Of a stretch of 57,156 nt of DNA, positions 1 to 57,156 are shown one piece after another (positions within the stretch are counted from its first letter, which is position 1; each line of letters begins with the position of its first letter). The DNA lies in the NCBI GenBank assembly GCA_002773095.1, contig PFCG01000022.1, positions 1 through 57,156 of the forward strand. The letters are read 5' to 3'. The position numbers and the translations under genes were made by a program. The DNA is from Candidatus Moranbacteria bacterium CG10_big_fil_rev_8_21_14_0_10_35_21 (GTDB lineage: Bacteria; Patescibacteriota; Minisyncoccia; Moranbacterales; UBA2206). The notes below the pieces were generated by a model. It searched no databases, was not told the DNA's origin, and saw nothing but the letters and a program-made list of their open reading frames with translations.

Positions 1-117
1 AATACTGAAAGATTACATATGGGTATTCAATTCAAAACCCCAAATTCTTTAATCAAGTGTTTCCAAGCTATTGGATAGAAAACGGTGAAAAATTACTGCT
101 ATATTAAGGAAATATCT

Positions 118-1194
118 ATGAAATATCTCAACGCTTTTAATAGAATAGCGGGAGTTGGCCCGCAAAAAATAAAAATGCTACTAGATTTTTTCGGTAGCCC
201 GGAAAAAGCTTGGCGGGCATCTTTTTCTGATTTGTTAAAATCAGGTTTGAAGGAAAAATTGGCTCTCGAAATTGAATCCAGAAGAAACGAAATTGACCCC
301 GAAGCTGAATGGGAAAAATTAGCCCAAGAAAATATCCGCGCCATAGGTCTGGATGATCCGGACTATCCCCGATTGCTCAAAGAGATTCCCAGTCCACCTT
401 TTATTCTTTATCTGAAGGGCGACTTTGATTTAAATCTGGCGCCGATAGTGACTATTGTCGGTTCCAGAAAAAATACGGCTTATGGAAATCAAGCAGCTTC
501 AGCTATCGCCCGTAGTTTAGTCGAAGCCGGATTTGTGGTGGCTAGCGGTTTAGCTTTGGGTATTGACGCTATCGCCCATCGGGCCACTCTAGATGCTGGA
601 GGAAAAACCATTGCAGTTTTGGGAAATAGTCTGGATGACGATTTTATTCACCCCCGTGCTAATTTTAATTTATCCCAAGAAATTTTAGAGTCTGGATGTT
701 TAATCAGCGAATATCCTCCAGGCACACCAGCTACTCCCTATACCTTTCCGATTCGTAATCGCATCTTGGCTGGCCTTAGTTTGGGAACAGTAATCGTGGA
801 AGCTGCCGAAAAAAGCGGCACCTTGATCACAGCACAAAACGCCTTAGAATTTAACCGAGAAGTGTTTGCTATTCCCGGATCAATCTTCTCCCCTCAATCG
901 GAAGGAGTTAATAATCTAATTAAAAAAGGGGCTAAACTTATTAGTGGAATTAAGGATATTTTGGAAGAATTAAATATGGAAACCAACCGCTCAGCTTCAG
1001 CAGTTATTCCCAAAATTCCCGAAACGCCGGAAGAAAAAATTATCCTTAAAATTCTTTCTCACGAACCAGTTCACGTTGACAATATCTCAAAACTATCTAA
1101 ACTAGGAACAGCTAGGGTTTCTTCCGCTCTTCTGATGATGGAAATCAAAGGTTGGACAAAAAATATCGGCGGACAGAACTACATACTGATGTAA
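118..1194 (+). CDS. dprA: DNA processing protein DprA/Smf
   Basis: ORF 85..1194 opens with GTG. The ATG at 118 is preceded by AAGGA. DprA Rossmann-core motifs IVGSRKNTAYG, GLALGIDAIAHRA and VIVEAAEKSGTLITA are present, with a C-terminal winged-helix-like tail. Confidence 0.9.
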   Translation: MKYLNAFNRIAGVGPQKIKMLLDFFGSPEKAWRASFSDLLKSGLKEKLALEIESRRNEIDPEAEWEKLAQENIRAIGLDDPDYPRLLKEIPSPPFILYLKGDFDLNLAPIVTIVGSRKNTAYGNQAASAIARSLVEAGFVVASGLALGIDAIAHRATLDAGGKTIAVLGNSLDDDFIHPRANFNLSQEILESGCLISEYPPGTPATPYTFPIRNRILAGLSLGTVIVEAAEKSGTLITAQNALEFNREVFAIPGSIFSPQSEGVNNLIKKGAKLISGIKDILEELNMETNRSASAVIPKIPETPEEKIILKILSHEPVHVDNISKLSKLGTARVSSALLMMEIKGWTKNIGGQNYILM

Positions 1195-1213
1195 ATTTAA
1201 TATTCGTAATAAT

Positions 1214-3445
1214 ATGAAATTAGTTATCGTTGAATCCCCTACTAAAGCTAAAACTATTTCCAAATTTTTGGGGAAAAAATTTTCCGTGAAATCTTCCTAC
1301 GGTCATGTGCGTGATTTGCCCAAAAAGGAAATGGGTATTGATATTGAAAAAGATTTCGAGCCCGCCTATGTCATACCAGACAAAGCGCTGGCTCGCGTTT
1401 CTGAACTAAAAAAACTGGCAGAAAAAGCAGACATGGTGATTTTGGCTACTGACGAAGACCGCGAAGGAGAAGCTATCTCTTGGCATTTACTTTCGGCGCT
1501 AAATTTGGACGAAGACAAAACTCAAAGAATAGCCTTTCATGAAATTACCAAAACAGCTATAGAAAAAGCTTTGGAAAATCCAAGGAAAATAGATTTAAAT
1601 TTAGTAGATGCTCAGCAAGCCAGAAGAATATTGGATCGTTTGGTGGGTTATGAGCTATCGCCTTTCCTTTGGAAAAAAATTCGCCGAGGTTTAAGCGCCG
1701 GACGAGTTCAATCAGTAGCTTTACGTTTGATTGTGGAACGAGAAAAAGAAATTAAAAGTTTTAAGCCGGAAGAATACTGGAGTATCGCTGCTTGGTTAAA
1801 ATCTAAAAAAGGAGAGCTGGAAACTAAACTTCTAAAAGAAAGTGGAAAATCCATAGGCAAGATGGGAATAAAAAATAAAGCTCAAGCAGAAAAAATTTAT
1901 TCTTTCCTAAAAAAATCTCAGTTTACCGTTTCGGAAGTTTCCAAAAAAGAAGTTAAAAAAAATCCTCTACCTCCTTATACTACTTCTACTCTTCAACAAG
2001 ATGCCAATAATAAATTGGGTTATAGTTCCAAGCAAACTATGGCTATTGCCCAACAGCTTTATGAAGGAGTGAAAATCGGTCCGGAAGGCACAGTCGGTTT
2101 AATCACCTATATGCGTACTGATTCCCTAAATCTTTCTATGGAATCATTAATTGCCGCCCGTAAAATGATTGAAAAGAAATTTGGAAAAGATTTTTCATTA
2201 GAAAGTCCCCGCTTTTTCAAAACTAAATCCAAAGGAGCGCAAGAAGCTCACGAGGCTATTCGTCCAACTTTTCCAGAAAAAGATCCGGAATCCTTGAAGG
2301 AATTTTTAGACTCCAAACAATATCATCTTTATCGTTTAATTTGGCAGAGGATGTTAGCCTCTCAAATGAAAGAAGCTTTAGTTGATTCAACGACTGTGGA
2401 TATCACCGCCGAACAAAAAAATTCTCAAGAAAATTTTACTCTTCGGGCTTCCGGATCAATTATTAAATTTAAAGGCTACTTAGAAATTTATGGGGATAAG
2501 CTTCCTATGTCCGAAAATATTTTACCAGCCGTAGAACTTAAGGAAATTTTAAATTTAATTAAAATAGATTCTTCCCAAAAATTTACTCAGCCACCGGCCC
2601 GCTACAGTGAAGCCGGTTTGATTAAAGTTTTGGAAGAGAATGGTATTGGTCGTCCTTCCACTTATGCTCCCACTATTTCTACTATTATAGATAGAAACTA
2701 CGTGGAAAAAGATGAAAATCGCAAACTTTTCCCCCAAGAAATAGGTATTCTAGTTTCTGATTTATTAGTAGAACATTTTTCCGAAATTGTGGATTATAAA
2801 TTTACTGCCAAAATGGAAGCGGATTTGGATGAAATTGCCACTGGAGACAAAGAGTGGGTGCCAGTTATTCGTGATTTTTACGGACCCTTTCATAAAAATT
2901 TGAAAAGCAAAACTAAAGAAATTAAAAAAGAAGATCTTCAAGAAAAAACTGGGAATAAATGTCCCGAATGCCAAGGAGAATTGATTATCAAATTTGGTCG
3001 TTTTGGAAAATTCATTGCTTGTTCCAATTACCCCAAGTGCAAACATACCGAAAAAACCGCCGAAGAAAAAAAAGTGGACGATGAATTTAAGGGAGAAATT
3101 TGTGAAGCTTGCGGAGCTCCGATGAATGTTAAGCGAGGAAAGTTTGGCATCTTCTTAGGCTGTTCCAACTATCCAGAATGTAAAAATATTAAAAAAATAG
3201 AAAAGAAATCAGGTGTAATCTGTCCCAAATGTTCCAAGGGAGATATTGTAGAAAGAAAAAGCAAAAAAGGTCGCGTTTTCTTTAGCTGTAACACTTATCC
3301 CAAGTGTGACTTTGCACTGTGGAATAAGCCTACTGGAGAAAAATGTGAAAAATGTAGTTCTCTAATGGTTTTCGCCGCCAAAAATAAAGTTAGGTGCTCT
3401 AAGAAGGAGTGTGGTTTTGAGAAAGAGAATAACAATATCGAATGA
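1214..3445 (+). CDS. topA: DNA topoisomerase I (type IA) with multiple C-terminal zinc ribbons
   Basis: Toprim start MKLVIVESPTKAKTI, acidic DEDREGE motif and active-site region GLITYMRTDS. Repeated CxxC...CxxC fingers (CPECQG, CEACGA, CPKCSKG, CEKCSS). Ends in TGA overlapping the next ORF. Confidence 0.95.
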   Translation: MKLVIVESPTKAKTISKFLGKKFSVKSSYGHVRDLPKKEMGIDIEKDFEPAYVIPDKALARVSELKKLAEKADMVILATDEDREGEAISWHLLSALNLDEDKTQRIAFHEITKTAIEKALENPRKIDLNLVDAQQARRILDRLVGYELSPFLWKKIRRGLSAGRVQSVALRLIVEREKEIKSFKPEEYWSIAAWLKSKKGELETKLLKESGKSIGKMGIKNKAQAEKIYSFLKKSQFTVSEVSKKEVKKNPLPPYTTSTLQQDANNKLGYSSKQTMAIAQQLYEGVKIGPEGTVGLITYMRTDSLNLSMESLIAARKMIEKKFGKDFSLESPRFFKTKSKGAQEAHEAIRPTFPEKDPESLKEFLDSKQYHLYRLIWQRMLASQMKEALVDSTTVDITAEQKNSQENFTLRASGSIIKFKGYLEIYGDKLPMSENILPAVELKEILNLIKIDSSQKFTQPPARYSEAGLIKVLEENGIGRPSTYAPTISTIIDRNYVEKDENRKLFPQEIGILVSDLLVEHFSEIVDYKFTAKMEADLDEIATGDKEWVPVIRDFYGPFHKNLKSKTKEIKKEDLQEKTGNKCPECQGELIIKFGRFGKFIACSNYPKCKHTEKTAEEKKVDDEFKGEICEACGAPMNVKRGKFGIFLGCSNYPECKNIKKIEKKSGVICPKCSKGDIVERKSKKGRVFFSCNTYPKCDFALWNKPTGEKCEKCSSLMVFAAKNKVRCSKKECGFEKENNNIE

Positions 3446-3477
3446 AATTGAGAGCGATCTTTTTTGTATTACAAAAT

Positions 3478-4971
3478 ATGTCTATGGAAATTATCACTAT
3501 TGAAAACGTTTTAAAAAGTATGCGGGTAACCGTCACTTCTCAGAGAGAAGCTTTAATTAGAAAAGCTTATGATTTTGCTTTAGCGGCTCATCATGGACAA
3601 AAACGCAAATCCGGAGAAGAATATATTCAACATTCCTTACGCACCGCTCTTAACTTGGCCAACATGGGAATGCGTTCACGAACAATCGCCGCCGGCCTAC
3701 TTCATGATGTGCCCGAAGATACGTCCGTTACCCTAGACGAGATTGAAAAAAATTTTGGAAAAGAAATTGCTTTCCTTATTTCCGGAATTACTAAGTTAGG
3801 AAAAATAAAATTAAGAGAAACCAAGGAAGAACTTTATTTAGAAAATCTACGTAAAATGTTTTTAGCTATGGCTTCTGATATTCGGGTTGTGATTATTAAA
3901 CTAGCTGACCGTTTGAATAATATGGAAACCCTGGATGCTTTATCGGAAGAAAAACAACGCCGCATTGCACTGGAAACTATGGAAGTTTACGCACCCATCG
4001 CCAATCGATTGGGTATTGGAGATATGAAAGATAAATTAGAAGATTTATCTTTCAAATATTTGGATAAAGAAAACTACGAAAAAACCCAGAAGCTTAAGGA
4101 AGAGGCTTTAGGAAAAAGCAAAAAATTTATCATCTTAGCTACCACTGAAATTAAGAAGGAATTGAAAAAAAGCGGAATCAAAGTCGTTGATGTTTTTGGG
4201 AGAACTAAACATCTTTACAGTCTTTATCAAAAATTGAAACGCTATGATATGGATATCGCTAAAGTTTACGATCTCTATGGAGTTCGGATAATTGTTCCGG
4301 AAGTAGCTGATTGTTATGAAGCCCTGGGTATCGTTCATAAAAAATATCATCCTTTAATTGGAAGGATTAAGGATTATATTTCTCTGCCTAAGCCTAACGG
4401 TTATCAATCAATTCACACTACAGTTTTTGGACCAGACGGCTTAATTATGGAGGTGCAGATTAGAACCCAAAAAATGGACATTGAATCTGAATTCGGAATC
4501 GCTGCTCATTGGATTTATTCCGATCATCGAAAAGATTGGAAAGACTTTTTCTTCAAAAAAGCTAAGCCTATTCCTGAAGAAGAATTAATTTGGGTTAAAC
4601 AACTTCGCGAATGGCAAAGTGAACTAGGTAAAGATAATCAAGAATTCGTGGAAAGTCTAAAAATAGATTTTTTCAAAAATCATATTTTTGCTTTTACTCC
4701 AATGGGAGATATTATTGATCTTCCGGAAGAAGCCACCCCTATTGATTTTGCCTATAAGGTTCATAGTCAAATCGGCCATCGCGCTGTCGGAGCCAAAGTA
4801 GATAAACGCATTGTTCCCTTGGATTATAAAATTAAAAATGGAGAAGTAGTTGAAATTATCACTTCCAAGGAAACTAAAAATCCCAGTCGCGATTGGCTGA
4901 GATTTGTGAGAACTTCTATGTCCAAAAGTGCTATTCGAAAAACACTTAAAAAAAACGATTTACTTAATTAA
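3478..4971 (+). CDS. short RelA/SpoT homologue: HD hydrolase + (p)ppGpp synthetase + TGS, no ACT/RRM tail
   Basis: HD region HHGQKRKSGEEYIQH...LLHDVPEDT. Synthetase region YGVRIIV...GYQSIHTTV...EVQIRTQKMD...AAHWIY. TGS region IFAFTPMGDIIDLP...GAKVDKRIVPLDYKIKNGEVVEI. The first ATG after the topA stop is at 3478. Confidence 0.85.
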   Translation: MSMEIITIENVLKSMRVTVTSQREALIRKAYDFALAAHHGQKRKSGEEYIQHSLRTALNLANMGMRSRTIAAGLLHDVPEDTSVTLDEIEKNFGKEIAFLISGITKLGKIKLRETKEELYLENLRKMFLAMASDIRVVIIKLADRLNNMETLDALSEEKQRRIALETMEVYAPIANRLGIGDMKDKLEDLSFKYLDKENYEKTQKLKEEALGKSKKFIILATTEIKKELKKSGIKVVDVFGRTKHLYSLYQKLKRYDMDIAKVYDLYGVRIIVPEVADCYEALGIVHKKYHPLIGRIKDYISLPKPNGYQSIHTTVFGPDGLIMEVQIRTQKMDIESEFGIAAHWIYSDHRKDWKDFFFKKAKPIPEEELIWVKQLREWQSELGKDNQEFVESLKIDFFKNHIFAFTPMGDIIDLPEEATPIDFAYKVHSQIGHRAVGAKVDKRIVPLDYKIKNGEVVEIITSKETKNPSRDWLRFVRTSMSKSAIRKTLKKNDLLN

Positions 4972-5911
4972 CAATTCTGCTTAGAATATTATCCAACTCT
5001 TCTTGGGAATAATAATCAATGACTATTTTTCCTCCCGAACCGAATCGGGAAACTTTAACCTTAGTTCCCAGCGCTTCTAAAAGTTTTTCTTCAATAGCTT
5101 TGACTTCTGGATCAATATGCATAGTTCGTTTATGAGTTCTAACTGAGATTTCTTTGGTTTTATCTTCCGTCTGGCGAACTGTTAAATTGCTTTTTAAAAT
5201 TAATTCAAAAAGGGCTCTTTGTTTTTCCGGATTTTCAATGGCTAGAATGGCCTTGGCATGACCTTCGGTAATTTGCCCATTCATTAAGGCTTTTTGCGCT
5301 TCCACTTGTAGATTCAACAAGCGAATTTTATTGGCTACTCCGCTTCGACTTTTGCCCACTTTGACAGAAACTTCTTCTTGGCTTAGTTCAAATTCACTGA
5401 TTAATTTTTGATAGGCTTTGCCCTCTTCTATTGGATTCAAATCATGACGATGAATATTTTCCACAATCGCCAACTCTAATTTTTCTTGTTCCCCTGCTTC
5501 TCTCACGATGATGGGGATTTTTTTTAGTCCAGCCAACTTAGCCGCCTGTAATCTTCTTTCTCCCGCAATTAGTTCAAATTGGCGACCATTTTTGGTAACT
5601 ACTAACGGCTGAATAAGCCCATGATTTTTTATAGAGTCGGATAATTCTTTTATTTTATCTTCATCAAATATAATTCTGGGTTGATGCGGGTTAGGCACTA
5701 TTTCTTCTATATTGACTTCTTGAATAGAATTGCCAGGTGATTTGTTTTGATTGGAATTTTGATTTTCTTTTCCTGAATCACGACTATCCGCACCAAAATA
5801 GTTATAATTTTCCCTTGGAGTATTTATTTTTTTCTCCTCTGGTTGAGCTCCGGATTTTTTTTGTGGGATAAGAGAAGCCAATCCCCTACCTAAACCATAA
5901 TTTTGTGACAT
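4964..5911 (-). CDS. parB: chromosome partitioning protein ParB/Spo0J
   Basis: ParB box GLIQPLVV...ELIAGERRLQAAKLAG and HTH SQEEVSVKVGKSRSGVANKIRLL. Sits immediately downstream of parA. Confidence 0.9.
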   Translation of the reverse strand: MSQNYGLGRGLASLIPQKKSGAQPEEKKINTPRENYNYFGADSRDSGKENQNSNQNKSPGNSIQEVNIEEIVPNPHQPRIIFDEDKIKELSDSIKNHGLIQPLVVTKNGRQFELIAGERRLQAAKLAGLKKIPIIVREAGEQEKLELAIVENIHRHDLNPIEEGKAYQKLISEFELSQEEVSVKVGKSRSGVANKIRLLNLQVEAQKALMNGQITEGHAKAILAIENPEKQRALFELILKSNLTVRQTEDKTKEISVRTHKRTMHIDPEVKAIEEKLLEALGTKVKVSRFGSGGKIVIDYYSQEELDNILSRIVN

Positions 5912-5928
5912 ATTTTTATTTTATATTT

Positions 5929-6717
5929 TTATACGGAAAAATTAGTTTTTGTATTTTTATCTCTTTCGATAATTTCTCTGGCTAAATTTTTATAAGCTCT
6001 CGCACCTTTGGATAATGAATCGAAATTTAAAATCGATTTACCAAAACCAGGTGCTTCAGCTAAGCGGACTGATCTAGGAATAATACTCTCAAAAACATGC
6101 CCAGGAAAATGGTCACGCACTTCTTTGATTACTTGGCGAGACAAACGATTTCTCTTATCATACATAGTCAACACAGCTCCCATTATTTTTAATTCCGGTT
6201 GAAGATTTTCACGCACTAAATTTATCGTGCTCAATAATTGACTTAAACCTTCCAAGGCAAAATATTCAGTCTGGACCGGAATAATTATTTCATCGCTGGC
6301 CACTAAACCATTAATGGTTAGTAATCCAAGACTAGGTGGAGAATCAATAATTATATAATCATAGTTGGTGCGAATTTCCCGTAAAACATTATACAAACGA
6401 AATTCTCGATTATCCAAGTGGACCAACTCTATTCCAGCTCCGGCTAAATCCTGTGATGATGGCAGTAAGTCATGACCGACTGTTTCAGTTTTAATAATAA
6501 TTTTTTCCGGATGTTCTCCCAACACCATAGAATGATAAAGACTTTTTTCAAGATTCCTAGTGTCAACACCGATACCAGAAGAGGCATTGCCTTGCGGATC
6601 CAAATCAACTAGCAACACAAACTTTCCGGCTTCCGCCAGATAGGTTGCCAGATTAATGGCGGAGGTGGTTTTTCCCACTCCTCCCTTTTGGTTGACTAAA
6701 GAAATAATTTTCGCCAT
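5929..6717 (-). CDS. parA: chromosome partitioning ATPase ParA/Soj
   Basis: Deviant Walker A KGGVGKTT directly after MAKIISLVNQ, then DLDPQGN and IIIDSPPSLG. The tracked ORF extends upstream to 6819 but the family N-terminus begins at the ATG at 6717. Confidence 0.9.
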   Translation of the reverse strand: MAKIISLVNQKGGVGKTTSAINLATYLAEAGKFVLLVDLDPQGNASSGIGVDTRNLEKSLYHSMVLGEHPEKIIIKTETVGHDLLPSSQDLAGAGIELVHLDNREFRLYNVLREIRTNYDYIIIDSPPSLGLLTINGLVASDEIIIPVQTEYFALEGLSQLLSTINLVRENLQPELKIMGAVLTMYDKRNRLSRQVIKEVRDHFPGHVFESIIPRSVRLAEAPGFGKSILNFDSLSKGARAYKNLAREIIERDKNTKTNFSV

Positions 6718-6760
6718 AATTAAGTATATTATACTATGGTTTACGGTATATTCAAAAAAG

Positions 6761-6844
6761 GCCACTGTGGTGAAATTGGTATACACGCAGCACTCAAAAT
6801 GCTGTGGGGGCAACTCCATGTCGGTTCGAGTCCGACCAGTGGCA
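6761..6844 (+). tRNA. tRNA-Leu (anticodon CAA), class II with long variable arm; CCA not encoded
   Basis: Hand-folded cloverleaf. Acceptor GCCACTG/CAGTGGC plus discriminator A. D stem GTG/CAC. Anticodon stem CAGCA/TGCTG with loop CTCAAAA. Variable arm TGGGGGCAACTCCAT. T arm GTCGG-TTCGAGT-CCGAC. Confidence 0.9.
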
Positions 6845-7028
6845 CAAAAAATAGAGTTTCCGCCAAAGGCGGATCACGTCGAATGACTGTGGCGACTCTC
6901 TCTCGCGGCACAAAAAATATATTTTTCTCTAGAAACAAACTAAACTACACAACGGAAACTATTATTTTTTGCAACATATTTCAAGGTATCTTAAAAAAAT
7001 TAATGCTTAAATTACAAAATTTATACAA

Positions 7029-7226
7029 ATGATAGCGATTATAAAAAAATATCTCGAAGAAAATCCCAAAATAAAAAAAATAGTGGCTATATTTATGATT
7101 TTTATTGGTTTTATAGCTCTTATCACGCCTTTTTCGCCTGGCTCATGGTTACTGTTTGTTGGATTTGAATTATTGGGCTTGAGAGTTTTATTTTTTAATA
7201 AAATAAAATTTTGGAGGAGGAAATAA
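7029..7226 (+). CDS. small two-TM membrane protein (PGPGW-like motif TPFSPGSW), function unknown
   Basis: 65-aa ORF with two hydrophobic spans. An opposite-strand ORF (7007..7231) covers the same DNA and looks less protein-like. Confidence 0.4.
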   Translation: MIAIIKKYLEENPKIKKIVAIFMIFIGFIALITPFSPGSWLLFVGFELLGLRVLFFNKIKFWRRK

Positions 7227-7238
7227 AACAATTATATT

Positions 7239-8039
7239 TTATTTTTTAGTCAACCGATATACATTTTCCAAAAGACAGGCAATCGTCACTGGTCCTACTC
7301 CACCAGGAACCGGAGAAATAGCACTAATAATATTTTTGACTGATTCAAAATCCACATCCCCCACCACTTTGCCGTTAATTTTGCTGATACCGCCGTCAAT
7401 CACGATTACTCCTTCTTTTAGCATATTTCCGGAAATTAATTTTGGTTTTCCCACTGCGGTTATAATAATATCCGCTTTTTTTATTAAATCTAAACTATTT
7501 TCCAAATCTTTCACTAAAATATATTTACTTTTATTTTTTTTCTGTTCTAACATTCCAACCATCGTTTCTCCAAATTCTTTTGAATTAGCTACCACTATTC
7601 CAAATTTTCCCGACACTTCCTGTTCGCTACTTTCAGCTAGGCGCATAATAGCACTAGGAAAAACCGGCAAAGATTGACTTTCTACAGAAAACCCATCAGC
7701 ATCTTTTTCCGGAGCAATGCTACTGATAATTTTTTGGGTATTAAATTTTTCTGGCAAGGGCAGCTGAACGATAATGCCAGTTATATTTTTATCAGTATTT
7801 AAGTTCTTTATTAATTCGATAATTTCTGGCTCAGAATTTTTCTCCGTAAAATTATAAAGTTTAAATTTTATTCCAGCTTCTTCTGCCGCTTTTTTCTTAA
7901 GTCGGACATAAAGTTCCGAGGCTTCATTTTGGCCGACCAAAACTACAGCCAGACCTAGTTCCAGATTTTGCTGGCTTATTTTTTCTTTGAGCTCTTTGAG
8001 AATTTTATCGGCAATTTCTCGCCCTCTGATTATTTTCAT
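7239..8039 (-). CDS. folD: bifunctional methylenetetrahydrofolate dehydrogenase/cyclohydrolase
   Basis: Family motifs LAVVLVGQNEASELYV, GIIVQLPLP, DADGF, ADIIITAVGKP, VIDGGI and PVPGGVGPVTIA. Confidence 0.9.
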   Translation of the reverse strand: MKIIRGREIADKILKELKEKISQQNLELGLAVVLVGQNEASELYVRLKKKAAEEAGIKFKLYNFTEKNSEPEIIELIKNLNTDKNITGIIVQLPLPEKFNTQKIISSIAPEKDADGFSVESQSLPVFPSAIMRLAESSEQEVSGKFGIVVANSKEFGETMVGMLEQKKNKSKYILVKDLENSLDLIKKADIIITAVGKPKLISGNMLKEGVIVIDGGISKINGKVVGDVDFESVKNIISAISPVPGGVGPVTIACLLENVYRLTKK

Positions 8040-8060
8040 ATTTAGTCAGTATACATTTTT

Positions 8061-8285
8061 TTAATTTTTTGTCACTATTTGGTTAGAATTATTTATTCCC
8101 TTTAACTTTTTCTTCATCTCCTTCAAAAACTTCTTAATTATTTCTATATCTTTTTCAGTATAAAAACGCCATCCTCTGGAGTCTTTTTGAGGATGTAAAA
8201 TAAGCCCAGCGCGTTCCCAGCGTAGGATAGTGTTTCGATCTCTATCTATGAGATTCTCTACATCTTTAACTCGGATATATGTCAT
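8061..8285 (-). CDS. stand-alone MerR/excisionase-type HTH protein (74 aa), copy 2
   Basis: YIRVKDVENLIDRDRNTILRWERAGLI.HPQKDSRGWRFY fits the MerR-type HTH plus wing. There is no effector domain. Close paralogue of 14458..14667. Confidence 0.7.
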   Translation of the reverse strand: MTYIRVKDVENLIDRDRNTILRWERAGLILHPQKDSRGWRFYTEKDIEIIKKFLKEMKKKLKGINNSNQIVTKN

Positions 8286-8323
8286 AAACTTTTATTAAAC
8301 TCAAACCTTAATTCATAATTCGT

Positions 8324-11300
8324 CTACCTCCTTACCCACCCAAATATATCTTGGAAATTATTGATTATCATTTGCACTACATTTTCTTTTCTTCTCGGAG
8401 TTAACAAAGCATACTCGGTAGAAGTGCCTTCGTTACCGGATTTATCAATAGATTTAGCTTTGAAATAATAAACAGTGCCAGGTTTGAAAATAGTCACTAC
8501 CGCAATATGGCTCGGAGCAAAGTCTTCACTGATTTTAACTTCTTTTTCTTGTCCGGATTTACCTTCTTTGTAGATTAAAGCTGTCGTAGCCGGTTCATCA
8601 GTGGTCCAAGAAATAATAGTTTGTACTCTATCGCCTTGAGCTAAAGCCGAGTCAGTTCTAATCTGATCTATCTTAGGAGCATTTTCATCTTTTCCGGTAG
8701 TAAAGTTGGGACCATCTTGTTCAGTTTCATTCCCCTCTTCATCTCGGGCTTTAATCTTAGTAGAGAAAGTGGTGCCAGCTATTAGGTTTTTCAATTCTAC
8801 TTCATGAGTAGAAGTTAATGTTGGGACTCCTTGAAAACCAGAACCTTTACCTTCAGATAAATCAGTGTAGGAAATGAGAGCGTCAGTCGGCACGTTGGTA
8901 GTAAATTTAACTACCACTGAGTTTTCAGTCACATCCGTAATCTCAGTTCCCGAAATAGCTGGAGGTGATTTGGGCTCGAAAGTATAATCTCCGGAAGAAT
9001 ACAAATTATTAGTTGCATCCTTACCTTTGACTCGGAAATGATAAATTTGAGAAGAAATTAAACTGGTTAAAGTCACTTCGTGAACTTTAGTGAGAGTGGT
9101 GGATTCTTTAGTTTCTCCATAAGAAGTTGTTAATCCGTATTCCACAGTGGAAGTGGTATCTTTAGAAGTACTCCAGGTAATGACAGCTTGATTCAGTGAA
9201 GTAGAAACTACTTTAATGGAAGATAAAGTGGACGGTTCGCTGGTGGTGAAGTTGCCTTGAGCAGATTCGGCGATGTTGCCGGCGGCGTCCGTTGAAATAA
9301 TTGTGTAATAATATTTGGAAGCCGGGATTAAACCATTAATGATTACTGAATGATCAGTTACATAATTAGCTGAATCTGAATTAACTTCATAATTTCCAGC
9401 GATATTATCGTAAGTTCCATCTACTAACCCATAGGCTACTAAACTATTAGCCTCTTCGTCGGTTGTCCATGTTGCTGTGACTGATTCTCCGGTAATTGTC
9501 CCAATATTAATTCCACTGATAGATGGAGCGGTTGCATCAGCTGTATCTCCCCATCCGCTACTAGTTAAAAGTTCAGCTGAAGTAATAAATGAATATTCCG
9601 AAGACATAACCGTATTATCCAAATTATCCACACAAGTAATGCGATAATAATAAGTAGTGGAAAATATCAACCCAGTAACGTGGATGGAATGATTAGAATT
9701 ATATAAAGTTTCCGCAATTGGAACTTCGGTATAAGATCCAGAAGCAGTACCATATTCAATGGTACACTTGGCGTTTTGATCCGTATTAAAAGTAACCACG
9801 GCCTTAGTATCAGTAATCACTGAAGGTGGATCGGCAATATTCGTAATGGCACTCAACGCATCATGTTGTTCTCCTGGAACTCTCAATGTAGTAAAATTAT
9901 ATTCTACAGAAATAGTTGAGTTAGTATTGATATCAACGGAAGTAACGGTGTAATAATATTTAGTGTTGGCGGTGAGACCAGTGAGAATAACATAATGACT
10001 TTTGTCATAAGTGGCCACTGTTCCTGTGCTACCCAAAACTCCAGAAACAGTTCCGTAGGATACTTTGCTGTTAGCATTTTCATCGGTGGTCCAATTAATA
10101 GCCGCGGAAGTGTTGTTAATAATAGCGACATTAGGATTGGAAATAACTGGAGCCACCACATCCGAAGTCGTTACAAAGGAATAAAAGTTTCCAGCATTAT
10201 TATCTGTAGCCACATTAGACGAAGCATCCGTTGATTGGACATAGAAATAATAGGTAGTTCCACTCACCAATGGACTGCCTTCAAAACTGTTAACTATTTG
10301 AGTATGCACATATGGATAACTGCCTCCCACTAAACCTCCCGATACTGCCGGTATTGTTTCAGCACCAACCAATGCTCCACTAGACAAAGTATCAGAATAA
10401 ATTACTTGAGTATCGGAATCTACCGTGGTTAGCCAACTGATAGTTACTTGATTATTACTAACTTGAGGAGCGGTTACATTGGAAATAGCCGGACCATCCA
10501 GAGTAGTAAACGTATAATTGGCAATTGGAGAAGATCCTGGACTATCTTTGTCATTAGTTGCTTCATTACCGCTCGCATCCTGTGATTTTACTTGAATATT
10601 ATAGATCGTATTGGGTAGTATTCCAGTGACAATAACGGAGTGACTAGTTACCATAGAAGCATTTCCGGTTGTGGGTAAATATGTCGCATCGGTAGAATAA
10701 CCCACACTAGAACTGGACAATTCATTGGTCGTCCACGTTACCGTGGCCGAGGTGGTACCGATACCAGATATCGCTACACTCGAAATAGTTGGCGCGGTAG
10801 AATCACTAGACCCAGCTCCATCGGGAATATCATCCACAGTATCAGAATAAGCTGAAAGATTGCCTGCGGAGTCTTGAACATTTATTTTGTAATAATAATG
10901 AGTAGCAGCCGTAAGCCCACTATCAATAACATAATTAACTGTTCGATCGGTTGAGGTTTGCGCCTTCAACCAAATGGCATCACCAGTAGAATGGGAAGCC
11001 GCCACAGTATTATTTACTCCTCTGGTTATAGTTCCTCCCAGATCATTAGTTGACTTTGAAGTATAAGTTATTTGTTCATCGCCGATAATAATTGTTCCGG
11101 AAGTTGGCAAAAGTGAACCATTTGTGACTGTGATGGCTGTTGTGTCAGAGTTAGTTAGTTCCTCATTAAGAGTTAGCGATGATCCGGCAGAGCGCCAGAG
11201 GTTATAGCTAGTAAATCCAGCTCCGACTTCTGAACCAGAAATAGTATTCCAAGCAATAAATTCACGATAAATACTATTACCAGAATCGGAAGTATCATAA

Positions 11301-14300
11301 TACACCGGATTAGCTGGCTTAGCTGGAGTAATAGTCGCTGAAGAATCAGCAGTGTTTCCATAAGCATCTTTAATTCGTAAATAAACTGTCGCCGGATCAG
11401 AAGTCATTGAACTATAAGTATATGGAGAACTAAAAGATACGAAAGTAGAAAAACTAAGAGTATTGGAAACCGACATGGTGTAACTAGAATCATCAGATGG
11501 AGTAGCTAAGGTTAATAAATTAGTTGTATGATCAATAGCTGTTATAGAAACTCCGGTTGGATTAGCTGTGTCTAAAGCAAAACTGGAAGAAGTTCCATAA
11601 CCCAAATTATTAGCTCCTTCAGCATCATTGGCTTTTATCCTCACTTTCAAAGCTCCGTTATGTTGTGCGTCATAATCAGTTTTAGGAGTCCAAGTTATAG
11701 ATCTCAAAGTTCCAGGAATATAGGCATTAGTAATCGCAATCCCCGCTCCGACATCCCCAGAAACTGTCACCGCGTCGGCCCAAGTGGGGCTACCTCCACA
11801 ATCAGCTGTACAATATTGCAAAGTAACCGCCGCCACATCTGAAGTCGTATCGGAATCTCGCATATCATAAGTGACAGTCACCAAACCATCCGATCCTTGA
11901 GAAGCGGAAACGGTCTGCACTTCCGGCGCAGCATTCACCACATAAATAGTTGTGACATCAGCAATCGTTGGGGCATTAGTTCCATTGGAAGTTAAAGTTA
12001 TTTTATATTGAAACCAATTATCTCCACTCTGATCTTTCATGCCAGCCGGCATAGCATCGCTAGTACAAGTAACTGTAGTTGAAACTTTAGAACAATTAGA
12101 AGTATCCTTAGTAAAATCACTCCAACCTCCCCAAGCAGCACCATCGGAACCAGTCCTTAAGGATATAGTGGCACTAGTTCCAGCTGGAAGAGTTGAGTCC
12201 TCATTCCAACTCAATCCTCCCATAATATTAGCAGCGTCTGTGGTGTTATAGGGAGATGAAGTTAAGACTTGTGTGGTCGGATAATAAGAAGAGTTAATTG
12301 TCACATCATCCAATGAAGGAGTGACACTAGTATCATCCGTTGAAAGCGTAGCCCTATATTGAGCATAGCGATCTCCATCGGTCGTACAACTTCCAGTAGA
12401 AAGGTCAGCTCCATTAGTAATATCTGAACAAACTGAATCCCATGCCTTGGAAACAGTTTCTCCAGAACAAGCCGCATCATCACAAGTTCGTGCTTGAATA
12501 GTAATTGTTTTTCCTAATGTATGTGTCCAAGAAATTAAATCCCAAGTATATGTATTTTTTCCGATATCCATAATATCAGAAGTATAAGTTCCGGGGGTAG
12601 AAAATACTGGGTTATAAAGATACACATCTTTATTGGTCTCGTCATATACATAGGCTATTCTGGGATAATTATCTTTTCCAACCCTTAATCGCATACCACT
12701 TCCAGTCCATGGGATATCCAGTTTAACTGTCGTCGGCCCTGAATAACTTGAACAAGTTGCATTATCGCAACTAACTATTTTCAAATCTGGAGCACCACTA
12801 ACATAATAGGAATACGCAATTACAGGAAATCCATTTGGTCCGATATCAATATCCACATCACCACGCCATTCTTGCGTTGTAAAAGCTACCGTAGAATTAC
12901 CACTAGAACAGGCTCCATTTCCGCACCTCAAAAAAGTAGCCTTGTCGTCTGTAGTATTTCTAAAAACAACATCCGCAATTCCGCCAGAATCAACTTGCAA
13001 AGCTATGGGTTGTTTTCCACCATTTGCAATATCATAGTCTGAATAACCAATAATATTTGAGCTGTTGCCCGCCGAACAAGCAGCGTCTCCACATTGGATA
13101 AAATTAGCAGTAAAATCTGTAGCAGCGCCCGACATATAAGCTATTCTAGGTACGTCGTCTGTTCCTAAATCTAAATCTGAATCAACTTTTCCATAACCAA
13201 CCCCATCACTAGCCACTGGATTTGTTACGAAGGAAGAACAATTAGTTGTCGTGCATTGAGCAAGACTTAATACTGCGCTAACTGAATAAATCATTACCGG
13301 ATTAGAACTAGAATCTACAGTCATATCTATAGCACTACCCCCACTATTCAAAATTGTTACGGGAGAGGAGGGATTAATAGAACTACAAGCGGCATTAGCA
13401 CACTGTGCAAATTTTAATTTGTTATCACTGCTATCTCTATAAAATATTTGCGCAAAATCGTTACTGTTAAGAACAAAAACGCCACTACCAAAGTTGAATC
13501 CAGAACTTGCCAAATTAGTAGTAACTTTTGAAGAACAAGATCCATTTAAACATTGCACAAAATATTTTACAGTGTTATCAGTATATAAAATGCGCGAATA
13601 ACCATCAGATCCAATTTGGGCATCATATACATCGGTACCGGTAGCATCCACTGCACTACTTACGGAACTAGAAGAACTTAATTGGATAGAAGCACTGTCT
13701 CCAGTGTTATCTACATGGGTAGAAGAATAACTAGCACTCGCTGAATTAAAACTAGTATTGTCATCCGTGCTACTGTCAGTTTGCACAATAGAACCAGTCG
13801 AAATTCCCAGTGTGACACTATTATATGGATCCGATCCTCCAGTTAGAGATACTCCGGAATCCTTGGACACATAATCAGTAAATCCAGTTTGATCGCTTCC
13901 ATGTGTCGCACCGGCTCCCGCTAGAGTTCCATCCCATTGGGTTTGCACAAAAGTAAATGTCGCTCCCGAAGAATATTGTGAATTTTGAATATAAGTAGAG
14001 GCCAGAGTAACCACAATGACTGTTAAATATACAAATCTTCTCGCCCAAGTGTTTCTAAATATTTTCCTAATTTTACCAAAAACATTTTGCCAATTAAATA
14101 TATTTTTAATTTGAAAGTTAGTTTTAGCTTCTCTTTTTCTGTGTCTTGATAAAAAGTTTATTTTGTCTATTCTTCTGTTAGGTAAAAACTGTAATTTATT
14201 TATTTTAGCTTTTTTATTTATTTTTACCTTTTGGATAAGATAAATAACCATACCCGATATTATTCGTAAAACTATTTTTATTATTCTCATTAATCCCACA

Positions 14301-14452
14301 AAAATAGTTTTAAACAAACCAACAATCTGCTTAACCGAAATATTCACTCCTCGTTTTTTTCTTCCAGAAGCAAAGGAAACTGTCCTCCGAGATATTCCAT
14401 CTAGGTTTCTATGAGTGACTATTAAGTTTTTCTTTTTTATTGAGAAAAACAT
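8324..14452 (-). CDS. giant membrane-anchored surface protein (about 2040 aa): basic N-tail, one TM, Cys-repeat propeller-like region, beta-sandwich modules, eight FN3-like modules
   Basis: ORF 8324..14470 opens with GTG. The first ATG is at 14452, 5 nt after the stop of the upstream HTH gene. The first 145 aa are Lys/Arg-rich, followed by the hydrophobic span FVYLTVIVVTLASTYI and a Ser/Thr/Asn-rich body. Two repeat systems are listed separately below. Confidence 0.85.
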   Translation of the reverse strand: MFFSIKKKNLIVTHRNLDGISRRTVSFASGRKKRGVNISVKQIVGLFKTIFVGLMRIIKIVLRIISGMVIYLIQKVKINKKAKINKLQFLPNRRIDKINFLSRHRKREAKTNFQIKNIFNWQNVFGKIRKIFRNTWARRFVYLTVIVVTLASTYIQNSQYSSGATFTFVQTQWDGTLAGAGATHGSDQTGFTDYVSKDSGVSLTGGSDPYNSVTLGISTGSIVQTDSSTDDNTSFNSASASYSSTHVDNTGDSASIQLSSSSSVSSAVDATGTDVYDAQIGSDGYSRILYTDNTVKYFVQCLNGSCSSKVTTNLASSGFNFGSGVFVLNSNDFAQIFYRDSSDNKLKFAQCANAACSSINPSSPVTILNSGGSAIDMTVDSSSNPVMIYSVSAVLSLAQCTTTNCSSFVTNPVASDGVGYGKVDSDLDLGTDDVPRIAYMSGAATDFTANFIQCGDAACSAGNSSNIIGYSDYDIANGGKQPIALQVDSGGIADVVFRNTTDDKATFLRCGNGACSSGNSTVAFTTQEWRGDVDIDIGPNGFPVIAYSYYVSGAPDLKIVSCDNATCSSYSGPTTVKLDIPWTGSGMRLRVGKDNYPRIAYVYDETNKDVYLYNPVFSTPGTYTSDIMDIGKNTYTWDLISWTHTLGKTITIQARTCDDAACSGETVSKAWDSVCSDITNGADLSTGSCTTDGDRYAQYRATLSTDDTSVTPSLDDVTINSSYYPTTQVLTSSPYNTTDAANIMGGLSWNEDSTLPAGTSATISLRTGSDGAAWGGWSDFTKDTSNCSKVSTTVTCTSDAMPAGMKDQSGDNWFQYKITLTSNGTNAPTIADVTTIYVVNAAPEVQTVSASQGSDGLVTVTYDMRDSDTTSDVAAVTLQYCTADCGGSPTWADAVTVSGDVGAGIAITNAYIPGTLRSITWTPKTDYDAQHNGALKVRIKANDAEGANNLGYGTSSSFALDTANPTGVSITAIDHTTNLLTLATPSDDSSYTMSVSNTLSFSTFVSFSSPYTYSSMTSDPATVYLRIKDAYGNTADSSATITPAKPANPVYYDTSDSGNSIYREFIAWNTISGSEVGAGFTSYNLWRSAGSSLTLNEELTNSDTTAITVTNGSLLPTSGTIIIGDEQITYTSKSTNDLGGTITRGVNNTVAASHSTGDAIWLKAQTSTDRTVNYVIDSGLTAATHYYYKINVQDSAGNLSAYSDTVDDIPDGAGSSDSTAPTISSVAISGIGTTSATVTWTTNELSSSSVGYSTDATYLPTTGNASMVTSHSVIVTGILPNTIYNIQVKSQDASGNEATNDKDSPGSSPIANYTFTTLDGPAISNVTAPQVSNNQVTISWLTTVDSDTQVIYSDTLSSGALVGAETIPAVSGGLVGGSYPYVHTQIVNSFEGSPLVSGTTYYFYVQSTDASSNVATDNNAGNFYSFVTTSDVVAPVISNPNVAIINNTSAAINWTTDENANSKVSYGTVSGVLGSTGTVATYDKSHYVILTGLTANTKYYYTVTSVDINTNSTISVEYNFTTLRVPGEQHDALSAITNIADPPSVITDTKAVVTFNTDQNAKCTIEYGTASGSYTEVPIAETLYNSNHSIHVTGLIFSTTYYYRITCVDNLDNTVMSSEYSFITSAELLTSSGWGDTADATAPSISGINIGTITGESVTATWTTDEEANSLVAYGLVDGTYDNIAGNYEVNSDSANYVTDHSVIINGLIPASKYYYTIISTDAAGNIAESAQGNFTTSEPSTLSSIKVVSTSLNQAVITWSTSKDTTSTVEYGLTTSYGETKESTTLTKVHEVTLTSLISSQIYHFRVKGKDATNNLYSSGDYTFEPKSPPAISGTEITDVTENSVVVKFTTNVPTDALISYTDLSEGKGSGFQGVPTLTSTHEVELKNLIAGTTFSTKIKARDEEGNETEQDGPNFTTGKDENAPKIDQIRTDSALAQGDRVQTIISWTTDEPATTALIYKEGKSGQEKEVKISEDFAPSHIAVVTIFKPGTVYYFKAKSIDKSGNEGTSTEYALLTPRRKENVVQMIINNFQDIFGWVRR
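8408..10798 (-). other. eight tandem FN3 / purple-acid-phosphatase-N-like modules (coordinates approximate)
   Basis: Recurrent ..VTWTT/..ISWTT.. start and YY..V.S.D..GN end, e.g. IYNIQVKSQDASGN, YYFYVQSTDASSN, YYYTVTSVDINTN, YYYTIISTDAAGN and VYYFKAKSIDKSGN. Confidence 0.65.
12611..13648 (-). other. six ~50-aa repeats each carrying C-x4-C (coordinates approximate)
   Basis: Motifs FVQCLNGSCSS, FAQCANAACSS, LAQCTTTNCSS, FIQCGDAACSAG, FLRCGNGACSS and IVSCDNATCSS at aa 307, 357, 406, 460, 516 and 568. Each follows a hydrophobic strand (e.g. PRIAY, PVIAY). The periodicity suggests a 6-bladed propeller. Confidence 0.5.
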
Positions 14453-14457
14453 ATACT

Positions 14458-14667
14458 TTAATTTTTGCACCGGAAAGCCGGCAGATTACTTCTCATCTCC
14501 TTCATAAATTTCTTGATTATTTCAATATCTTTTTCGTTATAAAAACGCCATCCTCTGGAGTCTTTTTGAGGATGTGGAATAAGCCCAGCGCGTTCCCAGC
14601 GTAGGATGGTATTTCTGTCACGGTCTATAAGCTTCTCTACATCTTTAACTCTTATGTATTCCATCAT
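14458..14667 (-). CDS. stand-alone MerR/excisionase-type HTH protein (69 aa), copy 1
   Basis: MMEYIRVKDVEKLIDRDRNTILRWERAGLIPHPQKDSRGWRFYNEKDIEIIKKF. Nearly identical to copy 2 over the HTH. ACGGGG-AAAAAA-ATG gives an SD-like GGGG 6 nt upstream. Confidence 0.7.
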   Translation of the reverse strand: MMEYIRVKDVEKLIDRDRNTILRWERAGLIPHPQKDSRGWRFYNEKDIEIIKKFMKEMRSNLPAFRCKN

Positions 14668-14995
14668 TTTTTTCCCCGTTAGAAATTCCAGGATTAATTA
14701 GATAATTTTTTAGCCTATTTTTTATGTAGCGCTTCCCCATTCCAGATTTAAGATACTTTTCTCTTGCTTTTGCGTCATCTATGTTTAAACCTGCTTCGCT
14801 ATAAATTATTTGAAATGGCCCTCTATTTTTGGTAGAAAGACTTTTTCCCTGATTATGTTGTGAAAGTCTTTTTTTTAAATTTTGCGTATAGCCCGTATAC
14901 CAACATTTATCCTTCTCACTTCTTAAAACATAAACATACCACCACTGGTGAATTTCTAACGGGGTTTCGACGTCTTTGATACGGATATATGTCAT
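14645..14995 (-). CDS. GIY-YIG nuclease (COG2827/UPF0213 type) fused behind 11 MerR-like codons
   Basis: WYVYVLRSEKDKCWYTGYTQNLKKRLSQHNQGKSLSTKNRGPFQIIYSE...AKAREKYLKSGMGKRYIKNRL matches the small GIY-YIG family. The N-terminal MTYIRIKDVE copies the MerR-like gene start. Confidence 0.8.
   Translation of the reverse strand: MTYIRIKDVETPLEIHQWWYVYVLRSEKDKCWYTGYTQNLKKRLSQHNQGKSLSTKNRGPFQIIYSEAGLNIDDAKAREKYLKSGMGKRYIKNRLKNYLINPGISNGEKNDGIHKS
14674..14964 (-). mobile_element. GIY-YIG cassette bounded by a perfect 15-nt inverted repeat
   Basis: CCCCGTTAGAAATTC at 14674..14688 and GAATTTCTAACGGGG at 14950..14964 are exact reverse complements. They enclose only the GIY-YIG domain coding sequence. 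Confidence 0.6.
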
Positions 14996-15105
14996 CTACT
15001 TTTACTTTTTGTATTTATTTTATTTTCAATATTTTTTTCGTGTTATATGCTATATGTTTCATGTTTTATTAATAGCTTTATTATATCCTATTTTAAATAT
15101 ATTTG

Positions 15106-15129
15106 ATATAGTGAATATATTCACTATAT
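15106..15129 (-). promoter_or_regulatory. 24-bp perfect palindrome in a candidate promoter spacer (possible MerR-type operator)
   Basis: ATATAGTGAATATATTCACTATAT. On the minus strand it reads TTGTTA, an 18-nt spacer and TATATC, upstream of the GIY-YIG / HTH / giant-protein gene string. Confidence 0.4.
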
Positions 15130-15130
15130 A

Positions 15131-15154
15131 ACAAAAAATAAGCCATTAAGGCTT
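15131..15154 (-). terminator. rho-independent terminator after ddl
   Basis: The minus strand reads AAGCC-TTAAT-GGCTT followed by ATTTTTTG. Confidence 0.55.
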
Positions 15155-15261
15155 AAATAAGGCAAAATATGGACTATTTTAGATTTTCTTACAAAAGTTA
15201 TCCACACCCCTAAAATAACCTTTTTTACCAAAATTTATCACGGGGCGTAGTAGGTATAATC

Positions 15262-16218
15262 TTAACTATTTTTTCGTTTTTTCCCCAAGGCTAACTTTAC
15301 TTGTAATTCAATGAACTTCGAAAAACTAATTCCAGCTGCTCTCGCCTCTTTTGGACAAAGACTGGCCTCAGTTTGTCCAGGAATAGTATTTATTTCTAAA
15401 AAATGAAGTTTGCCTTTTTTGTCTAGAATAAAATCTGATCGAGTTAGGCCATCACATCCTAACGCTTGATGAATTTTGACGGATAACTCTCCAATTTCTT
15501 TTTCCGATTTTGACGAAATTTTAGCTGGAGAAATTTCTTGAGTATCTTGAGAAAAATATTTTTCTTCATACCCGAAAAATTTATTTTTACCTACAATAAT
15601 TTCTGCCGAAGGCAAGACTTTTATTTTTTTGTTTCCAGTATTTCCCAAAACTCCGCAAGTAAGTTCTCTTCCGGAAATATATTTTTGCACCATCACCCAC
15701 TCCCCTTCTCGAAAGGCCTCCTTTAATGCTTGCGAAAGTTCTCCTTGTTTTTTTGTAATAGACACTCCGATGCTCGATCCAGATTCGCTAGGCTTAACTA
15801 CACAAGGAAATCCAATTTCTTTTTTTATTTTTTCCGGAAGATTCTTTTCTCCTTTTTTAATCACTATAAAATCAGGAAAACTTATTCCGTAAGCTCTTAG
15901 AAAATCCAAACACTTTATTTTATCCATGCCTAAAGCACTAGCTAAAACCCCAGAACCAGTATAAGGAATTTTCAAAAAGTCCAAAATGGCTTGGATTTTT
16001 CCATCCTCTCCAAATTGTCCATGAAGCGCAATAAAAGCTACTTGAAACTTTCCTTTAGAAATTTGCCCAAACCATTTTCCATTTTTAGAAACATCTAAAA
16101 CATTAGCTTGATATTTTTCTTTTGGAAGTGCTTTGGCCACTTGCTGCGCTGTCTTAATTGACACTTCCCGTTCGCTGGAAAAACCACCACCTAAAACCGC
16201 TACTCTGATTTTTTTCAT
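15262..16218 (-). CDS. ddl: D-alanine--D-alanine ligase
   Basis: KIRVAVLGGGFSSEREVS start and an ATP-grasp body (FPCVVKPSESGSSIGV, LEINTIPG). Confidence 0.9.
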   Translation of the reverse strand: MKKIRVAVLGGGFSSEREVSIKTAQQVAKALPKEKYQANVLDVSKNGKWFGQISKGKFQVAFIALHGQFGEDGKIQAILDFLKIPYTGSGVLASALGMDKIKCLDFLRAYGISFPDFIVIKKGEKNLPEKIKKEIGFPCVVKPSESGSSIGVSITKKQGELSQALKEAFREGEWVMVQKYISGRELTCGVLGNTGNKKIKVLPSAEIIVGKNKFFGYEEKYFSQDTQEISPAKISSKSEKEIGELSVKIHQALGCDGLTRSDFILDKKGKLHFLEINTIPGQTEASLCPKEARAAGISFSKFIELQVKLALGKKRKNS

Positions 16219-16227
16219 ATTATAAAA

Positions 16228-17436
16228 TTATTTATATCTTAACGCATCTAACGGATCAATTTTGCTGGCCCGTCTGGCTGGTATAAATCCAGTAATAAAT
16301 CCTACAAACCCAGCAAAAACAATAATGACCACCACAAACCATAGCGGGCTGTAAAATAAACTAACCGCTTCACCTCCAAAATGAGAAGCAATAAAATTAA
16401 TTGTTACATTGAATAACCTACCACCTAAAATTCCAATTCCTACTCCACCCAATCCTCCTAAAAATCCCATCACACTAGCTTCCATAACAAACATCATAGA
16501 AATAGCCCGATCTGATGCTCCAATAGATTTCATAATTCCAATTTCTTCGGTTCTTTCCAATAGAGCAATAGTCATAGTGTTAAACATACCAATAGCACTG
16601 ACTATGAGAGCAATAATACCAAAGAGCATTAAAATAAGCTGAATAATTTTGAAAATTTGATTGGCCTGATCCACTGTATCAGAAAGAGAAGCAACTAATA
16701 AACCTTTTTCTAATATGGTGTCTCGAATGGCTCCCATAGTATCGCTATCTTTGGCTTTAACTTTTAATTGAGTATATCTATTTATTTCAATATTTTCTAG
16801 TGAAGAAGAATTTAGATAAATAATGTTTTCTTCACTTTCCACGTTACCTACTATTTTATATTTTTTATCTGATTCAATTTTTTTAAAATTACTAGTCAGA
16901 GAATTTTCTGATAATTGATTATCTTCCGGAATAAAAAAAGTGAAGGAGACTTCCTTGCCTAACATATCCTCTAGGCTCATTCCAAAAACTTGAGCAATTG
17001 AATTGGCCACCACTACTCCCTCTGGTTCTGCATCTTTTAATTCTTCTCCCTGCTCAATTTTAATTCCGCCTAATCTTAAAAAAGATGGCTTAATTCCAAT
17101 AACCGAAATATCCGCTGAAAGGTTTTCTAAATGTCCTTGGGCGGTTAATTGAAAAGCCGGACTAACTTCAGCTACATTTTCCATTTCCTCAATATTTTTT
17201 ACGACATCTTTACTTAAAGAAACCAATCCTGATTTTGATTCGGCTACATCCAAAGTTAGTAAGGATTCAGAGGTAGTAATTCTTTCCAATAAAGTTTTTT
17301 GTAAACCATAGCCTAAAGAAACCAAAAATAAAATAGCTCCAATACCGATGCCCATTCCTAAAACAGTTAAAAGCGTTCGCGAGGTGCGCGCTTTAAACAT
17401 TCGAGTAGACAATCTGAATAAATCTATAAATTTCAT
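16228..17436 (-). CDS. ABC transporter permease, MacB/FtsX-like
   Basis: N-terminal TM, a large extracytoplasmic domain, then the FtsX-type three-TM bundle (ERTEEIGIMKSIGAS...). Overlaps the upstream ATPase gene by 4 nt. Confidence 0.8.
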   Translation of the reverse strand: MKFIDLFRLSTRMFKARTSRTLLTVLGMGIGIGAILFLVSLGYGLQKTLLERITTSESLLTLDVAESKSGLVSLSKDVVKNIEEMENVAEVSPAFQLTAQGHLENLSADISVIGIKPSFLRLGGIKIEQGEELKDAEPEGVVVANSIAQVFGMSLEDMLGKEVSFTFFIPEDNQLSENSLTSNFKKIESDKKYKIVGNVESEENIIYLNSSSLENIEINRYTQLKVKAKDSDTMGAIRDTILEKGLLVASLSDTVDQANQIFKIIQLILMLFGIIALIVSAIGMFNTMTIALLERTEEIGIMKSIGASDRAISMMFVMEASVMGFLGGLGGVGIGILGGRLFNVTINFIASHFGGEAVSLFYSPLWFVVVIIVFAGFVGFITGFIPARRASKIDPLDALRYK

Positions 17437-18746
17437 ACTTTCCCTGTAAATTTTAAAAGCATTAAAATCTCCACCTCTTTCACTACTTTTTTTGAGGTAT
17501 TTTTATACATTCCAATCCCTCCCAAAATACGAGAAGCATCTAACTTTTGATTCAAAGTGGAGGCATCAATTTTATTCTCCAGTCTAAGCTGGATAAATGA
17601 TTGAAATTTTTCTTTTATATCCGCATCCAAATGAGTTCCACAAACATTTAAAAGATAATCAGCAATCGCTTCTGAATTGGATCCATTGCTAATATTTTCT
17701 GCCTTTTCTAACATTGTTTTAACTCTTCGACTAAATGAGCGCGCTCGCTGTTTGTTCCATCCAGCTCCACCTTTTTCCAAATCATCATCTAATTTTTTTT
17801 CCAAACCAGCAAAATCAATATTTTTAAACATTAGCTCTTTCAAAAAATTTTCTGCTGCCGCTACCTGCTCTTCCATTAATTCTGAAAGAATATGACTAAG
17901 AATCTGTTTGGCTTTATAGGGAATAAGCAAACCTCCCATCTGTTGAGGAGAAAAATTTTTAAATGTCCTCATCAACAACTTGAGCTCATTGGAAATACTG
18001 TCTGGTTCAATCAACGCCTCCTCTTTCTCAAGCACTTCTTTCGGACGTTTTTCTTGATTAACTTCTTCACTTACAATTTTTCCGTCTTTCATATAAATAA
18101 CCCGATTGGCAAAATGCAGATGTTCCGCATTGTGAGTTACCATTACGACTGTTTTCTTATCGGTTTTATTCAAATCACTTAAAATCTGAAGCACATTTTC
18201 CGCCGATTCGCTATCCAAATTTCCCACCGGCTCATCAGCTAAAATAATACTAGGATTATTTATTAGCGACCGAGCAATTGCCGCTCGCTGTTTTTGACCA
18301 CCAGACAACTGATTAGGAAATTTATCTGCTTGTTCCGCAATACCAAAACGTTTCAAAAGACTCATACCTTCTTCTTTTCTTTTCTGCAAATCTTCTCCAC
18401 CAAAGACCATAGGCAAACAAACATTATCTAAAACGGTCAAAGAATCAATTAAATAAAAAGCCTGAAAAACCATTCCCACCGAAGATCGATGCAGAATCAC
18501 TTTCTCTTTTTTCGTCATTTCTGAAATATTTTTTCCATCTACTATGGCGTCACCGCTAGTAGCTGATTGCAATCCGGAAATGGTATAAAGCAAGGTTGAT
18601 TTTCCACAACCTGAAGGACCATAAATAATAATATATTCCTCCGGAAATATATTTAAACTAGCGTCTTCCAATGATCTAACCTCATTATCCTTACCTTGAT
18701 TATAGATAACACTAGCTTTATTAATTTGTATAATTGGATCAGGCAT
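17433..18746 (-). CDS. ABC transporter ATP-binding protein with ~200-aa helical C-terminal extension
   Basis: Walker A GPSGCGKST, signature LSGGQKQR and Walker B ILADEP. The extra C-terminal domain has no family I can recognise. Confidence 0.85.
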   Translation of the reverse strand: MPDPIIQINKASVIYNQGKDNEVRSLEDASLNIFPEEYIIIYGPSGCGKSTLLYTISGLQSATSGDAIVDGKNISEMTKKEKVILHRSSVGMVFQAFYLIDSLTVLDNVCLPMVFGGEDLQKRKEEGMSLLKRFGIAEQADKFPNQLSGGQKQRAAIARSLINNPSIILADEPVGNLDSESAENVLQILSDLNKTDKKTVVMVTHNAEHLHFANRVIYMKDGKIVSEEVNQEKRPKEVLEKEEALIEPDSISNELKLLMRTFKNFSPQQMGGLLIPYKAKQILSHILSELMEEQVAAAENFLKELMFKNIDFAGLEKKLDDDLEKGGAGWNKQRARSFSRRVKTMLEKAENISNGSNSEAIADYLLNVCGTHLDADIKEKFQSFIQLRLENKIDASTLNQKLDASRILGGIGMYKNTSKKVVKEVEILMLLKFTGKV

Positions 18747-18789
18747 TTACTTCATTTTACCATATTTTTGGGCTTTTTAACATATGGCT

Positions 18790-19623
18790 TTAATCGAAAT
18801 AAACATCCTCCTTTTTAGTTTTTTTGCCTACAAAAACTATGTTTTTTCCGGTTATCCAACACTTCTCCATTTGAAACCCCGCTTCTACAAACGTTTTCTC
18901 CAGCTCTTTTTTGGTAAAAGCGTGATGATACCTCATAAATAATTGCCCTTTATTATTTTTGAAGCTAACATAACAATCATTCCAATCTAAATCAGATTTT
19001 CCTCTAACTTTACTCAACCAATTTTTCAGAATATATTTGCAATATTTTCTTTTCCACAAATTCCAAACCGTAATAACGATTTTACCGTCCGGCTGCAAAA
19101 CTCGAAACAATTCTTTGACAGTGTTTTCTCTAATATCTTCACTAGGCAAATGATGAAAAACTGCGATAGAATAAATAGTATTGAAAAATCCTTCAGAAAG
19201 TGGCTCGCCCCGCACTAAACGTTGACTAATTTTCTCACTGGAGTATTCTTTTTCTATAGCTTCTACCTTACTATTTATATTTTTCTTTCTATTTGTAGCT
19301 TTAGTGCGGGGTAGAGTACTTGAACTGGATAGTTTTTGAAAGGCAATATCTTTTCCAAGATATTTCCCTTTGGCGATTTCAATCAATTTTCCAGAAATAT
19401 CCACCCCAAAATATTTTATAGTTTTGTTCGAAAATATTTCCAAAAGCCGTCCATTGCCACAACCAAAATCCAAAACTTTGTCTTCATTTTTGGCATAGTC
19501 CTGAATAAATTCCAACTCTGACCAGAAATTTTTTCGAGTTTCAGAAAACTTATCCGCGATCAAATCATATCCCGTTTCCGTTTCTAATAATATTTTCTCC
19601 GCTAATTCTTTTTTCATATGCAT
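18790..19623 (-). CDS. class I SAM-dependent methyltransferase (carries an in-frame palindromic insert)
   Basis: Motif I VLDFGCGNGRL and post-I FGVDIS. The start is either 19623 or the ATG at 19617. Confidence 0.75.
   Translation of the reverse strand: MHMKKELAEKILLETETGYDLIADKFSETRKNFWSELEFIQDYAKNEDKVLDFGCGNGRLLEIFSNKTIKYFGVDISGKLIEIAKGKYLGKDIAFQKLSSSSTLPRTKATNRKKNINSKVEAIEKEYSSEKISQRLVRGEPLSEGFFNTIYSIAVFHHLPSEDIRENTVKELFRVLQPDGKIVITVWNLWKRKYCKYILKNWLSKVRGKSDLDWNDCYVSFKNNKGQLFMRYHHAFTKKELEKTFVEAGFQMEKCWITGKNIVFVGKKTKKEDVYFD
19208..19311. repeat. ~104-nt element with perfect 12-nt terminal inverted repeat, in frame in the methyltransferase
   Basis: CCCCGCACTAAA at 19208..19219 and TTTAGTGCGGGG at 19300..19311. 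It encodes LPRTKATNRKKNINSKVEAIEKEYSSEKISQRLVRGE between conserved methyltransferase blocks. Confidence 0.6.
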
Positions 19624-21327
19624 AAATCCTACGACAAATTCATAAGATTAGCAATTAAAAGAAACCCGCAAAGCGCGGAGGATTTTTTAGCACTGAAAAA
19701 GGAATTATCGGGAAAATTCAAATTGCCAATGGATACCAACGCTAATATCCGAGAATACTATGAAAAAATGATCAAAAATCGCCAAATCAAGCGTCATTTA
19801 AAATTTGAGGAAATTTTGCAAAGCCGAAAAATACGCACCCAATCCGGTGTAGCTGTGGTGGCTGTGCTCACTAAACCCTCAGATTGCCCAGGAAAGTGTC
19901 TTTATTGCCCGACTGAAAAAGGAATGCCCAAAAGTTATCTTTCTAATGAGCCAGCCGTAATGCGCGCCATTGATGCCAAATTTAATCCCTATCTGCAAGT
20001 CCAAAATCGGCTTTATGCTTTAGAAATTAACGGACACAAGACCGACAAAATAGAATTGATTGTGATGGGAGGAACTTTTTCGTATTTTCCTAAAAAATAT
20101 CAGCAGTGGTTTATCACTGAATGTTTTCAAGCAGCCAATGAATATGATAGAAGAATTCACCATGTTAAATCTTCCGCTAAAGCGGAAATGCTCGAAGAGC
20201 AATTTAACAGGGCAAGCAAGCGCAATGAAACGGCCAAACACAGAATTATCGGACTAACACTAGAGACCAGACCTGATTATATTGATGAAAAAGAAATTTT
20301 AAATTTCCGCCATTTGGGTTGCACGCGAGTGGAATTAGGCGTGCAAAGTATTTTTAATTCGGTCCTCAAAAAAAATAATCGCGGTCATGATATCCAAAAA
20401 ACCATTGATGCCACTCGCCTTTTGAAAGACGCGGGATTTAAAATCAATTATCATATTATGCCAGGCCTTCTTGGATCCAGCTTGAAAAAGGATTATGAAA
20501 TGTTTCAAAAATTATTTTCTGATTCTGCCTTCCAACCGGATATGTTGAAAATTTATCCGACTGTGGTTTTGAAAAATTCCAAACTGTATAAAGTCTGGAA
20601 GCAAAAAAAATATATACCGCTCACTGACAAAAATTTTCAAAAGCTAGTAGTTAAAATAAAAAACGATTTGATTCCGCCATACGTCAGAATTTCTCGCTTG
20701 GTGCGTGATGTACCATCTACCTCCATCATTGCTGGACCAACAATTTCCAACTTACGCCAAATCATCGCCAAAGAATCTCGATGCCAATGCATCCGTTGCC
20801 GAGAAGTCCGCGCGAGTTACCCGCCCACATCCCGCTCTGGACGGGAAGTGTGTCGGGCAGGTGAAATAAAACTTAATCGTATCAATTACAAAGCTTCGGG
20901 CGGGAAAGAAATATTTTTACAATATGTCTCTCCTGACAAGAAAAAATTATTTGCTTTACTGCGACTAAGAATTCCGTCTTTCGCGTGTCATCCTGAGCGA
21001 GTGAAACGAGTCGAAGGATCTAATCCAATTAGATTCCTCGATTGCACTCGGAATGACAAATTATATGAATTATTACCAGCACTAAAAAACGCTGCTCTTA
21101 TCCGTGAAGTACATACCTATGGAAAAGTGACCGCGATTAATAAAAAAGATAAAACTTCTCCTCAACATATTGGTCTTGGGAAAAAATTGATGCTAGAAGC
21201 GGAAAAAATCGCCAGGAAAGAATTTAAATTAAATAAAATTGTAGTAATATCAGGTATCGGCGTGCGAGGTTATTACAAAAAATTAGGTTATCGACAAAAA
21301 GACACATATATGATAAAAAGTATTTAG
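19618..21327 (+). CDS. elp3: Elp3-family radical SAM + GNAT acetyltransferase (tRNA U34 modification type)
   Basis: RTQSGVAVVAVLTKPSDCPGKCLYCP radical-SAM cluster region. TIM-barrel blocks (IELIVMGGTF, RIIGLTLETRPD, GCTRVELGVQS). C-terminal GNAT (IREVHTYG...GLGKKLMLEAEKIA). Confidence 0.85.
   Translation: MHKSYDKFIRLAIKRNPQSAEDFLALKKELSGKFKLPMDTNANIREYYEKMIKNRQIKRHLKFEEILQSRKIRTQSGVAVVAVLTKPSDCPGKCLYCPTEKGMPKSYLSNEPAVMRAIDAKFNPYLQVQNRLYALEINGHKTDKIELIVMGGTFSYFPKKYQQWFITECFQAANEYDRRIHHVKSSAKAEMLEEQFNRASKRNETAKHRIIGLTLETRPDYIDEKEILNFRHLGCTRVELGVQSIFNSVLKKNNRGHDIQKTIDATRLLKDAGFKINYHIMPGLLGSSLKKDYEMFQKLFSDSAFQPDMLKIYPTVVLKNSKLYKVWKQKKYIPLTDKNFQKLVVKIKNDLIPPYVRISRLVRDVPSTSIIAGPTISNLRQIIAKESRCQCIRCREVRASYPPTSRSGREVCRAGEIKLNRINYKASGGKEIFLQYVSPDKKKLFALLRLRIPSFACHPERVKRVEGSNPIRFLDCTRNDKLYELLPALKNAALIREVHTYGKVTAINKKDKTSPQHIGLGKKLMLEAEKIARKEFKLNKIVVISGIGVRGYYKKLGYRQKDTYMIKSI
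20987..21057. repeat. 71-nt hairpin element (family A arms, no ORF) in frame in elp3
   Basis: GTCATCCTGAGCGAGTGAAACGAGTCGAAGGATCTAAT-CCA-ATTAGATTCCTCGATTGCACTCGGAATGAC. Encodes CHPERVKRVEGSNPIRFLDCTRND. Confidence 0.7.
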
Positions 21328-21348
21328 CTTTTAACTAAAAATAAATAT

Positions 21349-21741
21349 ATGAAAAAAATAATTGTTATATCTGGCCCAGTCATCGTAGAAGGAGATGATG
21401 TCCTTCTTAATCAGCATGGCGACACCAGTTTTTGGAAATTTTGCGGAGGCAAAGTAGAAGACTTTGAAACAGATCTAATTGAAAATGCCAAAAGAGAAGT
21501 GAGAGAAGAAATGGGGATTGAAATTGAAATTTTAGATTCTACTCCTTTTTTTCTCCACACCCTCAAAAAAACTCCAGAGGGCAACATTGATGTGATTTTG
21601 GTTCATTATTTAGCTAAAAGAATTGGAGAAATAAAACCTGGATCAGACATTAGAAAATGGGAATGGCTTGATATTAAAAATCTTCCCGACAATCTCGGAC
21701 CCAACATTACTCCTGCGCTCAAACACTTTAAATTTTTATAA
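21349..21741 (+). CDS. NUDIX hydrolase
   Basis: Nudix box GGKVEDFETDLIENAKREVREEMGIE. Confidence 0.85.
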   Translation: MKKIIVISGPVIVEGDDVLLNQHGDTSFWKFCGGKVEDFETDLIENAKREVREEMGIEIEILDSTPFFLHTLKKTPEGNIDVILVHYLAKRIGEIKPGSDIRKWEWLDIKNLPDNLGPNITPALKHFKFL

Positions 21742-21754
21742 TAAACTTTTTAGT

Positions 21755-21799
21755 CTATTCTACAGTTACACTTTTGGCCAAGTTTCTTGGCTTATCAAC
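21755..21799 (-). pseudogene. orphan second copy of the last 14 codons plus stop of glmS
   Basis: The reverse strand reads GTTGATAAGCCAAGAAACTTGGCCAAAAGTGTAACTGTAGAATAG = VDKPRNLAKSVTVE*. The peptide is identical to the real glmS C-terminus, and all differences are synonymous. Confidence 0.7.
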
Positions 21800-21838
21800 C
21801 CCGTAAAGTCGCAGAGCGACCACGGGGCACGCATCTAA

Positions 21839-23671
21839 TTATTCAACTGTAACACTTTTGGCTAGATTACGCGGTTTATCGACATCCAGTTTTTTGAGAA
21901 CTGCGATGTGATAGGCAAATAATTGCAAAGGAATGACGCTTAACAACGGCGTAAGCATTTCAAGTGTTTTGGGAATATAAATCACATCATCCGCGTGTTT
22001 TTTGATCTCTTTGTCGCCAACAGTTGCAATCGCGATAATTTTCCCGCCTCGCGCTTTAATTTCCTGCATACCGGATATATTTTTTTCATACACACTGTCT
22101 TTGGGAACAATAAAAATTGAAGGGAAATCTTTGTCGATAAGCGCAATCGGTCCGTGCTTCATTTCTCCTGATGGATAACCTTCAGCATGAACATAAGCTA
22201 TTTCTTTAATTTTCAAAGCGCCTTCCAAGGCAATCGGAAAATTATATTTTCTTCCCATATAGAGAAAGTCTTTATATTGAATATATTTTTTAGCTATTCT
22301 TTTTATTTCTACAGATTTTTTGATAATTTTCTCAATTAACTTGGGAATTTTTGCCATTTCCGATGCAATTCTTTTTCCCATCACAAAAGTCATATCTCTT
22401 TGCCTTCCCACCAATAAAGTTAAAAGAAGCAAAATAGAAACTTGTGAAGTAAAGGCCTTAGTAGACGCCACCCCAATTTCCGGTCCAGCATGGTTATATA
22501 TTCCAGCATCTGTTTCTCGCGCGATAGTAGAGCCAACGGTATTCACAATTCCCAAAGTCAGCGCCCCTTTATTTTTCGCTTCACGAATAGCTGCCAAAGT
22601 GTCTGCTGTTTCACCTGACTGAGAAATAGCCAGAACGGCGGTTCTTTCATTGAGTAAAGGTTTTCGATAACGAAATTCAGAAGCATATTCCACCTCCACT
22701 GGAATACCAGCATATTCCTCCAAAAAATATTCTCCCACCAATCCTGAATAATACGATGTCCCGCAACTCACAATCACTATTTTTTCCAAATGTCGTAGTT
22801 TTTCCGCCACATCTCTGAGCCCTCCGAGCTTCGCCATTCCATCAGCAACCACCAATCTTCCACTGATGGCAATTTGAATAGTTTCTGGTTGTTCAAAAAT
22901 TTCTTTCATCATAAAATGAGGGAACCCTGATTTTCGTGCTTGTTCCATTGACCAATCCAGCTTGGAAATTTTTTTGCTGATTTTTTTATTTTTAATATTA
23001 TTGACTTCATAATTATCTAGCGAAAGTTCCGCTACTTCTCCATCTTCCAGATAAATTACTTGATCAGTATGGCGAATGATGGCCGAAGCATCAGACGCAA
23101 TGACAAATTCTTTTTCTCCTACTCCCAGAAGTAATGGACTGCCAAGTCGAGCTACAATTATTTTTTCCGGCTCGTCTTGATTAATAATGGCTAATCCATA
23201 AGTTCCGCGAATTTTTTTAAGCGCTTCTAAAACTGCCTCCTTAAAATCTAACTTTTTATTAAATTCCTCAATAAGATGGACAATGATTTCACTGTCCGTT
23301 TCCGATTTAAATTTATGTCCATTTTTTAGAAGATAACTTTTCAGTTCCAAATAATTTTCAATAATGCCATTGTGCACTAAATGAATTTTTCCAGAGCAAT
23401 CACAGTGCGGATGAGAATTTTGGTCTGATGGTTTTCCGTGTGTGGCCCAGCGTGTGTGAGCAATACCAATGGTTCCCAAAATTTCTTTACTATCACTCAA
23501 CTTATTTTCCAGTTCCGCTACTTTTCCCACGGACTTTAAATTAATAATTTTTTTTCCATCAATAATAGAAACTCCGGCACTGTCATAGCCCCTGTATTCA
23601 AGCCTTTTTAATCCTTCAATTAAAATTGGAACGGCTTTTTGTTTTCCAATATAACCTATTATTCCACACAT
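21839..23671 (-). CDS. glmS: glutamine--fructose-6-phosphate aminotransferase
   Basis: MCGIIGY N-terminal nucleophile, two SIS domains and the canonical C-terminus ...DKPRNLAKSVTVE. Confidence 0.95.
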   Translation of the reverse strand: MCGIIGYIGKQKAVPILIEGLKRLEYRGYDSAGVSIIDGKKIINLKSVGKVAELENKLSDSKEILGTIGIAHTRWATHGKPSDQNSHPHCDCSGKIHLVHNGIIENYLELKSYLLKNGHKFKSETDSEIIVHLIEEFNKKLDFKEAVLEALKKIRGTYGLAIINQDEPEKIIVARLGSPLLLGVGEKEFVIASDASAIIRHTDQVIYLEDGEVAELSLDNYEVNNIKNKKISKKISKLDWSMEQARKSGFPHFMMKEIFEQPETIQIAISGRLVVADGMAKLGGLRDVAEKLRHLEKIVIVSCGTSYYSGLVGEYFLEEYAGIPVEVEYASEFRYRKPLLNERTAVLAISQSGETADTLAAIREAKNKGALTLGIVNTVGSTIARETDAGIYNHAGPEIGVASTKAFTSQVSILLLLTLLVGRQRDMTFVMGKRIASEMAKIPKLIEKIIKKSVEIKRIAKKYIQYKDFLYMGRKYNFPIALEGALKIKEIAYVHAEGYPSGEMKHGPIALIDKDFPSIFIVPKDSVYEKNISGMQEIKARGGKIIAIATVGDKEIKKHADDVIYIPKTLEMLTPLLSVIPLQLFAYHIAVLKKLDVDKPRNLAKSVTVE

Positions 23672-23676
23672 AAAAA

Positions 23677-25119
23677 TTAATTAAACTTTAAAAAAATTGA
23701 AATTAGAATGGAAGTTACCATGAAGGCTACTGCCAACCAACCAAAGAAAGAAACCCATTTTGGATTAGTTTCTGCTCCCATAATTTTTTTATTGTTTCCG
23801 ATAATGATGATAGCTATTAGTAAGGGCAAAGCAATTATTCCATTAATATAAGCTGAATAATATAAGGCCAGAATAGGATTAATATTAAGGAAATTAAATA
23901 ACATTCCAAAAAATATAGAAAAGGCAATTACTAAATAAAATCCTTTGGCCCGAGAAAATTTCATTTCTAACCCTTCCCTCCATTTCACTACTTCTGCAAT
24001 CGCATAAGCCCCTGATCCAGCTAAAATAGGAATGGCTAAGAGCCCGGTGCCGATTATACCTAAAGCGAAAAGAAGGTAAGCATATTCTCCAGCAAAGGGA
24101 CGTAATGCTTGGGCTGCCTGCTCAGCTGATTCAATATTATAAATACCGTTTTTAAATAAAACTTGGGCGGTAGTTAAAACAATAAAAAACATGGCTAAAT
24201 GAGCCAAAAGCATTCCTACAAAAACATCGGTTCTCATTTTTCTAATTCGGCTATGGATATGATGATTATTTTTTGAAGTTATTCCGGCTAATTTTCCTTC
24301 TTCCACTTCTTCTGAAGTTTGCCAAAAAAACATATAAGGAGTAATGGTGGTTCCAAAAATAGCTATCATAGCAAAAATATATTCTTTGTTAAAAACAATT
24401 TTAGGTACTAGAGCCTGGCTAAAAACCTGCCACCAATCAGGATGAATTATTATTCCCGTAATAATATAAGCAAAAATTGAGATAGTCAGCCATTTTAAAA
24501 ATTTTACATAAATATGATAACTAATAAAAATCTCACTTATAATAATAAAAATAGCGAATCCGGCTATGGCTACATAAAAATTAATATTTGAAAATAGTCG
24601 CAAAGAAGCAGCCATGGCTCCTAAATCTGCACCAATATTAATAATATTAGCAATCAATAAAAGAAAAATAATTCCAACCACTATGTTTTTTCGGTAATGT
24701 TTTTTCAGGACACCAGTTAGACCATGATTAGTAACAATGCCAATACGGGCACAAATTTCTTGAACGGCCAACATGATCGGAAAAAGCCAAACAGCCATCC
24801 AAATTATTGAAAGGCCAAACTTAGCTCCCACTGAAGAATAAGTTCCAATACCGCTAGGATCATCATTAGAGGCTCCCGTGATTAATCCTGGTCCTATAGC
24901 TTTCATGAAATAACGATATTTTTTTCTAGGATTTTTAAAGACCTCCTTTATTCTTAAAACTTCCGATTCGGCAATGTGAATGGTTCCGTCCATCGCTTTA
25001 ACAGCTGATATTTCTCCTTTAGTGATAAGTTTTCGAGCCACTACTAGAGGCAAGCCTACCTCTCGCCTAAATTCCGAGAGAGAATATTTTTTTTCTTGAT
25101 TTTGGTTTTCGTTTTCCAT
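23677..25119 (-). CDS. Nramp-family divalent metal transporter with an N-terminal excisionase/MerR-like HTH
   Basis: GPGLITGASNDDPSGIGTYS and about 11 hydrophobic spans. The first ~60 aa (YSLSEFRREVGLPLVVARKLITKGEISAVKAMDGTIHIAESEV) look like a small HTH domain. Confidence 0.7.
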   Translation of the reverse strand: MENENQNQEKKYSLSEFRREVGLPLVVARKLITKGEISAVKAMDGTIHIAESEVLRIKEVFKNPRKKYRYFMKAIGPGLITGASNDDPSGIGTYSSVGAKFGLSIIWMAVWLFPIMLAVQEICARIGIVTNHGLTGVLKKHYRKNIVVGIIFLLLIANIINIGADLGAMAASLRLFSNINFYVAIAGFAIFIIISEIFISYHIYVKFLKWLTISIFAYIITGIIIHPDWWQVFSQALVPKIVFNKEYIFAMIAIFGTTITPYMFFWQTSEEVEEGKLAGITSKNNHHIHSRIRKMRTDVFVGMLLAHLAMFFIVLTTAQVLFKNGIYNIESAEQAAQALRPFAGEYAYLLFALGIIGTGLLAIPILAGSGAYAIAEVVKWREGLEMKFSRAKGFYLVIAFSIFFGMLFNFLNINPILALYYSAYINGIIALPLLIAIIIIGNNKKIMGAETNPKWVSFFGWLAVAFMVTSILISIFLKFN

Positions 25120-25123
25120 TTAC

Positions 25124-25807
25124 TTAATTTAAAAATTTATCCAGATTTTTTTCCGCCTTTTCAATATCTTCAGGATAACCGACCGGTTGCCACATTTTAG
25201 CCGGGATTACTTTTATTTTAAAATCCTTGTTCATGCTAGTCAGTGTTTGTGGTAGACCATATTCCGTTTCACTAATTGGAACCAACGGATAATTGAAAAA
25301 ATCTTGATTAATCGCATAGGCTCCAATATTAGCTAAATTGCTTTTGGAAAATTTTGGTTTTTCAATAATTTCCATTAGTTGATTATTGGCATCTATTTTA
25401 AAAATTCCGAAACGAGTTGGATCTTCTACTCTGTAAGCTAAAACTGCTAGTTTTTCTTGAGCTAGTTTTTCTATATCTTTTTTATGGTAAAGATCATCTC
25501 CCATCAAAACTAAAAAATTATTTTTCAAAATAGAGCGACAAAGCTGAATACAACCCCCGGTTCCGTTCAATTTTTCTTGAAAAACATAAGTTATTTTTTT
25601 TCCTAAAAAATTGGAGCCAAAATATTCTTTTATCTGCTCGCCTAAATAACCAATGACGATTATTACTTCATCAACAGATTCCGGCAAAAAACTAATGGTG
25701 TATTCCAAGATAGGTTTTCCGTTAACCATTAACATGGGCTTGGGAATTTCATAAGTGAGCGGCCTCATTCTGGTCCCCTTCCCAGCGGCTAAAATTACTG
25801 CTTGCAT
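25124..25807 (-). CDS. sugar-phosphate nucleotidyltransferase
   Basis: MQAVILAAGKGTRMRPLT signature and the LMGDD motif. Confidence 0.8.
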   Translation of the reverse strand: MQAVILAAGKGTRMRPLTYEIPKPMLMVNGKPILEYTISFLPESVDEVIIVIGYLGEQIKEYFGSNFLGKKITYVFQEKLNGTGGCIQLCRSILKNNFLVLMGDDLYHKKDIEKLAQEKLAVLAYRVEDPTRFGIFKIDANNQLMEIIEKPKFSKSNLANIGAYAINQDFFNYPLVPISETEYGLPQTLTSMNKDFKIKVIPAKMWQPVGYPEDIEKAEKNLDKFLN

Positions 25808-25808
25808 A

Positions 25809-25936
25809 CCCAGTAGTAGAAATTCAAATGAGCTTCAGCTCAAAAGAATTTTTTAAAAATTAATTATTATAACTATTTTAATATTTTTTACTATTTGATA
25901 CCAATGTATTACTTTCTTTGAATTTTCACTACTGGG
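25809..25936. repeat. 128-bp MITE-like element filling the leuS / nucleotidyltransferase spacer
   Basis: Terminal inverted repeat CCCAGTAGTAGAAATTCAAA (25809..25828) and TTTGAATTTTCACTACTGGG (25917..25936), 18 of 20 complementary. The interior is AT-rich and ORF-less, with the small hairpin TGAGCT-TC-AGCTCA. Confidence 0.5.
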
Positions 25937-25941
25937 CATAA

Positions 25942-28413
25942 TTAAATTACAATACTTATTAACTTTCCTTTGACAAAAATAATTTTCTTAATTTTCTTTC
26001 CGGAAATTTGAGATTTTATTTTCTCACTTTCCACTGCCAATTTTTTGGCATCTTCTTCAGTGATATCTGCGCTTACTCTTAATTTATCTCGCACCTTGCC
26101 ATTTATTTGAATAACTAACTCGATTTCTTCATCCTGAATCAGTTTTTCATCATATTTAGGCCAGGCTTCTAAAAATATAGATTTAGTGTGTCCTAGCTTT
26201 TTCCAAATTTCTTCAGCGATGTGCGGAGCAAAAGGAGATAATAGTATTAAATATTTTTCATATTGTATTTTGGATATTGATTCTTGTTTATCTAATTCGT
26301 TAGCGAAAATCATCATTTGGCTAATGGCCGTATTAAAGCGTAAGCTCTCAATATCATTTGTAATTTTTTTAATCGTTTTGTGAAATAAGCTTTCTAACTT
26401 TTTATTGGTGATATTTTTGTCCGTTATTTTTCCGGCGTTTTTATAAACTTTTTCCAAAAACCTCACGATACCCACAATCCCTTTTGTATTCCACGGTTTC
26501 ATATCCTCCAATGGCCCCATAAACATTTCAAACATTCTTAAGGAATCTGCACCAAATTTTTCCACCACTTCATCTGGATTCACCACATTGCCCTTGGATT
26601 TGGCCATCTTGTTTCCGTCTTCAGCTAAAATTATTCCCTGGTGACGTAGTTTCAAAAAAGGTTCATCAAATTTAATATGACCAAGCTTGTGTAAAACTTT
26701 GGTAAAAAATCGCGCATAGAGCAGATGCAAAACCGTATGTTCCGCTCCTCCAACATACAAATCTACCGGCAGCCATTTCTTAATTTGCTCTTTGCCGGCA
26801 AAAGCCTTTTTATTTCTTGAATCGGAATAGCGGAAATAATACCAAGAGGAGCAAACAAATGTGTCCATCGTGTCAGATTCTCTTTTTGCCTCACCTCCGC
26901 ACTTCGGACATTTCACATTATGAAAACTTTTGGATTTTTTAAGTGGTGACTCTCCAGTTGGATTGAAATCAACATCCGTCGGCAACATCACCGGCAAATC
27001 TTCTTCCGGAACAGGAATTTCTCCTTGCCTCGCCGGATCAAGGTGGGCGCATTTTTCGCAATAAATAATCGGAATGGGCGCGCCCCAATATCTTTGACGA
27101 CTTACCAACCAGTCACGCAGTTTGTAATTTATTTTTTGGCTACCCAATTTATTTTCAGTCAGCCATTTCGTCATTTCTGCACGTGCTTTTTCAGAAATCA
27201 TCTTTGTAAATTTTCCAGAATCAAATAGCACACCGTCAGCAGTAAATATTTTATCTACCTTTTTTTCTCCTTCTATTACTTCCTTTATTGGCAACTTATA
27301 TTTCTGCGCAAATTCCCAGTCGCGTTCATCATGCGCTGGAACAGCCATTACTGCGCCAGTGCCGTATTGCGCCAAGACATAATCCGCGACAAACAAAGAC
27401 ACTTCTTCATTGGTAAAGGGATTAATAACTTTTATGCCTTTAATTTCTACGCCAGTCTTCTCTTTAGCTTCCATCCGCATCAAGTCAGATTTTTTCTTGG
27501 ATTTCTCAAGATATTTTTCCACTTCTTTCAGATTTAAAATTTGCTCCGCTAACTGTTGGACTATTTTGTGTTCGGGAGCAACAACGCAATACGTACACCC
27601 AAAGATAGTATCTACACGCGTAGTGAATACCTCTATAAAGTTTTTATCATTATTTAATTGGGATTTGTTTAGAAATTTGGAATTAGAAATTAGAAATTTT
27701 ATCGTTGTCCCTTCGCTACGCCCAATCCAATTTCTTTGCGTTTGTTTGGTAGATTCCGGCCAATCCAATTTTTCCAATCCAGAAAGTAATCCTTGAGTTT
27801 TTCCCTTGTCCTCAATAAAATCCGTGATTTTAAAAAACCATTGCTCTAAATCTTTTTGAATCACTTTATTGCCACATCTTTCACACACTCCATTTTCGGA
27901 TTGTTCGTTCGCCAAAACCGTTTGGCACGATTCGCACCAATTCACTTTAGCTTTGGCCTTATAAGCTAATTTATTTTTATATAACTGCAGAAAAAACCAT
28001 TGCGTCCATTTGTAGTATTCTGGATCTGAAGAATTCACTTCTCGCGACCAATCATAGGAAAATCCCAATTTGCCCATTTGAGCTTTGAAAGTAGCAATGG
28101 CTTTTTTGGTTGTTTCAGTCGGATGAATTTTGGTTTTAATAGCATAATTTTCCGCCGGCAAACCGAAAGCGTCCCAACCTTGCGGATGCAAAACATTTTT
28201 TCCTTGCAAGCGATAATAACGCGACATAATATCCGTGGCCGTGTATGATTCCACATGCCCGACATGGAGACCCTCTCCTGAAGGATAAGGAAACATATCC
28301 AAAATATATTTCTTTTCTTTTTTTGAATCATCGTTCACCGCAAAAAGTTCCGGATGTTCGATCCAATACTTTTGCCATTTGGCTTCAATTTCTTTCGGAT
28401 TATATTTTTCCAT
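25942..28413 (-). CDS. leuS: leucyl-tRNA synthetase
   Basis: HVGH (PYPSGEGLHVGHV) and KMAKS motifs and the CP1 editing domain. The ORF opens with GTG at 28419 and the ATG is at 28413. Confidence 0.95.
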   Translation of the reverse strand: MEKYNPKEIEAKWQKYWIEHPELFAVNDDSKKEKKYILDMFPYPSGEGLHVGHVESYTATDIMSRYYRLQGKNVLHPQGWDAFGLPAENYAIKTKIHPTETTKKAIATFKAQMGKLGFSYDWSREVNSSDPEYYKWTQWFFLQLYKNKLAYKAKAKVNWCESCQTVLANEQSENGVCERCGNKVIQKDLEQWFFKITDFIEDKGKTQGLLSGLEKLDWPESTKQTQRNWIGRSEGTTIKFLISNSKFLNKSQLNNDKNFIEVFTTRVDTIFGCTYCVVAPEHKIVQQLAEQILNLKEVEKYLEKSKKKSDLMRMEAKEKTGVEIKGIKVINPFTNEEVSLFVADYVLAQYGTGAVMAVPAHDERDWEFAQKYKLPIKEVIEGEKKVDKIFTADGVLFDSGKFTKMISEKARAEMTKWLTENKLGSQKINYKLRDWLVSRQRYWGAPIPIIYCEKCAHLDPARQGEIPVPEEDLPVMLPTDVDFNPTGESPLKKSKSFHNVKCPKCGGEAKRESDTMDTFVCSSWYYFRYSDSRNKKAFAGKEQIKKWLPVDLYVGGAEHTVLHLLYARFFTKVLHKLGHIKFDEPFLKLRHQGIILAEDGNKMAKSKGNVVNPDEVVEKFGADSLRMFEMFMGPLEDMKPWNTKGIVGIVRFLEKVYKNAGKITDKNITNKKLESLFHKTIKKITNDIESLRFNTAISQMMIFANELDKQESISKIQYEKYLILLSPFAPHIAEEIWKKLGHTKSIFLEAWPKYDEKLIQDEEIELVIQINGKVRDKLRVSADITEEDAKKLAVESEKIKSQISGKKIKKIIFVKGKLISIVI
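27656..27700. repeat. AT-rich (T)CTAAAT-type repeat segment in frame in leuS
   Basis: AATTGGGATTTGTTTAGAAATTTGGAATTAGAAATTAGAAATTTT encodes ISNSKFLNKSQLNN just before the conserved FTTRVDT block. It shares words with the 28964..29090 spacer. Confidence 0.45.
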
Positions 28414-28507
28414 ATACACCCAATTTTACCTTATTCCAGGTTTTTTTTCAAAAAATTAAAAATCTCAAGAATTGAAACCCTTACCCACATAATGGAAAAA
28501 TGTGCTT

Positions 28508-28951
28508 TTAATGGTTATTCAAATTCATACTCCGCCTACTATGATGTTTTCTAGCTACTCTGATTCTCGCCCATTCTTTTTCAATCGCTGCTGCCATTCG
28601 AGCATAATCTTCGGAATCTGCAGATATTTTTTGATTTTTTAAATCTTCCGCTTTTTTTCTGGCTTCTTCCGCTCGCTTTTCATCGATTTCTTCCGCTCGT
28701 TCAGCTGTGTCCGCCAAAACCACCAAATTATTTTTATCAAATTCAATAAACCCACCAGACACTGCCATGCTGATTTCTTCTTTTCCAGTTTTTAGCATTA
28801 TTTCTCCAGCTTTCAGTGATGCGATATATGACCGGTGGTTCGGCAAAATCGTCACTTCCCCATCCGACACGGGCAAAGTGGCTTGATCAATTTCCTGATC
28901 GCAAACCGTTTTTTCGGGTGTTACTATCTTAAATTTTATTCGTAAACTCAT
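28508..28951 (-). CDS. atpC: ATP synthase F1 epsilon subunit
   Basis: LRIKFKIVTPEKTV...LPNHRSYIASLKAGEI... and last position in the atp operon. The ATG is at 28951 (the tracked ORF starts at a TTG at 28963). Confidence 0.85.
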   Translation of the reverse strand: MSLRIKFKIVTPEKTVCDQEIDQATLPVSDGEVTILPNHRSYIASLKAGEIMLKTGKEEISMAVSGGFIEFDKNNLVVLADTAERAEEIDEKRAEEARKKAEDLKNQKISADSEDYARMAAAIEKEWARIRVARKHHSRRSMNLNNH

Positions 28952-28963
28952 AAAATTAAACAA

Positions 28964-29090
28964 ATTCTAAATACTAATATCTAAATTCTAAATAATCTCA
29001 AAATCTAAATTTTTTAAATTCAAAACACTTTAATATTTTAATTTTAGTGATTTGGATTTATTTAGGATTTAGGATTTTGAAATTGGGATT
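28964..29090. repeat. inverted array of CTAAAT / ATTTAG words occupying the atpD-atpC spacer
   Basis: The left half is rich in TCTAAAT and the right half in ATTTAGGATTT. The halves are roughly complementary. Confidence 0.5.
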
Positions 29091-30621
<1,531 letters not shown>

Positions 30622-30698
30622 TTCATAGTATTTATTATATTTTCATTAAAGAGTTAACGGGTTATTTTTTAACTCGTGAACTCGTTAATAATTAATAA

Positions 30699-31748
30699 CT
30701 AGTTTTCCAACGCTGCTCTACCCGCACTTATCTCTGCAATCTCTTGCGTAATCTTTCCTTGTCTAATCTGATTGAAAATAAAGGTCAGATCTTCGGACAT
30801 TTCTCCGGCTGCATCAGTTGCATTTCTCATGGCCATCATGCGAGCCGATTCTTTGGAAGCATTGGATTCCAGAATAGCATGATAAACCTGCATTTCAATC
30901 AAACGTGGAATAATATATTTCAAAACCTCTTCCGGACTCGGTTCCACTTTATATTCTGCTATTGGTTCTTCCAATCCATATTCCTTGGCGAGCACATCCA
31001 TTTCGGCAATTTGTTTTTCCAAATCAATTTTGGAAATCGGCAACATTTGCCTCACTCTGGTTTCCTGCTTGATGGCGGAAACATAATCAGTATAAAAAAC
31101 TACCACCTTGTCATACTTTTTATTTAAATATTTTTCAATCACAATTTTAGAAAGCGGTCTCACATCTTCACTCCCAGGCAAATAATTCAATTGCGGAAAA
31201 GAGGCAATAATTTCCCCGACTGCAACGCTACGCCCGTCGCTATGACTGCCGTCAGTCTGTTGAGCTGGCGAAGCATCTCGGGCAAGCGTAGCATTGCGGG
31301 CAGGTTTTTGCATCCGGCGCAAAGCATTCTCCCCTTTTTTTCCAATAGTAATAAAATCTATACGCAATTCAGCATTGGAAATTTTGGACTCAATCTTTTT
31401 TATTCCCGCTCTATTAATTTTTAAATTCACTGGATTTTCAATTTCGTCTTTCATTCTTTTGATCAACTGCGAATTGAAAGAACTGCATAGTCCTCGATTA
31501 GCAGTAATAGCCACCGCTAGCACTGATTTTACTTCTCGCACTTCCAACAGTCCACTATGAGTAGATTCAAAAGCCCGAGACAGATTAGTCAGCACCGACC
31601 AAGCATTGTGAGCATAAGGACGAATAGCCAAAACCGAAGACACCGCTCGGCGCATTTTGGCAGCCGAAACCATCTCCATCGCTCGAGTTATTTTTTTGGT
31701 GTTATTGATTGATTTGATTCGGCGACGAATGTCGCGAGTTGAAGCCAT
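30699..31748 (-). CDS. atpG: ATP synthase F1 gamma subunit (with a large in-frame insert)
   Basis: MASTRDIRRRIKSINNTKKITRAMEMVSAAKMRRA start and C-terminal ITQEIAEISAGRAAL. About 60 aa longer than is usual for the family. Confidence 0.9.
   Translation of the reverse strand: MASTRDIRRRIKSINNTKKITRAMEMVSAAKMRRAVSSVLAIRPYAHNAWSVLTNLSRAFESTHSGLLEVREVKSVLAVAITANRGLCSSFNSQLIKRMKDEIENPVNLKINRAGIKKIESKISNAELRIDFITIGKKGENALRRMQKPARNATLARDASPAQQTDGSHSDGRSVAVGEIIASFPQLNYLPGSEDVRPLSKIVIEKYLNKKYDKVVVFYTDYVSAIKQETRVRQMLPISKIDLEKQIAEMDVLAKEYGLEEPIAEYKVEPSPEEVLKYIIPRLIEMQVYHAILESNASKESARMMAMRNATDAAGEMSEDLTFIFNQIRQGKITQEIAEISAGRAALEN
31222..31297. repeat. GC-rich imperfect palindrome in frame in atpG
   Basis: GCAACGCTACGCCCG ... 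CGGGCAAGCGTAGCATTGC with inner hairpin GACTG-CCGT-CAGTC. Encodes NATLARDASPAQQTDGSHSDGRSVAVGE. Its G+C is visibly above the surroundings. Confidence 0.55.
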
Positions 31749-31799
31749 AATATTAAAATAATCAAGATACAAGATACAATAACCAAACAAATTTCAAAT

Positions 31800-32180
31800 T
31801 CAAATATTCAATTGCTTATTTTCTGTTTTTTTGATAATTGCCAACAAAATATTCTTTAACTCCATTCCTTCTTGTTTTAATTCTTGTATTCTGGATTTAA
31901 ATTCCGGATTATCTTCTTCAATCAACTCCAGCCAATGCAGTGTTTCTTTTGCTTCTTTTCTGGAAATTTTCATCCGATGTATAAAATCTTTTTTTCCTAA
32001 CGCATCATTAGCTTCTCTATAATTTGCTCCTACTGAACCGGCAGAACCTGCCGTTTGCCCCGTTAATCTATTGTTTATCGAATCTTTCGGCAATGATTTG
32101 CATAATCTTATTACTCTTTTTGCAAATTCAGCAGTTCTTTCTTCTAAATCAAATTTATTTTTGTTTTGAGTATTGGTCAT
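31800..32180 (-). CDS. four-helix-bundle protein (23S rRNA intervening-sequence protein family)
   Basis: FDLEERTAEFAKRVIRLCKSLPK...GQTAGSAGSVGANYREA...KDFIHRMKISRKEAKETLHWLELI matches that family. Confidence 0.8.
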   Translation of the reverse strand: MTNTQNKNKFDLEERTAEFAKRVIRLCKSLPKDSINNRLTGQTAGSAGSVGANYREANDALGKKDFIHRMKISRKEAKETLHWLELIEEDNPEFKSRIQELKQEGMELKNILLAIIKKTENKQLNI

Positions 32181-32208
32181 TTTAATTTGCTTGTATCTTG
32201 CTTCTTGG

Positions 32209-33798
32209 TTATTGGTGATTGGTATAAACTTCTTTGAATTCTTTAATACTCTTTTCCAATGCCTTCACTACTTCTTCCGTCAATTCTTTCTTTTCTATGA
32301 TTAATTTCAAAGTTTCTTTGCCACTTCCTTTCAGATATTTGTGAAAATCATTCTCCCATTTTTGGATTTCTTCCACGGCCACATCATCCACAAATCCGTT
32401 GGTCAGGGCATAGAGAATCACTACTTGATTTTCCACTGCCATCGGTTCGTATTGCCCTTGCTTCAAAATTTCCACCGTTCTTTTTCCTCTTTCAATTTGA
32501 CGCCTAGTATTTTCATCCAAGTCAGAACCAAATTGTGCAAAGGCTTCCAATTCTCGAAACTGTGCCAAATCCAAACGGAGTTTTCCAGCCACTTTTTTCA
32601 TAGCTTTGATTTGCGCGGCGGAACCCACTCGAGAAACGGAAAGTCCTGCATTAATAGCCGGGCGAATGCCTTTATAGAATAAATCAGATTCCAAATAAAT
32701 TTGTCCGTCAGTAATAGAAATAACATTGGTTGGAATATAGGCTGAAACATCTCCAGCTTGGGTTTCAATGATTGGCAAAGCAGTGAGCGATCCTCCACCA
32801 AAATCTTTATTAAGCTTTGCTGAACGTTCCAAAAGTCGGGAATGCAAATAGAAAATATCTCCAGGATAAGCTTCGCGTCCCGGTGGTCGACGCAAAATTA
32901 ATGACACTTGCCGATACGCCCAAGCATGTTTAGATAAATCATCATAAATTACCAGCACGTCTTTGCCTTGGTCCATAAAGTATTCTCCCAGTGAACAGCC
33001 TGAATAGGGCGCAATATAGGAAAAAGCAGCTGGATCAGACGCTCCTGCAATCACAACAGTCGTATATTCCATAGCTCCCTTTTTTTCCAATTCAGCCACA
33101 ATACGTGCAATTTTAGATTCTTTCTGACCAATAGCCACATAAATACAAATCATGCCTGCCCCGTGATCGCCGTTAGGCGATTTTACGGGGTTCTGCCCAT
33201 TCTTCTTCAATTTATCCCATTCATATTTCTGATTTATTATGGCATCCACTGCAATGGCAGTTTTTCCAGTTTGTCGGTCACCAATAATCAATTCTCTTTG
33301 ACCGCGACCAATTGGAATCATCGCATCAATCGCCTTAATACCAGTTTGCACTGGCTGATTCACTGATTGACGAGTAATAACCCCTGGAGCAATTTTTTCA
33401 ATCGGATAAAATTTTTCTGAGCTTATTTCTCCCTTTCCGTCCACCGCTTGCCCCAATGGATTGACCACTCTTCCAATCATATTTTCTCCAACTGGAATAG
33501 ACAGAATTTTGCCGGTAGATTTCACGGTGTCGCCTTCCTTGATTCCTTCAAAACTGCCCAAAATCATCGCGCCTACTTGACCTTCTTCTAGGTTCAAAAT
33601 TACACCAAAAATTCCGCCCGGGAATTCAATCATTTCTGAAGCCATCACGTCGGATAGTCCAGAAATTTTGGCCACGCCGTCTCCGACTTCAATAACCGTT
33701 CCGACTTTTTCCGTCGTCGCAGTGGTTTCAAAACCCTCAATTTGTTTTTTTAGTTGTTCGATGATGTAGTCTTTGCTTGCCCCGTTAATTTTTTCCAT
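32209..33798 (-). CDS. atpA: ATP synthase F1 alpha subunit
   Basis: Walker [18 protein letters not shown] and the C-terminal helical domain. Confidence 0.95.
33159..33190. repeat. 32-nt hairpin in frame in atpA
   Basis: CCCCGTGATCGCC-GTTA-GGCGATTTTACGGGG encodes [11 protein letters not shown] between the INQK and CIYVAIGQK blocks. Confidence 0.6.
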
Positions 33799-33891
33799 AA
33801 TATTTATAATATAATTTTACACTTTATTAATTTATTTCAAACCCGCTAATCATTATGCATAATAATTATACGGGGTTCATGGTTTTCGATA

Positions 33892-34329
33892 TTATTTAGC
33901 TAATTGAATTTTTAAATTTTTTAGTTGTGCCGATACACTTCCATCCATCACTTCGTCCCCCACTCGGATAATTATTCCACCTTGGATTTTTTCATTGATC
34001 ACATTATTTATTTCTACTTTTTCGATTTTACCTGCCCGCAATGCTTCGTATAGCGATGCAGGCGGGTATTTTTCTTTGATAAATTCCTCTAACTTTATAA
34101 CTTGAGAACCTGATAACTTTCGACTTGTAGTGGCCTCAACTTCGACAATTCCATTTCCTTTATTGTATATCTCTGAAAATTTTTCCACAATTTTTGGAAT
34201 CATTTTTGCTTTCCGAGCATTGACCAAAAATTTCGCGAAATTCAAAACAATGCCGTCAATCTCTTCGTGAGACTTCTCGTTTGTAAGCTCATATAATGTT
34301 TTCGCATATTGCGTAGCGGTTATTTTCAT
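33892..34329 (-). CDS. atpH: ATP synthase F1 delta subunit (OSCP)
   Basis: YAKTLYELT start, C-terminal GGIIIRVGDEVMDGSV and operon position. Confidence 0.85.
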   Translation of the reverse strand: MKITATQYAKTLYELTNEKSHEEIDGIVLNFAKFLVNARKAKMIPKIVEKFSEIYNKGNGIVEVEATTSRKLSGSQVIKLEEFIKEKYPPASLYEALRAGKIEKVEINNVINEKIQGGIIIRVGDEVMDGSVSAQLKNLKIQLAK

Positions 34330-34333
34330 ACGT

Positions 34334-34685
34334 GTCGTCCCGAGCTTGTCGAGGGATCTAATTTATAATGTTTTGTATAAATCCTTCCACTCTGGGTTAA
34401 TTTTATTAATTAAATTTACTTTTTTCTCTCTTCTCCACTTTTTCAATTGCTTTTCTCTTTCTAACGCACTTCTTACGTTTTCAGTTTGTTCAAAATACAC
34501 TAACTTATCAACATTGTATTTTTTTGTAAAACCATCGACTACTTTATGCTTATGCTGATAAATTCTTCTTTTCAGATCATTTGTAACTCCGATATATAAA
34601 ACCTTTGAGATACTTGATAAAATGTAAACGCAATATTGTCTCATTTTTATTTAATATTAGATCCTTCGACTTCGCTCAGGATGAC
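34334..34685 (-). mobile_element. GIY-YIG cassette bounded by ~30-nt imperfect inverted repeats (family A arms)
   Basis: Left arm GTCGTCCCGAGCTTGTCGAGGGATCTAAT at 34334..34362. The right arm (34656..34685) reads GTCATCCTGAGCGAAGTCGAAGGATCTAAT as its reverse complement. About 24 of 30 positions match. Confidence 0.65.
34363..34644 (-). CDS. GIY-YIG nuclease (COG2827/UPF0213 type), 93 aa
   Basis: YCVYILSSISKVLYIGVTNDLKRRIYQH...LVYFEQTENVRSALEREKQLKKWRREKK. Confidence 0.85.
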   Translation of the reverse strand: MRQYCVYILSSISKVLYIGVTNDLKRRIYQHKHKVVDGFTKKYNVDKLVYFEQTENVRSALEREKQLKKWRREKKVNLINKINPEWKDLYKTL

Positions 34686-34693
34686 ACATGGTG

Positions 34694-35182
34694 TCATTCA
34701 ATAGATTTCTCTATTAACTCCTTATCTTTTCTGGTGTCTAACTTCTCATTAATAATTTTTCCAGTTGCCGCCACAATCAAATCCGCCACTTCGGCCTTCA
34801 CCTCGGTGAACATCTTGGTTTTTTCGCTTTCAATTTTCTTTTCCGCATCAACTAATATTTTCTCGGCTTGTTTATTGGATTCAATAATAATTTCTTCCTT
34901 GTTTTTCGTTCCAACTTTTTCTGCTTCTGTAATTATTTTCTGCGCTTCTTTTTTAGCTTCGCCTAATATTTCTTTTTCTTTAGTCGTCATTTCTTCCATT
35001 TTTCTGGCTGCATTTTCCGCGTCTTTTAAGCCTTTATCAATTTTTTCCGTCCGATCATTTAATATTTTTAGAATTGGTTTGTAGGCGAATTTATAAAGCA
35101 CCAACAGCACAATAGTAAAGTTAACCATCTGTGCCAGAATTAATTTAATGTCTATATGAAATATTTTAACTAGTTCTTCCAT
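34694..35182 (-). CDS. atpF: ATP synthase Fo subunit b
   Basis: N-terminal TM LILAQMVNFTIVLLVLY followed by a long charged helix. Operon position. Ends in TGA. Confidence 0.85.
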   Translation of the reverse strand: MEELVKIFHIDIKLILAQMVNFTIVLLVLYKFAYKPILKILNDRTEKIDKGLKDAENAARKMEEMTTKEKEILGEAKKEAQKIITEAEKVGTKNKEEIIIESNKQAEKILVDAEKKIESEKTKMFTEVKAEVADLIVAATGKIINEKLDTRKDKELIEKSIE

Positions 35183-35240
35183 TGTTTTTGAATTAATGAT
35201 TTTAGCTTAGCTCTGAAAGATTCAGAGCTAGAGAAAAACA

Positions 35241-35465
<225 letters not shown>

Positions 35466-35563
35466 TTAATACTCTCCTAATTAGACAAATTTATTTGTGT
35501 TTAATGTCGTCAGGAAAATACAAAGCTTATTAAAATTAATTATTAGTAAATAAATAAAGAGCA

Positions 35564-36427
35564 TTAATGCTCTTCTGCACTCGTCGCAATTGTCATAAAT
35601 ACCAAAGTCAGCATAGCAAAAATCAGCGCTTGAATCAAGCCCACAATAATTTCTAAAAACATAAACGGCAAAGGAAGAAAATAAGCAAAGAGTGCCATCA
35701 TAGAAGCTAGAAGAACTTCGCCAGCGAAAATATTACCGAAGAGACGAAACGAGAGAGAGGCTATCTTGGCTATTTCTCCTATTATTTCCACTAATCCCAC
35801 AAAAGCCTTGATGGGATTAATCAAAACAATGGCAAAATCTTTTCTGATTTTTTTAGGTATTTCTAAAAAGGCGTTAAAATTAATAAATTTATTTAGATGC
35901 TTCCAGGCTCCCACAATTAAGACACCCATGACATGAGAAGCTACCACAGCAAAAAGAGCTAGGGCTAGAGTTGTATTTAAATCAGCTGTTCCTCCGCGAA
36001 AAATAGGGACAAAAACCTTGTGTAATCCCTCTGTTTCAATAAATCCAATAGTTCCAATTCCAGGAAGAAGTCCTAACCAATTATTAACTAGAATAAAAAG
36101 GAAGAGGGCTAAGGTTATTGGCAAAAATTTTTCTGATTTTTTTCTATCTCCAGTTATACTGTCTGCCAAATGAAGAGCTTCCTCCATTATTATTTCAAAA
36201 ATATTTTGGATGCCTTTAGGAATTTTTTTTATTTTTTTACTTAATACCACAAAAAAAACCACTAAAATAATAACCGTTAACCAACTATTCAAAAGAGAAT
36301 TGGTTATGGTAAAATTTCCCACATGGAAGATTGACTCAGCAAACAAAGTCGCTTCATGACTAACCTCTCCTTGTTCAGCTGATTCGCTTTGAATATTTTC
36401 TTTAATTTCGGAAGCGCCTTGAGACAT
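35564..36427 (-). CDS. atpB: ATP synthase Fo subunit a
   Basis: Conserved LSFRLFGNIFAGE arginine motif and multiple TMs. Confidence 0.9.
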   Translation of the reverse strand: MSQGASEIKENIQSESAEQGEVSHEATLFAESIFHVGNFTITNSLLNSWLTVIILVVFFVVLSKKIKKIPKGIQNIFEIIMEEALHLADSITGDRKKSEKFLPITLALFLFILVNNWLGLLPGIGTIGFIETEGLHKVFVPIFRGGTADLNTTLALALFAVVASHVMGVLIVGAWKHLNKFINFNAFLEIPKKIRKDFAIVLINPIKAFVGLVEIIGEIAKIASLSFRLFGNIFAGEVLLASMMALFAYFLPLPFMFLEIIVGLIQALIFAMLTLVFMTIATSAEEH

Positions 36428-36445
36428 AATTTAAATTTTTTTAAC

Positions 36446-36769
36446 TTATTTTTTATTTATTTTTCCTTTTTCTTCTTTTTCTATTCTTTTAATTTCCTTC
36501 AATGAATCATGAACAATTCCAAAGGTTGAAAAAATGAAGGCAATTCCGACACTTAGCAAAAACAGCCACGGTTCGGTGCTGTATTTTTTATCCAGCCATC
36601 TTCCGATAAATAGAGCCATGATTATCGGCCCAGCTATCCAACCGGAAAGCCTGGTGAATAAAATTAGACTTGGTTGCCACCAAGGATTTTGTGAATTATT
36701 TTTATCTTTTCCCATTGATAGTGAAAATACTACAATATCTATTTTCTCCTGCTTTTCCAAAAAAGTCAA
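36446..36769 (-). CDS. AtpZ/AtpI-like small membrane protein
   Basis: Two TMs (LSGWIAGPIIMALFIGRWLD, LFLLSVGIAFIFSTFGI). First gene of the atp operon. The true start may be the internal MGKDKN (about 36715). Confidence 0.6.
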   Translation of the reverse strand: MTFLEKQEKIDIVVFSLSMGKDKNNSQNPWWQPSLILFTRLSGWIAGPIIMALFIGRWLDKKYSTEPWLFLLSVGIAFIFSTFGIVHDSLKEIKRIEKEEKGKINKK

Positions 36770-36783
36770 TACTTAGAATTTTA

Positions 36784-37731
36784 TTATAAATTAAAAAGTT
36801 TTTTCGCATTTTGAGTGGTAACTTCTACCACCTTTTCTGCTGAAATTTGCTTTATTTCAGCTATTTTTTGCGCCACCAGCTCAACCAAAATTGGTTCATT
36901 TCTCTCTCCTTTTTTTGGCACTGGAGCCAAATATGGGCAATCTGTTTCCACAAGAATGTCTTGAAGGTCAATTTCTTTGATGAGCCGATCATAGCTGATT
37001 CCGAAGGTGATAATGCCATTTAGTCCAATTTTATATCCCATTTCAATGAATTTATGGGCCGTTTTCCATGAACCAATAAAACTATGCACCACACCCAATT
37101 TTTTCACTGGATTGTTTTTTAAAATTTCCAGCAAGTCGTCATAGGCATCCGTTCGGGCGTGGTCGAGTTCTTTGCTAACTTTTACGCCCTTTAGGGCGTG
37201 GTTTCGTTCTTGACGAGACTTTACGCCCCAGCAATGAATCATTATTGGTTTTTCTACTTCGTTGGACAACTTTATAAATTTTATCAAAACTTCTTTCTGT
37301 TTCTTTTTTAATTCTTCTTCGTTATCCCCTTCGCTAAAGTGATGATAATCCAAACCCACTTCTCCAATGGCGACCACTTTCGGATTTTTGGCCAGTTCTA
37401 AATATTTTTCATAGTCAAAAATTTCTCCATCCGTTTTTATTTCCACTTCTTCCAATTCATCGTCATCTTTATATTTCATGCTCGCTTTTTGCAAATGCAC
37501 CGGATGAATTCCGATTGCTGCCCAAACACCTTTTTCATATTTTTCCGCAAATTCCACCGCACGTTTGCTAGTGGAATATTGAGAACCAACATTAATCATA
37601 AAAGCGCCGCTGGCAAGCGACTTTTTTATAACGTCATCAGCATCGTCCTTGAACGCGCTGAAATTCACATGGGCGTGAGTGTCGATGTACACAAGGTTAC
37701 TTCTTAAAAATATTAAAAAATATTTTAGCAA
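36784..37731 (-). CDS. tatD: TatD-family metal-dependent hydrolase (with tandem in-frame hairpin inserts)
   Basis: YIDTHAHVNF, AIGEVGLDY, PIMIHC, VHSF and ETDCPYLAP. Possible GTG start at 37692, which would avoid overlap with the upstream gene. Confidence 0.85.
   Translation of the reverse strand: MLKYFLIFLRSNLVYIDTHAHVNFSAFKDDADDVIKKSLASGAFMINVGSQYSTSKRAVEFAEKYEKGVWAAIGIHPVHLQKASMKYKDDDELEEVEIKTDGEIFDYEKYLELAKNPKVVAIGEVGLDYHHFSEGDNEEELKKKQKEVLIKFIKLSNEVEKPIMIHCWGVKSRQERNHALKGVKVSKELDHARTDAYDDLLEILKNNPVKKLGVVHSFIGSWKTAHKFIEMGYKIGLNGIITFGISYDRLIKEIDLQDILVETDCPYLAPVPKKGERNEPILVELVAQKIAEIKQISAEKVVEVTTQNAKKLFNL
37155..37229. repeat. two tandem ~35-nt hairpins in frame in tatD
   Basis: GGGCGTGGTCGAGTTCTTTGCTAACTTTTACGCCC (37155..37189) and GGGCGTGGTTTCGTTCTTGACGAGACTTTACGCCCC (37194..37229). 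Both have termini GGGCGTGGT...ACTTTACGCCC. Confidence 0.6.
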
Positions 37732-38350
37732 TTGACATTTTTACGGAAAATTTAAAATTTTCTTTTATTCCAGTTGAAATTATAGGTGAAAAATTACCAT
37801 CTTTTAACTCCTGTACTTTTTTATCTATTTGTATTGAAGGATTTTTAAAAAATATTAAATTTACAATATTGATTAAATCTTCTTGATTGAATGGTTTCAT
37901 ATTAATAGTCAATGGATCTTGAGAGAATATATTTATTCCGTAAATATTCAACCTATAAAAAGCGGACTTTCTATCGGCTTCTAAATCCTGACTGATGTGT
38001 ATATTTATTTTTTTTACTTCTGAAAATTTTATTATTTTTTTCTTGAAAAATAATCTTGATATAAAAGTTTTATAAATTAAATCTTCGTTGGTCAAAATAA
38101 TTTTAAAAGAAGCTAGCCAAATTATTATAAATGGCCAAACAAAACAAATTACAAAAAAAGTTAAAACACCTAAGATTCCTTGATTGAAAGGTATGCCATT
38201 CTGCAAACCCTTAAACAAAACTATTAAACTAAACGGGGCAGATATAATAGATAAAATAATATAGGAAGAGACTCCTGCTTTAGCTATATAGGGAAAACAG
38301 TCATTAAAATTTTTCTCTTTTGATTCTGTAATATTTTGATCTTGATTCAT
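37697..38350 (-). CDS. hypothetical membrane protein (two TMs plus a soluble C-domain)
   Basis: ORF with hydrophobic spans SSYIILSIISAPFSLIVLF and VLTFFVICFVWPFIIIWLASF. No recognisable family. Confidence 0.5.
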   Translation of the reverse strand: MNQDQNITESKEKNFNDCFPYIAKAGVSSYIILSIISAPFSLIVLFKGLQNGIPFNQGILGVLTFFVICFVWPFIIIWLASFKIILTNEDLIYKTFISRLFFKKKIIKFSEVKKINIHISQDLEADRKSAFYRLNIYGINIFSQDPLTINMKPFNQEDLINIVNLIFFKNPSIQIDKKVQELKDGNFSPIISTGIKENFKFSVKMSIAKIFFNIFKK

Positions 38351-38445
38351 TTTTTTATTTTAGTTTAATTAAATATTTTTCATTCTTCTTTTAATAAATA
38401 GATATTTGACTTAAAAAATTACTTCCGCAACTATTTTCAATATTC

Positions 38446-38481
38446 TTCTTCCTTATATCCATATAACCTTATAAGGAAGAA
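38446..38481. repeat. 36-bp inverted-repeat arm (left) flanking the TrpR/YerC-like gene
   Basis: TTCTTCCTTATATCCATATAACCTTATAAGGAAGAA. It is itself a 12-bp stem with a 12-nt loop, and is the exact reverse complement of 38933..38968. Confidence 0.85.
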
Positions 38482-38495
38482 ATTATATTAACTAA

Positions 38496-38900
38496 CTAGT
38501 TTAGTAAATCTTTTAAAATTCTATGTCCGGGATATTTATCCAGCATAGTATATTCTCTATACTTTTTGGCATCTTTTTCTTTTAATCCATTCTTTATCCG
38601 TCCACTTATCCAATAATAATACTCATCACCTCTTTCTTTTAGCCAATGATCAGTTTTCGCTATTGTTTGAAAACTGACCTTTAATTTTTTTCTTATCGTT
38701 TCCGCTGTTTCTTCATCAATAATCATTTTTGCAACCTGAATTCTTCTGCCCATCATTAAGGCTTCACTAGGCGTTAACATACCCATAAAAAAATCTATTA
38801 TTTCTTTTTTTGACTTGAGTTCCGCAATAACATTCAAAAGGCAACCAATTGACTGGTATTTTTCCTTTTCATCAATTTCATAAACTTTAATTTTTGCCAT
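38496..38900 (-). CDS. TrpR-related YerC/YecD-like DNA-binding protein
   Basis: FFMGMLTPSEALMMGRRIQVAKMII...TIRKKLKVSFQTIAKT resembles the YerC/TrpR HTH layout. Confidence 0.55.
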   Translation of the reverse strand: MAKIKVYEIDEKEKYQSIGCLLNVIAELKSKKEIIDFFMGMLTPSEALMMGRRIQVAKMIIDEETAETIRKKLKVSFQTIAKTDHWLKERGDEYYYWISGRIKNGLKEKDAKKYREYTMLDKYPGHRILKDLLN

Positions 38901-38932
38901 CTTTTTGTTTTATCTGCTTAAATATATTTTTT

Positions 38933-38968
38933 TTCTTCCTTATAAGGTTATATGGATATAAGGAAGAA
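38933..38968. repeat. 36-bp inverted-repeat arm (right)
   Basis: TTCTTCCTTATAAGGTTATATGGATATAAGGAAGAA is the perfect reverse complement of the left arm. Confidence 0.85.
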
Positions 38969-38999
38969 AGTATACACAAAAAAATATTGCTAAAAAAAA

Positions 39000-39413
39000 T
39001 TATTTTATTTTTTTCAGATCCCCTTCTATAATAATTGGTTGCATGGCAATCATTTCATCGCTATATGACATTTCAGGAATTGGATTGAGAAGAAATATTT
39101 TTTTATTGAGTACATGAGCAAAGGCCATTTCTAAAAATGAATTGCCTCCGATATAATTCGGGATGTCCTTTAGTGTTTCATTGATAATCAAAACAGCATC
39201 TCCATCTTTAATCTCATTATAATAATGCCGGATCAAATCATTATTAATTTTATTTTTCACCGACTCATTATGCATATGATCGGAAGTATTAAGTTCAGCA
39301 TATTCTTCGGTATGCCTCGGAACAATCACAAAATGACCTATTTTTTCTAGGTCTTTTTTTGTTTTTAGCATTTCTCTTGAAAGCCTCATACTTCCACAAA
39401 TTAGAATTTTCAT
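39000..39413 (-). CDS. hypothetical protein, possibly nucleoside 2-deoxyribosyltransferase-like fold
   Basis: MKILICGSM start and IGGNSFLEMAFAHVLNKKIFLLNPIP. The assignment is from memory of similar small proteins only. Confidence 0.35.
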   Translation of the reverse strand: MKILICGSMRLSREMLKTKKDLEKIGHFVIVPRHTEEYAELNTSDHMHNESVKNKINNDLIRHYYNEIKDGDAVLIINETLKDIPNYIGGNSFLEMAFAHVLNKKIFLLNPIPEMSYSDEMIAMQPIIIEGDLKKIK

Positions 39414-39414
39414 A

Positions 39415-40869
39415 TTATTTAATTCTTTGAAAAAGGGGCTCGGCTTCTTTGGTTTCTAAGGCTTTTTTTATTTTTTCGGAAGTTTCGGGCATAAAAGGAA
39501 CTATTAATTTTGAGATTAGATCTAAATCGCCTAATAATTTTTTCATTACTTCCTCAAATTTTTCATGATTATTTTTGGCCAGTTCCCAAGGTTTATTGTC
39601 TTCAATATATTTGTTGTCTTCACGAATTTTATCCCAAATATATTCAAGTGCACGCCCCATTTCAATTGAATAAATTAATTTTGCAAAATCTGGAATTATA
39701 GACACACTATTCATTTTATATTCAACCTCTGAACCTAATTTAATAACTCGCGAAACTAAGTTCCCAATTCCATTTGCCAAATATGCATTATATTTTTCCG
39801 TCAATCTTTCCATCGTCACATCCACATCTTCTCCAAATGTTCCGGCACTTAGTAAAAGATATCGCGTTCCGTCCACTCCAAATTTTTCAATCATTTCTTC
39901 AATTTTTATTACGTTCCCGATAGTTTTGCTCATCTTTTTTCCATCTGAAAGAATATGTCCATGTGTAAACAGTAATTTCGGAAATTTGATTCCCAATTGC
40001 AGAAGCATAATCGGCCAAATAGTGGCGTGAACACGCAAAATATCTTTACCAATCAAATGCACATCAGCCGGCCATTTTTCCGGAATATTTTCCTCATTTC
40101 CATCCCAACCAACTCCAGTCAAATAATTCATAAAAGCATCCACCCAAACATAGGTCGTGTGCGTTTTATCAAAAGGTAATTCTATCCCCCACTTCACATT
40201 TTTTCTGGAAATAGAAATATCTTTCAAATCTTGACCTTCCAAAAACGAAAGGATTTCATTTTTGTATCTTTCTGGAGCAATTTTGAATTCATCATTTTTT
40301 ATTTTTTCAATCAATTCTATTTGCTTGTCTTTCATTTTCAAAAGATAGCATTCTTCATTTGTCATTTCTGGAACCTTGTTATGATCAGAACATTTTCCAT
40401 CTACCAACTCGTTTTCATTTTTAAATTGCTCACAATCGACGCAATATAATCCTTCGTATTCACCTTTATAAATTGCCCCTTTATCAAAAAGAGTTTGCAA
40501 AACTTTTTGCACTACCTTTTTATGATTCTCATCCGTAGTACGAATAAATTTGTCATACTTAACATCCAAATTTTTCCAAATATTTTCAAAATTAACGGCT
40601 ATTTCATCTACAAATTTTTGCGGTTCTATTCCTGCTTCCTCCGCTTTTTTTTGTATTTTCAGTCCGTGTTCATCAGTTCCGGTCAACAAAAAAACTTCTT
40701 CGCCTTGAAGTTTATGGAATCTTGCCAAAACATCACATGCAACCGTAGTATAGGCGTGACCAATATGCGGTTTAGCATTGGCATAATATATCGGAGTAGT
40801 GATATAAAATTTCCCACCTGAGGTGGATCCGCCTTGGGCGGAATTTTCATTCGGTATATTTTTTAGCAT
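39415..40869 (-). CDS. metG: methionyl-tRNA synthetase (short form)
   Basis: PHIGHAYT (HIGH) and KMSKT (KMSKS) motifs. The tracked ORF begins at a TTG at 40887 and the first ATG is at 40869. Confidence 0.9.
   Translation of the reverse strand: MLKNIPNENSAQGGSTSGGKFYITTPIYYANAKPHIGHAYTTVACDVLARFHKLQGEEVFLLTGTDEHGLKIQKKAEEAGIEPQKFVDEIAVNFENIWKNLDVKYDKFIRTTDENHKKVVQKVLQTLFDKGAIYKGEYEGLYCVDCEQFKNENELVDGKCSDHNKVPEMTNEECYLLKMKDKQIELIEKIKNDEFKIAPERYKNEILSFLEGQDLKDISISRKNVKWGIELPFDKTHTTYVWVDAFMNYLTGVGWDGNEENIPEKWPADVHLIGKDILRVHATIWPIMLLQLGIKFPKLLFTHGHILSDGKKMSKTIGNVIKIEEMIEKFGVDGTRYLLLSAGTFGEDVDVTMERLTEKYNAYLANGIGNLVSRVIKLGSEVEYKMNSVSIIPDFAKLIYSIEMGRALEYIWDKIREDNKYIEDNKPWELAKNNHEKFEEVMKKLLGDLDLISKLIVPFMPETSEKIKKALETKEAEPLFQRIK
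40814..40842. repeat. twin GC hairpins encoded in the MetRS N-terminal extension
   Basis: CCACC-TGA-GGTGG (40814..40826) and TCCGCC-TTG-GGCGGA (40828..40842) encode AQGGSTSGG just before the conserved KFYITTPIYY. Confidence 0.5.
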
Positions 40870-40876
40870 AAATGTT

Positions 40877-41545
40877 TCAATAAGCAATTAATGTAAATTC
40901 TCCTTTTATTTTATCCGCGTTATTTTGAAAATATTCTAAAATTTCATCAATTGAGCCACGCACAATTTCTTCAAACATTTTAGTAATTTCCCGTCCAACA
41001 ATTATTTTTTTTGTTCCTCATAGTTCTTTCAAGAGTTCTAGATTTTTTATTACCCTATGAACAGAATCATAATAAATTACCGGATATTTATTCGCTATTA
41101 CTTCTTTAAAAAAAGTTTCTCGCCCTTTCTTGTGCGGAGGAAAACTGAAAAAAACGAACTTTTGCATATTTATTCCTGAAACGCTAGCCAGAGCCGAAAG
41201 TGCTGAAGGACCGGGAATAGGCACTACAGAAATTCCCTTTTTAACTGCCTCTTCCACTAACTTATTGCCAGGATCAGAAATACCAGGAGTTCCAGCATCA
41301 GTAATCAGAGCGATATTTTTCCCAGATTCAATTTCGGAAATTATTTTTTCTAATTTAGAGATTTTGGAATGCTGAAAAAAACTGATAGTGGGGGTGTTTA
41401 TCTCATATCTACTCATCAACTTTTTTGCCACTCTGGTGTCCTCACAAGCTACTGAATCAGCCATTTTTAGAACTTCCACAGCTCGAAATGTGATATCCTT
41501 CAAATTGCCAATAGGCGTTGCCACAATGTATAAATATACCTGCAT
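40877..41545 (-). pseudogene. rsmI: 16S rRNA 2'-O-methyltransferase RsmI interrupted by one in-frame TGA
   Basis: N-part IVATPIGNLKDITFRAVEVL...ITDAGTPGISDPG stops at the TGA at 41018..41020. The same frame continues GTKKIIVGREITKMFEEIVRGSIDEILEYFQNNADKIKGEFTLIAY*, which is the conserved RsmI C-terminus. Confidence 0.75.
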
Positions 41546-41640
41546 TCATAGATTCAGTTTATCTTATTTATCACTATTTTTCAAATTTATACTCTTATCC
41601 ACTCACACTTTAACACTAACTATTTTTTTCTTCTTAATAT

Positions 41641-41669
41641 AAAAAACCCTTAAGGGTTTTTTATTTTTT
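41641..41669 (-). terminator. rho-independent (bidirectional-looking) terminator after the AI-2E gene
   Basis: AAAAAACCCTTAAGGGTTTTTTATTTTTT. Confidence 0.7.
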
Positions 41670-41686
41670 ATACCTAAGTATTAGGC

Positions 41687-42703
41687 TTATTTTTTGTTAA
41701 AAAAATCTCCTACAAAAACACTCGCCGCTGCTGCTACCGGAATGGCAAAAACTACCCCTAAAAATCCGGCAATTTTAGCGCCGACCAATATAGAGATAAT
41801 TACCACAATAGGATTAAGACCAACAGTTTTTTTCATTATTTGCGGAGAAATAACATTATTTTCCAATTGCTGAACAATCACAAAGAGCAACAATACCAAA
41901 AGACCAGTCAGCGGAGAAATGATAAATCCCAAGATAACGGCTGGAATAGCTGAAATAATTGGACCAACATAAGGGATAATTTCCATTATTCCAGCGAAAA
42001 TAGCTAGAGCTAAAGCATAGGGAACTCCAATAATATAAAGTCCTATTAAATCCAGCAAAAATACAACTAGCATGAGCAACATCTGCCCTTGCATCCACTT
42101 TCCAATTTTTGCTTTTATTCTTTCTGTTAACGAAACCGCATATTCATGATGTTTAGCTGGCGTAATCAAAACTATAAACTTCCGAATACTATTTTCTACT
42201 ACTGACATATAAAAAGCCAGCGCAAAAACAATTAGTATAGAAACAAAACCAGAAAAAACTCCGATTGTTCCTGAAAAAACTTTATTAGGAAAACCAGCAA
42301 TCAAACCACTGAAATTATCTGCCAACTGCTGAATATCTATATTAATATTTTGAGATTCAAAATAACTCAGCACTCCATAAAAAGAGGCTTCTATTCTCTG
42401 AAAGTAATTGGAAAAATTAGCTCCAAAATCTTTAAATTGGTCCACTAGTGGCGGAATTAAAAAAGCTACCGAAAGTCCCAATACCAGCGCGATTAAAAAA
42501 AACATAATCAAAACTCCAGCTGTTCGAGGAATTCTTTTTCTTTGCATCCAATCTACTGCCGGATCAATGACCGCCACTATAAGAACCGCAATAAAAAGTA
42601 AGGCTAAAATATCCTTAATCAAATATAAAAACCAAATACCTATAAGAATCAAGATGGTTCTCAAGACTATTCCGGTAGAAATTTCGATTTTTTGATTCTC
42701 CAT
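41687..42703 (-). CDS. AI-2E family transporter (PerM/UPF0118)
   Basis: Eight-TM-type profile and a conserved C-terminal region (IPYVGPIISAIPAVILG...QQLENNVISPQIMKK). Confidence 0.8.
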   Translation of the reverse strand: MENQKIEISTGIVLRTILILIGIWFLYLIKDILALLFIAVLIVAVIDPAVDWMQRKRIPRTAGVLIMFFLIALVLGLSVAFLIPPLVDQFKDFGANFSNYFQRIEASFYGVLSYFESQNINIDIQQLADNFSGLIAGFPNKVFSGTIGVFSGFVSILIVFALAFYMSVVENSIRKFIVLITPAKHHEYAVSLTERIKAKIGKWMQGQMLLMLVVFLLDLIGLYIIGVPYALALAIFAGIMEIIPYVGPIISAIPAVILGFIISPLTGLLVLLLFVIVQQLENNVISPQIMKKTVGLNPIVVIISILVGAKIAGFLGVVFAIPVAAAASVFVGDFFNKK

Positions 42704-42731
42704 ATTTATAGCTTAATTATATACCTTTTTG

Positions 42732-44000
42732 TTAAAATTTCAATATTTTTCTAAAGCGCTCAGAATTATTATGTGGCCCGATAATAGCGAGATTTAACTT
42801 CTTATTTTGGAACACTAATTTAGCTATCCGCAAAATATCCTCACTGGTTACCTTTAAAATTTTGCGTAAAACTTCCTCAGGCAATTCAATTTTAACTTTT
42901 CTGATTTCCTGATTAGCAAAAAACATTGCCATTTCATCCGAAGATTCTAGCCCAATCACCTTTTTACCGCTAATATAATCTTTCGCTTTTTGCAGTTCTT
43001 TTACGCTTACTTTTTGATTAGTCATCTTTCGACATTCTCGCAAAACGGTTTTTATGGTTAATTCTAAATTGCTATGCTTAACTCCCGCTTGAGTAGCTAT
43101 ATAACCACAACCCTTGAAATATTCCGTTCCGGTTCGAATGTAATAAGCCAGTCCTTTTTTTTCACGCACTTCGGTAAACAGCCGACTGCTCATATTGCCT
43201 CCTAAAATTATTCCCATCAAGGTTAATATATAGCGATCCTTGTGATCCTCGTCTAAGGATCGTAAACCCAGCACAAAATGTGTTTGATCAGTTTTTTTAA
43301 ATTTAATTTTAATTTCTGACTGAGATTGTTTTTCGATAACTTTTTTAAATTCTGACTTTTCCCCTTTTTTTATTTTGGAAAAATATTTATTTAACTGGGA
43401 AATTAATTTTTTTTCATTAAATTTACCAGCCACACATAGAACCGTATTGTCAGCTAAATAAAATTTATGCATATAGGCCAATAAGGTTTTTCGATTCAAC
43501 GAGCTTATAGTTTTTTTGGTTCCAATAATATCTCTTCCTAAGGGATTTTTAGTATATAATAATCTTTCAAAAACATCGGTCACCATACTCATTGGCATAT
43601 CCTCATACATACTCATTTCTTGTAAAATAGCTCCTCTTTCTTTCTCTATCTCTTTCACATCGATTTTAGAATTTAAATAAATATCCGAAATAACATCCAG
43701 GGCTTTTTCTAGGTGTTTAGCATCTACTTTGGCAAAATAGCCAGTTCGATCCTTAGAAGTAAAGGCATTAAATAATCCGCCTATGGAATCCAACTCTTCG
43801 GAAATCTTCAAAGCTGTTTGGCGTTTTTTGGTTCCTTTAAAAAGCATATGCTCCACAAAATGAGAAGCTCCAGCTTCATCATCATTTTCATAGCGCGATC
43901 CAGTTCCCACCAAAACTACTACCGAAGCTACCTGAGTTTCTTTTATCGGTACCAAAATAACCGGCAATCCGTTTTTAAGAATAATTTTTTTGTACTTCAT
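42732..44000 (-). CDS. M16-family zinc peptidase (pitrilysin/insulinase-like)
   Basis: Inverted zinc motif HFVEHMLFKGT plus E in REKGLAY. Two-domain length. Confidence 0.85.
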   Translation of the reverse strand: MKYKKIILKNGLPVILVPIKETQVASVVVLVGTGSRYENDDEAGASHFVEHMLFKGTKKRQTALKISEELDSIGGLFNAFTSKDRTGYFAKVDAKHLEKALDVISDIYLNSKIDVKEIEKERGAILQEMSMYEDMPMSMVTDVFERLLYTKNPLGRDIIGTKKTISSLNRKTLLAYMHKFYLADNTVLCVAGKFNEKKLISQLNKYFSKIKKGEKSEFKKVIEKQSQSEIKIKFKKTDQTHFVLGLRSLDEDHKDRYILTLMGIILGGNMSSRLFTEVREKKGLAYYIRTGTEYFKGCGYIATQAGVKHSNLELTIKTVLRECRKMTNQKVSVKELQKAKDYISGKKVIGLESSDEMAMFFANQEIRKVKIELPEEVLRKILKVTSEDILRIAKLVFQNKKLNLAIIGPHNNSERFRKILKF

Positions 44001-44009
44001 GAAGGAATT

Positions 44010-44972
44010 TTAATTTCTACACACACGAATGAGCCCAGAACAAGGAATAATTTCTATACCTTTTTTCTCCAGTTGATCCAAAAAAAGATTCATACCAATA
44101 GAATCGGATGAAATATGTCCCGCCACGACCACATTGATATGGGCCTTTTCTGCCTCTTTACGATGTTCCTCGCTTTGATGCATAGAAATTACCGTGCCAA
44201 TTCCAGCTTGAGACATTTTTTCATACATTTTTGGACTACCCTCTGTTCCTCCAGTAATTTCCACGAAAGCGATTTTACCAGTTCGATTTTCCTCCGATCC
44301 AGTAAAGAGAACTGGGCCAGAACCGCGTTTAGCTGCTTCGGCATATTCCGGTATTTCTAAAAGCGATTTAACTATGTCTCCAACATATTCTGGTTTATCT
44401 TTTAGTATTTTTTTCTCAACAAATTTAGCCACTAGATTATCGGCTGGTGTATGCACATTCATTAAGTTAATATCCACTAATTGCGCCGAATCTACAACTT
44501 GAAAATGATTAATTGGATTTACTCCTCGGCTAACTTCACTGATCCTTACTTTCATTAGAGATTCAGCAATATTTATAGGCACTCCATATTGGGAGAGAAC
44601 CTCAGCTTGAAGATGCATAACATCCGAGAGATCAGCCAAGGCTTTGCCAATCGGATGATGAGAAATAACTAAATCTATTTTCTTTGTGCCATGATTACTT
44701 AAATATCGAGCTATCATCATTTCGGCCGAATCGATATCTATTCCCGCCATTACTCTTTTGACATTTTTTATTCCATTGTCAAAAGCAATGCGTGAATCAA
44801 TATAGGGATTGACCAGTTTTTCTTTGTCAAAAAGTTCTTTCTCTTTTTTGGAAAGTTTTTCGTATTTTTCTTTAATTCTTTTTAAATTTTTTTCGATCTG
44901 CTCTTTCGGACGAAAATCATTTTTGATTCCCATTTCAATCGCCAGTTTATAGATTTCTTGGATATTTGCCAT
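44010..44972 (-). CDS. Nif3-like dinuclear metal centre protein
   Basis: LVISHHP, NVHTPADN and VVAGHISSDS metal-ligand blocks. The ATG at 44972 (MANIQEIY) is preferred over the longer tracked ORF. Confidence 0.6.
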   Translation of the reverse strand: MANIQEIYKLAIEMGIKNDFRPKEQIEKNLKRIKEKYEKLSKKEKELFDKEKLVNPYIDSRIAFDNGIKNVKRVMAGIDIDSAEMMIARYLSNHGTKKIDLVISHHPIGKALADLSDVMHLQAEVLSQYGVPINIAESLMKVRISEVSRGVNPINHFQVVDSAQLVDINLMNVHTPADNLVAKFVEKKILKDKPEYVGDIVKSLLEIPEYAEAAKRGSGPVLFTGSEENRTGKIAFVEITGGTEGSPKMYEKMSQAGIGTVISMHQSEEHRKEAEKAHINVVVAGHISSDSIGMNLFLDQLEKKGIEIIPCSGLIRVCRN

Positions 44973-45150
44973 ATTTGTCTGCGAGGTACGAGTAGCTATC
45001 CCGAGTACTCGGGAAGCATCCCGCACTAATTCGCTATTAAAAAAATTATTGCTACCTAACTTTAGCCGCAGGCGAATTCGCAATTAAAATTTCACACTAC
45101 CTTGAAACTTTATTGGAATTAGTTGCGGGACATACAATTTAATTACGTAA

Positions 45151-46476
45151 TTAATTACCTAAATTTTTTGAAAAATAATTTTGCAATTCGGAAATTTTTA
45201 TTCTTTCTTGCTTCATAGTATCGCGATCACGCACAGTCACCGCTTCATCTTCCAATGTTTCAAAATCAATAGTCACGCAATATGGTGTTCCAATTTCATC
45301 TTGTCGACGATATCTTTTGCCAATCGACTGAGTGATATCATATTCACACCTGAAATTATTGGATAAATCAGTATATATCTTCTGGCTAATTTTTTCAAGT
45401 TCCGGTTTTTTGGAAAGCGGTAGAATAGCTATTTTTATTGGAGAAATGGCTTTTTTAAGCCTTAAAACTACTCTGGTTTCTTTTTTACCTTCTGCACCGG
45501 AAACCTCTTCTTCAGTATAAGCCGATAATAAAATAGCCAACATAGCTCTCTCCACTCCTAAACTTGGCTCAATCACATGAGGAATATATTTTTTCCCCGA
45601 TTCTGCATCAAAATATTTCAAATCTCTTCCACTAGCTTTTTCATGAGCATTTAAATCAAAATCGGTTCTATAGGCAATTCCAAAAAGTTCTTTTCTCCCA
45701 AAAGGAAAATTAAATTCCACGTCCACTGTTCTTTTGGAATAATGCGCCCGCTCTCCATCCGGAATTTCATGAAAAAATAATTTTTTATCATCAATACCAG
45801 CTTCTTCCATCCACTTTTTCCAATTTTCCAGCATAATTTCAAAATATTTTTTCCAATCCTCTTTAGGATTAAAAAAATACTCAATTTCCATCTGCTCAAA
45901 TTCACGAGTACGAAAAATAAAATTTCCAGGAGTAATTTCATTGCGAAAAGATTTCCCAATTTGGGCTACTCCGAATGGTATCTTCTTTTTTCCGGTTTGA
46001 GCTAATGTGGGGAAATCCACAAAAATAGCTTGGGCTGTTTCCGGACGAAGATAAACCTCGGCTGACTTATCTTCCGTCGGACCCAAAAAAGTTTTCAGTA
46101 GTCCACTAAACATCTGTGATTCAGTCAGTTCTCCGGAACATTCTGGACATTTATTTTTAATTTCATCGGCCCGAAATCTTTTGTGGCATTTTTTACATTC
46201 CACCAATGGATCCTTGAATTCTTTCAGATGCCCTGAGGCTTCCCAAACTTTGGGATTCATCAGGATAGCTGCGTCCAAGCCAATCATATCGTTTCTTTTT
46301 TGCACAAAAGTCTTCCACCAATGTTTTTTAATATTATTTTTCATCTCCACGCCCAAAGGACCAAAATCCCAGGCGTTGGCTAAACCACCATAAATTTCCG
46401 ATCCGGGGAAAACAAAACCACGCTGTTTGGCCAGCGAAATTATTTTGTCCATTAATTCTTCATTGTTTTTGTTCAT
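45151..46476 (-). CDS. glyQS: glycyl-tRNA synthetase, alpha2 (GlyQS) type
   Basis: Class II motifs (FRNEITPGNFIFRTREFEQMEIEYF, SLGVERAML), a CxxC zinc knuckle insertion and an anticodon-binding tail. Confidence 0.9.
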   Translation of the reverse strand: MNKNNEELMDKIISLAKQRGFVFPGSEIYGGLANAWDFGPLGVEMKNNIKKHWWKTFVQKRNDMIGLDAAILMNPKVWEASGHLKEFKDPLVECKKCHKRFRADEIKNKCPECSGELTESQMFSGLLKTFLGPTEDKSAEVYLRPETAQAIFVDFPTLAQTGKKKIPFGVAQIGKSFRNEITPGNFIFRTREFEQMEIEYFFNPKEDWKKYFEIMLENWKKWMEEAGIDDKKLFFHEIPDGERAHYSKRTVDVEFNFPFGRKELFGIAYRTDFDLNAHEKASGRDLKYFDAESGKKYIPHVIEPSLGVERAMLAILLSAYTEEEVSGAEGKKETRVVLRLKKAISPIKIAILPLSKKPELEKISQKIYTDLSNNFRCEYDITQSIGKRYRRQDEIGTPYCVTIDFETLEDEAVTVRDRDTMKQERIKISELQNYFSKNLGN

Positions 46477-46600
46477 AAATTTTCGATTATAAATCGATCA
46501 GCCTATGGTTGATATTTTCATCATACCTCAAGATTAGACTGTTTACAACTTTCTTTCGCATTTTAGCCATTAAGCCTATAATTGAGTCAGATTTAACGCC

Positions 46601-47172
46601 ATGAAAACAAAAATCAAAAATTATGCCTCTTTTACCTTGATTGAGCTTTTGATCGTTATCGCTATCATTGGAATTCTAGCTAGTGTTGTGTTGGTTTCTT
46701 TAAATGTTGCCCGCCAAAAAGCCAGAGATAACGCCGCCCTAGCTACAGCGGAGAGTGTTGGAAAAGCTTTGCAATCCTGTTCTCAACTTACTGAATATTC
46801 CAAGGATCCTTATTGGTACTGCCCAATATTTCTTGGGGAAACTCCTGGCACTCCGTCATCTGCTCAAACTTGTACCTGTGATCTTTTTCCTTGTTGTATC
46901 TGCGATGAAGCAGATGCCCACCTGGGGCTTCACTATGTTCTGCCCTCCCTAATACTAAATTGCCCAGTCTTCCACCAGGCTAGAGTTATTACTCAATATT
47001 TTGGGGGACATTTACAGGACCAGTGGAAACGGGTCCAGGTCAAACAAAGCCGAGAGTTGGTCCTATTTTTTTCGTAAAAATTCAAAATGGAGCAAAAAAC
47101 ATTATTTGTGATGACGTAGGAAGATTGAATATTAATTATGGAACAAGTAGTTGCTATAAAACGGGTTTTTGA
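46601..47172 (+). pseudogene. type IV pilin-like gene; intact prepilin N-terminus, disrupted C-terminal half
   Basis: SFTLIELLIVIAIIGILASVVLVSL is the class III signal / N-methylation helix. The tracked ORF ends at 47077. A +1 frame reads ...LPSLPPG*SYYSIFWGTFTGPVETGPGQTKPRVGPIFFVKIQNGAKNIICDDVGRLNINYGTSSCYKTGF* to 47172. Confidence 0.55.
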
Positions 47173-48428
47173 TTTATTTTCCTCCTCAATAAACTTTTTT
47201 CTTCCAAAACTTTATCAAACTCAAAAAAATATTCATTCTTGTGTCCGCCGTGCGCCTCGGCGACTTTTTGTTTATTGTGATTATAAATTTTTTTAATTTT
47301 CAATTTATAATCACCCCCTGGAGAAACGGCTTCTAAAATATCATTTTGAAATATTTCATTATGTACTTTCACCCGAGATAATTTACCTTCATTCCCAGTC
47401 ACTTCCCCAACAAATTGAACCAAGTTTTTGAAATTATCCGAATGAAAATTATGTTCTGGCTCATTACCTAATAGAAAACCTTTGGTATACCCGCGATTAA
47501 CCAGCAAAGTTAAATCTTTTTGGCTTTTTTTAACTGATCCAATTAATTCTTTGCCTTTTCCCAGAGAGCTAATTACTCGTTGATAAGCCCGACAAACTAT
47601 TGAAATATAATAAACGCTCTTGGCTCGGCCTTCGATTTTAAAAGATTCCACGCCAGCTTCCGCCAAGTCTTTCAGATGCTCAATTAAATTTAAATCATAA
47701 CTATTGAAAAAATAAGTTCCGTGTTGATCTTCTTCTAAATCAATTTCAAAACGATTCCTTTCGTCTTTCACACTTATATTTTTTGTTTCATGTTTTATGT
47801 TACATGTTGTATGATATCGCCATCGGCAGGGCTGAGTACAGTCTCCTAAATTAGCACTGCGATTATTCATCCATTTACTCAAAATACAGCGTCCAGAATA
47901 ACTCATACACATAGCTCCATGCACAAAATATTCCAATTCCATTTTAGGAACATTTTTTTTGATTTCTCTAATTTCTTCCAGCGTCACTTCCCGAGCTAAA
48001 ACCACTCGTTTAACACCCTGCTCGTGCCAAAATTTTACCGCTTGCCAATTAGTGGCATTGGCTTGAGTAGAAAGATGAATTTCCGTTTCAGGACAATATT
48101 TTTTTATTAACCTTATTATTCCTGGATCACTGACTATAATTCCGTCTACTTTTATTTTTTTCAAAAACTTAAGATGCTTTTCCACCTTCGCTAAATGACT
48201 ATGATGGGCATAGATATTTAAAGTCACATATATTTTTTTTCCTTTTTTATGCGTATATTCCACTCCTGCTTTTAATGTTTTCTCATCAAAATTATTAATT
48301 CTGGCGCGTAAAGAAAAGTCCGGTATACCGGCATAAACTGCGTCCGCTCCATAATGCAACGCGTATTTTAATTTTTCTGGGCTCCCCGCCGGCGCAAGAA
48401 GTTCTAAATTATTTTGTCTACTCTTCAT
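47154..48428 (-). CDS. U32-family peptidase-like protein
   Basis: LELLAPAGSPEKLKYALHYGADAVY start, the CxxxC..C cluster region and U32 length. The ATG is at 48428. Confidence 0.85.
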   Translation of the reverse strand: MKSRQNNLELLAPAGSPEKLKYALHYGADAVYAGIPDFSLRARINNFDEKTLKAGVEYTHKKGKKIYVTLNIYAHHSHLAKVEKHLKFLKKIKVDGIIVSDPGIIRLIKKYCPETEIHLSTQANATNWQAVKFWHEQGVKRVVLAREVTLEEIREIKKNVPKMELEYFVHGAMCMSYSGRCILSKWMNNRSANLGDCTQPCRWRYHTTCNIKHETKNISVKDERNRFEIDLEEDQHGTYFFNSYDLNLIEHLKDLAEAGVESFKIEGRAKSVYYISIVCRAYQRVISSLGKGKELIGSVKKSQKDLTLLVNRGYTKGFLLGNEPEHNFHSDNFKNLVQFVGEVTGNEGKLSRVKVHNEIFQNDILEAVSPGGDYKLKIKKIYNHNKQKVAEAHGGHKNEYFFEFDKVLEEKSLLRRKINQKPVL

Positions 48429-48447
48429 TATTTTACAAATACCTTTA

Positions 48448-48498
48448 TTATGCTTTGGCGGGCAAGCCCTCCGGCGCAAGAAGTTTAATACTTTTCAT
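48448..48498 (-). other. 16-codon mini-ORF that copies the U32 gene start
   Basis: ATGAAAAGTATTAAACTTCTTGCGCCGGAGGGC... = MKSIKLLAPEGLPAKA*, compared with the gene start MKSRQNNLELLAPAGSPEKL. It shares the exact 15-mer AACTTCTTGCGCCGG. Confidence 0.5.
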
Positions 48499-48529
48499 TT
48501 TTTTATTGAGTATTTTGATTATGTTTCGA

Positions 48530-49795
<1,266 letters not shown>

Positions 49796-51709
49796 CTAGT
49801 TGGCAATAACTTTATAACCCGTACCTGCAATGCCTGAATCTTCTCTCAATCGAGTATCTTTAGCATCAACTTGAGCAGAAAGATTAGCTCCAGTAAATAA
49901 ATCACGAGCAGAATAAACTGATTCTCCGGTAAGAGCCACTGGTTGATTTTGTTGATTAGAAGCAGGAACGATTTTAACTTGAAAAACTATTTCTCTTTTG
50001 GCAGTTAGAATTCCCATTCCAGATGAAATATCTCCAATCACCCAGGTTAGTTTATTGTTTCTCTCATCATATGTCAAATTAGAATTCTCTGGATATTTTT
50101 TCCCAGTGTAAACTACCCCCGTTGGTAAAATTGTTTCCACTTTAGCATCCGCTACATCATTGGAAATATTCATAACCTTCCAATGAATTGAATAAGTGGT
50201 TTCCGCTCCGACTGTCGGCGGTATTGGTCCTGAATTTCCGATTACCGAATCATTATAATATCCTTCAGCATCAACAACTAATTTGGAATTCACCCTCACA
50301 TCCACTTTATTACCAGCAATAATTTTATTCATTTCCAAAGGAGTGGGCACATCTGGACTATCAATTCTAGCTAGAAAAGGAATAGAAAAATTTTTATCAT
50401 CAGCAGTAACAATCGGAAATACGTTTTTTAATTTTATGCTAAAGCTTATTTTCCCTCCAGCACCTGCCTCAAGATTAGCTAAAATAGGAAAATCAGAAGC
50501 TTTCCAGGTTATAGTCTTAGTTTCCTCACTAAAGGCCCCTTTTCTGTTAAGTTTTAAACTGGAATAATCTAGCATTGGGCTGTCTATTTTTTCCGTTATA
50601 ATAACATTGCTCAAACCTAATTCTCCAGTGTTGCCATATTGAATTTCCACAAAAAGCTCTCCACCGGCATCAGCCCTTACTTCTACATTATTATTAACTA
50701 CTTGGATAATAGAAAGTGGAGATCTAATAATTTTTGTTTCGGTTGTTTCTTCGTTATAACTAACAAATTGTCCTTGACTAACTGTTCCAAGTTCTGCTTT
50801 AGTTTTTTTGATTTGATCCTTTTCCCCTTCCAATTTTCCACTAATAACAATTTTTCCTTCTTCGCCAGGAGAAAGATTACCAAGATGCCAAATATTTTCT
50901 CCTTCAGAAACTTTCGGTTCAGAAGAAGAAAAAGAAAATCCTTCCGCATAATCCAATTTAACTCTCACATTTCCAAATTCCTCTATTCCGTTATTTTTAT
51001 AAGTAATCAAATAATCCACTGCATCTCCGTTGGAAATATTTAGTGGCCCAGTTATTTCCATATTCATAGCCGTGGAAGTCACGTTGATTCCCAACTGATT
51101 GCTGGATGTAAATTGACTATTGAAATTGGAAGGAGTATAGAGAAGCTCAGCTTTTAGATATAGCAAGGTCCCCTTTGGACTATAAATGCGACTATTTAAA
51201 ATAATTTTTCCTTCTGTATGAGCTTTAATATCACCAATTTCCGCGATACTATTGTCTAAGCCTTGCGCTTTTAGATTAGGATCAACCTCCGGTCTAAGGC
51301 TTTCGGGATAATTTAATCTAAGAGAAGCATTTTTTAAATCTACTCGATTATCATTTTTATATTTTATTTCGTAGGTTATAAATTTACCACTTTCTACATC
51401 AGTCTTGCCTTCAATAGAAATGATTACTTTTTTTTCACTAAAAGCCGACTGCCGGATTTTATAAACGATACCCCCTACAGCTACAATAAAAAATATTACG
51501 CTTAATATGATAGCGCCAATTTTAATAAACTTTTTTTGTTCTTCAATAAAGCCTTTTTTTTCTTCCACCCATTGATCTTCCTGTTTATTTTCTTCTGAAG
51601 AAACTCCTTTCGTTATTCCTTCAGTATCAAATTCTGTTTTATCATGCTGACTCAGATTAGAATCGGCCTCTTTTTTATAAAGCTTATTTTTGATTTCCGA
51701 TAAAGCCAT
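49796..51709 (-). CDS. membrane-anchored protein with DUF11/CARDB-like beta-sandwich repeats
   Basis: N-terminal TM IGAIILSVIFFIVAVGGIV followed by repeated ..Y.I.YKN.G...L.NV.. modules. Confidence 0.55.
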   Translation of the reverse strand: MALSEIKNKLYKKEADSNLSQHDKTEFDTEGITKGVSSEENKQEDQWVEEKKGFIEEQKKFIKIGAIILSVIFFIVAVGGIVYKIRQSAFSEKKVIISIEGKTDVESGKFITYEIKYKNDNRVDLKNASLRLNYPESLRPEVDPNLKAQGLDNSIAEIGDIKAHTEGKIILNSRIYSPKGTLLYLKAELLYTPSNFNSQFTSSNQLGINVTSTAMNMEITGPLNISNGDAVDYLITYKNNGIEEFGNVRVKLDYAEGFSFSSSEPKVSEGENIWHLGNLSPGEEGKIVISGKLEGEKDQIKKTKAELGTVSQGQFVSYNEETTETKIIRSPLSIIQVVNNNVEVRADAGGELFVEIQYGNTGELGLSNVIITEKIDSPMLDYSSLKLNRKGAFSEETKTITWKASDFPILANLEAGAGGKISFSIKLKNVFPIVTADDKNFSIPFLARIDSPDVPTPLEMNKIIAGNKVDVRVNSKLVVDAEGYYNDSVIGNSGPIPPTVGAETTYSIHWKVMNISNDVADAKVETILPTGVVYTGKKYPENSNLTYDERNNKLTWVIGDISSGMGILTAKREIVFQVKIVPASNQQNQPVALTGESVYSARDLFTGANLSAQVDAKDTRLREDSGIAGTGYKVIAN

Positions 51710-51763
51710 CTTTTTGTTTTATTTTACCCCTTTATTTTATATGATTTAGCCCTTTTTATCAAA

Positions 51764-52477
51764 TTAACCAGCTACCCAAAGCAGAAAATTATTCAAACTT
51801 GCTTCTAAATTTTTCAAATCGCTTTGAGAAGTTTTTATTTTTACTAAATTTTCTATTTTATTATTCAGGAAAAGCCTAATCATTTTTATTGATTGGGTAG
51901 AGATAATAGCTCTTCGCCCGATATTTTTTTTATGGCATTCCTCACAAACCACTATTCCGTGCTCACCATCAAAATAGTTTTTTTCTGAAGTCAGTTTTTT
52001 TTCACAAAATGCACACTGGGATAAATCAATTTGATAACCAGATTCAGCTAAAAATTTAAACAAAAAACCAACGGTTACAATACTGGCCTTTTCTTTTTCG
52101 TGAAGTTTTTCCATTGTTTCTAAATAATTCAAAAGCAAACGAAAGACTATTTCATCTTTTTCCTGATCTTTAATTAATCCTTCCATCTGTGAAAAAGCAA
52201 AAAAAACCTTTTCTAATGTTTCCCATTTCTCTTTAATATTGGAAAAATTATGCAAAACCAGGGAACCAGTGATTTTACCCATTCCTCTTCCTTTAGCAAA
52301 AAAAATTTCCGCATAAGTTATTGGCTCCAAAAAACCAGCCAATTTTGCGGTTGGTTTTCTCACTCCCTTTCCCAAAAGCTGCATTTTACCCATTTCCTTA
52401 GTATAAACAGAATAAATACGATCAGCTTCAGAAACATCTCTTTTTTTGAGAATTATCCCTTGAAATTTATCTTCCAT
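51764..52477 (-). CDS. recO: DNA repair protein RecO
   Basis: OB-fold start GIILKKRDVSEADRIYSVYTKEMGK and zinc finger CAFCEKK...CEECH. Confidence 0.8.
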   Translation of the reverse strand: MEDKFQGIILKKRDVSEADRIYSVYTKEMGKMQLLGKGVRKPTAKLAGFLEPITYAEIFFAKGRGMGKITGSLVLHNFSNIKEKWETLEKVFFAFSQMEGLIKDQEKDEIVFRLLLNYLETMEKLHEKEKASIVTVGFLFKFLAESGYQIDLSQCAFCEKKLTSEKNYFDGEHGIVVCEECHKKNIGRRAIISTQSIKMIRLFLNNKIENLVKIKTSQSDLKNLEASLNNFLLWVAG

Positions 52478-52562
52478 GCTTGAATTATACGCTAAATTTC
52501 GAGTAGTAAAAAGCCCGCCCTATAAAGAATACAGCGAGCTACTAATTTATGATTAAGCTGTT

Positions 52563-55500
52563 TTATTTTTTTACCTGAATCTTTAACTTTTCTCCATCAA
52601 CATCAAATTCTTTTTCCAAATCAAAATTTTCCAAAGTTTCTTTTATTTCATTGGCTAAAACTTCCTTGGCAATCAAATCATTAAACTTTTCAAATATCTC
52701 CTTGCCTCCAACATAGCCCACGCTAATATGATCGTCAACAACATAATCCGCTTCTTTTCTCATTGTTTGGATAAATCGAATAATTTCCCTCGCTTGGCCT
52801 TCCAATTTTAATTCGGGAGTGATTTCGATGTCTATCGCAACTGTTTCAGTCTCTGATCCTATTTCAGCTCCTTTAACATTTAATTCTTCAATGATAATAT
52901 TGCTCCATTCTGGTTTATTAATTAATTCATCAAAAACACTTTCATATTTTTTTCCAAGAATAACACGCTTTAAAGGTTGTCGAACCTTAATTTTATTTTT
53001 TGCCCGATCTTGTAATCCCAATGTTATAATTTCGCGAAGGGCACCCATATTTTCATTCAATTTTTCATCAATTAATTTTTCATCCGCTACCGGAAAATCA
53101 ACCAAATGAACCGATTCTTCGCCAGTTAGATTTTTATAAATTTCTTCAGATATGAAAGGTGTAAAAGGCGCCATTAATTTTGAAAGCTCCATCAGTGACA
53201 TATGCAAAGTTTGATAAGCGCTTTCCTTGTCGCCATCGTCCTCTGATTTCCAAAATCTTTTTCGTGATCGTCGAATATACCAATTAGAAAGATTATCTAC
53301 AAATTTTTCTATTATTCCGGCCGCGCCGTAAACATCATAGCTCTCTAATTTTTCGTCAACATTTTTGATTAATATATTCAACTCAGAAATAATCCATTTA
53401 TCCAAAAGATTTTCTGATTTCCATATTCCTTTTGTCTCCCATTGATCAATATTCGCGTAGAGTACAAAAAAAGAATATGAATTCCAAAGCATGCGGAAAA
53501 CCCGATTCATGATTTCATTCATGCCTTTGATATCAAATTTTTTCGTCATCCCTGGCTGATTAATTGTAAAAAGCATCCAGCGCAACATATCTGCGCCATA
53601 TTTATCCATTACTTCCATCGGATCAACTATGTTGCCTTTAGATTTACTCATTTTTTTACCTTTGCTATCTAAAATGAGATTTAAACAAATGACATTTTTA
53701 TAGGCATAGCCAGCTGGAACTTTTCCTGCTTTATTAAGTAATGTTGCGATGGCGTGCAAAGTATAAAACCAACCGCGTGTTTGATCGATGGCTTCAGAAA
53801 TATAATCTGCGGGGAAAAAATTTCCGCTTTCAATTTTTTTTTTGTCTTCTTTTGAAGCTTGGTTGGGATAGCTGAATTGCGCTAATGGCATAGATCCGGA
53901 ATCAAACCAAACATCCAAAACTTCTGGAACTCTTTTCATTTCTTCTCCACAAACACATTTAAATTTCACATCATCAATATATGGTTTATGTAAATCCTCT
54001 AGTTTTTGTCCAGACATTTTTTCCATTTCCGATATAGATTCAATGACTTTCAGTTCTCCGCACTTAGCACATTCCCAAATAGGAAGCGGCGTGCCCCAAT
54101 ATCTTTCTCGAGAAATCGCCCAATCCTTAACTCCGAGAAGCCATTCGCCAAATCTTCCTTCTTTGATATATTCCGGAATCCAATTTATGTTTTCATTATT
54201 TTTTCCCAGATCCGAAGAAAGTTCGCTCATCTGGATGAACCAGGATGGTTTGGCATAATAAATCAAAGGCGTATCGCATCGCCAGCAGAAAGGATATTCA
54301 TGTTCGTATAATTCTTCTTTTAATAATAATCCTCTTTCTTTTAAATCTTCTATAATCAACTCGTCAGCTGCATATTTATTTCTTTCGTTTTTCTTTTTTA
54401 CCGGAAGACCTTCGCCTGGAATATTAAACCCAGAGATTATTTTTCCGGTTTCATCCACGGTTAAAAGTGTTGGCAAATTATTTTCCCTACCAACATTAGC
54501 ATCATCTTCTCCGAAAGCCGGAGCAATATGCACAATGCCCGTTCCTTCTGAAGTGGAAACAAAATCTCCTGAAACTACATAATGCACTTTTTTGTTTTCT
54601 TTGTTCTCACTATTATATAAAGGCTCGTATTCAAGATTTAACAAATTTTTTCCCAAAAACCCACCTGCTATTTTATACTCTCCTTCAACAACACTCAGCC
54701 TATTTTTAGCTAAAATATAACAACTGTCATGCTGAACTTGTTTCAGCATCTCTTGAGATCCCGAAACAAGTTCGGGATGACATTTTATTTTTACATACTC
54801 AATCTCTTTATTTACCGCCAATGCCACATTCCCTGGCAATGTCCACGGCGTGGTCGTCCAAGCCAGAAAATAAGTATTGTCATCAATGCCCTTTTCCGGA
54901 TTTGGCTTAGCTTTAAATTTTACATAAATAGAATTATCTTTAACCATTTGATATCCTTGAGCAACTTCATGTGAAGAAAGAGTTGTCCCACAACGATAGC
55001 AATATGGCACAACTTTATGCCCTTTATAAATTAAGCTTTCTCCTTTTTTGTTTTTCGTTTTGAAAATTTGAGCCACCACCCACCAGACTGATTCAATATA
55101 TTTATTTTTATAGGTAATATATGGATTTTTCATATCCACCCAATACCCCATTCTTTCAGTTAATTTTTCCCATTGATCCTTATATTTCCAAACCGACTCT
55201 TTACATTTTTTATTGAATTCGATAATACTTTCACGTGGATTTCCGGGAACGATATTCTCTATTTCTTGCTTATTCTTAAGACCCATTTCTTTTTCTACCT
55301 GCAATTCCACTGGTAATCCATGCGTATCCCAACCAGCCTTTCTTTCCACTCGATAACCTTTCATGGTTTTGTAGCGAGGAATGATATCCTTAAATGCCCG
55401 TGCCAAAACATGATGCAACCCCGGCTGGCCATTAGCTGTCGGAGGACCCTCATAAAAAACAAAAGATTTATCAGAAGAATTTTTTTCTACTGATTTTTCA

Positions 55501-55586
55501 AATATTTTTTCCTCATCCCAAAATTTCAGAATCCCTTCTTCCATTTGGGGAAATTTCATTTTTGGGTCTATTTGTTTGAATGCCAT
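52563..55586 (-). CDS. ileS: isoleucyl-tRNA synthetase
   Basis: PPTANGQPGLHH (HIGH), KMSKSKGN (KMSKS), the CP1 editing domain and a zinc-knuckle region. The ATG is at 55586. Confidence 0.95.
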   Translation of the reverse strand: MAFKQIDPKMKFPQMEEGILKFWDEEKIFEKSVEKNSSDKSFVFYEGPPTANGQPGLHHVLARAFKDIIPRYKTMKGYRVERKAGWDTHGLPVELQVEKEMGLKNKQEIENIVPGNPRESIIEFNKKCKESVWKYKDQWEKLTERMGYWVDMKNPYITYKNKYIESVWWVVAQIFKTKNKKGESLIYKGHKVVPYCYRCGTTLSSHEVAQGYQMVKDNSIYVKFKAKPNPEKGIDDNTYFLAWTTTPWTLPGNVALAVNKEIEYVKIKCHPELVSGSQEMLKQVQHDSCYILAKNRLSVVEGEYKIAGGFLGKNLLNLEYEPLYNSENKENKKVHYVVSGDFVSTSEGTGIVHIAPAFGEDDANVGRENNLPTLLTVDETGKIISGFNIPGEGLPVKKKNERNKYAADELIIEDLKERGLLLKEELYEHEYPFCWRCDTPLIYYAKPSWFIQMSELSSDLGKNNENINWIPEYIKEGRFGEWLLGVKDWAISRERYWGTPLPIWECAKCGELKVIESISEMEKMSGQKLEDLHKPYIDDVKFKCVCGEEMKRVPEVLDVWFDSGSMPLAQFSYPNQASKEDKKKIESGNFFPADYISEAIDQTRGWFYTLHAIATLLNKAGKVPAGYAYKNVICLNLILDSKGKKMSKSKGNIVDPMEVMDKYGADMLRWMLFTINQPGMTKKFDIKGMNEIMNRVFRMLWNSYSFFVLYANIDQWETKGIWKSENLLDKWIISELNILIKNVDEKLESYDVYGAAGIIEKFVDNLSNWYIRRSRKRFWKSEDDGDKESAYQTLHMSLMELSKLMAPFTPFISEEIYKNLTGEESVHLVDFPVADEKLIDEKLNENMGALREIITLGLQDRAKNKIKVRQPLKRVILGKKYESVFDELINKPEWSNIIIEELNVKGAEIGSETETVAIDIEITPELKLEGQAREIIRFIQTMRKEADYVVDDHISVGYVGGKEIFEKFNDLIAKEVLANEIKETLENFDLEKEFDVDGEKLKIQVKK
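54726..54781. repeat. 56-nt hairpin (family A variant) in frame in ileS
   Basis: GTCATGCTGAACTTGTTTCAGCATCTC-TT-GAGATCCCGAAACAAGTTCGGGATGAC. Encodes HPELVSGSQEMLKQVQHD. Confidence 0.7.
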
Positions 55587-55620
55587 ATAAATCAATTATA
55601 TTACTAAAACGCTTTATAAA

Positions 55621-55846
55621 CAAAAAAATCCTTAAAAATAGTTTAAGGACGATTCGAAAACCGTGGTACCACCTTAATGCTCACAAAACATGTAGCATAT
55701 AACTTGAAACAAATTTTTTATCGTTTCATGCTTTATGTTTAATATTTCATGACTTTAAACAGCTATTACGGGCTTACCCGGCAAGTTCTACAGCTTTACA
55801 GCTTTCCTCTTGCGGCTCCAGAGTGATGACTCCATCATCGCCTTTA
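55621..55846 (-). promoter_or_regulatory. T-box leader (tRNA-sensing riboswitch) upstream of ileS
   Basis: The minus strand contains AGGCGATGA near the 5' end and the T-box sequence TTAAGGTGGTACCACGG (plus-strand 55661..55677). The terminator is TCCTTAAA-CTAT-TTTAAGGA followed by T7. The TTAAGG inside the T-box can instead pair with the CCTTAA of the terminator 5' arm, giving an antiterminator. Confidence 0.75.
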
Positions 55847-55853
55847 TTTAATA

Positions 55854-57014
55854 TTACTTCAAACTCTTATAAACTTCAAGTGTTTCTCTTGCACATTTTT
55901 CCCAATTAAATTTTTCGGCTTGCTTCTTTCCCTTTTCACGATAAGCGTTTTTTATACCTTCGTCATCAGCAAATTTTAGCATAGCTTCAGCTATATTTTT
56001 AATGTCTAACGGATTGACTAATTCCGCTGCCTCTCCCGCAATTTCTGGAATAGAAGAAACGTTAGAAACAACAGCTGGCGTTCCAGTTGCAAAGGCTTCC
56101 AAAACGGTCGTACCAAAACCTTCATACAGCGAAGGCATCACAAAAAAATCAGCTTGTTTGAAAAGAGGAACGATTTCATCTCCAATAACATATCCGGTAA
56201 AAACAAGGTCTTTTAATATTCCTAAATCTTTGGCAATTTGTTTATTTTCGTTAGATAGCCAACCAGCTTTTCCAGCCATAACTAGCTTATGAGAACATCG
56301 GCCCCTTTCTTTTATTTGTTTTTCCTTAAAAATTTTGAACGCTTGAAAAAGTCGAGTGATATTTTTTATTGGTTCGATAGTTCCTAAAAATAAAATATAT
56401 TTTTCTTTAATACCGTATTTTTCCAAAATTCTTTCTCTAGGAGTTTCATTTTCCTCAAAAAACCGACTATCTAATCCAGAATAAATAACTTTGATTTTTT
56501 CTTCCGGACATTTAAATATTTCTTCCAAATCTTTCTTGGTTGAATTGGAAACGGTAATTATTTGATTAGCCTTCTTGGCCATTAATTGCAAAATGGCTTT
56601 AGTTCGACTACGTGCTATTTTTGGAAAAACCTCAGGAAATTTATAAACAGCTAAATCATGAAAGGTAACCACGGTTTTTCCGCGATAACTTTCTGGAATC
56701 CGACTCATGGGAGAAGTGGTATGAAGCAAATCCAAATCTTCTTTAATCAAAGTCGCCGTGCCCAAAATTTCCGAATAGGCTCCAGGCAAATATTTTTTGT
56801 AATCTGAAAAGGGATAAAATTTGATTTTCACATTAGGTTGAGCGAATTTTTTGATGTCTTTTTCTCGCACTCGAAAGTCAAAAAACAAGACATATTCATT
56901 CTCTTTGTCCAATTTCAAAAGATGGCGAATCAGTTGATAGGTATAATGCCCCACCCCAATGGCTTCGCCCTTTTCCGGATTCAAAATTGTCCTCGCATCA
57001 ATGCCTATTCTCAT
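55854..57014 (-). CDS. GT4-family (GT-B fold) glycosyltransferase
   Basis: C-terminal EX7E region PSLYEGFGTTVLEAFATGTPAVVS and N-terminal MRIGIDART. Confidence 0.85.
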   Translation of the reverse strand: MRIGIDARTILNPEKGEAIGVGHYTYQLIRHLLKLDKENEYVLFFDFRVREKDIKKFAQPNVKIKFYPFSDYKKYLPGAYSEILGTATLIKEDLDLLHTTSPMSRIPESYRGKTVVTFHDLAVYKFPEVFPKIARSRTKAILQLMAKKANQIITVSNSTKKDLEEIFKCPEEKIKVIYSGLDSRFFEENETPRERILEKYGIKEKYILFLGTIEPIKNITRLFQAFKIFKEKQIKERGRCSHKLVMAGKAGWLSNENKQIAKDLGILKDLVFTGYVIGDEIVPLFKQADFFVMPSLYEGFGTTVLEAFATGTPAVVSNVSSIPEIAGEAAELVNPLDIKNIAEAMLKFADDEGIKNAYREKGKKQAEKFNWEKCARETLEVYKSLK

Positions 57015-57156
57015 AAATTTATCGCTACTGTTTATTTACTACAATTAAGTTATTCGCATGTGCGTCCGCCAGCCTGCCCGCAGGGGTCAAATAGAACACT
57101 TACTTTTTTTAACTTTTACAGCTTCCTGGGCTGTTTTTTTGTTTTTCCGGTGTTGA

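Follow-up and report, generated by a model that had tools for sequence, protein, structure and literature searches.

The open reading frame (ORF) at 14645-14995 on the minus strand of the window, the whole 57,156-nt stretch of Candidatus Moranbacteria DNA analysed here, is probably the carrier copy of a compact mobile element, with movement driven by the encoded GIY-YIG nuclease together with the paired ends of the element. It is apparently one copy of a widespread and undescribed family of ~280-bp mobile DNA elements; a literature search, including one on the motif text, returned no description of this GIY-YIG element.

The element proper occupies 14674..14964 (minus strand) and consists of a left arm, the GIY-YIG coding region and a right arm, amounting to 291 bp or 97 codons. 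The left arm, CCCCGTTAGAAATTC (14950..14964, minus strand), contains the 13-bp family core at 14952-14964 and is read here as T-P-L-E-I, while the right arm, GAATTTCTAACGGGG (14674..14688, minus strand), contains the core at 14674-14686 and is read as G-I-S-N-G. On the plus strand, CCCCGTTAGAAATTC is found exactly at 14674-14688 and its reverse complement at 14950-14964, in agreement with an earlier note on this DNA, which had claimed exact 15-nt inverted arms around the GIY-YIG domain. The inverted repeat of this copy is thus 15 bp, compared with 13 bp for the family. Chance does not account for an exact 15-mer and its reverse complement lying within 300 nt of each other; more decisively, the arms are common to 76/80 homologous genes elsewhere. 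A weak arm-like match at 15231-15245, considered as a third copy, was rejected, its arms being unpaired.

The 116-aa ORF as a whole comprises a MerR leader of 10 codons (N-terminus MTYIRIKDVE), the element, and a tail encoded by the leader frame (EKNDGIHKS*), an architecture also seen in two homologous proteins (P0001 and P0002). The stretch separating the left arm from the GIY motif lacks any ATG, GTG or TTG in frame. The earlier note had further stated that the ORF starts in MerR-like codons and ends 23 nt inside an intact MerR-like gene beginning MMEYIRVKDVE; both statements hold, the two ORFs overlapping by 23 nt. Upstream of the leader lies a perfect palindrome, ATATAGTGAATATATTCACTATAT (15106..15129, no strand assigned), with similar sequences 5’ of MerR orthologs, and this is probably the MerR operator/promoter region driving the whole unit. 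Promoter and terminator scans gave nothing above chance, a promoter-like site at 15046-15017 included.

Analysis of the encoded protein with Pfam gave a match to PF01541 over residues 19-85 (E = 6.6e-17; 62 bits against a cut-off of 22.6), corresponding to a catalytic domain at 14741..14941 (minus strand). The residues Y20, Y22, Y33-T34-G35, R43, H47 and E67 are invariant in an alignment of 26 sequences and present in the window copy. The AlphaFold2 model has a core pLDDT >90 and a beta-beta-alpha-beta-alpha-alpha layout. The top-ranked Foldseek match is 1zg2 (UPF0213 BH0048), with structures of Slx1, a structure-specific nuclease, among the top matches, and a profile search of the PDB returned 1zg2 (E = 2.1e-12) and 1ywl (E = 5.7e-7). 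From these matches, the protein appears to fall in the UPF0213/Slx1-like branch of the GIY-YIG superfamily. Its relatives are single-domain proteins of 84-95 aa, and only the added leader and tail bring the window copy to 116 aa. The NCBIfam matches (group I intron endonuclease, UvrC) all stayed below threshold and pointed to no named family. The stand-alone UPF0213/Slx1-like proteins BH0048 (1zg2) and EF2693 (1ywl), to which it is closest in sequence and structure, also consist of a minimal GIY-YIG domain; unlike the present family, that group has no inverted ends, duplications or mobility described (PMC1564403). In the same study, Dunin-Horkawicz et al. (2006) noted an Slx1-like domain recently inserted in an HsdR gene, and raised the question of a molecular parasite. 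The window also contains a typical Ssn-like cassette at 34363-34644. When a profile of the present family was compared with the protein of that cassette, the alignment was restricted to residues 18-84 and the C-terminal halves differed, the present protein being nearest to UPF0213/Slx1.

Inverted ends of 13 bp, of the form [C/T]CCCGTTAGA-NNN ... NNN-TCTAACGGG[G/A], were found in 76/80 homologous GIY-YIG loci, a figure that may be inflated because the tblastn query for which these 80 loci were the best matches included arm-encoded residues. In a separate protein list, the C-terminal tail is encoded by the arm in 74/120 sequences. The arms, for which the earlier note advised a genome-wide search, are not a local feature. 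Carriers occur in CPR bacteria, Omnitrophota, Planctomycetota, Nitrospirota, Bacteroidota, Desulfobacterota and other phyla, and the arm spacing around the nuclease genes is constant at ~265-272 nt. Judged from these sequences, the arm family is ancient, spans many phyla and is not limited to the window genome.

Across 126 elements, arm complementarity is 91-100% at positions 0-12, falling to 46% at position 13 and ~25% further out, which sets the length of the conserved family repeat at 13 bp. Changes on both sides outnumber one-sided changes at positions 0, 10, 11 and 12 (45, 46, 18 and 51 against 7, 4, 5 and 11, respectively). These counts were obtained with strict arm matching; when 2 mismatches were allowed, false pairs dominated and the count was not used. 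Two copies within one metagenome-assembled genome (L013 and L054) share 97.5% identity and have unrelated flanks, and the window itself holds one carrier and one gene-less copy at unrelated loci. Identical proteins recurring across many contigs and samples (P0056, P0092) were at the same locus every time, so very recent jumps were not caught for these two.

The ends are flanked by target-site duplications of 3-4 bp, most commonly TGAA and often within ATGAA at the start of a host gene. An exact 4-nt flank repeat is present in 52 of the 126 elements, against a mean of 14 and a maximum of 26 when flanks were re-paired (2000 trials). The signal extends to carriers with TGAA on neither side, 19/39 of which have a repeat of at least 3 nt (null mean 3.1), with varied sequences including CAGA, CGCA, TATA, TTGA, CTGG and TGCG. 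A clear duplication is missing in ~40% of copies, and the repeats are not uniform in length (3 or 4 nt). A host ORF of at least 100 codons begins exactly at the last arm base in 22/75 carriers, and the first flank triplet is the stop codon of the nuclease gene in 46/75. The host start is usually regenerated from the last arm base and the TG of the duplicated TGAA, giving ATG or GTG. The preference for start codons may reflect merely the survival of harmless insertions at TGAA sites. At two loci (L009, L049) the element is inserted within the integrase motif LLEGGYDI|RTVQELLG. Some 50 gene-less copies of 27-150 bp carry the same ends and duplications, and copies stacked in tandem share one duplication.

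One gene-less copy of the same element, 95 bp long, is located at 30527..30621 (minus strand) in the start codon of atpD. The earlier note had described this copy as bracketing the atpD start with the same arms; the bracketing stands, and the arms are near-identical, matching CCCCGTTAGAAATTC with 1 mismatch at 30527-30541 and with 2 at 30607-30621. Predicted folding of the DNA has these two arms paired (z = -4.1). The left TGAA duplication (30622..30625, minus strand) belongs to the original ATGAA of atpD, and the right one (30523..30526, minus strand) forms GTGAAG with the last arm base, in frame with atpD. The orthologous site is empty in one relative (L115), with the sequence ATGAAAAAC (also given as catATGAAAAACACAGG), and also in a second (L116). 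It is filled in a third relative (L117), which reads ATGAA, element, TGAAAAAC, and in the window, which reads ATGAA, element, TGAAGAAT. On this comparison of orthologs the 95-bp copy is a true, proven insertion, because empty and filled sites differ by the element and the TGAA duplication. Together with the large arm family, its duplications and its gene-less derivatives, these sites uphold the earlier proposal of a mobile cassette that exists in a carrier and an empty form.

At the MerR locus, the leader (14966..14995, minus strand) provides the nuclease ORF with its start codon. Downstream of the element is a 41-nt restart segment, AAAAAAATGATGGAATACATAAGAGTTAAAGATGTAGAGAA (14633..14673, minus strand), in which an A-rich spacer is followed by a new start with MerR codons 1-11. 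This segment opens the intact MerR-like helix-turn-helix gene of 69 aa (14458..14667, minus strand; Pfam MerR_1, E = 2.6e-8), whose start, MMEYIRVKDVE, lies 7 nt past the end of the 291-bp element. In an ortholog (L087), the MerR gene is uninterrupted, and its upstream region and leader codons are homologous to those of the window; the leader is the orphaned original 5’ end of MerR. The earlier proposal, that a MerR-like gene was interrupted in frame at its 5’ end, is upheld by this uninterrupted ortholog.

Comparison with the copy at a related locus (L002) gave 97.9% identity for the element and 77-86% for the flanks. The restart is identical at 41/41 nt, the remaining MerR sequence is 81-86% identical, and element and restart together match at 326/332 nt (Fisher test against the flanks, p = 4.6e-13), while the leader, with 25/31 nt identical, has diverged at the host rate. 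Within the portion of the ORF that belongs to the element, the two copies differ by 4 synonymous and 2 non-synonymous changes. Since the block of element and 41-nt restart is 98-100% identical and the flanks just 77-86%, the comparison points to recent lateral movement of this block. Leader, hairpin and restart are also present at the same junction in four MerR orthologs or paralogs (L091, L093, L088, L095). The MerR locus is atypical of the family, with a restart that is a ~40-nt duplicate of the MerR start region, co-conserved with the element. The MerR start is thus regenerated downstream, as the earlier note had it, by way of this duplicate and not by the last arm base and TGAA as is usual in the family. 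An origin of the leader in the target duplication of the element was rejected, because the family duplication is 3-4 bp and the MerR duplicate ~40 nt.

These features invite an explanation specific to this locus, in which a free-standing homing cassette specific for MerR-like genes would recombine, through the duplicated MerR N-terminal codons in leader and restart, with intact MerR genes and so spread, perhaps once the nuclease has cut the intact site. The near-identity of element and restart between genomes amid diverged flanks, and the shared junction in the four further loci, would fit. So would the uninterrupted paralogue at 8061..8285 (minus strand), whose first 14 nt are those of the leader start (ATGACATATATCCG, a match claimed earlier and found to be correct) and whose following 17 nt are those of the restart, as expected for a split target; this mosaic argument concerns one paralogue, spotted after the fact. 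Known homing endonucleases of the phage Seg and I-TevI families are likewise selfish GIY-YIG genes in gene-dense regions that spare host genes, and their co-conversion of flanks resembles the element-restart block at MerR. They differ in having extra DNA-binding domains, one cognate site and no inverted ends or duplications, whereas members of the present family are single-domain and occupy many sites. We consider homing at MerR unlikely, given that the family is found at many unrelated sites with short duplications and that the leader lies outside the highly similar block (25/31 nt), nuclease cleavage of the MerR sequence being purely conjectural.

Of described systems, the closest is that of the Ssn nucleases with their NTS repeats. 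Chenal et al. (2025, Nat Commun 16:2388, PMC11893778) reported that these GIY-YIG enzymes, with NTS/SRM repeats, bind and cut ssDNA beside hairpin repeats flanking their own genes and affect transformation, and noted an IS-like layout. As in the present family, a ~90-aa single-domain GIY-YIG gene lies between inverted repeat copies, many gene-less repeat copies exist, and many phyla are represented. The present units could by analogy be a domesticated Ssn-type system, that is, a host site-specific ssDNA nuclease for which arms and miniatures are recognition repeats modulating recombination or transformation, and not the ends of a mobile element. The succession of repeat, small GIY-YIG gene and repeat is exactly that of ssnA (Chenal et al.), ssnA-type proteins have the activities just described (PMC11893778), the window has an Ssn-like cassette of its own, and a hairpin ligand would fit the strict Watson-Crick pairing of the arms. 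We nevertheless regard such a host function as improbable. The varied duplications, the polymorphic atpD site, the interrupted integrase and the tandem stacking with one duplication demonstrate insertion of the units as discrete elements; target-site duplications, empty and filled sites and start-codon insertion, documented for the present family, are unmentioned in the Ssn paper (PMC11893778). Moreover, Ssn repeats are self-folding hairpins of 20-50 nt, whereas the arms CCCCGTTAGAAAT are not self-complementary and constitute 13-bp half-sites that pair with each other. The published SRM motif is also unmatched, although the SRM regex (HGTCWY...RNCYNB), with 0 matches in the window, cannot tell the two cassette types apart because the Ssn-like cassette at 34363-34644 fails it too. 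The Ssn-type and mobile-element readings are compatible, in that Ssn-like biochemistry could lie behind mobility.

DDE transposons typically have terminal inverted repeats and 3-4-bp duplications with a T..A bias. By this resemblance, the family could consist of MITEs with ends CCCCGTTAGA, moved in trans by an unrelated transposase, the GIY-YIG gene being mere cargo or a hitch-hiker; the many gene-less copies would suit such a scheme. To our knowledge, GIY-YIG enzymes are hydrolytic and no strand-transfer activity is known for any of them, which likewise favours an outside transposase. We judge movement in trans distinctly improbable, as the GIY-YIG nuclease is the sole protein consistently found with these ends across many phyla, ends and protein are conserved together, and the element has no room for a second gene because the start and stop of the nuclease gene overlap the ends. 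Among the called genes around the individual loci inspected, a selection and not the full set of 80, another transposase was not noticed. Correia/NEMIS MITEs and Rickettsia palindromic elements are likewise short, have terminal inverted repeats and short duplications, lie in or beside coding regions, sometimes in frame, and can give or alter expression signals. Their autonomous partner is a DDE transposase or is not known, whereas the full-length form of the present element carries the GIY-YIG gene and, unlike them, rebuilds the host start from its own last base and the duplication. REP/REPIN-RAYT and IS200/IS605 systems similarly place a small nuclease gene amid inverted palindromic repeats with proliferating gene-less copies, and there, as in the present family, hairpin DNA is the likely ligand. 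Their enzyme is an HUH/Y1 transposase, whereas the sole ORF of the present element is a GIY-YIG domain; IS200/IS605 elements make no target-site duplication and have subterminal hairpins, in contrast to the duplications and mutually pairing termini seen here.

That the arms act mainly as RNA, forming a stem (for example an RNase III site or a device of translational coupling) through which the inserted ORF and the gene downstream of it would be processed or regulated in the manner of rRNA intervening sequences, is very improbable: the arms do close a stem in predicted folds, and a 23S_rRNA_IVP ORF and a YerC-like ORF in the window are also bracketed by inverted repeats, but an Rfam search of 14300-15400 at a permissive threshold gave zero RNA-family matches, and target-site duplications and insertion polymorphism would be left unexplained. 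The arms are also unlike conserved RNA helices, because non-Watson-Crick pairs are rare in carriers (11/962, without G-T bias) and G-U-type mismatches on the sense strand are no commoner than A-C (2 against 3, numbers so few that they form a weak test of RNA helix against DNA symmetry).

The preferred reading is thus an element moved by its own nuclease. In the family design, a GIY-YIG nuclease gene of ~86-94 aa, with a single domain of the UPF0213/Slx1-like branch, lies between 13-bp ends that are strictly complementary. Insertion creates a 3-4-bp target-site duplication with a preference for TGAA, many surviving copies lying exactly on a host ATGAA. In those copies the left ATG can start the nuclease ORF and the duplicated TGA ends it, while the host gene recovers an ATG or GTG from the last arm base and TG. 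Internal deletion would yield gene-less miniatures, of which the atpD copy at 30527-30621 is one; such miniatures persist and also occur as tandem stacks. At the MerR locus, the element sits in frame within the displaced MerR 5’ end and would be translated from there, with MerR kept intact by the duplicated 41-nt start segment conserved with the element. The encoded nuclease may recognise the paired ends, either as a hairpin or cruciform stem, as in Ssn, or as duplex terminal repeats, and its cuts may begin excision and insertion, with host repair or ligation finishing the process. We infer this element-moving role from the exclusive association of nuclease and ends and from the compact layout. 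The ~40% of copies with no clear duplication, and the ~40-nt duplication at MerR, which falls outside the 4-bp rule, weaken the reading.

More tentatively, the units may represent an unrecognised class of autonomous prokaryotic DNA transposon, possibly the smallest known (~280 bp). In such a class a ~90-aa Slx1-like nuclease would be the sole enzyme, recognising the stem of 13-bp ends and cutting TGAA with a 4-nt stagger, host ligation or repair would complete the reaction, and the element would live on start codons, borrowing a host ATG and returning a rebuilt one. If the nuclease does drive movement, a hydrolytic GIY-YIG enzyme would join the short list of mobilisers of bacterial DNA elements, and CPR bacteria and many other phyla would commonly harbour an extremely compact selfish element. 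Its nucleases, with their defined 13-bp stem, could serve as sequence- or structure-specific DNA tools, as Ssn enzymes might. Recurrent peptide tails in metagenomic proteins (TPLEI, MNPVRD, FLSLTG, ISNGV) are explained as read-through of a conserved DNA motif, and the family likewise accounts for housekeeping genes that seem fused or have odd extensions at the N-terminus, as at atpD and MerR. Through the start-codon design, an insertion can be expressed and yet harmless, which bears on gene calling and on translational coupling in reduced genomes.

The 116-aa nuclease ORF (14995 to 14645, minus strand) starts with ten codons reading MTYIRIKDVE and ends with EKNDGIHKS and a stop codon. Its GIY-YIG domain (Pfam PF01541, E = 6.6e-17 for the 116-aa ORF) lies between a left arm CCCCGTTAGAAATTC (14964-14950, minus strand), which follows the leader codons, and a right arm GAATTTCTAACGGGG (14688-14674, minus strand), its exact reverse complement. 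The arm-to-arm unit measures 291 bp, or 97 codons. The ORF extends 23 nt into an intact MerR-like gene (14667-14458, minus strand; MerR_1, E = 2.6e-8) that starts MMEYIRVKDVE, and its nt 1-14 are identical to the start of a MerR paralogue at 8285. The earlier note had described the exact inverted arms, the start borrowed from MerR-like codons, the 14-nt identity and similar arms around the atpD start (30527-30621), and had interpreted them as a mobile cassette; the coordinates agree on each point, the atpD arms are near-identical, and the interpretation is supported and extended below. Because the window copy offers no in-frame start codon from the left arm to the GIY motif, its nuclease needs the upstream ATG. 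Upstream of the MerR leader lies a perfect palindrome, ATATAGTGAATATATTCACTATAT (15106-15129), similar to sequences upstream of MerR orthologs on other contigs, which is probably an autoregulatory operator. Between ddl and this operator, a weak arm-like sequence with unpaired halves, CCCCGTGATAAATTT...TTTTAGGGG (15192-15245), might be a degraded copy or simply match by chance.

A protein search returned 883 relatives of the nuclease. Two relatives, with 99% and 95% identity, come from short metagenome contigs (L001 and L002) and share the leader fusion beside MerR. Many others have an N-terminal ..TPLEI.. or MNPVRD.. and a C-terminal ..FLSLTG or ..KISNGV. These peptide tails are one DNA motif in different reading frames, and the conservation is therefore of DNA. 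A scan of one genome per species yielded >550 relatives. In 76 of the 80 best homologous loci, ranked with a query that included arm-encoded residues, the same ends are present: a CCCCGTTAGA-like sequence directly precedes the gene and a TCTAACGGGG-like sequence closes it, spaced about 265-272 nt apart. Arm-encoded C-terminal tails were present in 74 of 120 proteins of an independent list. Arm variants match across the two ends (CCCC../..GGGG, TCCC../..GGGA, ..TTACA/TGTAA.., TACC../..GGTA), and sequence comparison identifies the arms as a family trait rather than a local accident. Taxon labels of MAG loci can be wrong through binning. The only "archaeal" locus (L040, Woesearchaeota) is identical to a Saccharibacteria contig (L041) across the element and right flank, which points to mis-binning or very recent transfer and casts doubt on the presence of the family in archaea. 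Eight listed contigs of another lineage (L118-L125), from seven different samples, carry identical 86-aa family members, each 5 nt ahead of folD and in the same surroundings.

Analysis of 126 non-redundant elements revealed an inverted repeat of exactly 13 bp, in which complementarity is 91-100% over positions 0-12 and drops to 46% at position 13 and to about 25% further out. Two-sided changes at positions 0, 10, 11 and 12 numbered 45, 46, 18 and 51, against 7, 4, 5 and 11 one-sided changes. Non-Watson-Crick pairs made up 11 of 962 arm pairs in carriers, the copies with a nuclease gene, and G-T pairs were not favoured.

The atpD copy is a proven insertion. A gene-less 95-bp element brackets the atpD start in the window (30527-30621), and removal of this element and one TGAA leaves ATGAAGAATCTAGGAAAAATAGCACAA, which is coding in atpD; AtpD orthologs begin MKN[LTVI]GK. 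A locus with 93% identical AtpD (L115) carries the empty site accatATGAAAAACACAGGAAAAG, and an 88% identical relative (L117) carries the filled site, consisting of ATGAA, the element CCCCGTTAGAAAT...ATTTCTAACGGGG and then TGAAAAACACAGGAAAAG. The same empty-site atpD occurs on a contig (L116) from the metagenome that yielded the filled one, so that the empty and filled sites form a clean pair, differing by the element and a duplicated 4-bp TGAA.

Insertion occurs as discrete units with 3-4-bp duplications and strictly complementary 13-bp ends, and with gene-less derivatives. Short direct repeats lie directly outside the arms of carriers: TGAA forms the last 4 nt of the left flank in 22 of 75, and the right flank opens with TGAA in 35/75 and TAAA in 9/75. 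Among the 39 carriers without TGAA on either side, flank repeats of at least 3 nt were found in 19 and of at least 4 nt in 10 (examples are CGCA, CAGA, CAGG, TATA, TTGA, TTTA and TTATGA), compared with 3.1 and 0.96 upon random re-pairing of flanks. An exact 4-nt duplication accompanies 52 of the 126 elements, whereas 2000 null trials averaged 14 and never exceeded 26. At two loci (L009 and L049), a tyrosine-recombinase (integrase) gene is broken within the conserved LLEGGYDI|RTVQELLG, with a 3-nt (TCC) duplication; tandem stacks with one common duplication occur at five others (L040, L055, L061, L071 and L081), and one Omnitrophota MAG contains two copies that are 97.5% identical in unrelated flanks. 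The fetched loci, 1.24 Mb in all, contained about 50 distinct gene-less copies (27-150 bp) that have these same ends and duplications of this kind. A recurrent neighbour in several phyla is a gene with the C-terminus ...FDAIRQL, which resembles an ORF6N-type gene and has the element at its 3' end (left flanks of L024, L026, L051, L058, L076 and L077); this could reflect a preferred shared stop-codon site or co-travel with another mobile gene.

Many carriers abut start codons. In 22 of 75, a host ORF (≥100 codons) starts exactly at the last arm base plus TG, the rebuilt start being ATG from the T/A arm variant and GTG from the C/G variant. The nuclease stop is the first right-flank triplet in 46/75, usually the TGA of TGAA. 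In about 15 carriers the left ATGAA supplies an in-frame ATG (giving MNPVRD...), which in six of them is the sole one. Insertion at ATGAA can therefore let the nuclease use the ribosome-binding site and ATG of the host gene; the duplicate TGAA would terminate the nuclease, with the host start rebuilt in an ATGA or GTGA overlap. This habit reflects either targeting or merely the survival of harmless insertions at TGAA sites, of which, by rough estimate, start-codon sites may make up about a fifth of the non-disruptive ones.

At the MerR locus, an uninterrupted gene of the kind the earlier note had proposed looking for in relatives is present in the L087 ortholog (ATGACATATATTCGCGTTAAAGACGTTGAGAAAATT), whose upstream region is homologous and includes the palindromic operator-like sequence. 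By this comparison the leader is the original MerR 5' end, and the window has in addition the element and a second, ~40-nt copy of the start region, AAAAAAATGATGGAATACATAAGAGTTAAAGATGTAGAG. The direct flanks of the element have only AAA in common (cgaaa|...|aaaaaa), and taking out a 4-nt duplication puts leader and restart, the MerR start segment after the element, in frame. The MerR block has moved laterally. Between the window and the relative L002, the element is identical at 285/291 nt (4 synonymous and 2 non-synonymous changes) and the 41-nt restart at 41/41, versus 25/31 nt for the leader, 77% for the upstream region, 81-86% for the rest of MerR and 81.5% for the folD region (block versus flanks, Fisher p = 4.6e-13). 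Since the block is far more alike than its flanks, element and restart were exchanged or converted between lineages well after genome divergence; the leader, unlike them, tracked the host. The intact paralogue at 8285 matches the leader over its first 14 nt and the restart over the next 17 nt, a pattern that fits either block loss by recombination between repeats or a split target site. The same leader-hairpin-restart junction, with gene-less hairpins, occurs in MerR orthologs and paralogs on L091 (about 400-444) and L093 (about 3930-4000), and in degenerate form on L088 and L095. In an example from this group, CCCCAATAGCAATCCCGCAAAGCGGGATGATACGGGG, the inner stem ATCCCGC/GCGGGAT resembles Neisseria dRS3/NTS. 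The ~40-nt MerR N-terminal duplication recurs across MerR orthologs and paralogs. In the window, two MerR paralogues with a 2048-aa surface-type protein gene between them span 8061-14667, a layout also seen on contig Ga0172379_10001095 (loci L083 and L084). L002 has the element, MerR and folD without the large gene, and its MerR is nearer to the 8285 paralogue, which suggests deletion or recombination between MerR paralogues.

The window contains other inverted-repeat cassettes. The first GIY-YIG cassette (34332-34687, minus strand; 93-aa ORF at 34363-34644), between atpF and atpH, has imperfect inverted arms of ~31 nt, GTGTCATCCTGAGCGAAGTCGAAGGATCTAAT and ATTAGATCCCTCGACAAGCTCGGGACGACAC. Its protein ends ...REKQLKKW...NPEWKDL, presumably a tail typical of the Ssn family (cd10448) of GIY-YIG ssDNA nucleases. 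The arms begin TGTCAT, as in the SRM repeats of that family, and the published strict SRM regex gave no match to them. A gene-less hairpin, CTGTCATGCTGAACTTGTTTCAGCATCTC/GAGATCCCGAAACAAGTTCGGGATGACA (54722-54785), looks like an empty relative of this arm family. A 126-aa 23S_rRNA_IVP (four-helix-bundle) ORF between atpA and atpG (31757-32213, minus strand) lies within 23-nt inverted repeats that are 87% complementary; in relatives, this ORF and further small ones (DUF559, PDDEXK_3) are scattered in the atp operon (L117). A 134-aa YerC/YecD (TrpR-like) ORF (38446-38968, minus strand) has perfect 37-nt inverted repeats on both sides, each a hairpin by itself (TTCTTCCTTATA...TATAAGGAAGAA).

One small nuclease is exclusively associated with the 13-bp ends. 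The conserved GIY-YIG residues are intact in the window protein, and the core of its AlphaFold2 model is confident. In sequence as well as fold, the solved structures closest to it are those of the UPF0213 proteins BH0048 and EF2693, followed by that of the structure-specific nuclease Slx1. Alignment with the 34363-34644 protein is limited to the catalytic core, the C-terminal half being different. We infer that the nuclease both recognises the ends when paired and introduces the cuts that start movement. Two observations favour a stem (DNA hairpin or cruciform) as its ligand over fixed duplex read-out: complementarity is kept where sequence is free, and the closest relatives by structure act as structure-specific nucleases. 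The same pattern of complementarity would arise if one end were copied from the other. In a speculative model, a 4-nt staggered cut at the arm/flank boundary would release the element with TGAA/TTCA overhangs, leaving a religatable donor and fitting a TGAA target, which would account for the dominance of TGAA.

The closest described system is Ssn/NTS, in which genes for small GIY-YIG ssDNA nucleases are bracketed by hairpin repeats that the enzymes cut; its authors remarked on the IS-like layout, and reported no duplications, empty sites or CPR members (PMC11893778). Both systems combine a small GIY-YIG gene with cognate repeats, but the element family belongs to another protein branch, its two ends are half-sites pairing with each other over the length of the element, and its insertion behaviour is demonstrated. 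Dunin-Horkawicz et al. described an HsdR gene with a recent insertion of an Slx1-like domain, and raised the question of whether proteins of this kind are parasites (PMC1564403). REP/RAYT, IS200/IS605, Correia-type MITEs, Rickettsia palindromic elements and free-standing GIY-YIG homing genes are functional analogues, each missing at least one defining feature of the family. No account of the element was found in the literature searched, motif text included, a search mostly outside subscription papers, so that an earlier description is possible. There is a substantial chance that these elements are miniature autonomous transposons of a new class.

Follow-up and report, generated by a model that had tools for sequence, protein, structure and literature searches.

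The DNA analysed here, referred to as the window, is a stretch of 57,156 nucleotides from a Moranbacteria genome, in which palindromic repeat units occur in two protein-coding genes and around a small nuclease gene. The features concerned are the following:

19618..21327, plus strand: Elp3 host gene, 569 aa, radical-SAM/KAT tRNA U34 modification enzyme (TIGR01211, 539 bits)
20986..21058, plus strand: HH heterodimer (tags outward) of two TGTC-tagged REP/SRM units in Elp3, TGTCAT...ATGACA, 73 nt
20987..21024, plus strand: left unit of the Elp3 dimer, with GTC tag, ATCCT...AGGAT stem and CTAAT tail
21028..21057, minus strand: right unit of the Elp3 dimer, with GTC tag, ATTCC...GGAAT stem and CTAAT tail
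34333..34686, minus strand: SRM-ssn-SRM cassette flanked by the atpF stop and the atpH start, with two outward-tagged units bracketing a GIY-YIG gene
34363..34644, minus strand: GIY-YIG nuclease, Ssn-family homologue, 93 aa, single domain (PF01541, E 9e-17, residues 3-77)
52563..55595, minus strand: IleRS open reading frame, host of the second dimer
54725..54782, minus strand: second HH heterodimer, in frame within IleRS; 58 nt, encoding CHPELVSGSQEMLKQVQHD

The Elp3 open reading frame matches the Pfam families Radical_SAM and Radical_SAM_C as well as PDB entry 6iad (E 1.8e-117), and the identical protein is found in 20 contigs from several independent assemblies, JGI 3300004106 and NCBI GCA_002790575.1 among them. 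As the first-pass annotation of this DNA had read it, a 71-nt palindrome at 20987-21057 of the plus strand lies in frame within this gene and without a stop. The host-frame reading of 20986-21057 (TGT CAT ... AAT GAC, 72 nt) gives CHPERVKRVEGSNPIRFLDCTRND, and the net insertion amounts to 72 nt or 24 codons, corresponding to residues 457-480. Only two of the six frames are open across the insert, one of which is used by the host gene. The arms, which had been described as perfect, are not: the outer 13-mers match at 10 of 13 positions and the inner 12-mers at 10 of 12, the left arm (38 nt) exceeds the right (30 nt) by 8 nt, and perfect pairing is confined to the central ATCTAAT/ATTAGAT. Folded as RNA, the insert reaches -25.9 kcal/mol (z -2.9, with 2 of 200 shuffles equally good), and as DNA its z against shuffles is -3.3.

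Repeat units and their dimers

The units share a common design, which comprises a TGTC tag, a stem beginning with AT, a CYA tail and a loop that measures 4-5 nt in canonical copies. The tag precedes both arms of the Elp3 dimer, of the IleRS dimer and of the cassette. In IleRS the units have perfect 8-bp stems (ATGCTGAA and ATCCCGAA), a 5-nt loop and a CTC tail, while those of Elp3 and the cassette have only a 5-bp AT-initial stem, loops of 12-20 nt and a CTAAT tail; the cassette arms, when folded singly, are each no better than shuffles. Given their short stems and long loops, the Elp3 arms are atypical units, and since the stem of the right unit pairs within itself and differs from that of the left unit, the Elp3 dimer is a heterodimer.

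The segment had initially been folded arm to arm into a single long hairpin, a structure that has to give way to a pair of separate short hairpins, each formed within a single arm. Across 15 dimers, 228 of 240 stem positions pair within the arm and 92 of 120 match between arms, a comparison partly biased by the fact that units were picked by their own stems. The association of tag and hairpin was also seen with matches selected by the sequence anchor only, of which 31 out of 79 form all six inner pairs, as against none of 2607 untagged controls. This anchor-only result backs the tightened unit detector, which required a TGTCAT tag and a C tail; an earlier version, which asked only for GTC[AG]T and a stem of 5 bp or more, was not selective enough, returning 102 matches against 45-67 in shuffled sequences, and an ungapped inverted-repeat scan missed other in-frame palindromes.

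The window together with 1.34 Mb of Moranbacteria loci contains 15 outward-tagged dimers. The family of the Elp3 dimer recurs in unrelated metagenome contigs, in one of which (L172) the right arm differs by one base. A pattern search of such contigs gave 120 matches, mostly due to chance, from which only 16 further distinct dimers with a CTAAT/ATTAG centre could be retained. The flanks of these 16 agree only in the T that precedes GTCAT and the A that follows ATGAC, and four of 16 dimers, sampled regardless of genes, are intragenic. Further in-frame dimers are found in LeuRS, RlmN (three loci, at the same turn), FemAB-family genes and UvrD. In IleRS, comparison with 8c9d shows a 16-residue gap exactly at the dimer, within the editing domain.

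These features are to a large extent those of the CGTC-tagged REPs described by Di Nocera, De Gregorio and Rocco in 2013, which include TGTC and CCTC tag variants and HH dimers with outward tags, and which have AT-initial stems of 8-9 bp, loops of 4-5 nt and a short tail with the consensus CCA (PMC3733652). The (C/T)GTC terminal tag, the AT-initial stem, the outward-tagged dimers and the in-frame intragenic copies are common to both sets, and the canonical copies found here also have 8-9 bp stems, 4-5 nt loops and a short CCA/CTA tail. Heterodimers are common among the published elements, and their intragenic dimers encode 20-30 aa in proteins that include tRNA synthetases and UvrD (PMC3733652). 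The differences concern the Elp3 arms, with their 5-bp stems and 12-20 nt loops, the intragenic share, which looks higher here, and the hosts, as the 2013 survey found the repeats in five phyla, Patescibacteria not being among them (PMC3733652). Judged by its sequence, the Elp3 repeat belongs to the class that comprises CGTC-REPs, the Neisseria dRS3/NTS repeats, RPE-4 and RPE-6 of Rickettsia (themselves CGTC-REPs; PMC3733652) and SRM.

The nuclease cassette

The GIY-YIG gene of the atp operon lies between one unit at 34333-34362 and another at 34645-34686. That the arms of the Elp3 insert are related to those of this cassette, as had been proposed, is borne out: the left arms are identical at 30 of 30 positions apart from an 8-nt insertion, and GTCATCCTGAGCG occurs in the window only at 20987 and at 34673-34685 on the minus strand. 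An identical cassette is present in three further loci (L081-L083), including NCBI GCA_002790575.1. A search for an empty atpF-atpH junction via AtpE returned same-population contigs only, and all those that reach the junction carry the cassette or its start. Outward-tagged brackets also surround GIY-YIG homologues in one other locus (L008) and in Novosphingobium pNL2 (L221).

The nuclease itself has no NCBIfam match, and its closest solved relative in a PDB sequence search has an E value of 0.06. A tblastn search against PLSDB, where two gonococcal chromosomes are filed as plasmids, matched it to a 94-aa open reading frame with 51% identity (45/89; E 2e-30), an alignment that establishes the homology of the two. 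The gonococcal frame, the sole match in an N. gonorrhoeae chromosome, sits among NTS repeats, and its size, single copy and NTS flanks suggest that it is the SsnA orthologue.

The window cassette and the SRM/NTS-SsnA system thus have in common a single-domain GIY-YIG protein of about 94 aa with GTCAT-tagged hairpins on either side and the 51% identity of the proteins, and some loci related to those of the window contain TGTCATTCCCGCGAAAGCGGGAATCCA, which is the exact NTS core of Neisseria. The two also differ: the NTS of Neisseria are only 2% intragenic, and the tags of the repeats nearest ssnA face the gene, whereas here they face outwards, in an IS-like arrangement. Furthermore, a regular-expression scan of both strands of the whole window found no match to the published SRM pattern HGTCWYN(0-2)YYVSBRHN(0-5)WNVSBRGN(0-2)RNCYNB, which was built by hand from 29 genomes of four phyla (Chenal et al. 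2025, PMC11893778). By inspection, the window stems have A or T where this pattern calls for S or B. Ssn nucleases bind and cut SRM hairpins as single-stranded DNA, and the activities demonstrated for them are ssDNA cleavage and an effect on transformation only (Chenal et al. 2025, PMC11893778).

A similar arrangement of a single-copy nuclease gene bracketed by repeats, with an inverted REP doublet as the replicating unit, characterises REPINs and their RAYT transposases. These were reportedly described by Nunvar in 2010 and by Bertels and Rainey in 2011. Their tag is GTAG and their enzyme a Y1 (HUH) transposase, whereas the elements described here combine a (C/T)GTC tag with a GIY-YIG nuclease, strand transfer not being among the demonstrated activities of the latter.

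The Elp3 loop as an insertion site

Relative to the closest empty allele (L091), the Elp3 gene of the window has 72 additional nucleotides. Its four nearest Elp3 relatives (P0001-P0004), with identities of 79-82% by BLASTP and 86-88% in a MAFFT alignment, have no insert and a loop of 19 residues, and distant orthologues from Dehalococcoides, Methanocaldococcus, yeast and mouse/human have just 10-13 residues at the site. The possibility that distant lineages carry homologous residues here, which would make the segment ordinary lineage-specific sequence, is therefore not what is seen, and the alignments support a genuine insertion. The three to six codons beside the insert also differ between alleles (SFA/KLYELL versus ENNNRDHFI), so that the insertion event is delimited neither by a clean empty site nor by a target-site duplication.

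The same loop is filled by other SRM families in about 30 of 120 Moranbacteria orthologues and holds at least eight repeat families across relatives. It is a strong insertion hot spot, as this recurrence at one site shows, and RlmN behaves similarly.

As for its position in the protein, the insert had been placed between the LRLRIP block and the GNAT domain. It lies instead inside the KAT/GNAT domain, since the LRLRIP strand is already part of that domain, and occupies a beta-hairpin loop. Alignment together with structure prediction, the check proposed by the first-pass annotation, yields a low-confidence loop between two KAT strands: in the AlphaFold2 model (mean pLDDT 86, pTM 0.87) the insert is predicted between strands 444-453 and 492-500, its block-mean pLDDT is 54-66, and residues 456-463 and 472-475 fall below 50. 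The acetyl-CoA blocking loop was considered as the insertion site and rejected, as residues 390-406 of DmcElp3 correspond approximately to 503-519 of the window protein, one hairpin downstream.

Origin and fate of the inserted segment

Taken together, these data make it very probable that the Elp3 segment is a selfish, REPIN-like insert, translated as part of a loop that tolerates it, and not a device of the Elp3 gene. Two inverted TGTC-tagged REP units with outward tags would have entered the gene as a selfish repeat, at the beta-hairpin loop of the KAT domain. Because the same genome has a matching, autonomous-looking unit, in which these arms enclose an ssn homologue, the Elp3 element can be regarded as the cargo-less, REPIN/MITE-like form of the cassette. 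Its length of 72 nt, the stop-free host frame and the loop site point to transcription and translation as a 24-residue flexible extension, which is presumably present in the mature Elp3 and probably neutral in function.

With respect to the history of the site, an alternative that is compatible with this explanation is a single ancient insertion inherited in Elp3, whose arms have been overwritten by gene conversion from the repeats of each genome and which many lineages have lost or exchanged through recombination. Its probability is appreciable, if short of even. Whatever the repeat family, the right junction keeps the form AATGAC AAA TTR TAY, while the left one shifts by one to three codons, and the flanking codons travel with the insert and not with the remainder of Elp3, the window allele being like that of L079 in this respect and unlike that of L091, its nearest relative. 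Against this, a neighbour-joining tree, itself weak, has filled and empty alleles mixed over its whole extent; nested remnants beside intact dimers (L006, L079) indicate that at least some arrivals are fresh; and the pattern recurs in RlmN at a different beta-turn, which is empty in 24 of 27 loci.

The inserted peptide could also have been co-opted as a functional lineage-specific KAT extension, for instance contacting tRNA or a partner, and be kept by selection. An insert is indeed kept at this loop in about a quarter of the Moranbacteria orthologues, a right junction of the form ...ND-K-L-Y/H-x-x-L-P is common to nearly all filled alleles, and the window allele is present in every assembly of its population examined. 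Co-option is nonetheless highly unlikely: the sequence, length and repeat family of the insert vary widely between lineages, different palindrome families fill the same loop, the nearest relatives manage without an insert, the AlphaFold2 confidence of the inserted residues is low, and the same elements also occur in unrelated proteins.

Removal of the hairpin before or during decoding, by RNA processing, by bypassing on the ribosome, of the kind known from T4 gene 60 and the yeast mitochondrial 'byp' elements, or by somatic excision of the DNA by the nuclease, would leave a mature Elp3 without the 24 residues. Palindromic mobile inserts that ribosomes bypass occur in yeast mitochondria and provide a precedent, the Elp3 element forms stable structures, and a nuclease that by homology is hairpin-specific is encoded 13 kb away. 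Removal would, however, relax the constraint on frame and stops, and all 79 informative Elp3 loci (one locus with a homopolymer frameshift and one with an N-gap being left out) are in frame and stop-free across the loop whatever the insert, over many repeat families and loop lengths of 7-64 aa. Decayed remnants that are unable to fold (RGNDKMY in L035, YNDKLY in L044) remain in frame, as do the nested ones of L006 and L079. Since, in addition, the flanking codons GCG and AAA are unlike matched take-off and landing codons, Rfam at gathering threshold finds one tRNA in the whole window and nothing at the Elp3 element, and the target of Ssn is ssDNA and not RNA (PMC11893778), removal is very improbable.

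Thus, of the two outcomes that had been foreseen, translation through a tolerated loop or removal, the former is favoured, and the expectation that either would be informative was overrated, because the repeat class is published and in-frame dimers have already been described. The Rickettsia palindromic elements (RPE), reportedly described by Ogata et al. in 2000 and 2002, are likewise palindromic repeats in frame in essential genes, translated in surface loops of the proteins of a small-genome host. They and the intragenic CGTC-REP dimers are precedents for the translated-or-spliced question, which makes the Elp3 find mostly ordinary. Classic RPE-1 is longer (about 100-150 bp), unrelated in sequence and from another host phylum. 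RPE-containing proteins are expressed according to literature cited in PMC3733652.

Modest added interest comes from the recurrent Elp3 hot spot and from finding an IS-like ssn cassette within the CPR. The Ssn/SRM system was characterised only in 2025, and the present case extends it to an ultra-small lineage of the CPR, the Moranbacteria. One copy of the arms surrounds a nuclease gene and another lies empty in Elp3, a very clean geometry that supports the putative mobility of the repeats, and Ssn may be what mobilises the dimers. A broader proposal, tentative and rather unlikely, is that outward-tagged SRM dimers represent the REPIN-like, non-autonomous mobile counterpart of an IS-like SRM-ssn-SRM element, that Ssn acts as a transposase-like mobiliser in addition to restricting transformation, and that new copies prefer existing SRM ends; we know of no demonstration of transposition by Ssn. 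Such a preference would make the turns of beta-hairpins in essential genes (Elp3, RlmN) targets again and again, and Patescibacteria proteins would then be mosaics of repeat remnants that are translated. For annotation, translated repeat insertions probably account for many of the length differences and 'low-complexity' stretches of CPR proteins, and they can distort alignments, trees and structure predictions of these proteins.

An SRM dimer within the Elp3 gene

The Elp3 feature is confirmed: two repeats of a published class form a dimer there, paired with the nuclease family published for them. The features concerned are the following.

Main features in the window
20987-21057, plus strand: Elp3 element, reading GTCATCCTGAGCGAGTGAAACGAGTCGAAGGATCTAAT-CCA-ATTAGATTCCTCGATTGCACTCGGAATGAC
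19618..21327, plus strand: host ORF, full-length Elp3 of 569 aa (NCBIfam, Pfam and PDB matches)
34686 down to 34333, minus strand: cassette, in the order TGTCATCCTGAGCGAAGTCGAAGGATCTAAT, 11-nt spacer, GIY-YIG ORF, ATTAGATCCCTCGACAAGCTCGGGACGACA
34363..34644, minus strand: GIY-YIG ORF of 93 aa (PF01541)
54725-54782, within ORF 52563..55595, minus strand: IleRS dimer, TGTCATGCTGAACTTGTTTCAGCATCTC..GAGATCCCGAAACAAGTTCGGGATGACA, in frame, encoding CHPELVSGSQEMLKQVQHD

The host ORF matches NCBIfam TIGR01211 (539 bits), Pfam Radical_SAM and Radical_SAM_C, and PDB 6iad (E 1.8e-117). Translation of the 72 nt at 20986-21057 in the host frame gives CHPERVKRVEGSNPIRFLDCTRND, free of stops, exactly as in the first-pass annotation. 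The G+C content is 46% for the insert versus 38% for the Elp3 gene and 36% for the window, and the segment folds better than its shuffles (z -2.9 as RNA, -3.3 as DNA). The arms, however, are not perfect as had been claimed: the quoted 13-mers pair at 10/13 positions and the 12-mers at 10/12, with 8 nt more in the left arm than in the right. Nor is the long arm-to-arm hairpin the conserved structure. Each arm is a unit of its own: a TGTC tag, then an AT-initial stem that closes over a loop, then a short C-T/C-N tail. About 50 such units are present in 80 related loci plus the window (1.34 Mb), many of them, TGTCATTCCCGCGAAAGCGGGAATCCA included, with a perfect 8-bp stem and a 4-5 nt loop. When sequence anchors alone were used (TGTCAT-N6-loop-N6-ATC), all six inner positions were complementary in 31 of 79 matches, against 0 of 2607 controls lacking the GTC tag. 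Across 15 outward-tagged dimers, 13 of which are heterodimers (two different stems), stem pairing within arms reaches 228/240 versus a between-arm match of 92/120, a comparison partly biased because units were detected through their own stems; even with that bias, it is each arm's short hairpin that is conserved.

The published class corresponds to the 'CGTC-tagged REPs' defined by Di Nocera et al. 2013 (PMC3733652), in which the tag is frequently altered to TGTC, stems are AT-initial and 8-9 bp long, loops have 4-5 nt and the tail is CCA-like. They occur mainly as 'HH' dimers (two inverted units, tags outside), frequently as heterodimers, and were equated with Neisseria dRS3 and Rickettsia RPE-4 and RPE-6; intragenic copies, with tRNA synthetases and UvrD among the hosts, are mostly dimers coding for 20-30 amino acids (PMC3733652). 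In-frame insertion of such repeats has already been described in Rickettsia and others, and the Elp3 insert is alike. The additions made here are modest: a Patescibacteria host, a window in which a full and an empty element are cleanly paired, and insertion hot spots in Elp3 and RlmN.

The Ssn nuclease cassette

Di Nocera et al. concluded that a dedicated transposase for CGTC-REPs was not known (PMC3733652). According to Chenal et al. 2025 (PMC11893778), the partner enzyme of these hairpins is Ssn, a family of ~94-aa single-domain GIY-YIG proteins (cd10448), which binds NTS and SRM (Ssn-related motif) hairpins as single-stranded DNA only and cuts just upstream. SRMs flank 42% of ssn homologues on both sides, intragenic NTS account for only 2% in N. 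meningitidis, and the NTS-ssnA-NTS arrangement was likened to an insertion sequence (PMC11893778).

The window cassette starts 8 nt past the atpF stop; its end is 4 nt short of the atpH ATG. Its arms are indeed shared with the Elp3 element, as previously proposed: GTCATCCTGAGCG occurs in the window at two places only, 20987 and 34673-34685 (minus strand). The left arms are identical at 30/30 positions, bar an 8-nt insertion in the Elp3 arm, so the Elp3 element amounts to this arm pair minus the gene. The nuclease may be what mobilises the dimers.

A tblastn search of PLSDB with the window GIY-YIG protein found two N. gonorrhoeae chromosomes (filed as plasmids), at one place each, where a 94-aa ORF (45/89 identical, E 2e-30) sits amid CGTCATTCCCGC..GCGGGAATC repeats. 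The nearest tags point toward the gene there, whereas they point outward in the window, so repeat orientation around ssn is not uniform. Further homologues occur in Planktothrix, Sinorhizobium, Novosphingobium and Spirosoma (43-61% identity among those inspected), and the Novosphingobium pNL2 copy has outward-tagged units on both sides, like the window cassette. The same design, an SRM-ssn-SRM cassette with tags outward, is found in the related locus L008 (6160-6522), directly after the Elp3 stop and ahead of a NUDIX gene, its nuclease being 46% identical. The published degenerate SRM pattern had zero matches in the window, which was counted as a failed test; this is treated as a limit of the hand-made pattern, since by inspection the A/T content of the window stems is too high for its S/B positions.

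Origin and fate of the Elp3 insert

Sequence comparison indicates that the Elp3 element is an insertion, in agreement with the earlier annotation. Distant Elp3 proteins lack it and have 10-13 residues between the LRLR and REVHxYG strands versus 38 in the window (Dehalococcoides 368 to 381, Methanocaldococcus 403 to 414, yeast 466 to 479, mouse/human 455 to 469). The best 120 homologues are all from Patescibacteria, Moranbacteria for the most part; the four closest ones (79-82% identity, BLASTP) have IPENNNQNHFIP at the site without an insert, and DNA alignment with the closest relative, L091, leaves a 72-nt gap. L091 also carries a Y1 transposase gene (8556-9221; PF01797, IS200/IS605 or RAYT type) ~800 nt upstream of its Elp3 gene, which has an empty site, the window counterpart of that position being a methyltransferase.

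About 30 other orthologues of the best 120 have unit-derived peptides at this site, from at least eight repeat families. These include CHPELVSGS..MLKQVQHD, CHSGLDPES..DSRFHGND, CHSRESGN..IPGQVGND, CHPELVEGS..AQND and CHSEPVEES..APQDD, plus others, and the DNA of genome loci confirms that they come from real unit pairs. The loop, 7 to 64 residues long, also hosts other palindrome families (e.g., VETHCNASL, GSTxxxVEP). Filled and empty alleles are interleaved in a rough neighbour-joining tree. The right junction AATGAC-AAA-TTR-TAY (ND-K-L-Y/H) is common to nearly all filled alleles, and the left one shifts by 1-3 codons; intact dimers lie beside an older right-end remnant in loci L006 and L079, and the remnant stands alone in L035 and L044. 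Repeats may have arrived repeatedly, adjoining old repeat ends, or a single old insertion may have had its arms overwritten and its flanks swapped by recombination.

One stop-free frame is kept across the loop in 79 of 79 informative Elp3 loci, whatever the loop content, the two exceptions being a homopolymer frameshift (contig-style assembly) and a scaffold gap. The Elp3 dimer can be read through in just 2 of the 6 frames, one of which is the host's; remnants without folding capacity also keep the reading frame. Several independent assemblies, with 20 contigs between them, contain the identical insert-bearing protein. Nothing points to removal of the insert in place of translation: the flanking codons are not the matching pair that bypassing needs, RNA is not an Ssn target (PMC11893778), and Rfam has zero match at the element.

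In an AlphaFold2 model of the window protein built on a 100-sequence alignment (mean pLDDT 86, pTM 0.87), the insert forms a predicted loop of low confidence in the KAT (acetyltransferase) domain, between strands 444-453 and 492-500, with pLDDT <50 at residues 456-463 and 472-475. Two further stretches have low confidence, 181-184 and 405-412, and these coincide with the other two insertion hot spots of the alignment. The insert peptide is presumably present in mature Elp3 and would be neutral to it. The acetyl-CoA blocking loop was rejected as the site, as that loop, DmcElp3 390-406, corresponds to about 503-519 in the window protein, one hairpin downstream.

Other host genes and other repeats

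After the Elp3 element and the cassette, the IleRS dimer is the third element of the same design in the window; the IleRS structure 8c9d has a 16-residue gap exactly at the insert, between two editing-domain strands. Among the Elp3-centred loci, L001 has an in-frame dimer in the LeuRS editing domain. The RlmN hot spot is one beta-turn, KALLKLxDGxxIETV, occupied in related Moranbacteria by dimers in L006 (~13602-13672) and L044 (~7273) and by a single unit in L091 (RlmN gene 14103-15218), and empty in 24 loci. In four hosts (Elp3, IleRS, LeuRS, RlmN) the flanking residues resemble a turn between two beta-strands, a placement that fits survival solely where loop extension is harmless.

Searching metagenomes for the dimer centre, GGATCTAAT-N0-6-ATTAGATYC, gave at least 120 stretches, mostly chance. 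Among the matches listed, 16 are distinct, true TGTCAT...ATGACA dimers, 4 of them deep within long ORFs: L126 (a further Elp3, same site), L163 (a UvrD helicase), and L172 and L118 (two FemAB-family genes, at different positions), the L172 dimer differing from the window right arm by one base. The L163 dimer is in frame in a 1208-aa ORF (around 3004-3074), which also has a ~400-residue insertion, intein-like in look, between the N- and C-terminal helicase domains.

A second palindrome family, ACC[CT]GCC...GGGCAGGT, is unrelated to these repeats; it encodes peptides like PPASLYEALRAG and is also present at the same Elp3 position in the homologues P0050, P0111, P0115 and P0038.

Second palindrome family in the window, all in frame (RNA MFE)
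20812-20871, plus strand: Elp3, PPTSRSGREVCRAG (-22 kcal/mol)
34021-34074, minus strand: atpH (-22 kcal/mol)
31209-31310, minus strand: atpG (-42 kcal/mol)

In total, the atp operon holds four foreign insertions: the ssn cassette, two in-frame palindromes and a 126-aa ORF between atpA and atpG (31800-32180, minus strand), whose counterpart of equal length and position in the same-population contigs L081-L083 matches Pfam 23S_rRNA_IVP. The loose unit detector also found a hairpin at 27170-27198 (plus strand; CGTCATTTCTG...CAGAAATC, 7-bp stem, 12-nt loop), probably a chance match because it has neither TGTC tag nor tail. Finally, a perfect 37-nt inverted repeat, TTCTTCCTTATATCCATATAACCTTATAAGGAAGAAA (38446-38482 and 38932-38968), surrounds 449 nt and makes a candidate invertible segment or small mobile element.

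Follow-up and report, generated by a model that had tools for sequence, protein, structure and literature searches.

Several described systems make use of gene ends or of short palindromes in ways that resemble the locus reported here. Integrative elements that enter 3' ends (phages, ICEs and genomic islands, in tRNA, tmRNA and protein genes) supply a new end with the incoming DNA, the target remaining intact while its original end stays behind as an orphan; the ends diverge at positions that are free to vary. Tn7 takes the invariant stretch encoding the C terminus of GlmS as a universal site that is always available (attTn7) and leaves the gene unharmed; it inserts about 20-25 bp past the stop codon, generates a 5-bp duplication and carries the TnsABCD genes between TnsB-binding ends (PMC2918618). 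REP/RAYT systems, IS200/IS605 elements and PATEs are characterised by a short GC-rich imperfect palindrome with extrahelical bases, whose lower stem is conserved and whose upper stem varies with compensatory changes, by dispersed copies, by the absence of a target-site duplication and by a conserved 4-nt motif 5' of the hairpin foot. To our knowledge, no REP or PATE carries a replacement gene end, and literature searches found none. Rickettsia palindromic elements (RPEs), palindromic repeats of 100-150 bp lying in frame in protein genes, were reportedly described by Ogata et al. in 2000.

The window, by which we mean the whole stretch of DNA analysed (57,156 nt, contig PFCG01000022.1 of Candidatus Moranbacteria bacterium CG10_big_fil_rev_8_21_14_0_10_35_21), contains a glmS gene, homologues of which carry GATase_6/7 and SIS domains (Pfam), with a doubled 3' end (Table 1). 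The true end of the gene (X) and an orphan copy of it (B) are translated to the same peptide, VDKPRNLAKSVTVE*, and 9 of the 14 codons differ, all of them synonymously. The earlier note had described this doubling and its hairpin-containing spacer, and both are confirmed here from the sequence. In a six-frame scan of the 57-kb window the peptide occurs only at X and B, and among the 3,214 ORF ends of all fetched loci only that of glmS is duplicated, which excludes chance. An assembly artefact can be ruled out since 8 independent assemblies from the window species (ENA, Logan, JGI, NCBI) show an identical X-B junction; when an empty-site polymorphism was sought in this species none was found, all 8 of the assemblies having the module.

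Table 1. Positions of the doubled glmS end and of the related hairpin copies in the window.
Feature	Position	Strand	Remarks
glmS (glutamine--fructose-6-phosphate aminotransferase)	21839-23671	minus	intact ORF of 610 aa, by translation
X, in-gene last 14 codons + TAA	21839-21883	minus	true end of the glmS ORF; 21883-21839 reads GTCGATAAACCGCGTAATCTAGCCAAAAGTGTTACAGTTGAATAA
B, orphan last 14 codons + TAG	21755-21799	minus	downstream of the glmS stop; 21799-21755 reads GTTGATAAGCCAAGAAACTTGGCCAAAAGTGTAACTGTAGAATAG
X-B spacer	21800-21838		39 nt
Echo TTAGATG	21832-21838	minus	adjoins the glmS stop, ends in the conserved GATG
Linker CGTG	21828-21831	minus	immediately 5' of the hairpin foot, from alignments
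Bulged hairpin CCCCGTGGTCGC-TCT-GCGAC-TTT-ACGGGG	21799-21827	minus	29 nt, from the fold
Hairpin copy in atpA (ORF 32209-33798, minus)	33159-33190	+	within a 21-aa in-frame insert
Two tandem hairpin copies in tatD (ORF 36784-37731, minus)	37155-37228 (37155-37189, 37194-37228)	+	read in frame

The downstream copy in fact starts immediately after the glmS stop and is split by the hairpin between its Asp and Val codons. The short echo that adjoins the stop is, judging by its sequence, a vestige of the Leu-Asp-(Val) codons which precede the insertion point. Folded as DNA, the hairpin has an energy of -11.6 kcal/mol (z = -3.3).

The same compact module is found in at least 12 lineages of Patescibacteria, the module-bearing loci being the window, L006-L008, L086-L088, L090-L094 and L102. 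Its parts always follow in one order: the glmS stop, an echo of 3-11 nt with GATG, a CNTG linker (CNTG or CTCG in the other lineages), a bulged hairpin with a GC foot, and the perfect 14 codons. Echoes of the codons before the Asp/Val boundary, followed by GATG, are present in 12 of 12 lineages and carry indels and wobble-position differences from the real copy; the length of the insert is 84 nt in the window and 84-94 nt elsewhere. A metagenome search with a pattern that constrained just the first 10 nt of the orphan gave 8 glmS matches, all 8 of which encode the perfect peptide. The best match to the glmS end downstream of the gene has 0-4 mismatches in module-bearing loci and 13-16, which is background, in 17 module-less loci, and orphans are therefore all-or-none, being either intact or absent. 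X and B show 9-16 differences over 42 positions, with their synonymous sites saturated in 10 of 11 genomes; because of this saturation of wobble sites, distance clustering of orphans against real ends gives no signal. This recurrent module of tiny-genome Patescibacteria appears to be undescribed, as literature searches found no published equivalent; one match, on glmS in nanohaloarchaeal viruses, is irrelevant here.

The question of which end is the original can be approached in one clade, in which filled sites (L091, L093 and L094) were compared with empty ones (L110, L111 and L114). The single glmS ends of L110 and L111 have 3-5 differences in 45 nt from B and 11-15 in 45 from X, and the flank after the stop in the module-less relatives is collinear with the flank after the orphan; in L111, L112 and L114 the POR start codon lies 4-14 nt past the glmS stop. 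As the module-less ends match B and not X, the comparison of these sequences demonstrates for the L093 clade that the orphan is the ancestral end, displaced, and that the new end, the echo and the hairpin form a unit which has been gained and lost. In having a displaced host end and an element-supplied gene end, the arrangement in this clade resembles the attL/attR of an integrase element. Two claims of the earlier note are supported, namely that the copies come from different, long-separated glmS lineages and that the end of the gene was displaced by DNA carrying a replacement. An echo codon reads GGA where the clade-native codon and the real copy have GGT.

Gain and loss are also traced by other evidence from these loci. 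In a tree of four-fold degenerate sites the module-bearing L091 groups with the module-less L110 and L113, and the end of L113 looks chimeric, being X-like in its 5' part and B-like in its 3' part; the module appears to have been lost in one relative through recombination between X and B. Between L093 and L094 the sequence is 100% identical from -100 to +87, a tract that stops within B, and the surrounding background shows 6-15% difference.

For the window itself the same polarity, with X incoming and B original, is probable by analogy with a clade whose GlmS is only ~61% identical to that of the window. The nearest module-less relative of the window, L003 (93% amino-acid identity, four-fold-site divergence 0.53), has an end slightly nearer to the X of the window than to its B (5 versus 8 differences, with 7 informative sites siding with X and 4 with B), and the model therefore needs an old insertion followed by loss of the echo, hairpin and B in L003. 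Codon usage, which had been proposed as a means of telling the native copy, could be computed for both ends and gives almost the same value for X and B (-15.8 versus -17.3), so that it does not discriminate between them.

We consider it probable, at roughly 0.58, that the region is a miniature non-autonomous insertion in the 3' end of glmS which brought a new end, an echo and a hairpin and displaced B. The insertion point would lie between the Asp and Val codons (GATG/T), 14 codons upstream of the stop. The insert would comprise its own last 14 codons and stop, which now terminate GlmS, a short, decaying echo, with GATG at its end, of the codons that come before that point, a 4-nt linker and a REP/IS200-type bulged hairpin, the 3' foot of which would abut the original last 14 codons, now an untranslated orphan. 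Insertion into this indispensable and universally conserved part of glmS would be harmless because the insert carries a "patch". It may have spread among relatives through homologous or homology-facilitated recombination, with glmS as the anchor and naturally transformable cells as recipients, and/or through a Y1 (HUH) transposase that recognises the hairpin and cuts at its foot and 3' of GATG; loss of the insert would result from recombination between the two copies. The orphan may look "coding" because until recently it was the real end, or because it still exchanges with the functional ends of module-less alleles, with module loss presumably being faster than orphan decay.

A more active form of this insertion can be put forward tentatively, in which the module is a mini-transposon of 85-95 nt moved as single-stranded DNA to that conserved site in other chromosomes by a RAYT/IS200-type Y1/HUH transposase; the intact orphan would then render excision harmless, and the module would be the REP/IS200 counterpart of the safe-harbour strategy of Tn7 at attTn7, but inside an essential gene. 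The glmS hairpin is best classed as a member of a dispersed REP/IS200-like family: it is a short imperfect GC-rich palindrome with several copies in the genome, its stem shows the variation described above for such elements, with compensatory changes in 8 of 14 pairs across 9 lineages, and there is no target duplication. The family had been recognised in the earlier note by the motif CGTAAAGT...ACCACG, and its further copies were located (Table 1), giving 4 in the 57-kb window, while a second copy also occurs in L008. IS200/IS605 elements insert 3' of a fixed tetra- or pentanucleotide; three window copies of the hairpin have GATG, CATG or CATC as their 5' flank, and the L008 copy has CCAG. An IS200-like element in L093 has ends with the same layout as the glmS linker and hairpin, i.e., 4 nt plus a CCCC foot. 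Related genomes (L006, L093 and L113) do contain RAYT-like and IS200-like Y1 transposases; the RAYT-like genes of L006 and L113 are flanked by hairpins unlike the glmS one, and no cognate transposase for the latter was found, with 57 kb of the window's own genome covered. In contrast with IS200/IS605 elements, which have two subterminal hairpins, the glmS module has a single one.

The second copy could instead have arisen in place, the last ~18 codons of the host glmS having been duplicated in tandem and a REP-like hairpin having then entered the spare copy, with the module being kept for a function such as a 3'-UTR stabiliser, a terminator or a translation-damping REP near the stop. The echo abuts the stop exactly as a duplicated (K)GXD-VDKPRNLAKSVTVE* predicts, and its residue (C, Y or L) is the one typical of the clade; L090 shows just 6 differences in 42 nt between X and B, and the L003 end is, as noted, nearer to the X of the window. 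Moreover, nearby wobble sites are far less conserved than the hairpin, linker and GATG, which are identical at 34 of 34 positions between L006 and L007 despite a four-fold-site divergence of 0.61. These points notwithstanding, this origin is rather unlikely: it is the in-gene end that is foreign in the L093 clade, and a duplication starts with X identical to B, yet the two are synonymously saturated in all but one of the 11 genomes. An unused copy of such age should also show non-synonymous changes and indels, which are found only in L006 and L007. As regards a function, the terminator scan found no T-run after the glmS hairpin, which rejects an intrinsic terminator, and there is no Rfam match.

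In the earlier note, the ~84 nt were taken for the remnant of a large integrase island or Tn7-like transposon with a deleted interior, and the replacement-end logic of this reading does hold in the L093 clade. Among relatives whose GlmS is 91-93% identical, the break in gene order falls precisely downstream of glmS, small mobile elements cluster at the glmS end (a RAYT in L113 and a MITE in L110), and this end is the classical attTn7 region (PMC2918618). However, at least 12 lineages have the same complete and compact unit, with only echo, linker and hairpin between X and B and a larger insert in none, and independent deletions would not each leave the same hairpin at the same codon boundary. 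No integrase, transposase, Tns or recombinase gene was found among the scanned window ORFs of at least 100 aa, a scan covering all but a few short ORFs nested in longer genes, in which glmS and the three ORFs upstream of it (Nramp, NTP-transferase and LeuRS) were covered by precomputed Pfam annotation, that of the three ORFs coming from the near-identical locus L004; genes for DprA and RecO are present. No recombinase gene adjoins the module in 12 lineages, and the tnsA/B/C and tnsD/tniQ Pfam families were found neither in the scanned window ORFs nor in the ORFs flanking L006-L008. Contigs combining the hairpin with a glmS end numbered 0 among the viral contigs of IMG/VR, in which 72 matches to the glmS end were whole or edge-cut glmS genes, one of them frameshifted, and tblastn against INPHARED phages gave full-length glmS matches only.

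A large-island origin is very improbable, and the differences from both classes of element are also structural. Unlike 3'-end integrative elements, the module has neither integrase nor cargo, measures ~85-94 nt in total, has a REP-like hairpin as its sole non-coding payload and would be lost by recombination between X and B rather than by excisionase-driven excision. Unlike Tn7, it has its junction at Asp/Val, 42 nt upstream of the stop and within the ORF; there is no insertion 20-25 bp downstream, TnsB-binding ends are absent, and nothing is duplicated except the coding end of the gene itself.

The conservation of the orphan deserves separate consideration. Apparently orthologous orphans are free of non-synonymous change across substantial divergence, those of L091 and L093 differing at 4 of 42 positions (P = 3e-5 against neutral decay) and those of L092 and L008 at 7 of 42 (P = 2e-4). 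This may reflect recency or gene flow, and could also reflect direct selection on the orphan. Selection of this kind would be expected if the orphan were a functional mimic of the glmS terminus, i.e., a decoy or second attachment site for TnsD/TniQ-like selectors, integrases or homing nucleases, and it does cover the entire 36-bp region read by TnsD and varies only at wobble-type positions, just as TnsD tolerates (PMC2918618), its conservation being well above neutral expectation. However, the variation includes Ser codons that switch between AGY and TCN and Arg and Leu codons that change at their first position, with every amino acid kept, which points to a protein-level history and not to a DNA contact map. 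Tn7-like genes are found in no locus, decoy protection would be partial at most and there is no obvious beneficiary, so a role as a mimic has little to recommend it.

Translational recoding, with the orphan reached through read-through, frameshifting or ribosomal bypass of the hairpin, can be given next to no credence, for although X and B are spaced in the window by 84 nt that are in frame and stop-free, with the hairpin beginning 11 nt past the stop, the spacing ranges over 84-94 nt across lineages and cannot be divided by 3 in L090, L092, L093 and L094, in-frame stops interrupt the echo or hairpin of most lineages, a separate mini-ORF would have no conserved start codon, and either route yields the same protein. 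Other candidates were rejected: an antisense ORF (Ser AGY/TCN switches would alter antisense residues, and downstream genes vary between loci), a diversity-generating retroelement with TR/VR (the 12 window differences are of all kinds and not adenine-specific, with no RT among the scanned window ORFs), a CRISPR, CAST or TnpB guide or homing spacer (X-B identity is too low, there are no cas or tns genes and no Rfam match) and an integron attC (the hairpin is too short and R''/R' boxes are absent).

If the region is indeed a miniature insertion that carries its own gene end, it would represent a third way for selfish or hitch-hiking DNA to exploit the invariant glmS terminus, next to the two known ones, Tn7-type insertion beside the gene and integrase-type replacement of the gene end: a non-autonomous element of less than 100 nt whose 45-nt spare end neutralises insertion into an essential codon block. 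Should a Y1 transposase move the unit, this would be a new and very small site-specific insertion system with a built-in gene-repair cassette. As filled, empty and chimeric alleles can be distinguished, the module may provide a natural marker for following gene flow and recombination among uncultivated Patescibacteria. It also calls for caution in annotation and in attTn7-based engineering, since two TnsD-type sites lie 84-94 nt apart.

Members of the same REP-like hairpin family have also landed within core enzymes, with the reading frame kept. Although REPs are by definition extragenic, 3 of the 4 window copies, the one in atpA and both in tatD, are inside intact ORFs. In this respect they resemble RPEs, being translated in frame in conserved enzymes and patchy among relatives, while the glmS hairpin differs from RPEs in being untranslated and tolerated through the spare gene end. 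The insert in AtpA is missing from a 95%-identical AtpA and from most homologues, and the Pfam match of TatD covers 299 residues against a profile of 253 positions.

The doubled glmS terminus of the window is real and highly non-random. Two synonymous copies of the gene's end separated by a 39-nt spacer had been described in the earlier note, and this was borne out: the in-gene copy (the last 14 codons plus stop, here X) and the orphan copy downstream (B) use unlike codons at 9 of 14 positions, every change being synonymous, they end in TAA and TAG, respectively, and the junction between them is base-for-base the same in 8/8 independent assemblies of the window species. No third occurrence of the VDKPRNLAKSVTVE peptide was found in any frame of the window. 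The true start of the downstream copy is the glmS stop codon and not Val, as the TTAGATG after the stop is an echo of the Leu-Asp-(Val) codons that in the real gene precede VDKPRN; the echo is followed by CGTG, a 29-nt bulged hairpin (CCCCGTGGTCGC/TCT/GCGAC-TTT-ACGGGG) and the 14 codons. The second copy is therefore a glmS end of ~16-18 codons, split by the hairpin exactly at Asp|Val. X, echo, 4-nt linker and hairpin are referred to below as the module, and loci with or without it as filled or empty.

Coordinates of the glmS terminus, hairpin-family copies and Y1 transposase genes (in the window unless a compared locus, L, is named)
Feature	Position	Strand	Remarks
glmS	21839-23671	minus	610 aa
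X, last 14 codons + TAA of glmS	21883-21839	minus	
B, second copy	21799-21755	minus	translates to VDKPRNLAKSVTVE*, stop TAG
Hairpin-family copy inside atpA (ORF 32209-33798)	33159-33190	minus (ORF)	within 21-aa in-frame insert
Two tandem hairpin-family copies inside tatD (ORF 36784-37731)	37155-37189 and 37194-37228	minus (ORF)	read in frame
IS200-type TnpA gene	L093, 11783-12253		CCCC-foot end hairpins
RAYT-like Y1 transposase	L006, 14306-15001		between direct TTCCGAAGGTTGAGCCTTCGGAA hairpins
RAYT-like Y1 transposase	L113, 4405-5142		between inverted CAGAGACCCGATCTCTG hairpins

When 85 glmS loci were scanned for the peptide in all six frames, the same arrangement appeared, at +90 to +93 nt, in three other species (L006, bacterium BMS3Abin15; L007; and L008, a Moranbacteria MAG), whose GlmS proteins are 76-80% identical to that of the window. 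A metagenome pattern in which only GATG-NNN-GCCCC...GGGG-TNGAYAARCC was fixed matched nine contigs, eight of them being glmS ends that carry the whole module together with a perfect VDKPRNLAKSVTVE* orphan, and one further module (L102) came from among close homologues. Including the window, the module is thus present in at least 12 lineages, between which GlmS identity falls to 59%. In an unbiased sample retrieved by protein similarity it occurs in 4 of 21 Patescibacteria loci; none of the 17 module-less loci holds a decayed orphan remnant, the best match to a degenerate 42-mer having 13-16 mismatches as against 0-4 in carriers. The duplicated end is absent from all 3,214 other ORF ends checked.

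Which copy is the newcomer can be judged in a clade where three loci (L091, L093 and L094) are filled and their relatives empty while the surrounding genes (DHH, glmS, POR) are the same. Empty loci L111, L112 and L114 have a single end, with the POR start 4-14 nt past the glmS stop. Compared with L091 and L093 over 45 positions, the single ends of L110 and L111 show 3-5 differences from B and 11-15 from X, and the sequence after their stop, A(A)TTATG, runs collinear with that past B, which makes B the ancestral host end in this clade. This supports the proposal in the earlier note that the gene's end was displaced by incoming DNA carrying a replacement. The inserted unit in the L093 clade is X, echo, linker and hairpin, 89-90 nt in all, placed at GATG|T. 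The echo has the codon GGA where both the real copy and the clade's native sequence have GGT, and it therefore arrived with the unit.

In a tree of four-fold-degenerate sites L091, which bears the module, falls with L110 and L113, which lack it, so that gain and/or loss of the unit has happened on more than one occasion. The single end of L113, compared with L091, is X-like at the first four informative sites and B-like at 7 of the last 9 (about P = 0.02); it looks chimeric, the outcome expected if X had recombined with B and the module had been lost. Between L093 and L094, whose background differs by 6-15%, the stretch from -100 to +87 is 100% identical and breaks off inside B; B itself is not the same in L094, where two extra genes also lie downstream. 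This suggests that the unit was recently transferred from strain to strain by recombination, or converted. The polarity, with B as the ancestral end, was shown in a clade distant from that of the window. The nearest module-less relative of the window, L003, shows 5 differences from X and 8 from B at a four-fold divergence of 0.53; being slightly nearer X, it requires either an old insertion followed by loss of echo, hairpin and B in L003, or the opposite polarity in the window.

The further suggestion that the site is the remnant of an island or of a Tn7-type element was not supported: none of the scanned ORFs of the window (100 aa or longer) was recognised as an integrase, transposase or Tns gene, and in every module-bearing case, across the at least 12 lineages, only echo, linker and hairpin separate X from B, with no larger insert. 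Tn7 inserts ~20-25 bp past the glmS stop without duplicating coding sequence (PMC2918618). The neighbours of the window glmS are housekeeping genes both upstream (Nramp, NTP-transferase, LeuRS) and downstream (NUDIX, radical SAM, methyltransferase, ABC/FtsX), and among viral contigs no hairpin-plus-glmS-end site was found, 72/72 viral glmS-end matches being whole or truncated genes.

The glmS hairpin is a member of a dispersed family. Its stem is kept across lineages while the sequence varies, with compensatory changes in 8/14 pairs, its bulges are located on the 3' arm, and the CCCC/GGGG foot, the 4-nt linker and GATG vary little or not at all; the element was recognised neither by Rfam nor by a terminator scan. 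The atpA insert holding one family copy is missing from a 95%-identical AtpA, from the common 502-aa form and from most homologues, is present in some 82-86%-identical homologues, and resembles the palindromic elements inside Rickettsia protein genes. The tatD copies sit between the IHC... and ...DAYDD motifs of the TatD DNase, and the protein exceeds the Pfam profile by ~46 residues. In L008 its own hairpin type recurs once more, 7.7 kb away, and in L015 another type is present four times within 21 kb. One of these four (11897-11933) follows glmS directly, with no orphan beside it, in opposite orientation and among CATACAAACATCTAAACAT-type tandem repeats. Other CCCCGT...CGGGG palindromes, without an orphan copy, occur in the first ~75 nt past the glmS stop in L103-L107.

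The short spacer downstream of glmS is a hot spot for small mobile DNA. The RAYT-like gene of L113 lies only 66 nt past the glmS stop, and L110 carries, in the gap that separates the stop of glmS from the start of POR, a MITE-like element of ~105 nt (4340-4460) with terminal inverted repeats CCCGGTAGTGAAAAT / ATTTCTACTACCGGG. The end hairpins of the IS200-type TnpA gene in L093 share the glmS-hairpin layout (CATG or CAAG, then a CCCC...GGGG foot), whereas those around the RAYT-like genes differ from the module's.

Of 42 sites, 9-16 differ between the X and B of one genome (only 6 in L090), which matches the divergence of random pairs of glmS ends (about 11). Orphans of different genomes show synonymous differences only, about as many as their hosts' wobble sites: pair L091-L093 has 4/42 differences at a four-fold divergence of 0.38 (P against neutral decay 3e-5) and pair L092-L008 has 7/42 at 0.435 (2e-4). 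Arg and Leu codons vary at the first position, and Ser codons switch between AGY and TCN, which places this constraint at the amino-acid and not the nucleotide level. Two orphans are partly decayed, those of L006 and L007 (E to K). Most consistent with the polarity result is that B would have been the functional end until the insertion, recombination with module-less alleles keeping its ancestry shared with functional ends, and that module loss, as in L113, would outpace orphan decay; loss faster than decay fits both the all-or-none orphan pattern and the two partly decayed copies. Direct selection on the orphan could also maintain such a constraint. Translation of the orphan in place was ruled out by an analysis of reading frames and stops.

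The most fitting description of the feature is a compact, self-patching mini-insertion of REP/IS200-like type that recurs inside the glmS terminus. It is new as a combination of two known themes, and no published description was found in the searchable literature. The first insertion may have been made by a Y1 transposase acting on the single hairpin, or by homology-facilitated recombination in the course of natural transformation; the window encodes both DprA and RecO.

Other repeats and oddities were also observed in the window. Perfect 37-nt inverted repeats (TTCTTCCTTATATCCATATAACCTTATAAGGAAGAAA; 38446-38482 and 38932-38968) flank a 449-nt segment with a 134-aa Trp-repressor-family ORF (38496-38900), which looks like an invertible or mobile cassette. 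Direct repeats of 180 nt, 86% identical (8114-8293 and 14493-14672), surround a 2048-aa fn3/purple-acid-phosphatase-N ORF (8324-14470); one overlaps a small GIY-YIG nuclease ORF (14645-14995), and a third, 38-nt copy lies at 14967-15004. A 126-aa '23S rRNA intervening sequence protein'-family ORF (PF05635; 31800-32180) stands between atpG and atpA within the ATP synthase operon. A palindrome at 54722-54785 (31-nt arms, 84% complementary, 2-nt loop) in a 1010-aa class I aminoacyl-tRNA synthetase ORF (52563-55595) may likewise be a palindrome inserted into a core gene. In the otherwise near-identical assembly L004, leucyl-tRNA synthetase is called as two ORFs (245 + 510 aa; 1266-3730) against one of 825 aa in the window (25942-28419), a split that could reflect an assembly error, a frameshift or an insertion.

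Follow-up and report, generated by a model that had tools for sequence, protein, structure and literature searches.

Ssn proteins are single-domain GIY-YIG nucleases of ~94 amino acids whose genes are flanked by cognate hairpin repeats (NTS/SRM) (Chenal et al. 2025, Nat Commun 16:2388, PMC11893778). The family corresponds to CDD model cd10448, and there is biochemical proof that Ssn binds its hairpin repeat as single-stranded DNA (ssDNA) and cuts just 5' of it. The GTC preceding the stem and the C following it are critical for cleavage and binding (PMC11893778). The same study mutated residues Y6, Y17, and E64 of SsnA, reported that Neisseria SsnA does not bind RNA, and likened the repeat-gene-repeat layout to an insertion sequence. 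In N. meningitidis, the documented role of Ssn is control of transformation, not mobility, and only 2% of NTS are intragenic (PMC11893778). A literature search covering the arm sequences described below, COG2827, follow-up work on Ssn, and in-frame palindromes in CPR bacteria retrieved nothing beyond this 2025 paper.

The window analyzed here, a stretch of 57,156 nucleotides from a Moranbacteria (CPR) genome, contains one ssn gene enclosed by inverted hairpin arms at the atpF-atpH junction and two gene-less pairs of such arms. We consider it probable, at roughly three in four, that the arm-gene-arm unit represents an Ssn-SRM module inserted in a lineage-specific manner. The features on which the argument rests are as follows.

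20987-21057: gene-less SRM pair in the Elp3 linker, in frame, GTC ends outward; units at 20987-21020 (plus strand) and 21032-21057 (minus strand)
33892-34329, minus strand: atpH, ATP synthase delta/OSCP (PF00213)
34334-34362, plus strand: left (downstream) arm, GTCGTCCCGAGCTTGTCGAGGGATCTAAT, an SRM-type unit read as GTC-GTCCC-GA-G-cttgt-C-GA-GGGAT-C-TAAT, GTC end outward, toward atpH
34363-34644, minus strand: ssn, a 93-amino acid single-domain GIY-YIG protein of the Ssn family (PF01541, E=9e-17; 51% identity to N. gonorrhoeae SsnA)
34656-34685, minus strand: right (upstream) arm, GTCATCCTGAGCGAAGTCGAAGGATCTAAT in the minus-strand reading, an SRM-type unit read as T followed by GTC-ATCCT-GA-G-cgaagt-C-GA-AGGAT-C-TAAT, GTC end outward, toward atpF
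34694-35182, minus strand: atpF, ATP synthase subunit b (PF00430)
54726-54781: gene-less SRM pair of a second class in the editing-domain region of IleRS, in frame; units at 54726-54750 (plus strand) and 54757-54781 (minus strand)

The two cassette arms are inverted and ~29 nucleotides long; their alignment, which needs one gap, has 24 matches in 30 columns. On the operon strand, a single ORF lies between them, the 93-amino acid ssn, whose stop codon directly adjoins the left arm and whose ATG lies 12 nucleotides from the right arm. Eight nucleotides separate the atpF stop codon (34694-34696) from the upstream arm, and the downstream arm ends 4 nucleotides from the atpH ATG (34327-34329). A sequence-only reading of this DNA had described the flanking arms, their 24/30 match, both spacings, and the lone ORF as cargo; all were re-derived from the sequence, the last for the operon strand.

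The encoded protein has the size and domain content of an Ssn nuclease: the GIY-YIG domain spans residues 3-77, and no other significant domain was found in the Pfam search. As the gonococcal SsnA reference, we used the 94-amino acid ORF that lies in the N. gonorrhoeae chromosome among 9 canonical NTS within 3.3 kb. Comparison with this reference by BLASTP gave E=1e-30 (45 identities over 89 positions), and tblastn against the chromosome gave E=2e-20 at 50.6% identity and 95% coverage, both below the threshold of E < 1e-10 set for Ssn homology. Pairwise alignment places Y7, Y17, and E64 of the window protein opposite gonococcal Y6, Y17, and E64, and oriented hairpin repeats (SRM) stand on both sides of the gene. 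NCBIfam yielded no family match. A sequence search of the PDB returned no close solved relative, the sole solved one being UPF0213 BH0048 with a weak E=0.06; the fold is taken as settled because of the homology. Together with the NCBIfam result, the weakness of that match indirectly favors cd10448 over cd10456/UPF0213 as the CDD model of the window protein. The sequence-only reading had known of no formal description of a GIY-YIG nuclease paired with dispersed hairpins, a statement that has to be withdrawn, as Chenal et al. describe exactly such a pairing (PMC11893778). Because the Ssn-SRM system was published in 2025, the pairing is not a discovery of the present work, which extends the Ssn family to CPR bacteria.

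Beyond the cassette, the sequence-only reading had placed gene-less arms in frame within elp3 and a close variant within ileS, and both hold: each pair is in frame, the long ORFs are intact, and the added residues are extra relative to solved homologs. In elp3, which encodes an intact 569-amino acid Elp3, the pair plus the preceding T adds 72 nucleotides, equal to 24 amino acids (CHPERVKRVEGSNPIRFLDCTRND). The first 14 and last 14 nucleotides of the left unit match the upstream arm of ssn, with a longer loop between them. The solved Elp3 5l7j has about 24 residues fewer at the insert site, and the four closest orthologs (79-82% identity) lack the insert. Within an alignment of 121 sequences (120 orthologs and that of the window), at least 30 have a linker insert at one common site, representing several repeat classes that differ between genomes. 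In ileS, the units are perfect 8-bp hairpins (ATGCTGAA/TTCAGCAT and ATCCCGAA/TTCGGGAT), and the pair plus one flanking base adds 57 nucleotides, or 19 amino acids, to an intact 1010-amino acid IleRS; alignment with solved IleRS 8c8v leaves a 16-residue gap exactly at the insert site. For both genes, a palindromic repeat is present in frame within the coding sequence and absent from the solved homologs. No second ssn copy for the ileS repeat class was found in the 57-kb window. Such in-frame repeats in essential proteins, rare in Neisseria, matter for the annotation of CPR proteins and for the tolerance of selfish DNA by tiny genomes.

All six arm units of the window consist of GTC, a stem, the complementary 3' half, and then C. 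Their positions come from a regular expression that describes the 5' halves alone, one among several patterns, of which looser ones also matched non-unit sequences. Stem differences between copies are compensatory (ATCCT/AGGAT, ATTCC/GGAAT, and the two ileS stems given above). By nearest-neighbor DNA folding, single arms reach -1.5 to -2.6 kcal/mol, no better than shuffles (z about 0); support for the stem thus comes from compensatory variation and not from energy. The cassette arms form a "GAG...CGA" class in which the stem contains tandem G/A mismatches. The published SRM string, HGTCWYN(0-2)YYVSBRHN(0-5)WNVSBRGN(0-2)RNCYNB, and the published NTS string worked on the gonococcal locus as a positive control and matched none of the arms in the window; for the SRM string there was no match anywhere in the window, the arms remaining unmatched even with one substitution. 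This mismatch is a limit of the string and not of the biology, the GTC and the C being kept. Because the published strings miss the window arms, we wrote a structure-based detector, which in its strict form demands GTCAT, a 5-bp stem, a loop, the complementary stem, and then C. The strict detector returned 6 units in the window against 1.2 +/- 1.1 in 200 dinucleotide shuffles, and the 26-mer arm core at up to 3 mismatches has an expectation of 0.00 occurrences in shuffles. Across related loci, the SRM string matches 27 of 288 units and captures the NTS-like class only. That string overlooks the repeat class seen most often beside homologs of the window protein, and genome surveys using it therefore undercount. 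An extra unit-like match at position 27170 may be a chance occurrence.

The expectation that such arms accompany this GIY-YIG family elsewhere was examined in 80 metagenome loci encoding homologs 53-72% identical to the window protein, where outward-facing arms flank the related genes far above chance. A unit pointing gene-ward lies within 120 nucleotides upstream in 50 of 71 loci, compared with 1.4 in shuffles, and a mirror-oriented unit lies downstream in 42 of 71, compared with 1.7. With the strict detector, units occur on both sides in 33 of 67 loci. The GTCAT motif is ~7-fold enriched in the upstream flanks of homologs, and ~74% of correctly oriented GTCATs, counting both flanks, continue into a complementary stem plus C. 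Repeat class is also shared within loci: in 26 of 34 loci, the two flanking arms are of one class (permuted mean, 8.7), and 27 of 50 distant units have the same class as the resident arms of their locus (permuted mean, 10.3). Some close homologs are flanked by the NTS-like sequence GTCATTCCCGCGAAAGCGGGAATC. Close ssn homologs lie in unrelated genomic contexts, and each has its own outward-facing arms. As judged from these sequence comparisons, a specific tie between the arms and the Ssn-type GIY-YIG gene family is supported.

Junctions of related genomes, retrieved with AtpA, place the cassette in a comparative frame. The empty sites that the sequence-only reading had suggested seeking were found in most relatives, whose short atpF-atpH junctions (17-32 nucleotides in L028, L029, and L030, for example) lack the cassette. 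The arms are therefore not a conserved atpH leader, and the intergenic sequence at this junction is not conserved among relatives. Two relatives, L185 and L186, have an ssn cassette at the junction where the window has its own, and another, L024, has a different small cassette there. Relatives L023-L026, which fall in one clade with the window, L185, and L186, lack the ssn cassette. In L025, a gene-less pair occupies the atpF-atpH junction and ssn lies between atpG and atpD; at least five doublets occur within 9.5 kb, two of them flanking ssn. These are the first comparisons of filled, cassette-free, and alternatively filled sites for a repeat-ssn-repeat cassette, and they bear on present or past mobility. 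Mobility of the cassette is supported comparatively by this distribution, which could also reflect loss instead of gain. Neither a target-site duplication nor an excision product was seen; the flanks show only a T before GTCAT and an A after ATGAC, with no direct repeat. The cassette is common to three diverged relatives, so it has long been stable and may no longer move.

The best-surviving alternative starts from that persistence at one junction in three diverged relatives. It holds that the locus is a domesticated, no longer mobile host system, in which Ssn and the dispersed hairpins act as an ssDNA restriction device trimming incoming transforming DNA or replication intermediates beside the repeats, as shown in N. 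meningitidis, and the arms beside the gene are simply two more sites. The one function that experiments are known to have assigned to the family is modulation of natural transformation (PMC11893778), and dN/dS values of 0.05-0.12 against homologs indicate that ssn is under strong purifying selection. A host device fits less well with close homologs that occupy unrelated sites, each between its own outward-facing arms, and the insertion sites, amid an essential operon and in frame within essential genes, point to selfishness more than to adaptation; PADLOC, moreover, gave weak matches only (best E-value 0.0014) and no convincing defense family. We regard this alternative as unlikely, if far from negligible, and it is compatible with the Ssn-SRM explanation rather than exclusive of it.

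A role at the RNA level, with the arms serving as REP-like stem-loops in the polycistronic atp mRNA (for differential stability or the atpH start) and the nuclease gene as an unrelated passenger, is very improbable. Most relatives have a short, arm-free junction, arms accompany the gene in unrelated contexts as well, and Neisseria SsnA does not bind RNA, even though the arms do lie in a transcribed operon on the strand of its genes, with the downstream arm close to the atpH ATG and a GGGA 8 nucleotides upstream of that ATG. Rfam at gathering thresholds identified nothing but a tRNA elsewhere, and its sole match across the cassette was a meaningless snoRNA (E=0.44). A scan for promoters and terminators found no promoter-like or terminator-like site inside or adjoining the cassette; the four promoter-like matches in the scanned region all lie outside its vicinity, a count below that of shuffles. 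Expression of ssn, which is on the operon strand, by read-through within the atp operon is plausible, as is a putative role of the downstream arm in now supplying the atpH initiation region.

Even less credible is a free-standing GIY-YIG homing endonuclease that would cleave the atpF-atpH junction of cassette-free genomes, with repair then copying it into the cut. One junction is filled in three relatives, and the weak, generic GIY-YIG matches in PHROGs include "homing endonuclease with GIY-YIG motif" (E=6.5e-5), but the 93-amino acid protein comprises the catalytic domain only, with the DNA-binding domain absent. Its close homologs are found at many different sites, and the conserved partner is the flanking repeat rather than a target junction, whose intergenic sequence varies among relatives. 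Finally, the idea that the arms and the likeness of the elp3 and ileS pairs are random matches in an AT-rich genome can draw on the shuffle-level folding of single arms and on the match at 27170, and it is refuted, to near certainty, by the arm-core expectation of 0, the 6 units against 1.2 expected, and the like architecture around most of the 80 homologs.

Under the Ssn-SRM module reading, and by homology with the characterized Neisseria and Wolbachia enzymes, the window protein would bind each arm only as ssDNA, recognize it through the stem sequence and the following C, and make its cut 5' of the conserved (T)GTC, at a distance of a few nucleotides. With both GTC ends facing outward, the predicted cuts would lie immediately beyond the cassette ends, one on either strand. 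On this reading, the arm-ssn-arm unit resembles a compact selfish cassette in its behavior, and the gene-less doublets are non-autonomous copies of its repeat family. Within genes, where insertion itself is seen, selection would presumably retain only those pairs whose length is a multiple of three and whose frame (TGT-CAT...) is free of stops. To our knowledge, a GIY-YIG hydrolase alone cannot rejoin DNA. Single-strand breaks made by Ssn beside repeats, whether in transforming DNA as it comes in or at the replication fork, might be repaired through recombination between scattered copies of the repeat or through template switching among them, and such repair could copy or delete the segment between the arms and keep the repeats of one genome alike. 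This combination of Ssn breaks with recombination or template switching seems the most likely means of spread, a suggestion that we hold tentatively and at somewhat less than even odds. Slightly more doubtful, in our estimate, is a broader proposal that the arm-ssn-arm unit might still move, as a mobile element with a new type of mechanism. Such an element would use a hairpin-specific ssDNA hydrolase with no transposase or recombinase, gene-less pairs would spread by break-induced copying, permissive in-frame sites in essential genes of CPR bacteria (such as the Elp3 linker) and atp junctions would be repeatedly colonized or homogenized, and repeat class would track the resident nuclease.

As in the published Ssn-NTS/SRM systems, the window gene has on both sides oriented hairpin repeats that, apart from the GTCGT of the downstream arm, start with (C/T)GTCAT and end with AT-C, and gene-less copies lie elsewhere in the genome, two pairs of them within these 57 kb. 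The differences are the Moranbacteria host, the location of the cassette inside an atp operon, the "GAG...CGA" arm class that the published string misses, and the in-frame pairs in essential genes, as opposed to the 2% of NTS that are intragenic in N. meningitidis. In addition, ssn of N. gonorrhoeae and of L025 lies between complete repeat pairs, whereas that of the window lies inside one pair.

The analogy with REPIN/RAYT systems drawn in the sequence-only reading is apt in that one nuclease gene and empty hairpin doublets are seen. Both arrangements have an enzyme gene with inverted hairpin repeats on both sides and dispersed gene-less doublets, an enzyme that recognizes an ssDNA hairpin (for the window enzyme, by homology), and a genome-specific repeat class matching the flanks of the resident gene. 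RAYT (TnpA_REP), however, is an HUH/Y1 transposase, whereas the window enzyme is a GIY-YIG hydrolase with no covalent intermediate and no rejoining; an HUH (Y1) TnpA_REP transposase was rejected here, GIY-YIG being the only domain found. REPs are also extragenic by definition, whereas window copies occur within coding sequence as well. Like IS200/IS605 elements ("peel and paste"), the cassette would combine ssDNA recognition of subterminal hairpins with cleavage beside the hairpin, and it shows no terminal duplication, but it has neither TnpA nor TnpB, and its predicted cuts are on opposite strands rather than on one. A MITE or other terminal-inverted-repeat transposon was likewise rejected: inverted ends are present, but there is no target-site duplication. 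In the dRS3/NIME arrays of Neisseria, canonical NTS (a dRS3 subset) similarly bracket short intergenic segments as inverted pairs, and a further likeness is the identical NTS-like sequence beside some close homologs of the window protein; the Neisseria elements are intergenic arrays of many units, whereas the window has isolated pairs and one gene-carrying pair.

For the in-frame copies, the nearest parallels are short palindromes within protein genes. Rickettsia palindromic elements (RPE), in frame in protein-coding genes, were reportedly described by Ogata et al. in 2000. MITEs are reported in Coxiella protein genes (PMC5896051). Compared by description, these share with the window short in-frame palindromes in genes, including essential ones, and a tolerated added peptide; they differ in that the window repeats have a cognate nuclease gene and in that the Elp3 linker site is filled in at least 30 of 121 sequences. 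Every additional pairing of a nuclease with its hairpin may, moreover, offer a reagent that cuts ssDNA at a defined site.

The two cassette arms differ in one respect that touches recognition. The upstream arm keeps the GTC preceding the stem and the C following it. In the downstream arm, the first stem base is G and not A, giving GTCGT in place of GTCAT, and recognition may be weaker as a result. At the corresponding site of L185, the arm reads GTCATCCCGAGCTTGTCGAGGGATC, relative to which the downstream arm of the window has an A-to-G substitution.

The atp operon of the window lies on the minus strand in the order atpB, atpE, atpF, 93-aa ORF, atpH, atpA. The ORF, here called ssn, sits between two inverted arms. 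Units of this kind also form two pairs elsewhere in the window that enclose no gene.

Features of the ssn cassette, its neighbors, and the gene-less pairs
34694-35182, minus strand: atpF, operon gene 5' of ssn
34685 down to 34656, coding-strand reading: upstream arm, GTCATCCTGAGCGAAGTCGAAGGATCTAAT
34363-34644, minus strand: ssn, the 93-aa ORF between the two inverted arms
34334-34362: downstream arm, reverse complement of GTCGTCCCGAGCTTGTCGAGGGATCTAAT
33892-34329, minus strand: atpH, operon gene 3' of ssn
20987-21057: gene-less pair (elp3)
54726-54781: gene-less pair (ileS)

The sequence-only reading had delineated the cassette, spaced it 8 nt from the stop codon of atpF and 4 nt from the start codon of atpH, and reported both gene-less copies; all of this was borne out, including the identity of the arms in 24 of 30 aligned columns. 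The downstream arm directly adjoins the ssn stop codon, and the upstream arm lies 12 nt from the ssn start. Zero matches to the arm core are expected in shuffles, and a strict structural detector, which demands a perfect 5-bp stem and so undercounts units, found 6 units in the window versus 1.2 +/- 1.1 in 200 dinucleotide shuffles. The inverted-arm feature is thus real, correctly delineated, and not due to chance. Given the operon strand and a scan of the region that found no promoter-like or terminator-like sites inside or adjoining the cassette, ssn is likely expressed by read-through of the atp operon.

Residues 3-77 of the window protein match the GIY-YIG catalytic domain (Pfam, E=9e-17), with no second domain found by the Pfam search of all 93 residues. 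The Ssn family (CDD cd10448) was defined to comprise GIY-YIG proteins with a single domain and a length of about 94 aa (Chenal et al. 2025, PMC11893778). Ssn from N. meningitidis binds the Neisseria repeat NTS (CGTCATTCCCGCGMAVGCGGGAATCYRG), a 28-nt oriented hairpin repeat, solely when single-stranded; it cleaves a few nucleotides upstream of NTS and is inactive on duplex DNA and RNA (PMC11893778). Within NTS, the three bases preceding the palindrome count most for cutting, and the C immediately after it counts most for binding (PMC11893778). Against the N. gonorrhoeae chromosome, the window protein matched at 50.6% identity (E=2e-20, 95% of length covered) a 94-aa ORF situated among nine canonical NTS within 3.3 kb. 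Pairwise alignment (E=1e-30) pairs window Y7, Y17, and E64 with gonococcal Y6, Y17, and E64, the SsnA residues whose mutation abolished cutting (PMC11893778). Gonococcal homology, the NTS-rich locus, and the shared catalytic residues together identify the window gene as ssn and its arms as repeats of the SRM (Ssn-related motif) type. Purifying selection on ssn is strong, with pN far below pS and dN/dS of 0.05-0.12 (dS saturated). Two 2.17-Mb N. gonorrhoeae records labeled as plasmids (NZ_CP119140.1, L011; NZ_CP119142.1, H7) are evidently chromosomes and contain ssnA and the NTS array.

Every repeat unit has the same layout: (T)GTC, a stem beginning AT, a loop, the complementary stem, and C, with TAAT or TC usually next. 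Six window arm units were retrieved by a regular expression on 5' halves alone, one of several patterns tried, and the complementary 3' half followed by C was present in all six. Stems vary compensatorily among the window copies (ATCCT/AGGAT, ATTCC/GGAAT, GTCCC/GGGAT, ATGCTGAA/TTCAGCAT, and ATCCCGAA/TTCGGGAT). Inward of the 5-bp outer stem, the gene-flanking class has tandem G/A mismatches and then a G-C pair. By nearest-neighbor DNA energies, close pairs fold into long hairpins (z of -3.1 and -6.5) and single arms fold weakly (about -1.5 to -2.6 kcal/mol, z near 0), so the case for the unit hairpin rests on covariation rather than energy. The downstream arm of L185, a relative with the ssn cassette at the same junction, reads GTCATCCCGAGCTTGTCGAGGGATC, which shows the window counterpart, GTCGT, to be a point substitution. 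A lone unit-like hairpin, CGTCATTTCTG...CAGAAATC at 27170-27199 (plus strand), has a 7-bp stem, is preceded by C rather than T, and lies antisense to its host gene (825-aa ORF, 25942-28419, minus strand); with about one chance match expected, it may be spurious.

The association of gene and repeat extends to related loci. Among 80 metagenome loci with homologs 53-72% identical to the window protein, which are not phylogenetically independent, the strict detector placed a gene-ward unit within 120 nt upstream in 50 of 71 loci and a mirror unit downstream in 42 of 71 (1.4 and 1.7, respectively, from shuffles that preserve dinucleotides approximately). Both flanking units were present in 33 of 67 loci and opposite orientations were much rarer; such arms accompany related GIY-YIG genes, facing outward, far above shuffles. 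For comparison, SRMs on both sides were reported for 42% of Ssn homologs across bacteria (PMC11893778). An "unbiased" count of the GTCAT pentamer alone gave ~7-fold enrichment in ssn upstream flanks; across both flanks, ~74% of correctly oriented GTCAT were followed by a complementary stem and C. The base before GTC was T in 84 of 95 arms.

These units fall into several classes: NTS-like GTCATTCCCGCGAAAGCGGGAATC, the GAG...CGA of the window, GAAcTTgTTTC (like the ileS pair), and GAC...GTGGAG. The window stem reads ATCCT-GAG...CGA-AGGAT, whereas that of the published system reads ATTCCCGCG...CGCGGGAAT, and the published degenerate SRM string had no match anywhere in the window. Across the related loci, this string matched 27 of 288 units, all but three from the main NTS-like (CGC) class, and none of 137 GAG-class units. 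In 26 of 34 loci both arms were of a single class (permutations: mean 8.7, maximum 16). Class also agreed between the resident arms and units more than 300 nt away in 27 of 50 cases (permutations: mean 10.3, maximum 18). On a Planktothrix agardhii plasmid (L012, NZ_LR882964.1, 18847-19131), a 60.7% identical homolog lies between an MmeI-type restriction-modification gene and DISARM drmA; its arms are of the same GTCATTCTGAG...CGAAGAATC class, and on the downstream side they include truncated 5' halves repeated in a short tandem array.

To compare junctions, atp operons of 80 species were collected via AtpA, and atpF and atpH were located within them. The cassette-free sites that the earlier reading had suggested seeking were found: most atpF-atpH junctions are short (about 17-32 nt in the relatives L028, L029, and L030), and the cassette is absent from this junction in the closest AtpA-retrieved relatives (AtpA 75-80% identical). 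Of the ssn homologs on usable contigs, the two closest (84% and 78% identical; AtpA about 77%) also lie between atpF and atpH, so the insertion is old in this sub-lineage. Other close homologs (67-77% identical) have unrelated neighborhoods, each with outward-facing arms. In the relative L025, a gene-less SRM pair sits exactly at atpF-atpH, two further pairs lie between atpH and atpA, and the ssn homolog (69% identical), located between atpG and atpD, is bracketed by two complete pairs. At least five copies of a ~85-95-nt gene-less element, built of two outward-facing units around a related 33-37-nt spacer, occur within 9.5 kb of this atp operon (2545-2640, 3115-3210, 3795-3885, 6700-6795, and 7107-7195; two directly flank ssn).

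Other small elements occupy these operons. At the L024 atpF-atpH junction is a different small gene, by eye of the 23S_rRNA_IVP four-helix-bundle family, with its own GTTCACAGT-type flanking repeats. In the window, a 126-aa 23S_rRNA_IVP ORF (31800-32180, minus strand; PF05635, E=9e-17) lies between atpA and atpG; of its flanks (about 31760-31800 and 32180-32215), the upstream one carries CAATAACCAA and CAAGATACAAG and the downstream one their complements, the order unchanged. Given these two IVP genes, atp operon junctions appear to gather small cassettes of various kinds. In two other close relatives, the atpF-atpH junctions (L023:3440-3570 and L026:3510-3560) hold unrelated palindromes, with a GC-rich ~120-nt element in one and duplicated CAACATTCAATGTTGGGA in the other.

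By analogy with the 2025 homolog biochemistry, a hairpin arm would be recognized as single-stranded DNA and cut a few nucleotides 5'. Because both arms face outward, each strand would be cut once, immediately beyond the cassette. Since a GIY-YIG hydrolase cannot religate, spread would have to proceed by host recombination or template switching between dispersed repeats, initiated by a break beside a repeat. Such repair could copy or delete the segment between two arms and would keep one genome's repeats alike. This reading fits a junction that is occupied by the cassette in one species and by a gene-less pair in another, as well as the class shared by arms and distant units of one locus. Chenal et al. 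likened NTS-ssnA-NTS to an insertion sequence and to REP/RAYT, leaving mobility as a hypothesis (PMC11893778); the sequence comparisons here favor past mobility of the cassette. The main alternative emphasis is on domestication, in which Ssn would trim single-stranded DNA entering the cell, as in Neisseria; it does not conflict with the recombination reading.

The sequence-only reading knew of no formal description of this pairing, a statement now out of date: the feature belongs to the system published by Chenal et al. 2025 (PMC11893778), of which this copy is a CPR-genome member. Our analysis establishes that the gene belongs to the family, that oriented cognate repeats surround it, that repeat classes are genome-specific, that the insertion is polymorphic, and that ssn is under purifying selection. 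This copy is marked by a repeat class that escapes the published search string, an unusual location within the ATP synthase operon, and gene-less repeats in frame within essential genes.

The elp3 and ileS pairs keep long ORFs intact, with the frame TGT CAT CC... read as CHPE...ND. IleRS 8c8v has a 16-residue gap exactly opposite the window residues chpelvsgsqemlkqv, and Elp3 5l7j has about 24 residues fewer between LRLRIP and LIREVH. When 120 Elp3 orthologs were aligned with that of the window, the four closest (79-82% identical) lacked the insert. Codon-level comparison with one insert-free ortholog gives an Elp3 insert of 72 nt, made up of the pair and a single flanking base; counted likewise, the ileS insert measures 57 nt. 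The left Elp3 unit equals the ssn upstream arm over its first 14 and last 14 nt, with a longer loop. CH[PSAT]... inserts of several repeat classes occupy the same Elp3 linker position in at least 30 of the 121 aligned sequences; among them, CHSRESGNL is the canonical NTS read in frame, confirmed at the DNA level in the retrieved locus L183. This shared site may reflect an old insertion that the repeat class of each genome later replaced, recurrent insertion into a favored target, or the sole tolerated position.

Elp3 orthologs of CPR carry further short lineage-specific inserts after window residues about 329-331, 401-405, and 440. These resemble translated palindromic repeats (e.g., LPASLRETLQAG, PPRVDERTSPRVEAG, and PRSDLRSKSATG), suggesting that several repeat families lie in frame in CPR proteins. 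Within the window atpG (30699-31790), a GC-rich imperfect palindrome at about 31215-31300 (minus strand), CCCGCAATGCTACGC...GCGTAGCGTTGCAGTCGGGG, reads in frame as ...ARNATLARDASPAQQTDGSHSDGRSVAVG... and has the look of an inserted member of another repeat family. The atpG of L025 contains another palindrome, CCTTGGGGACTAAATCCCCAATTGGGGACTTAGTCCCCAAGG.
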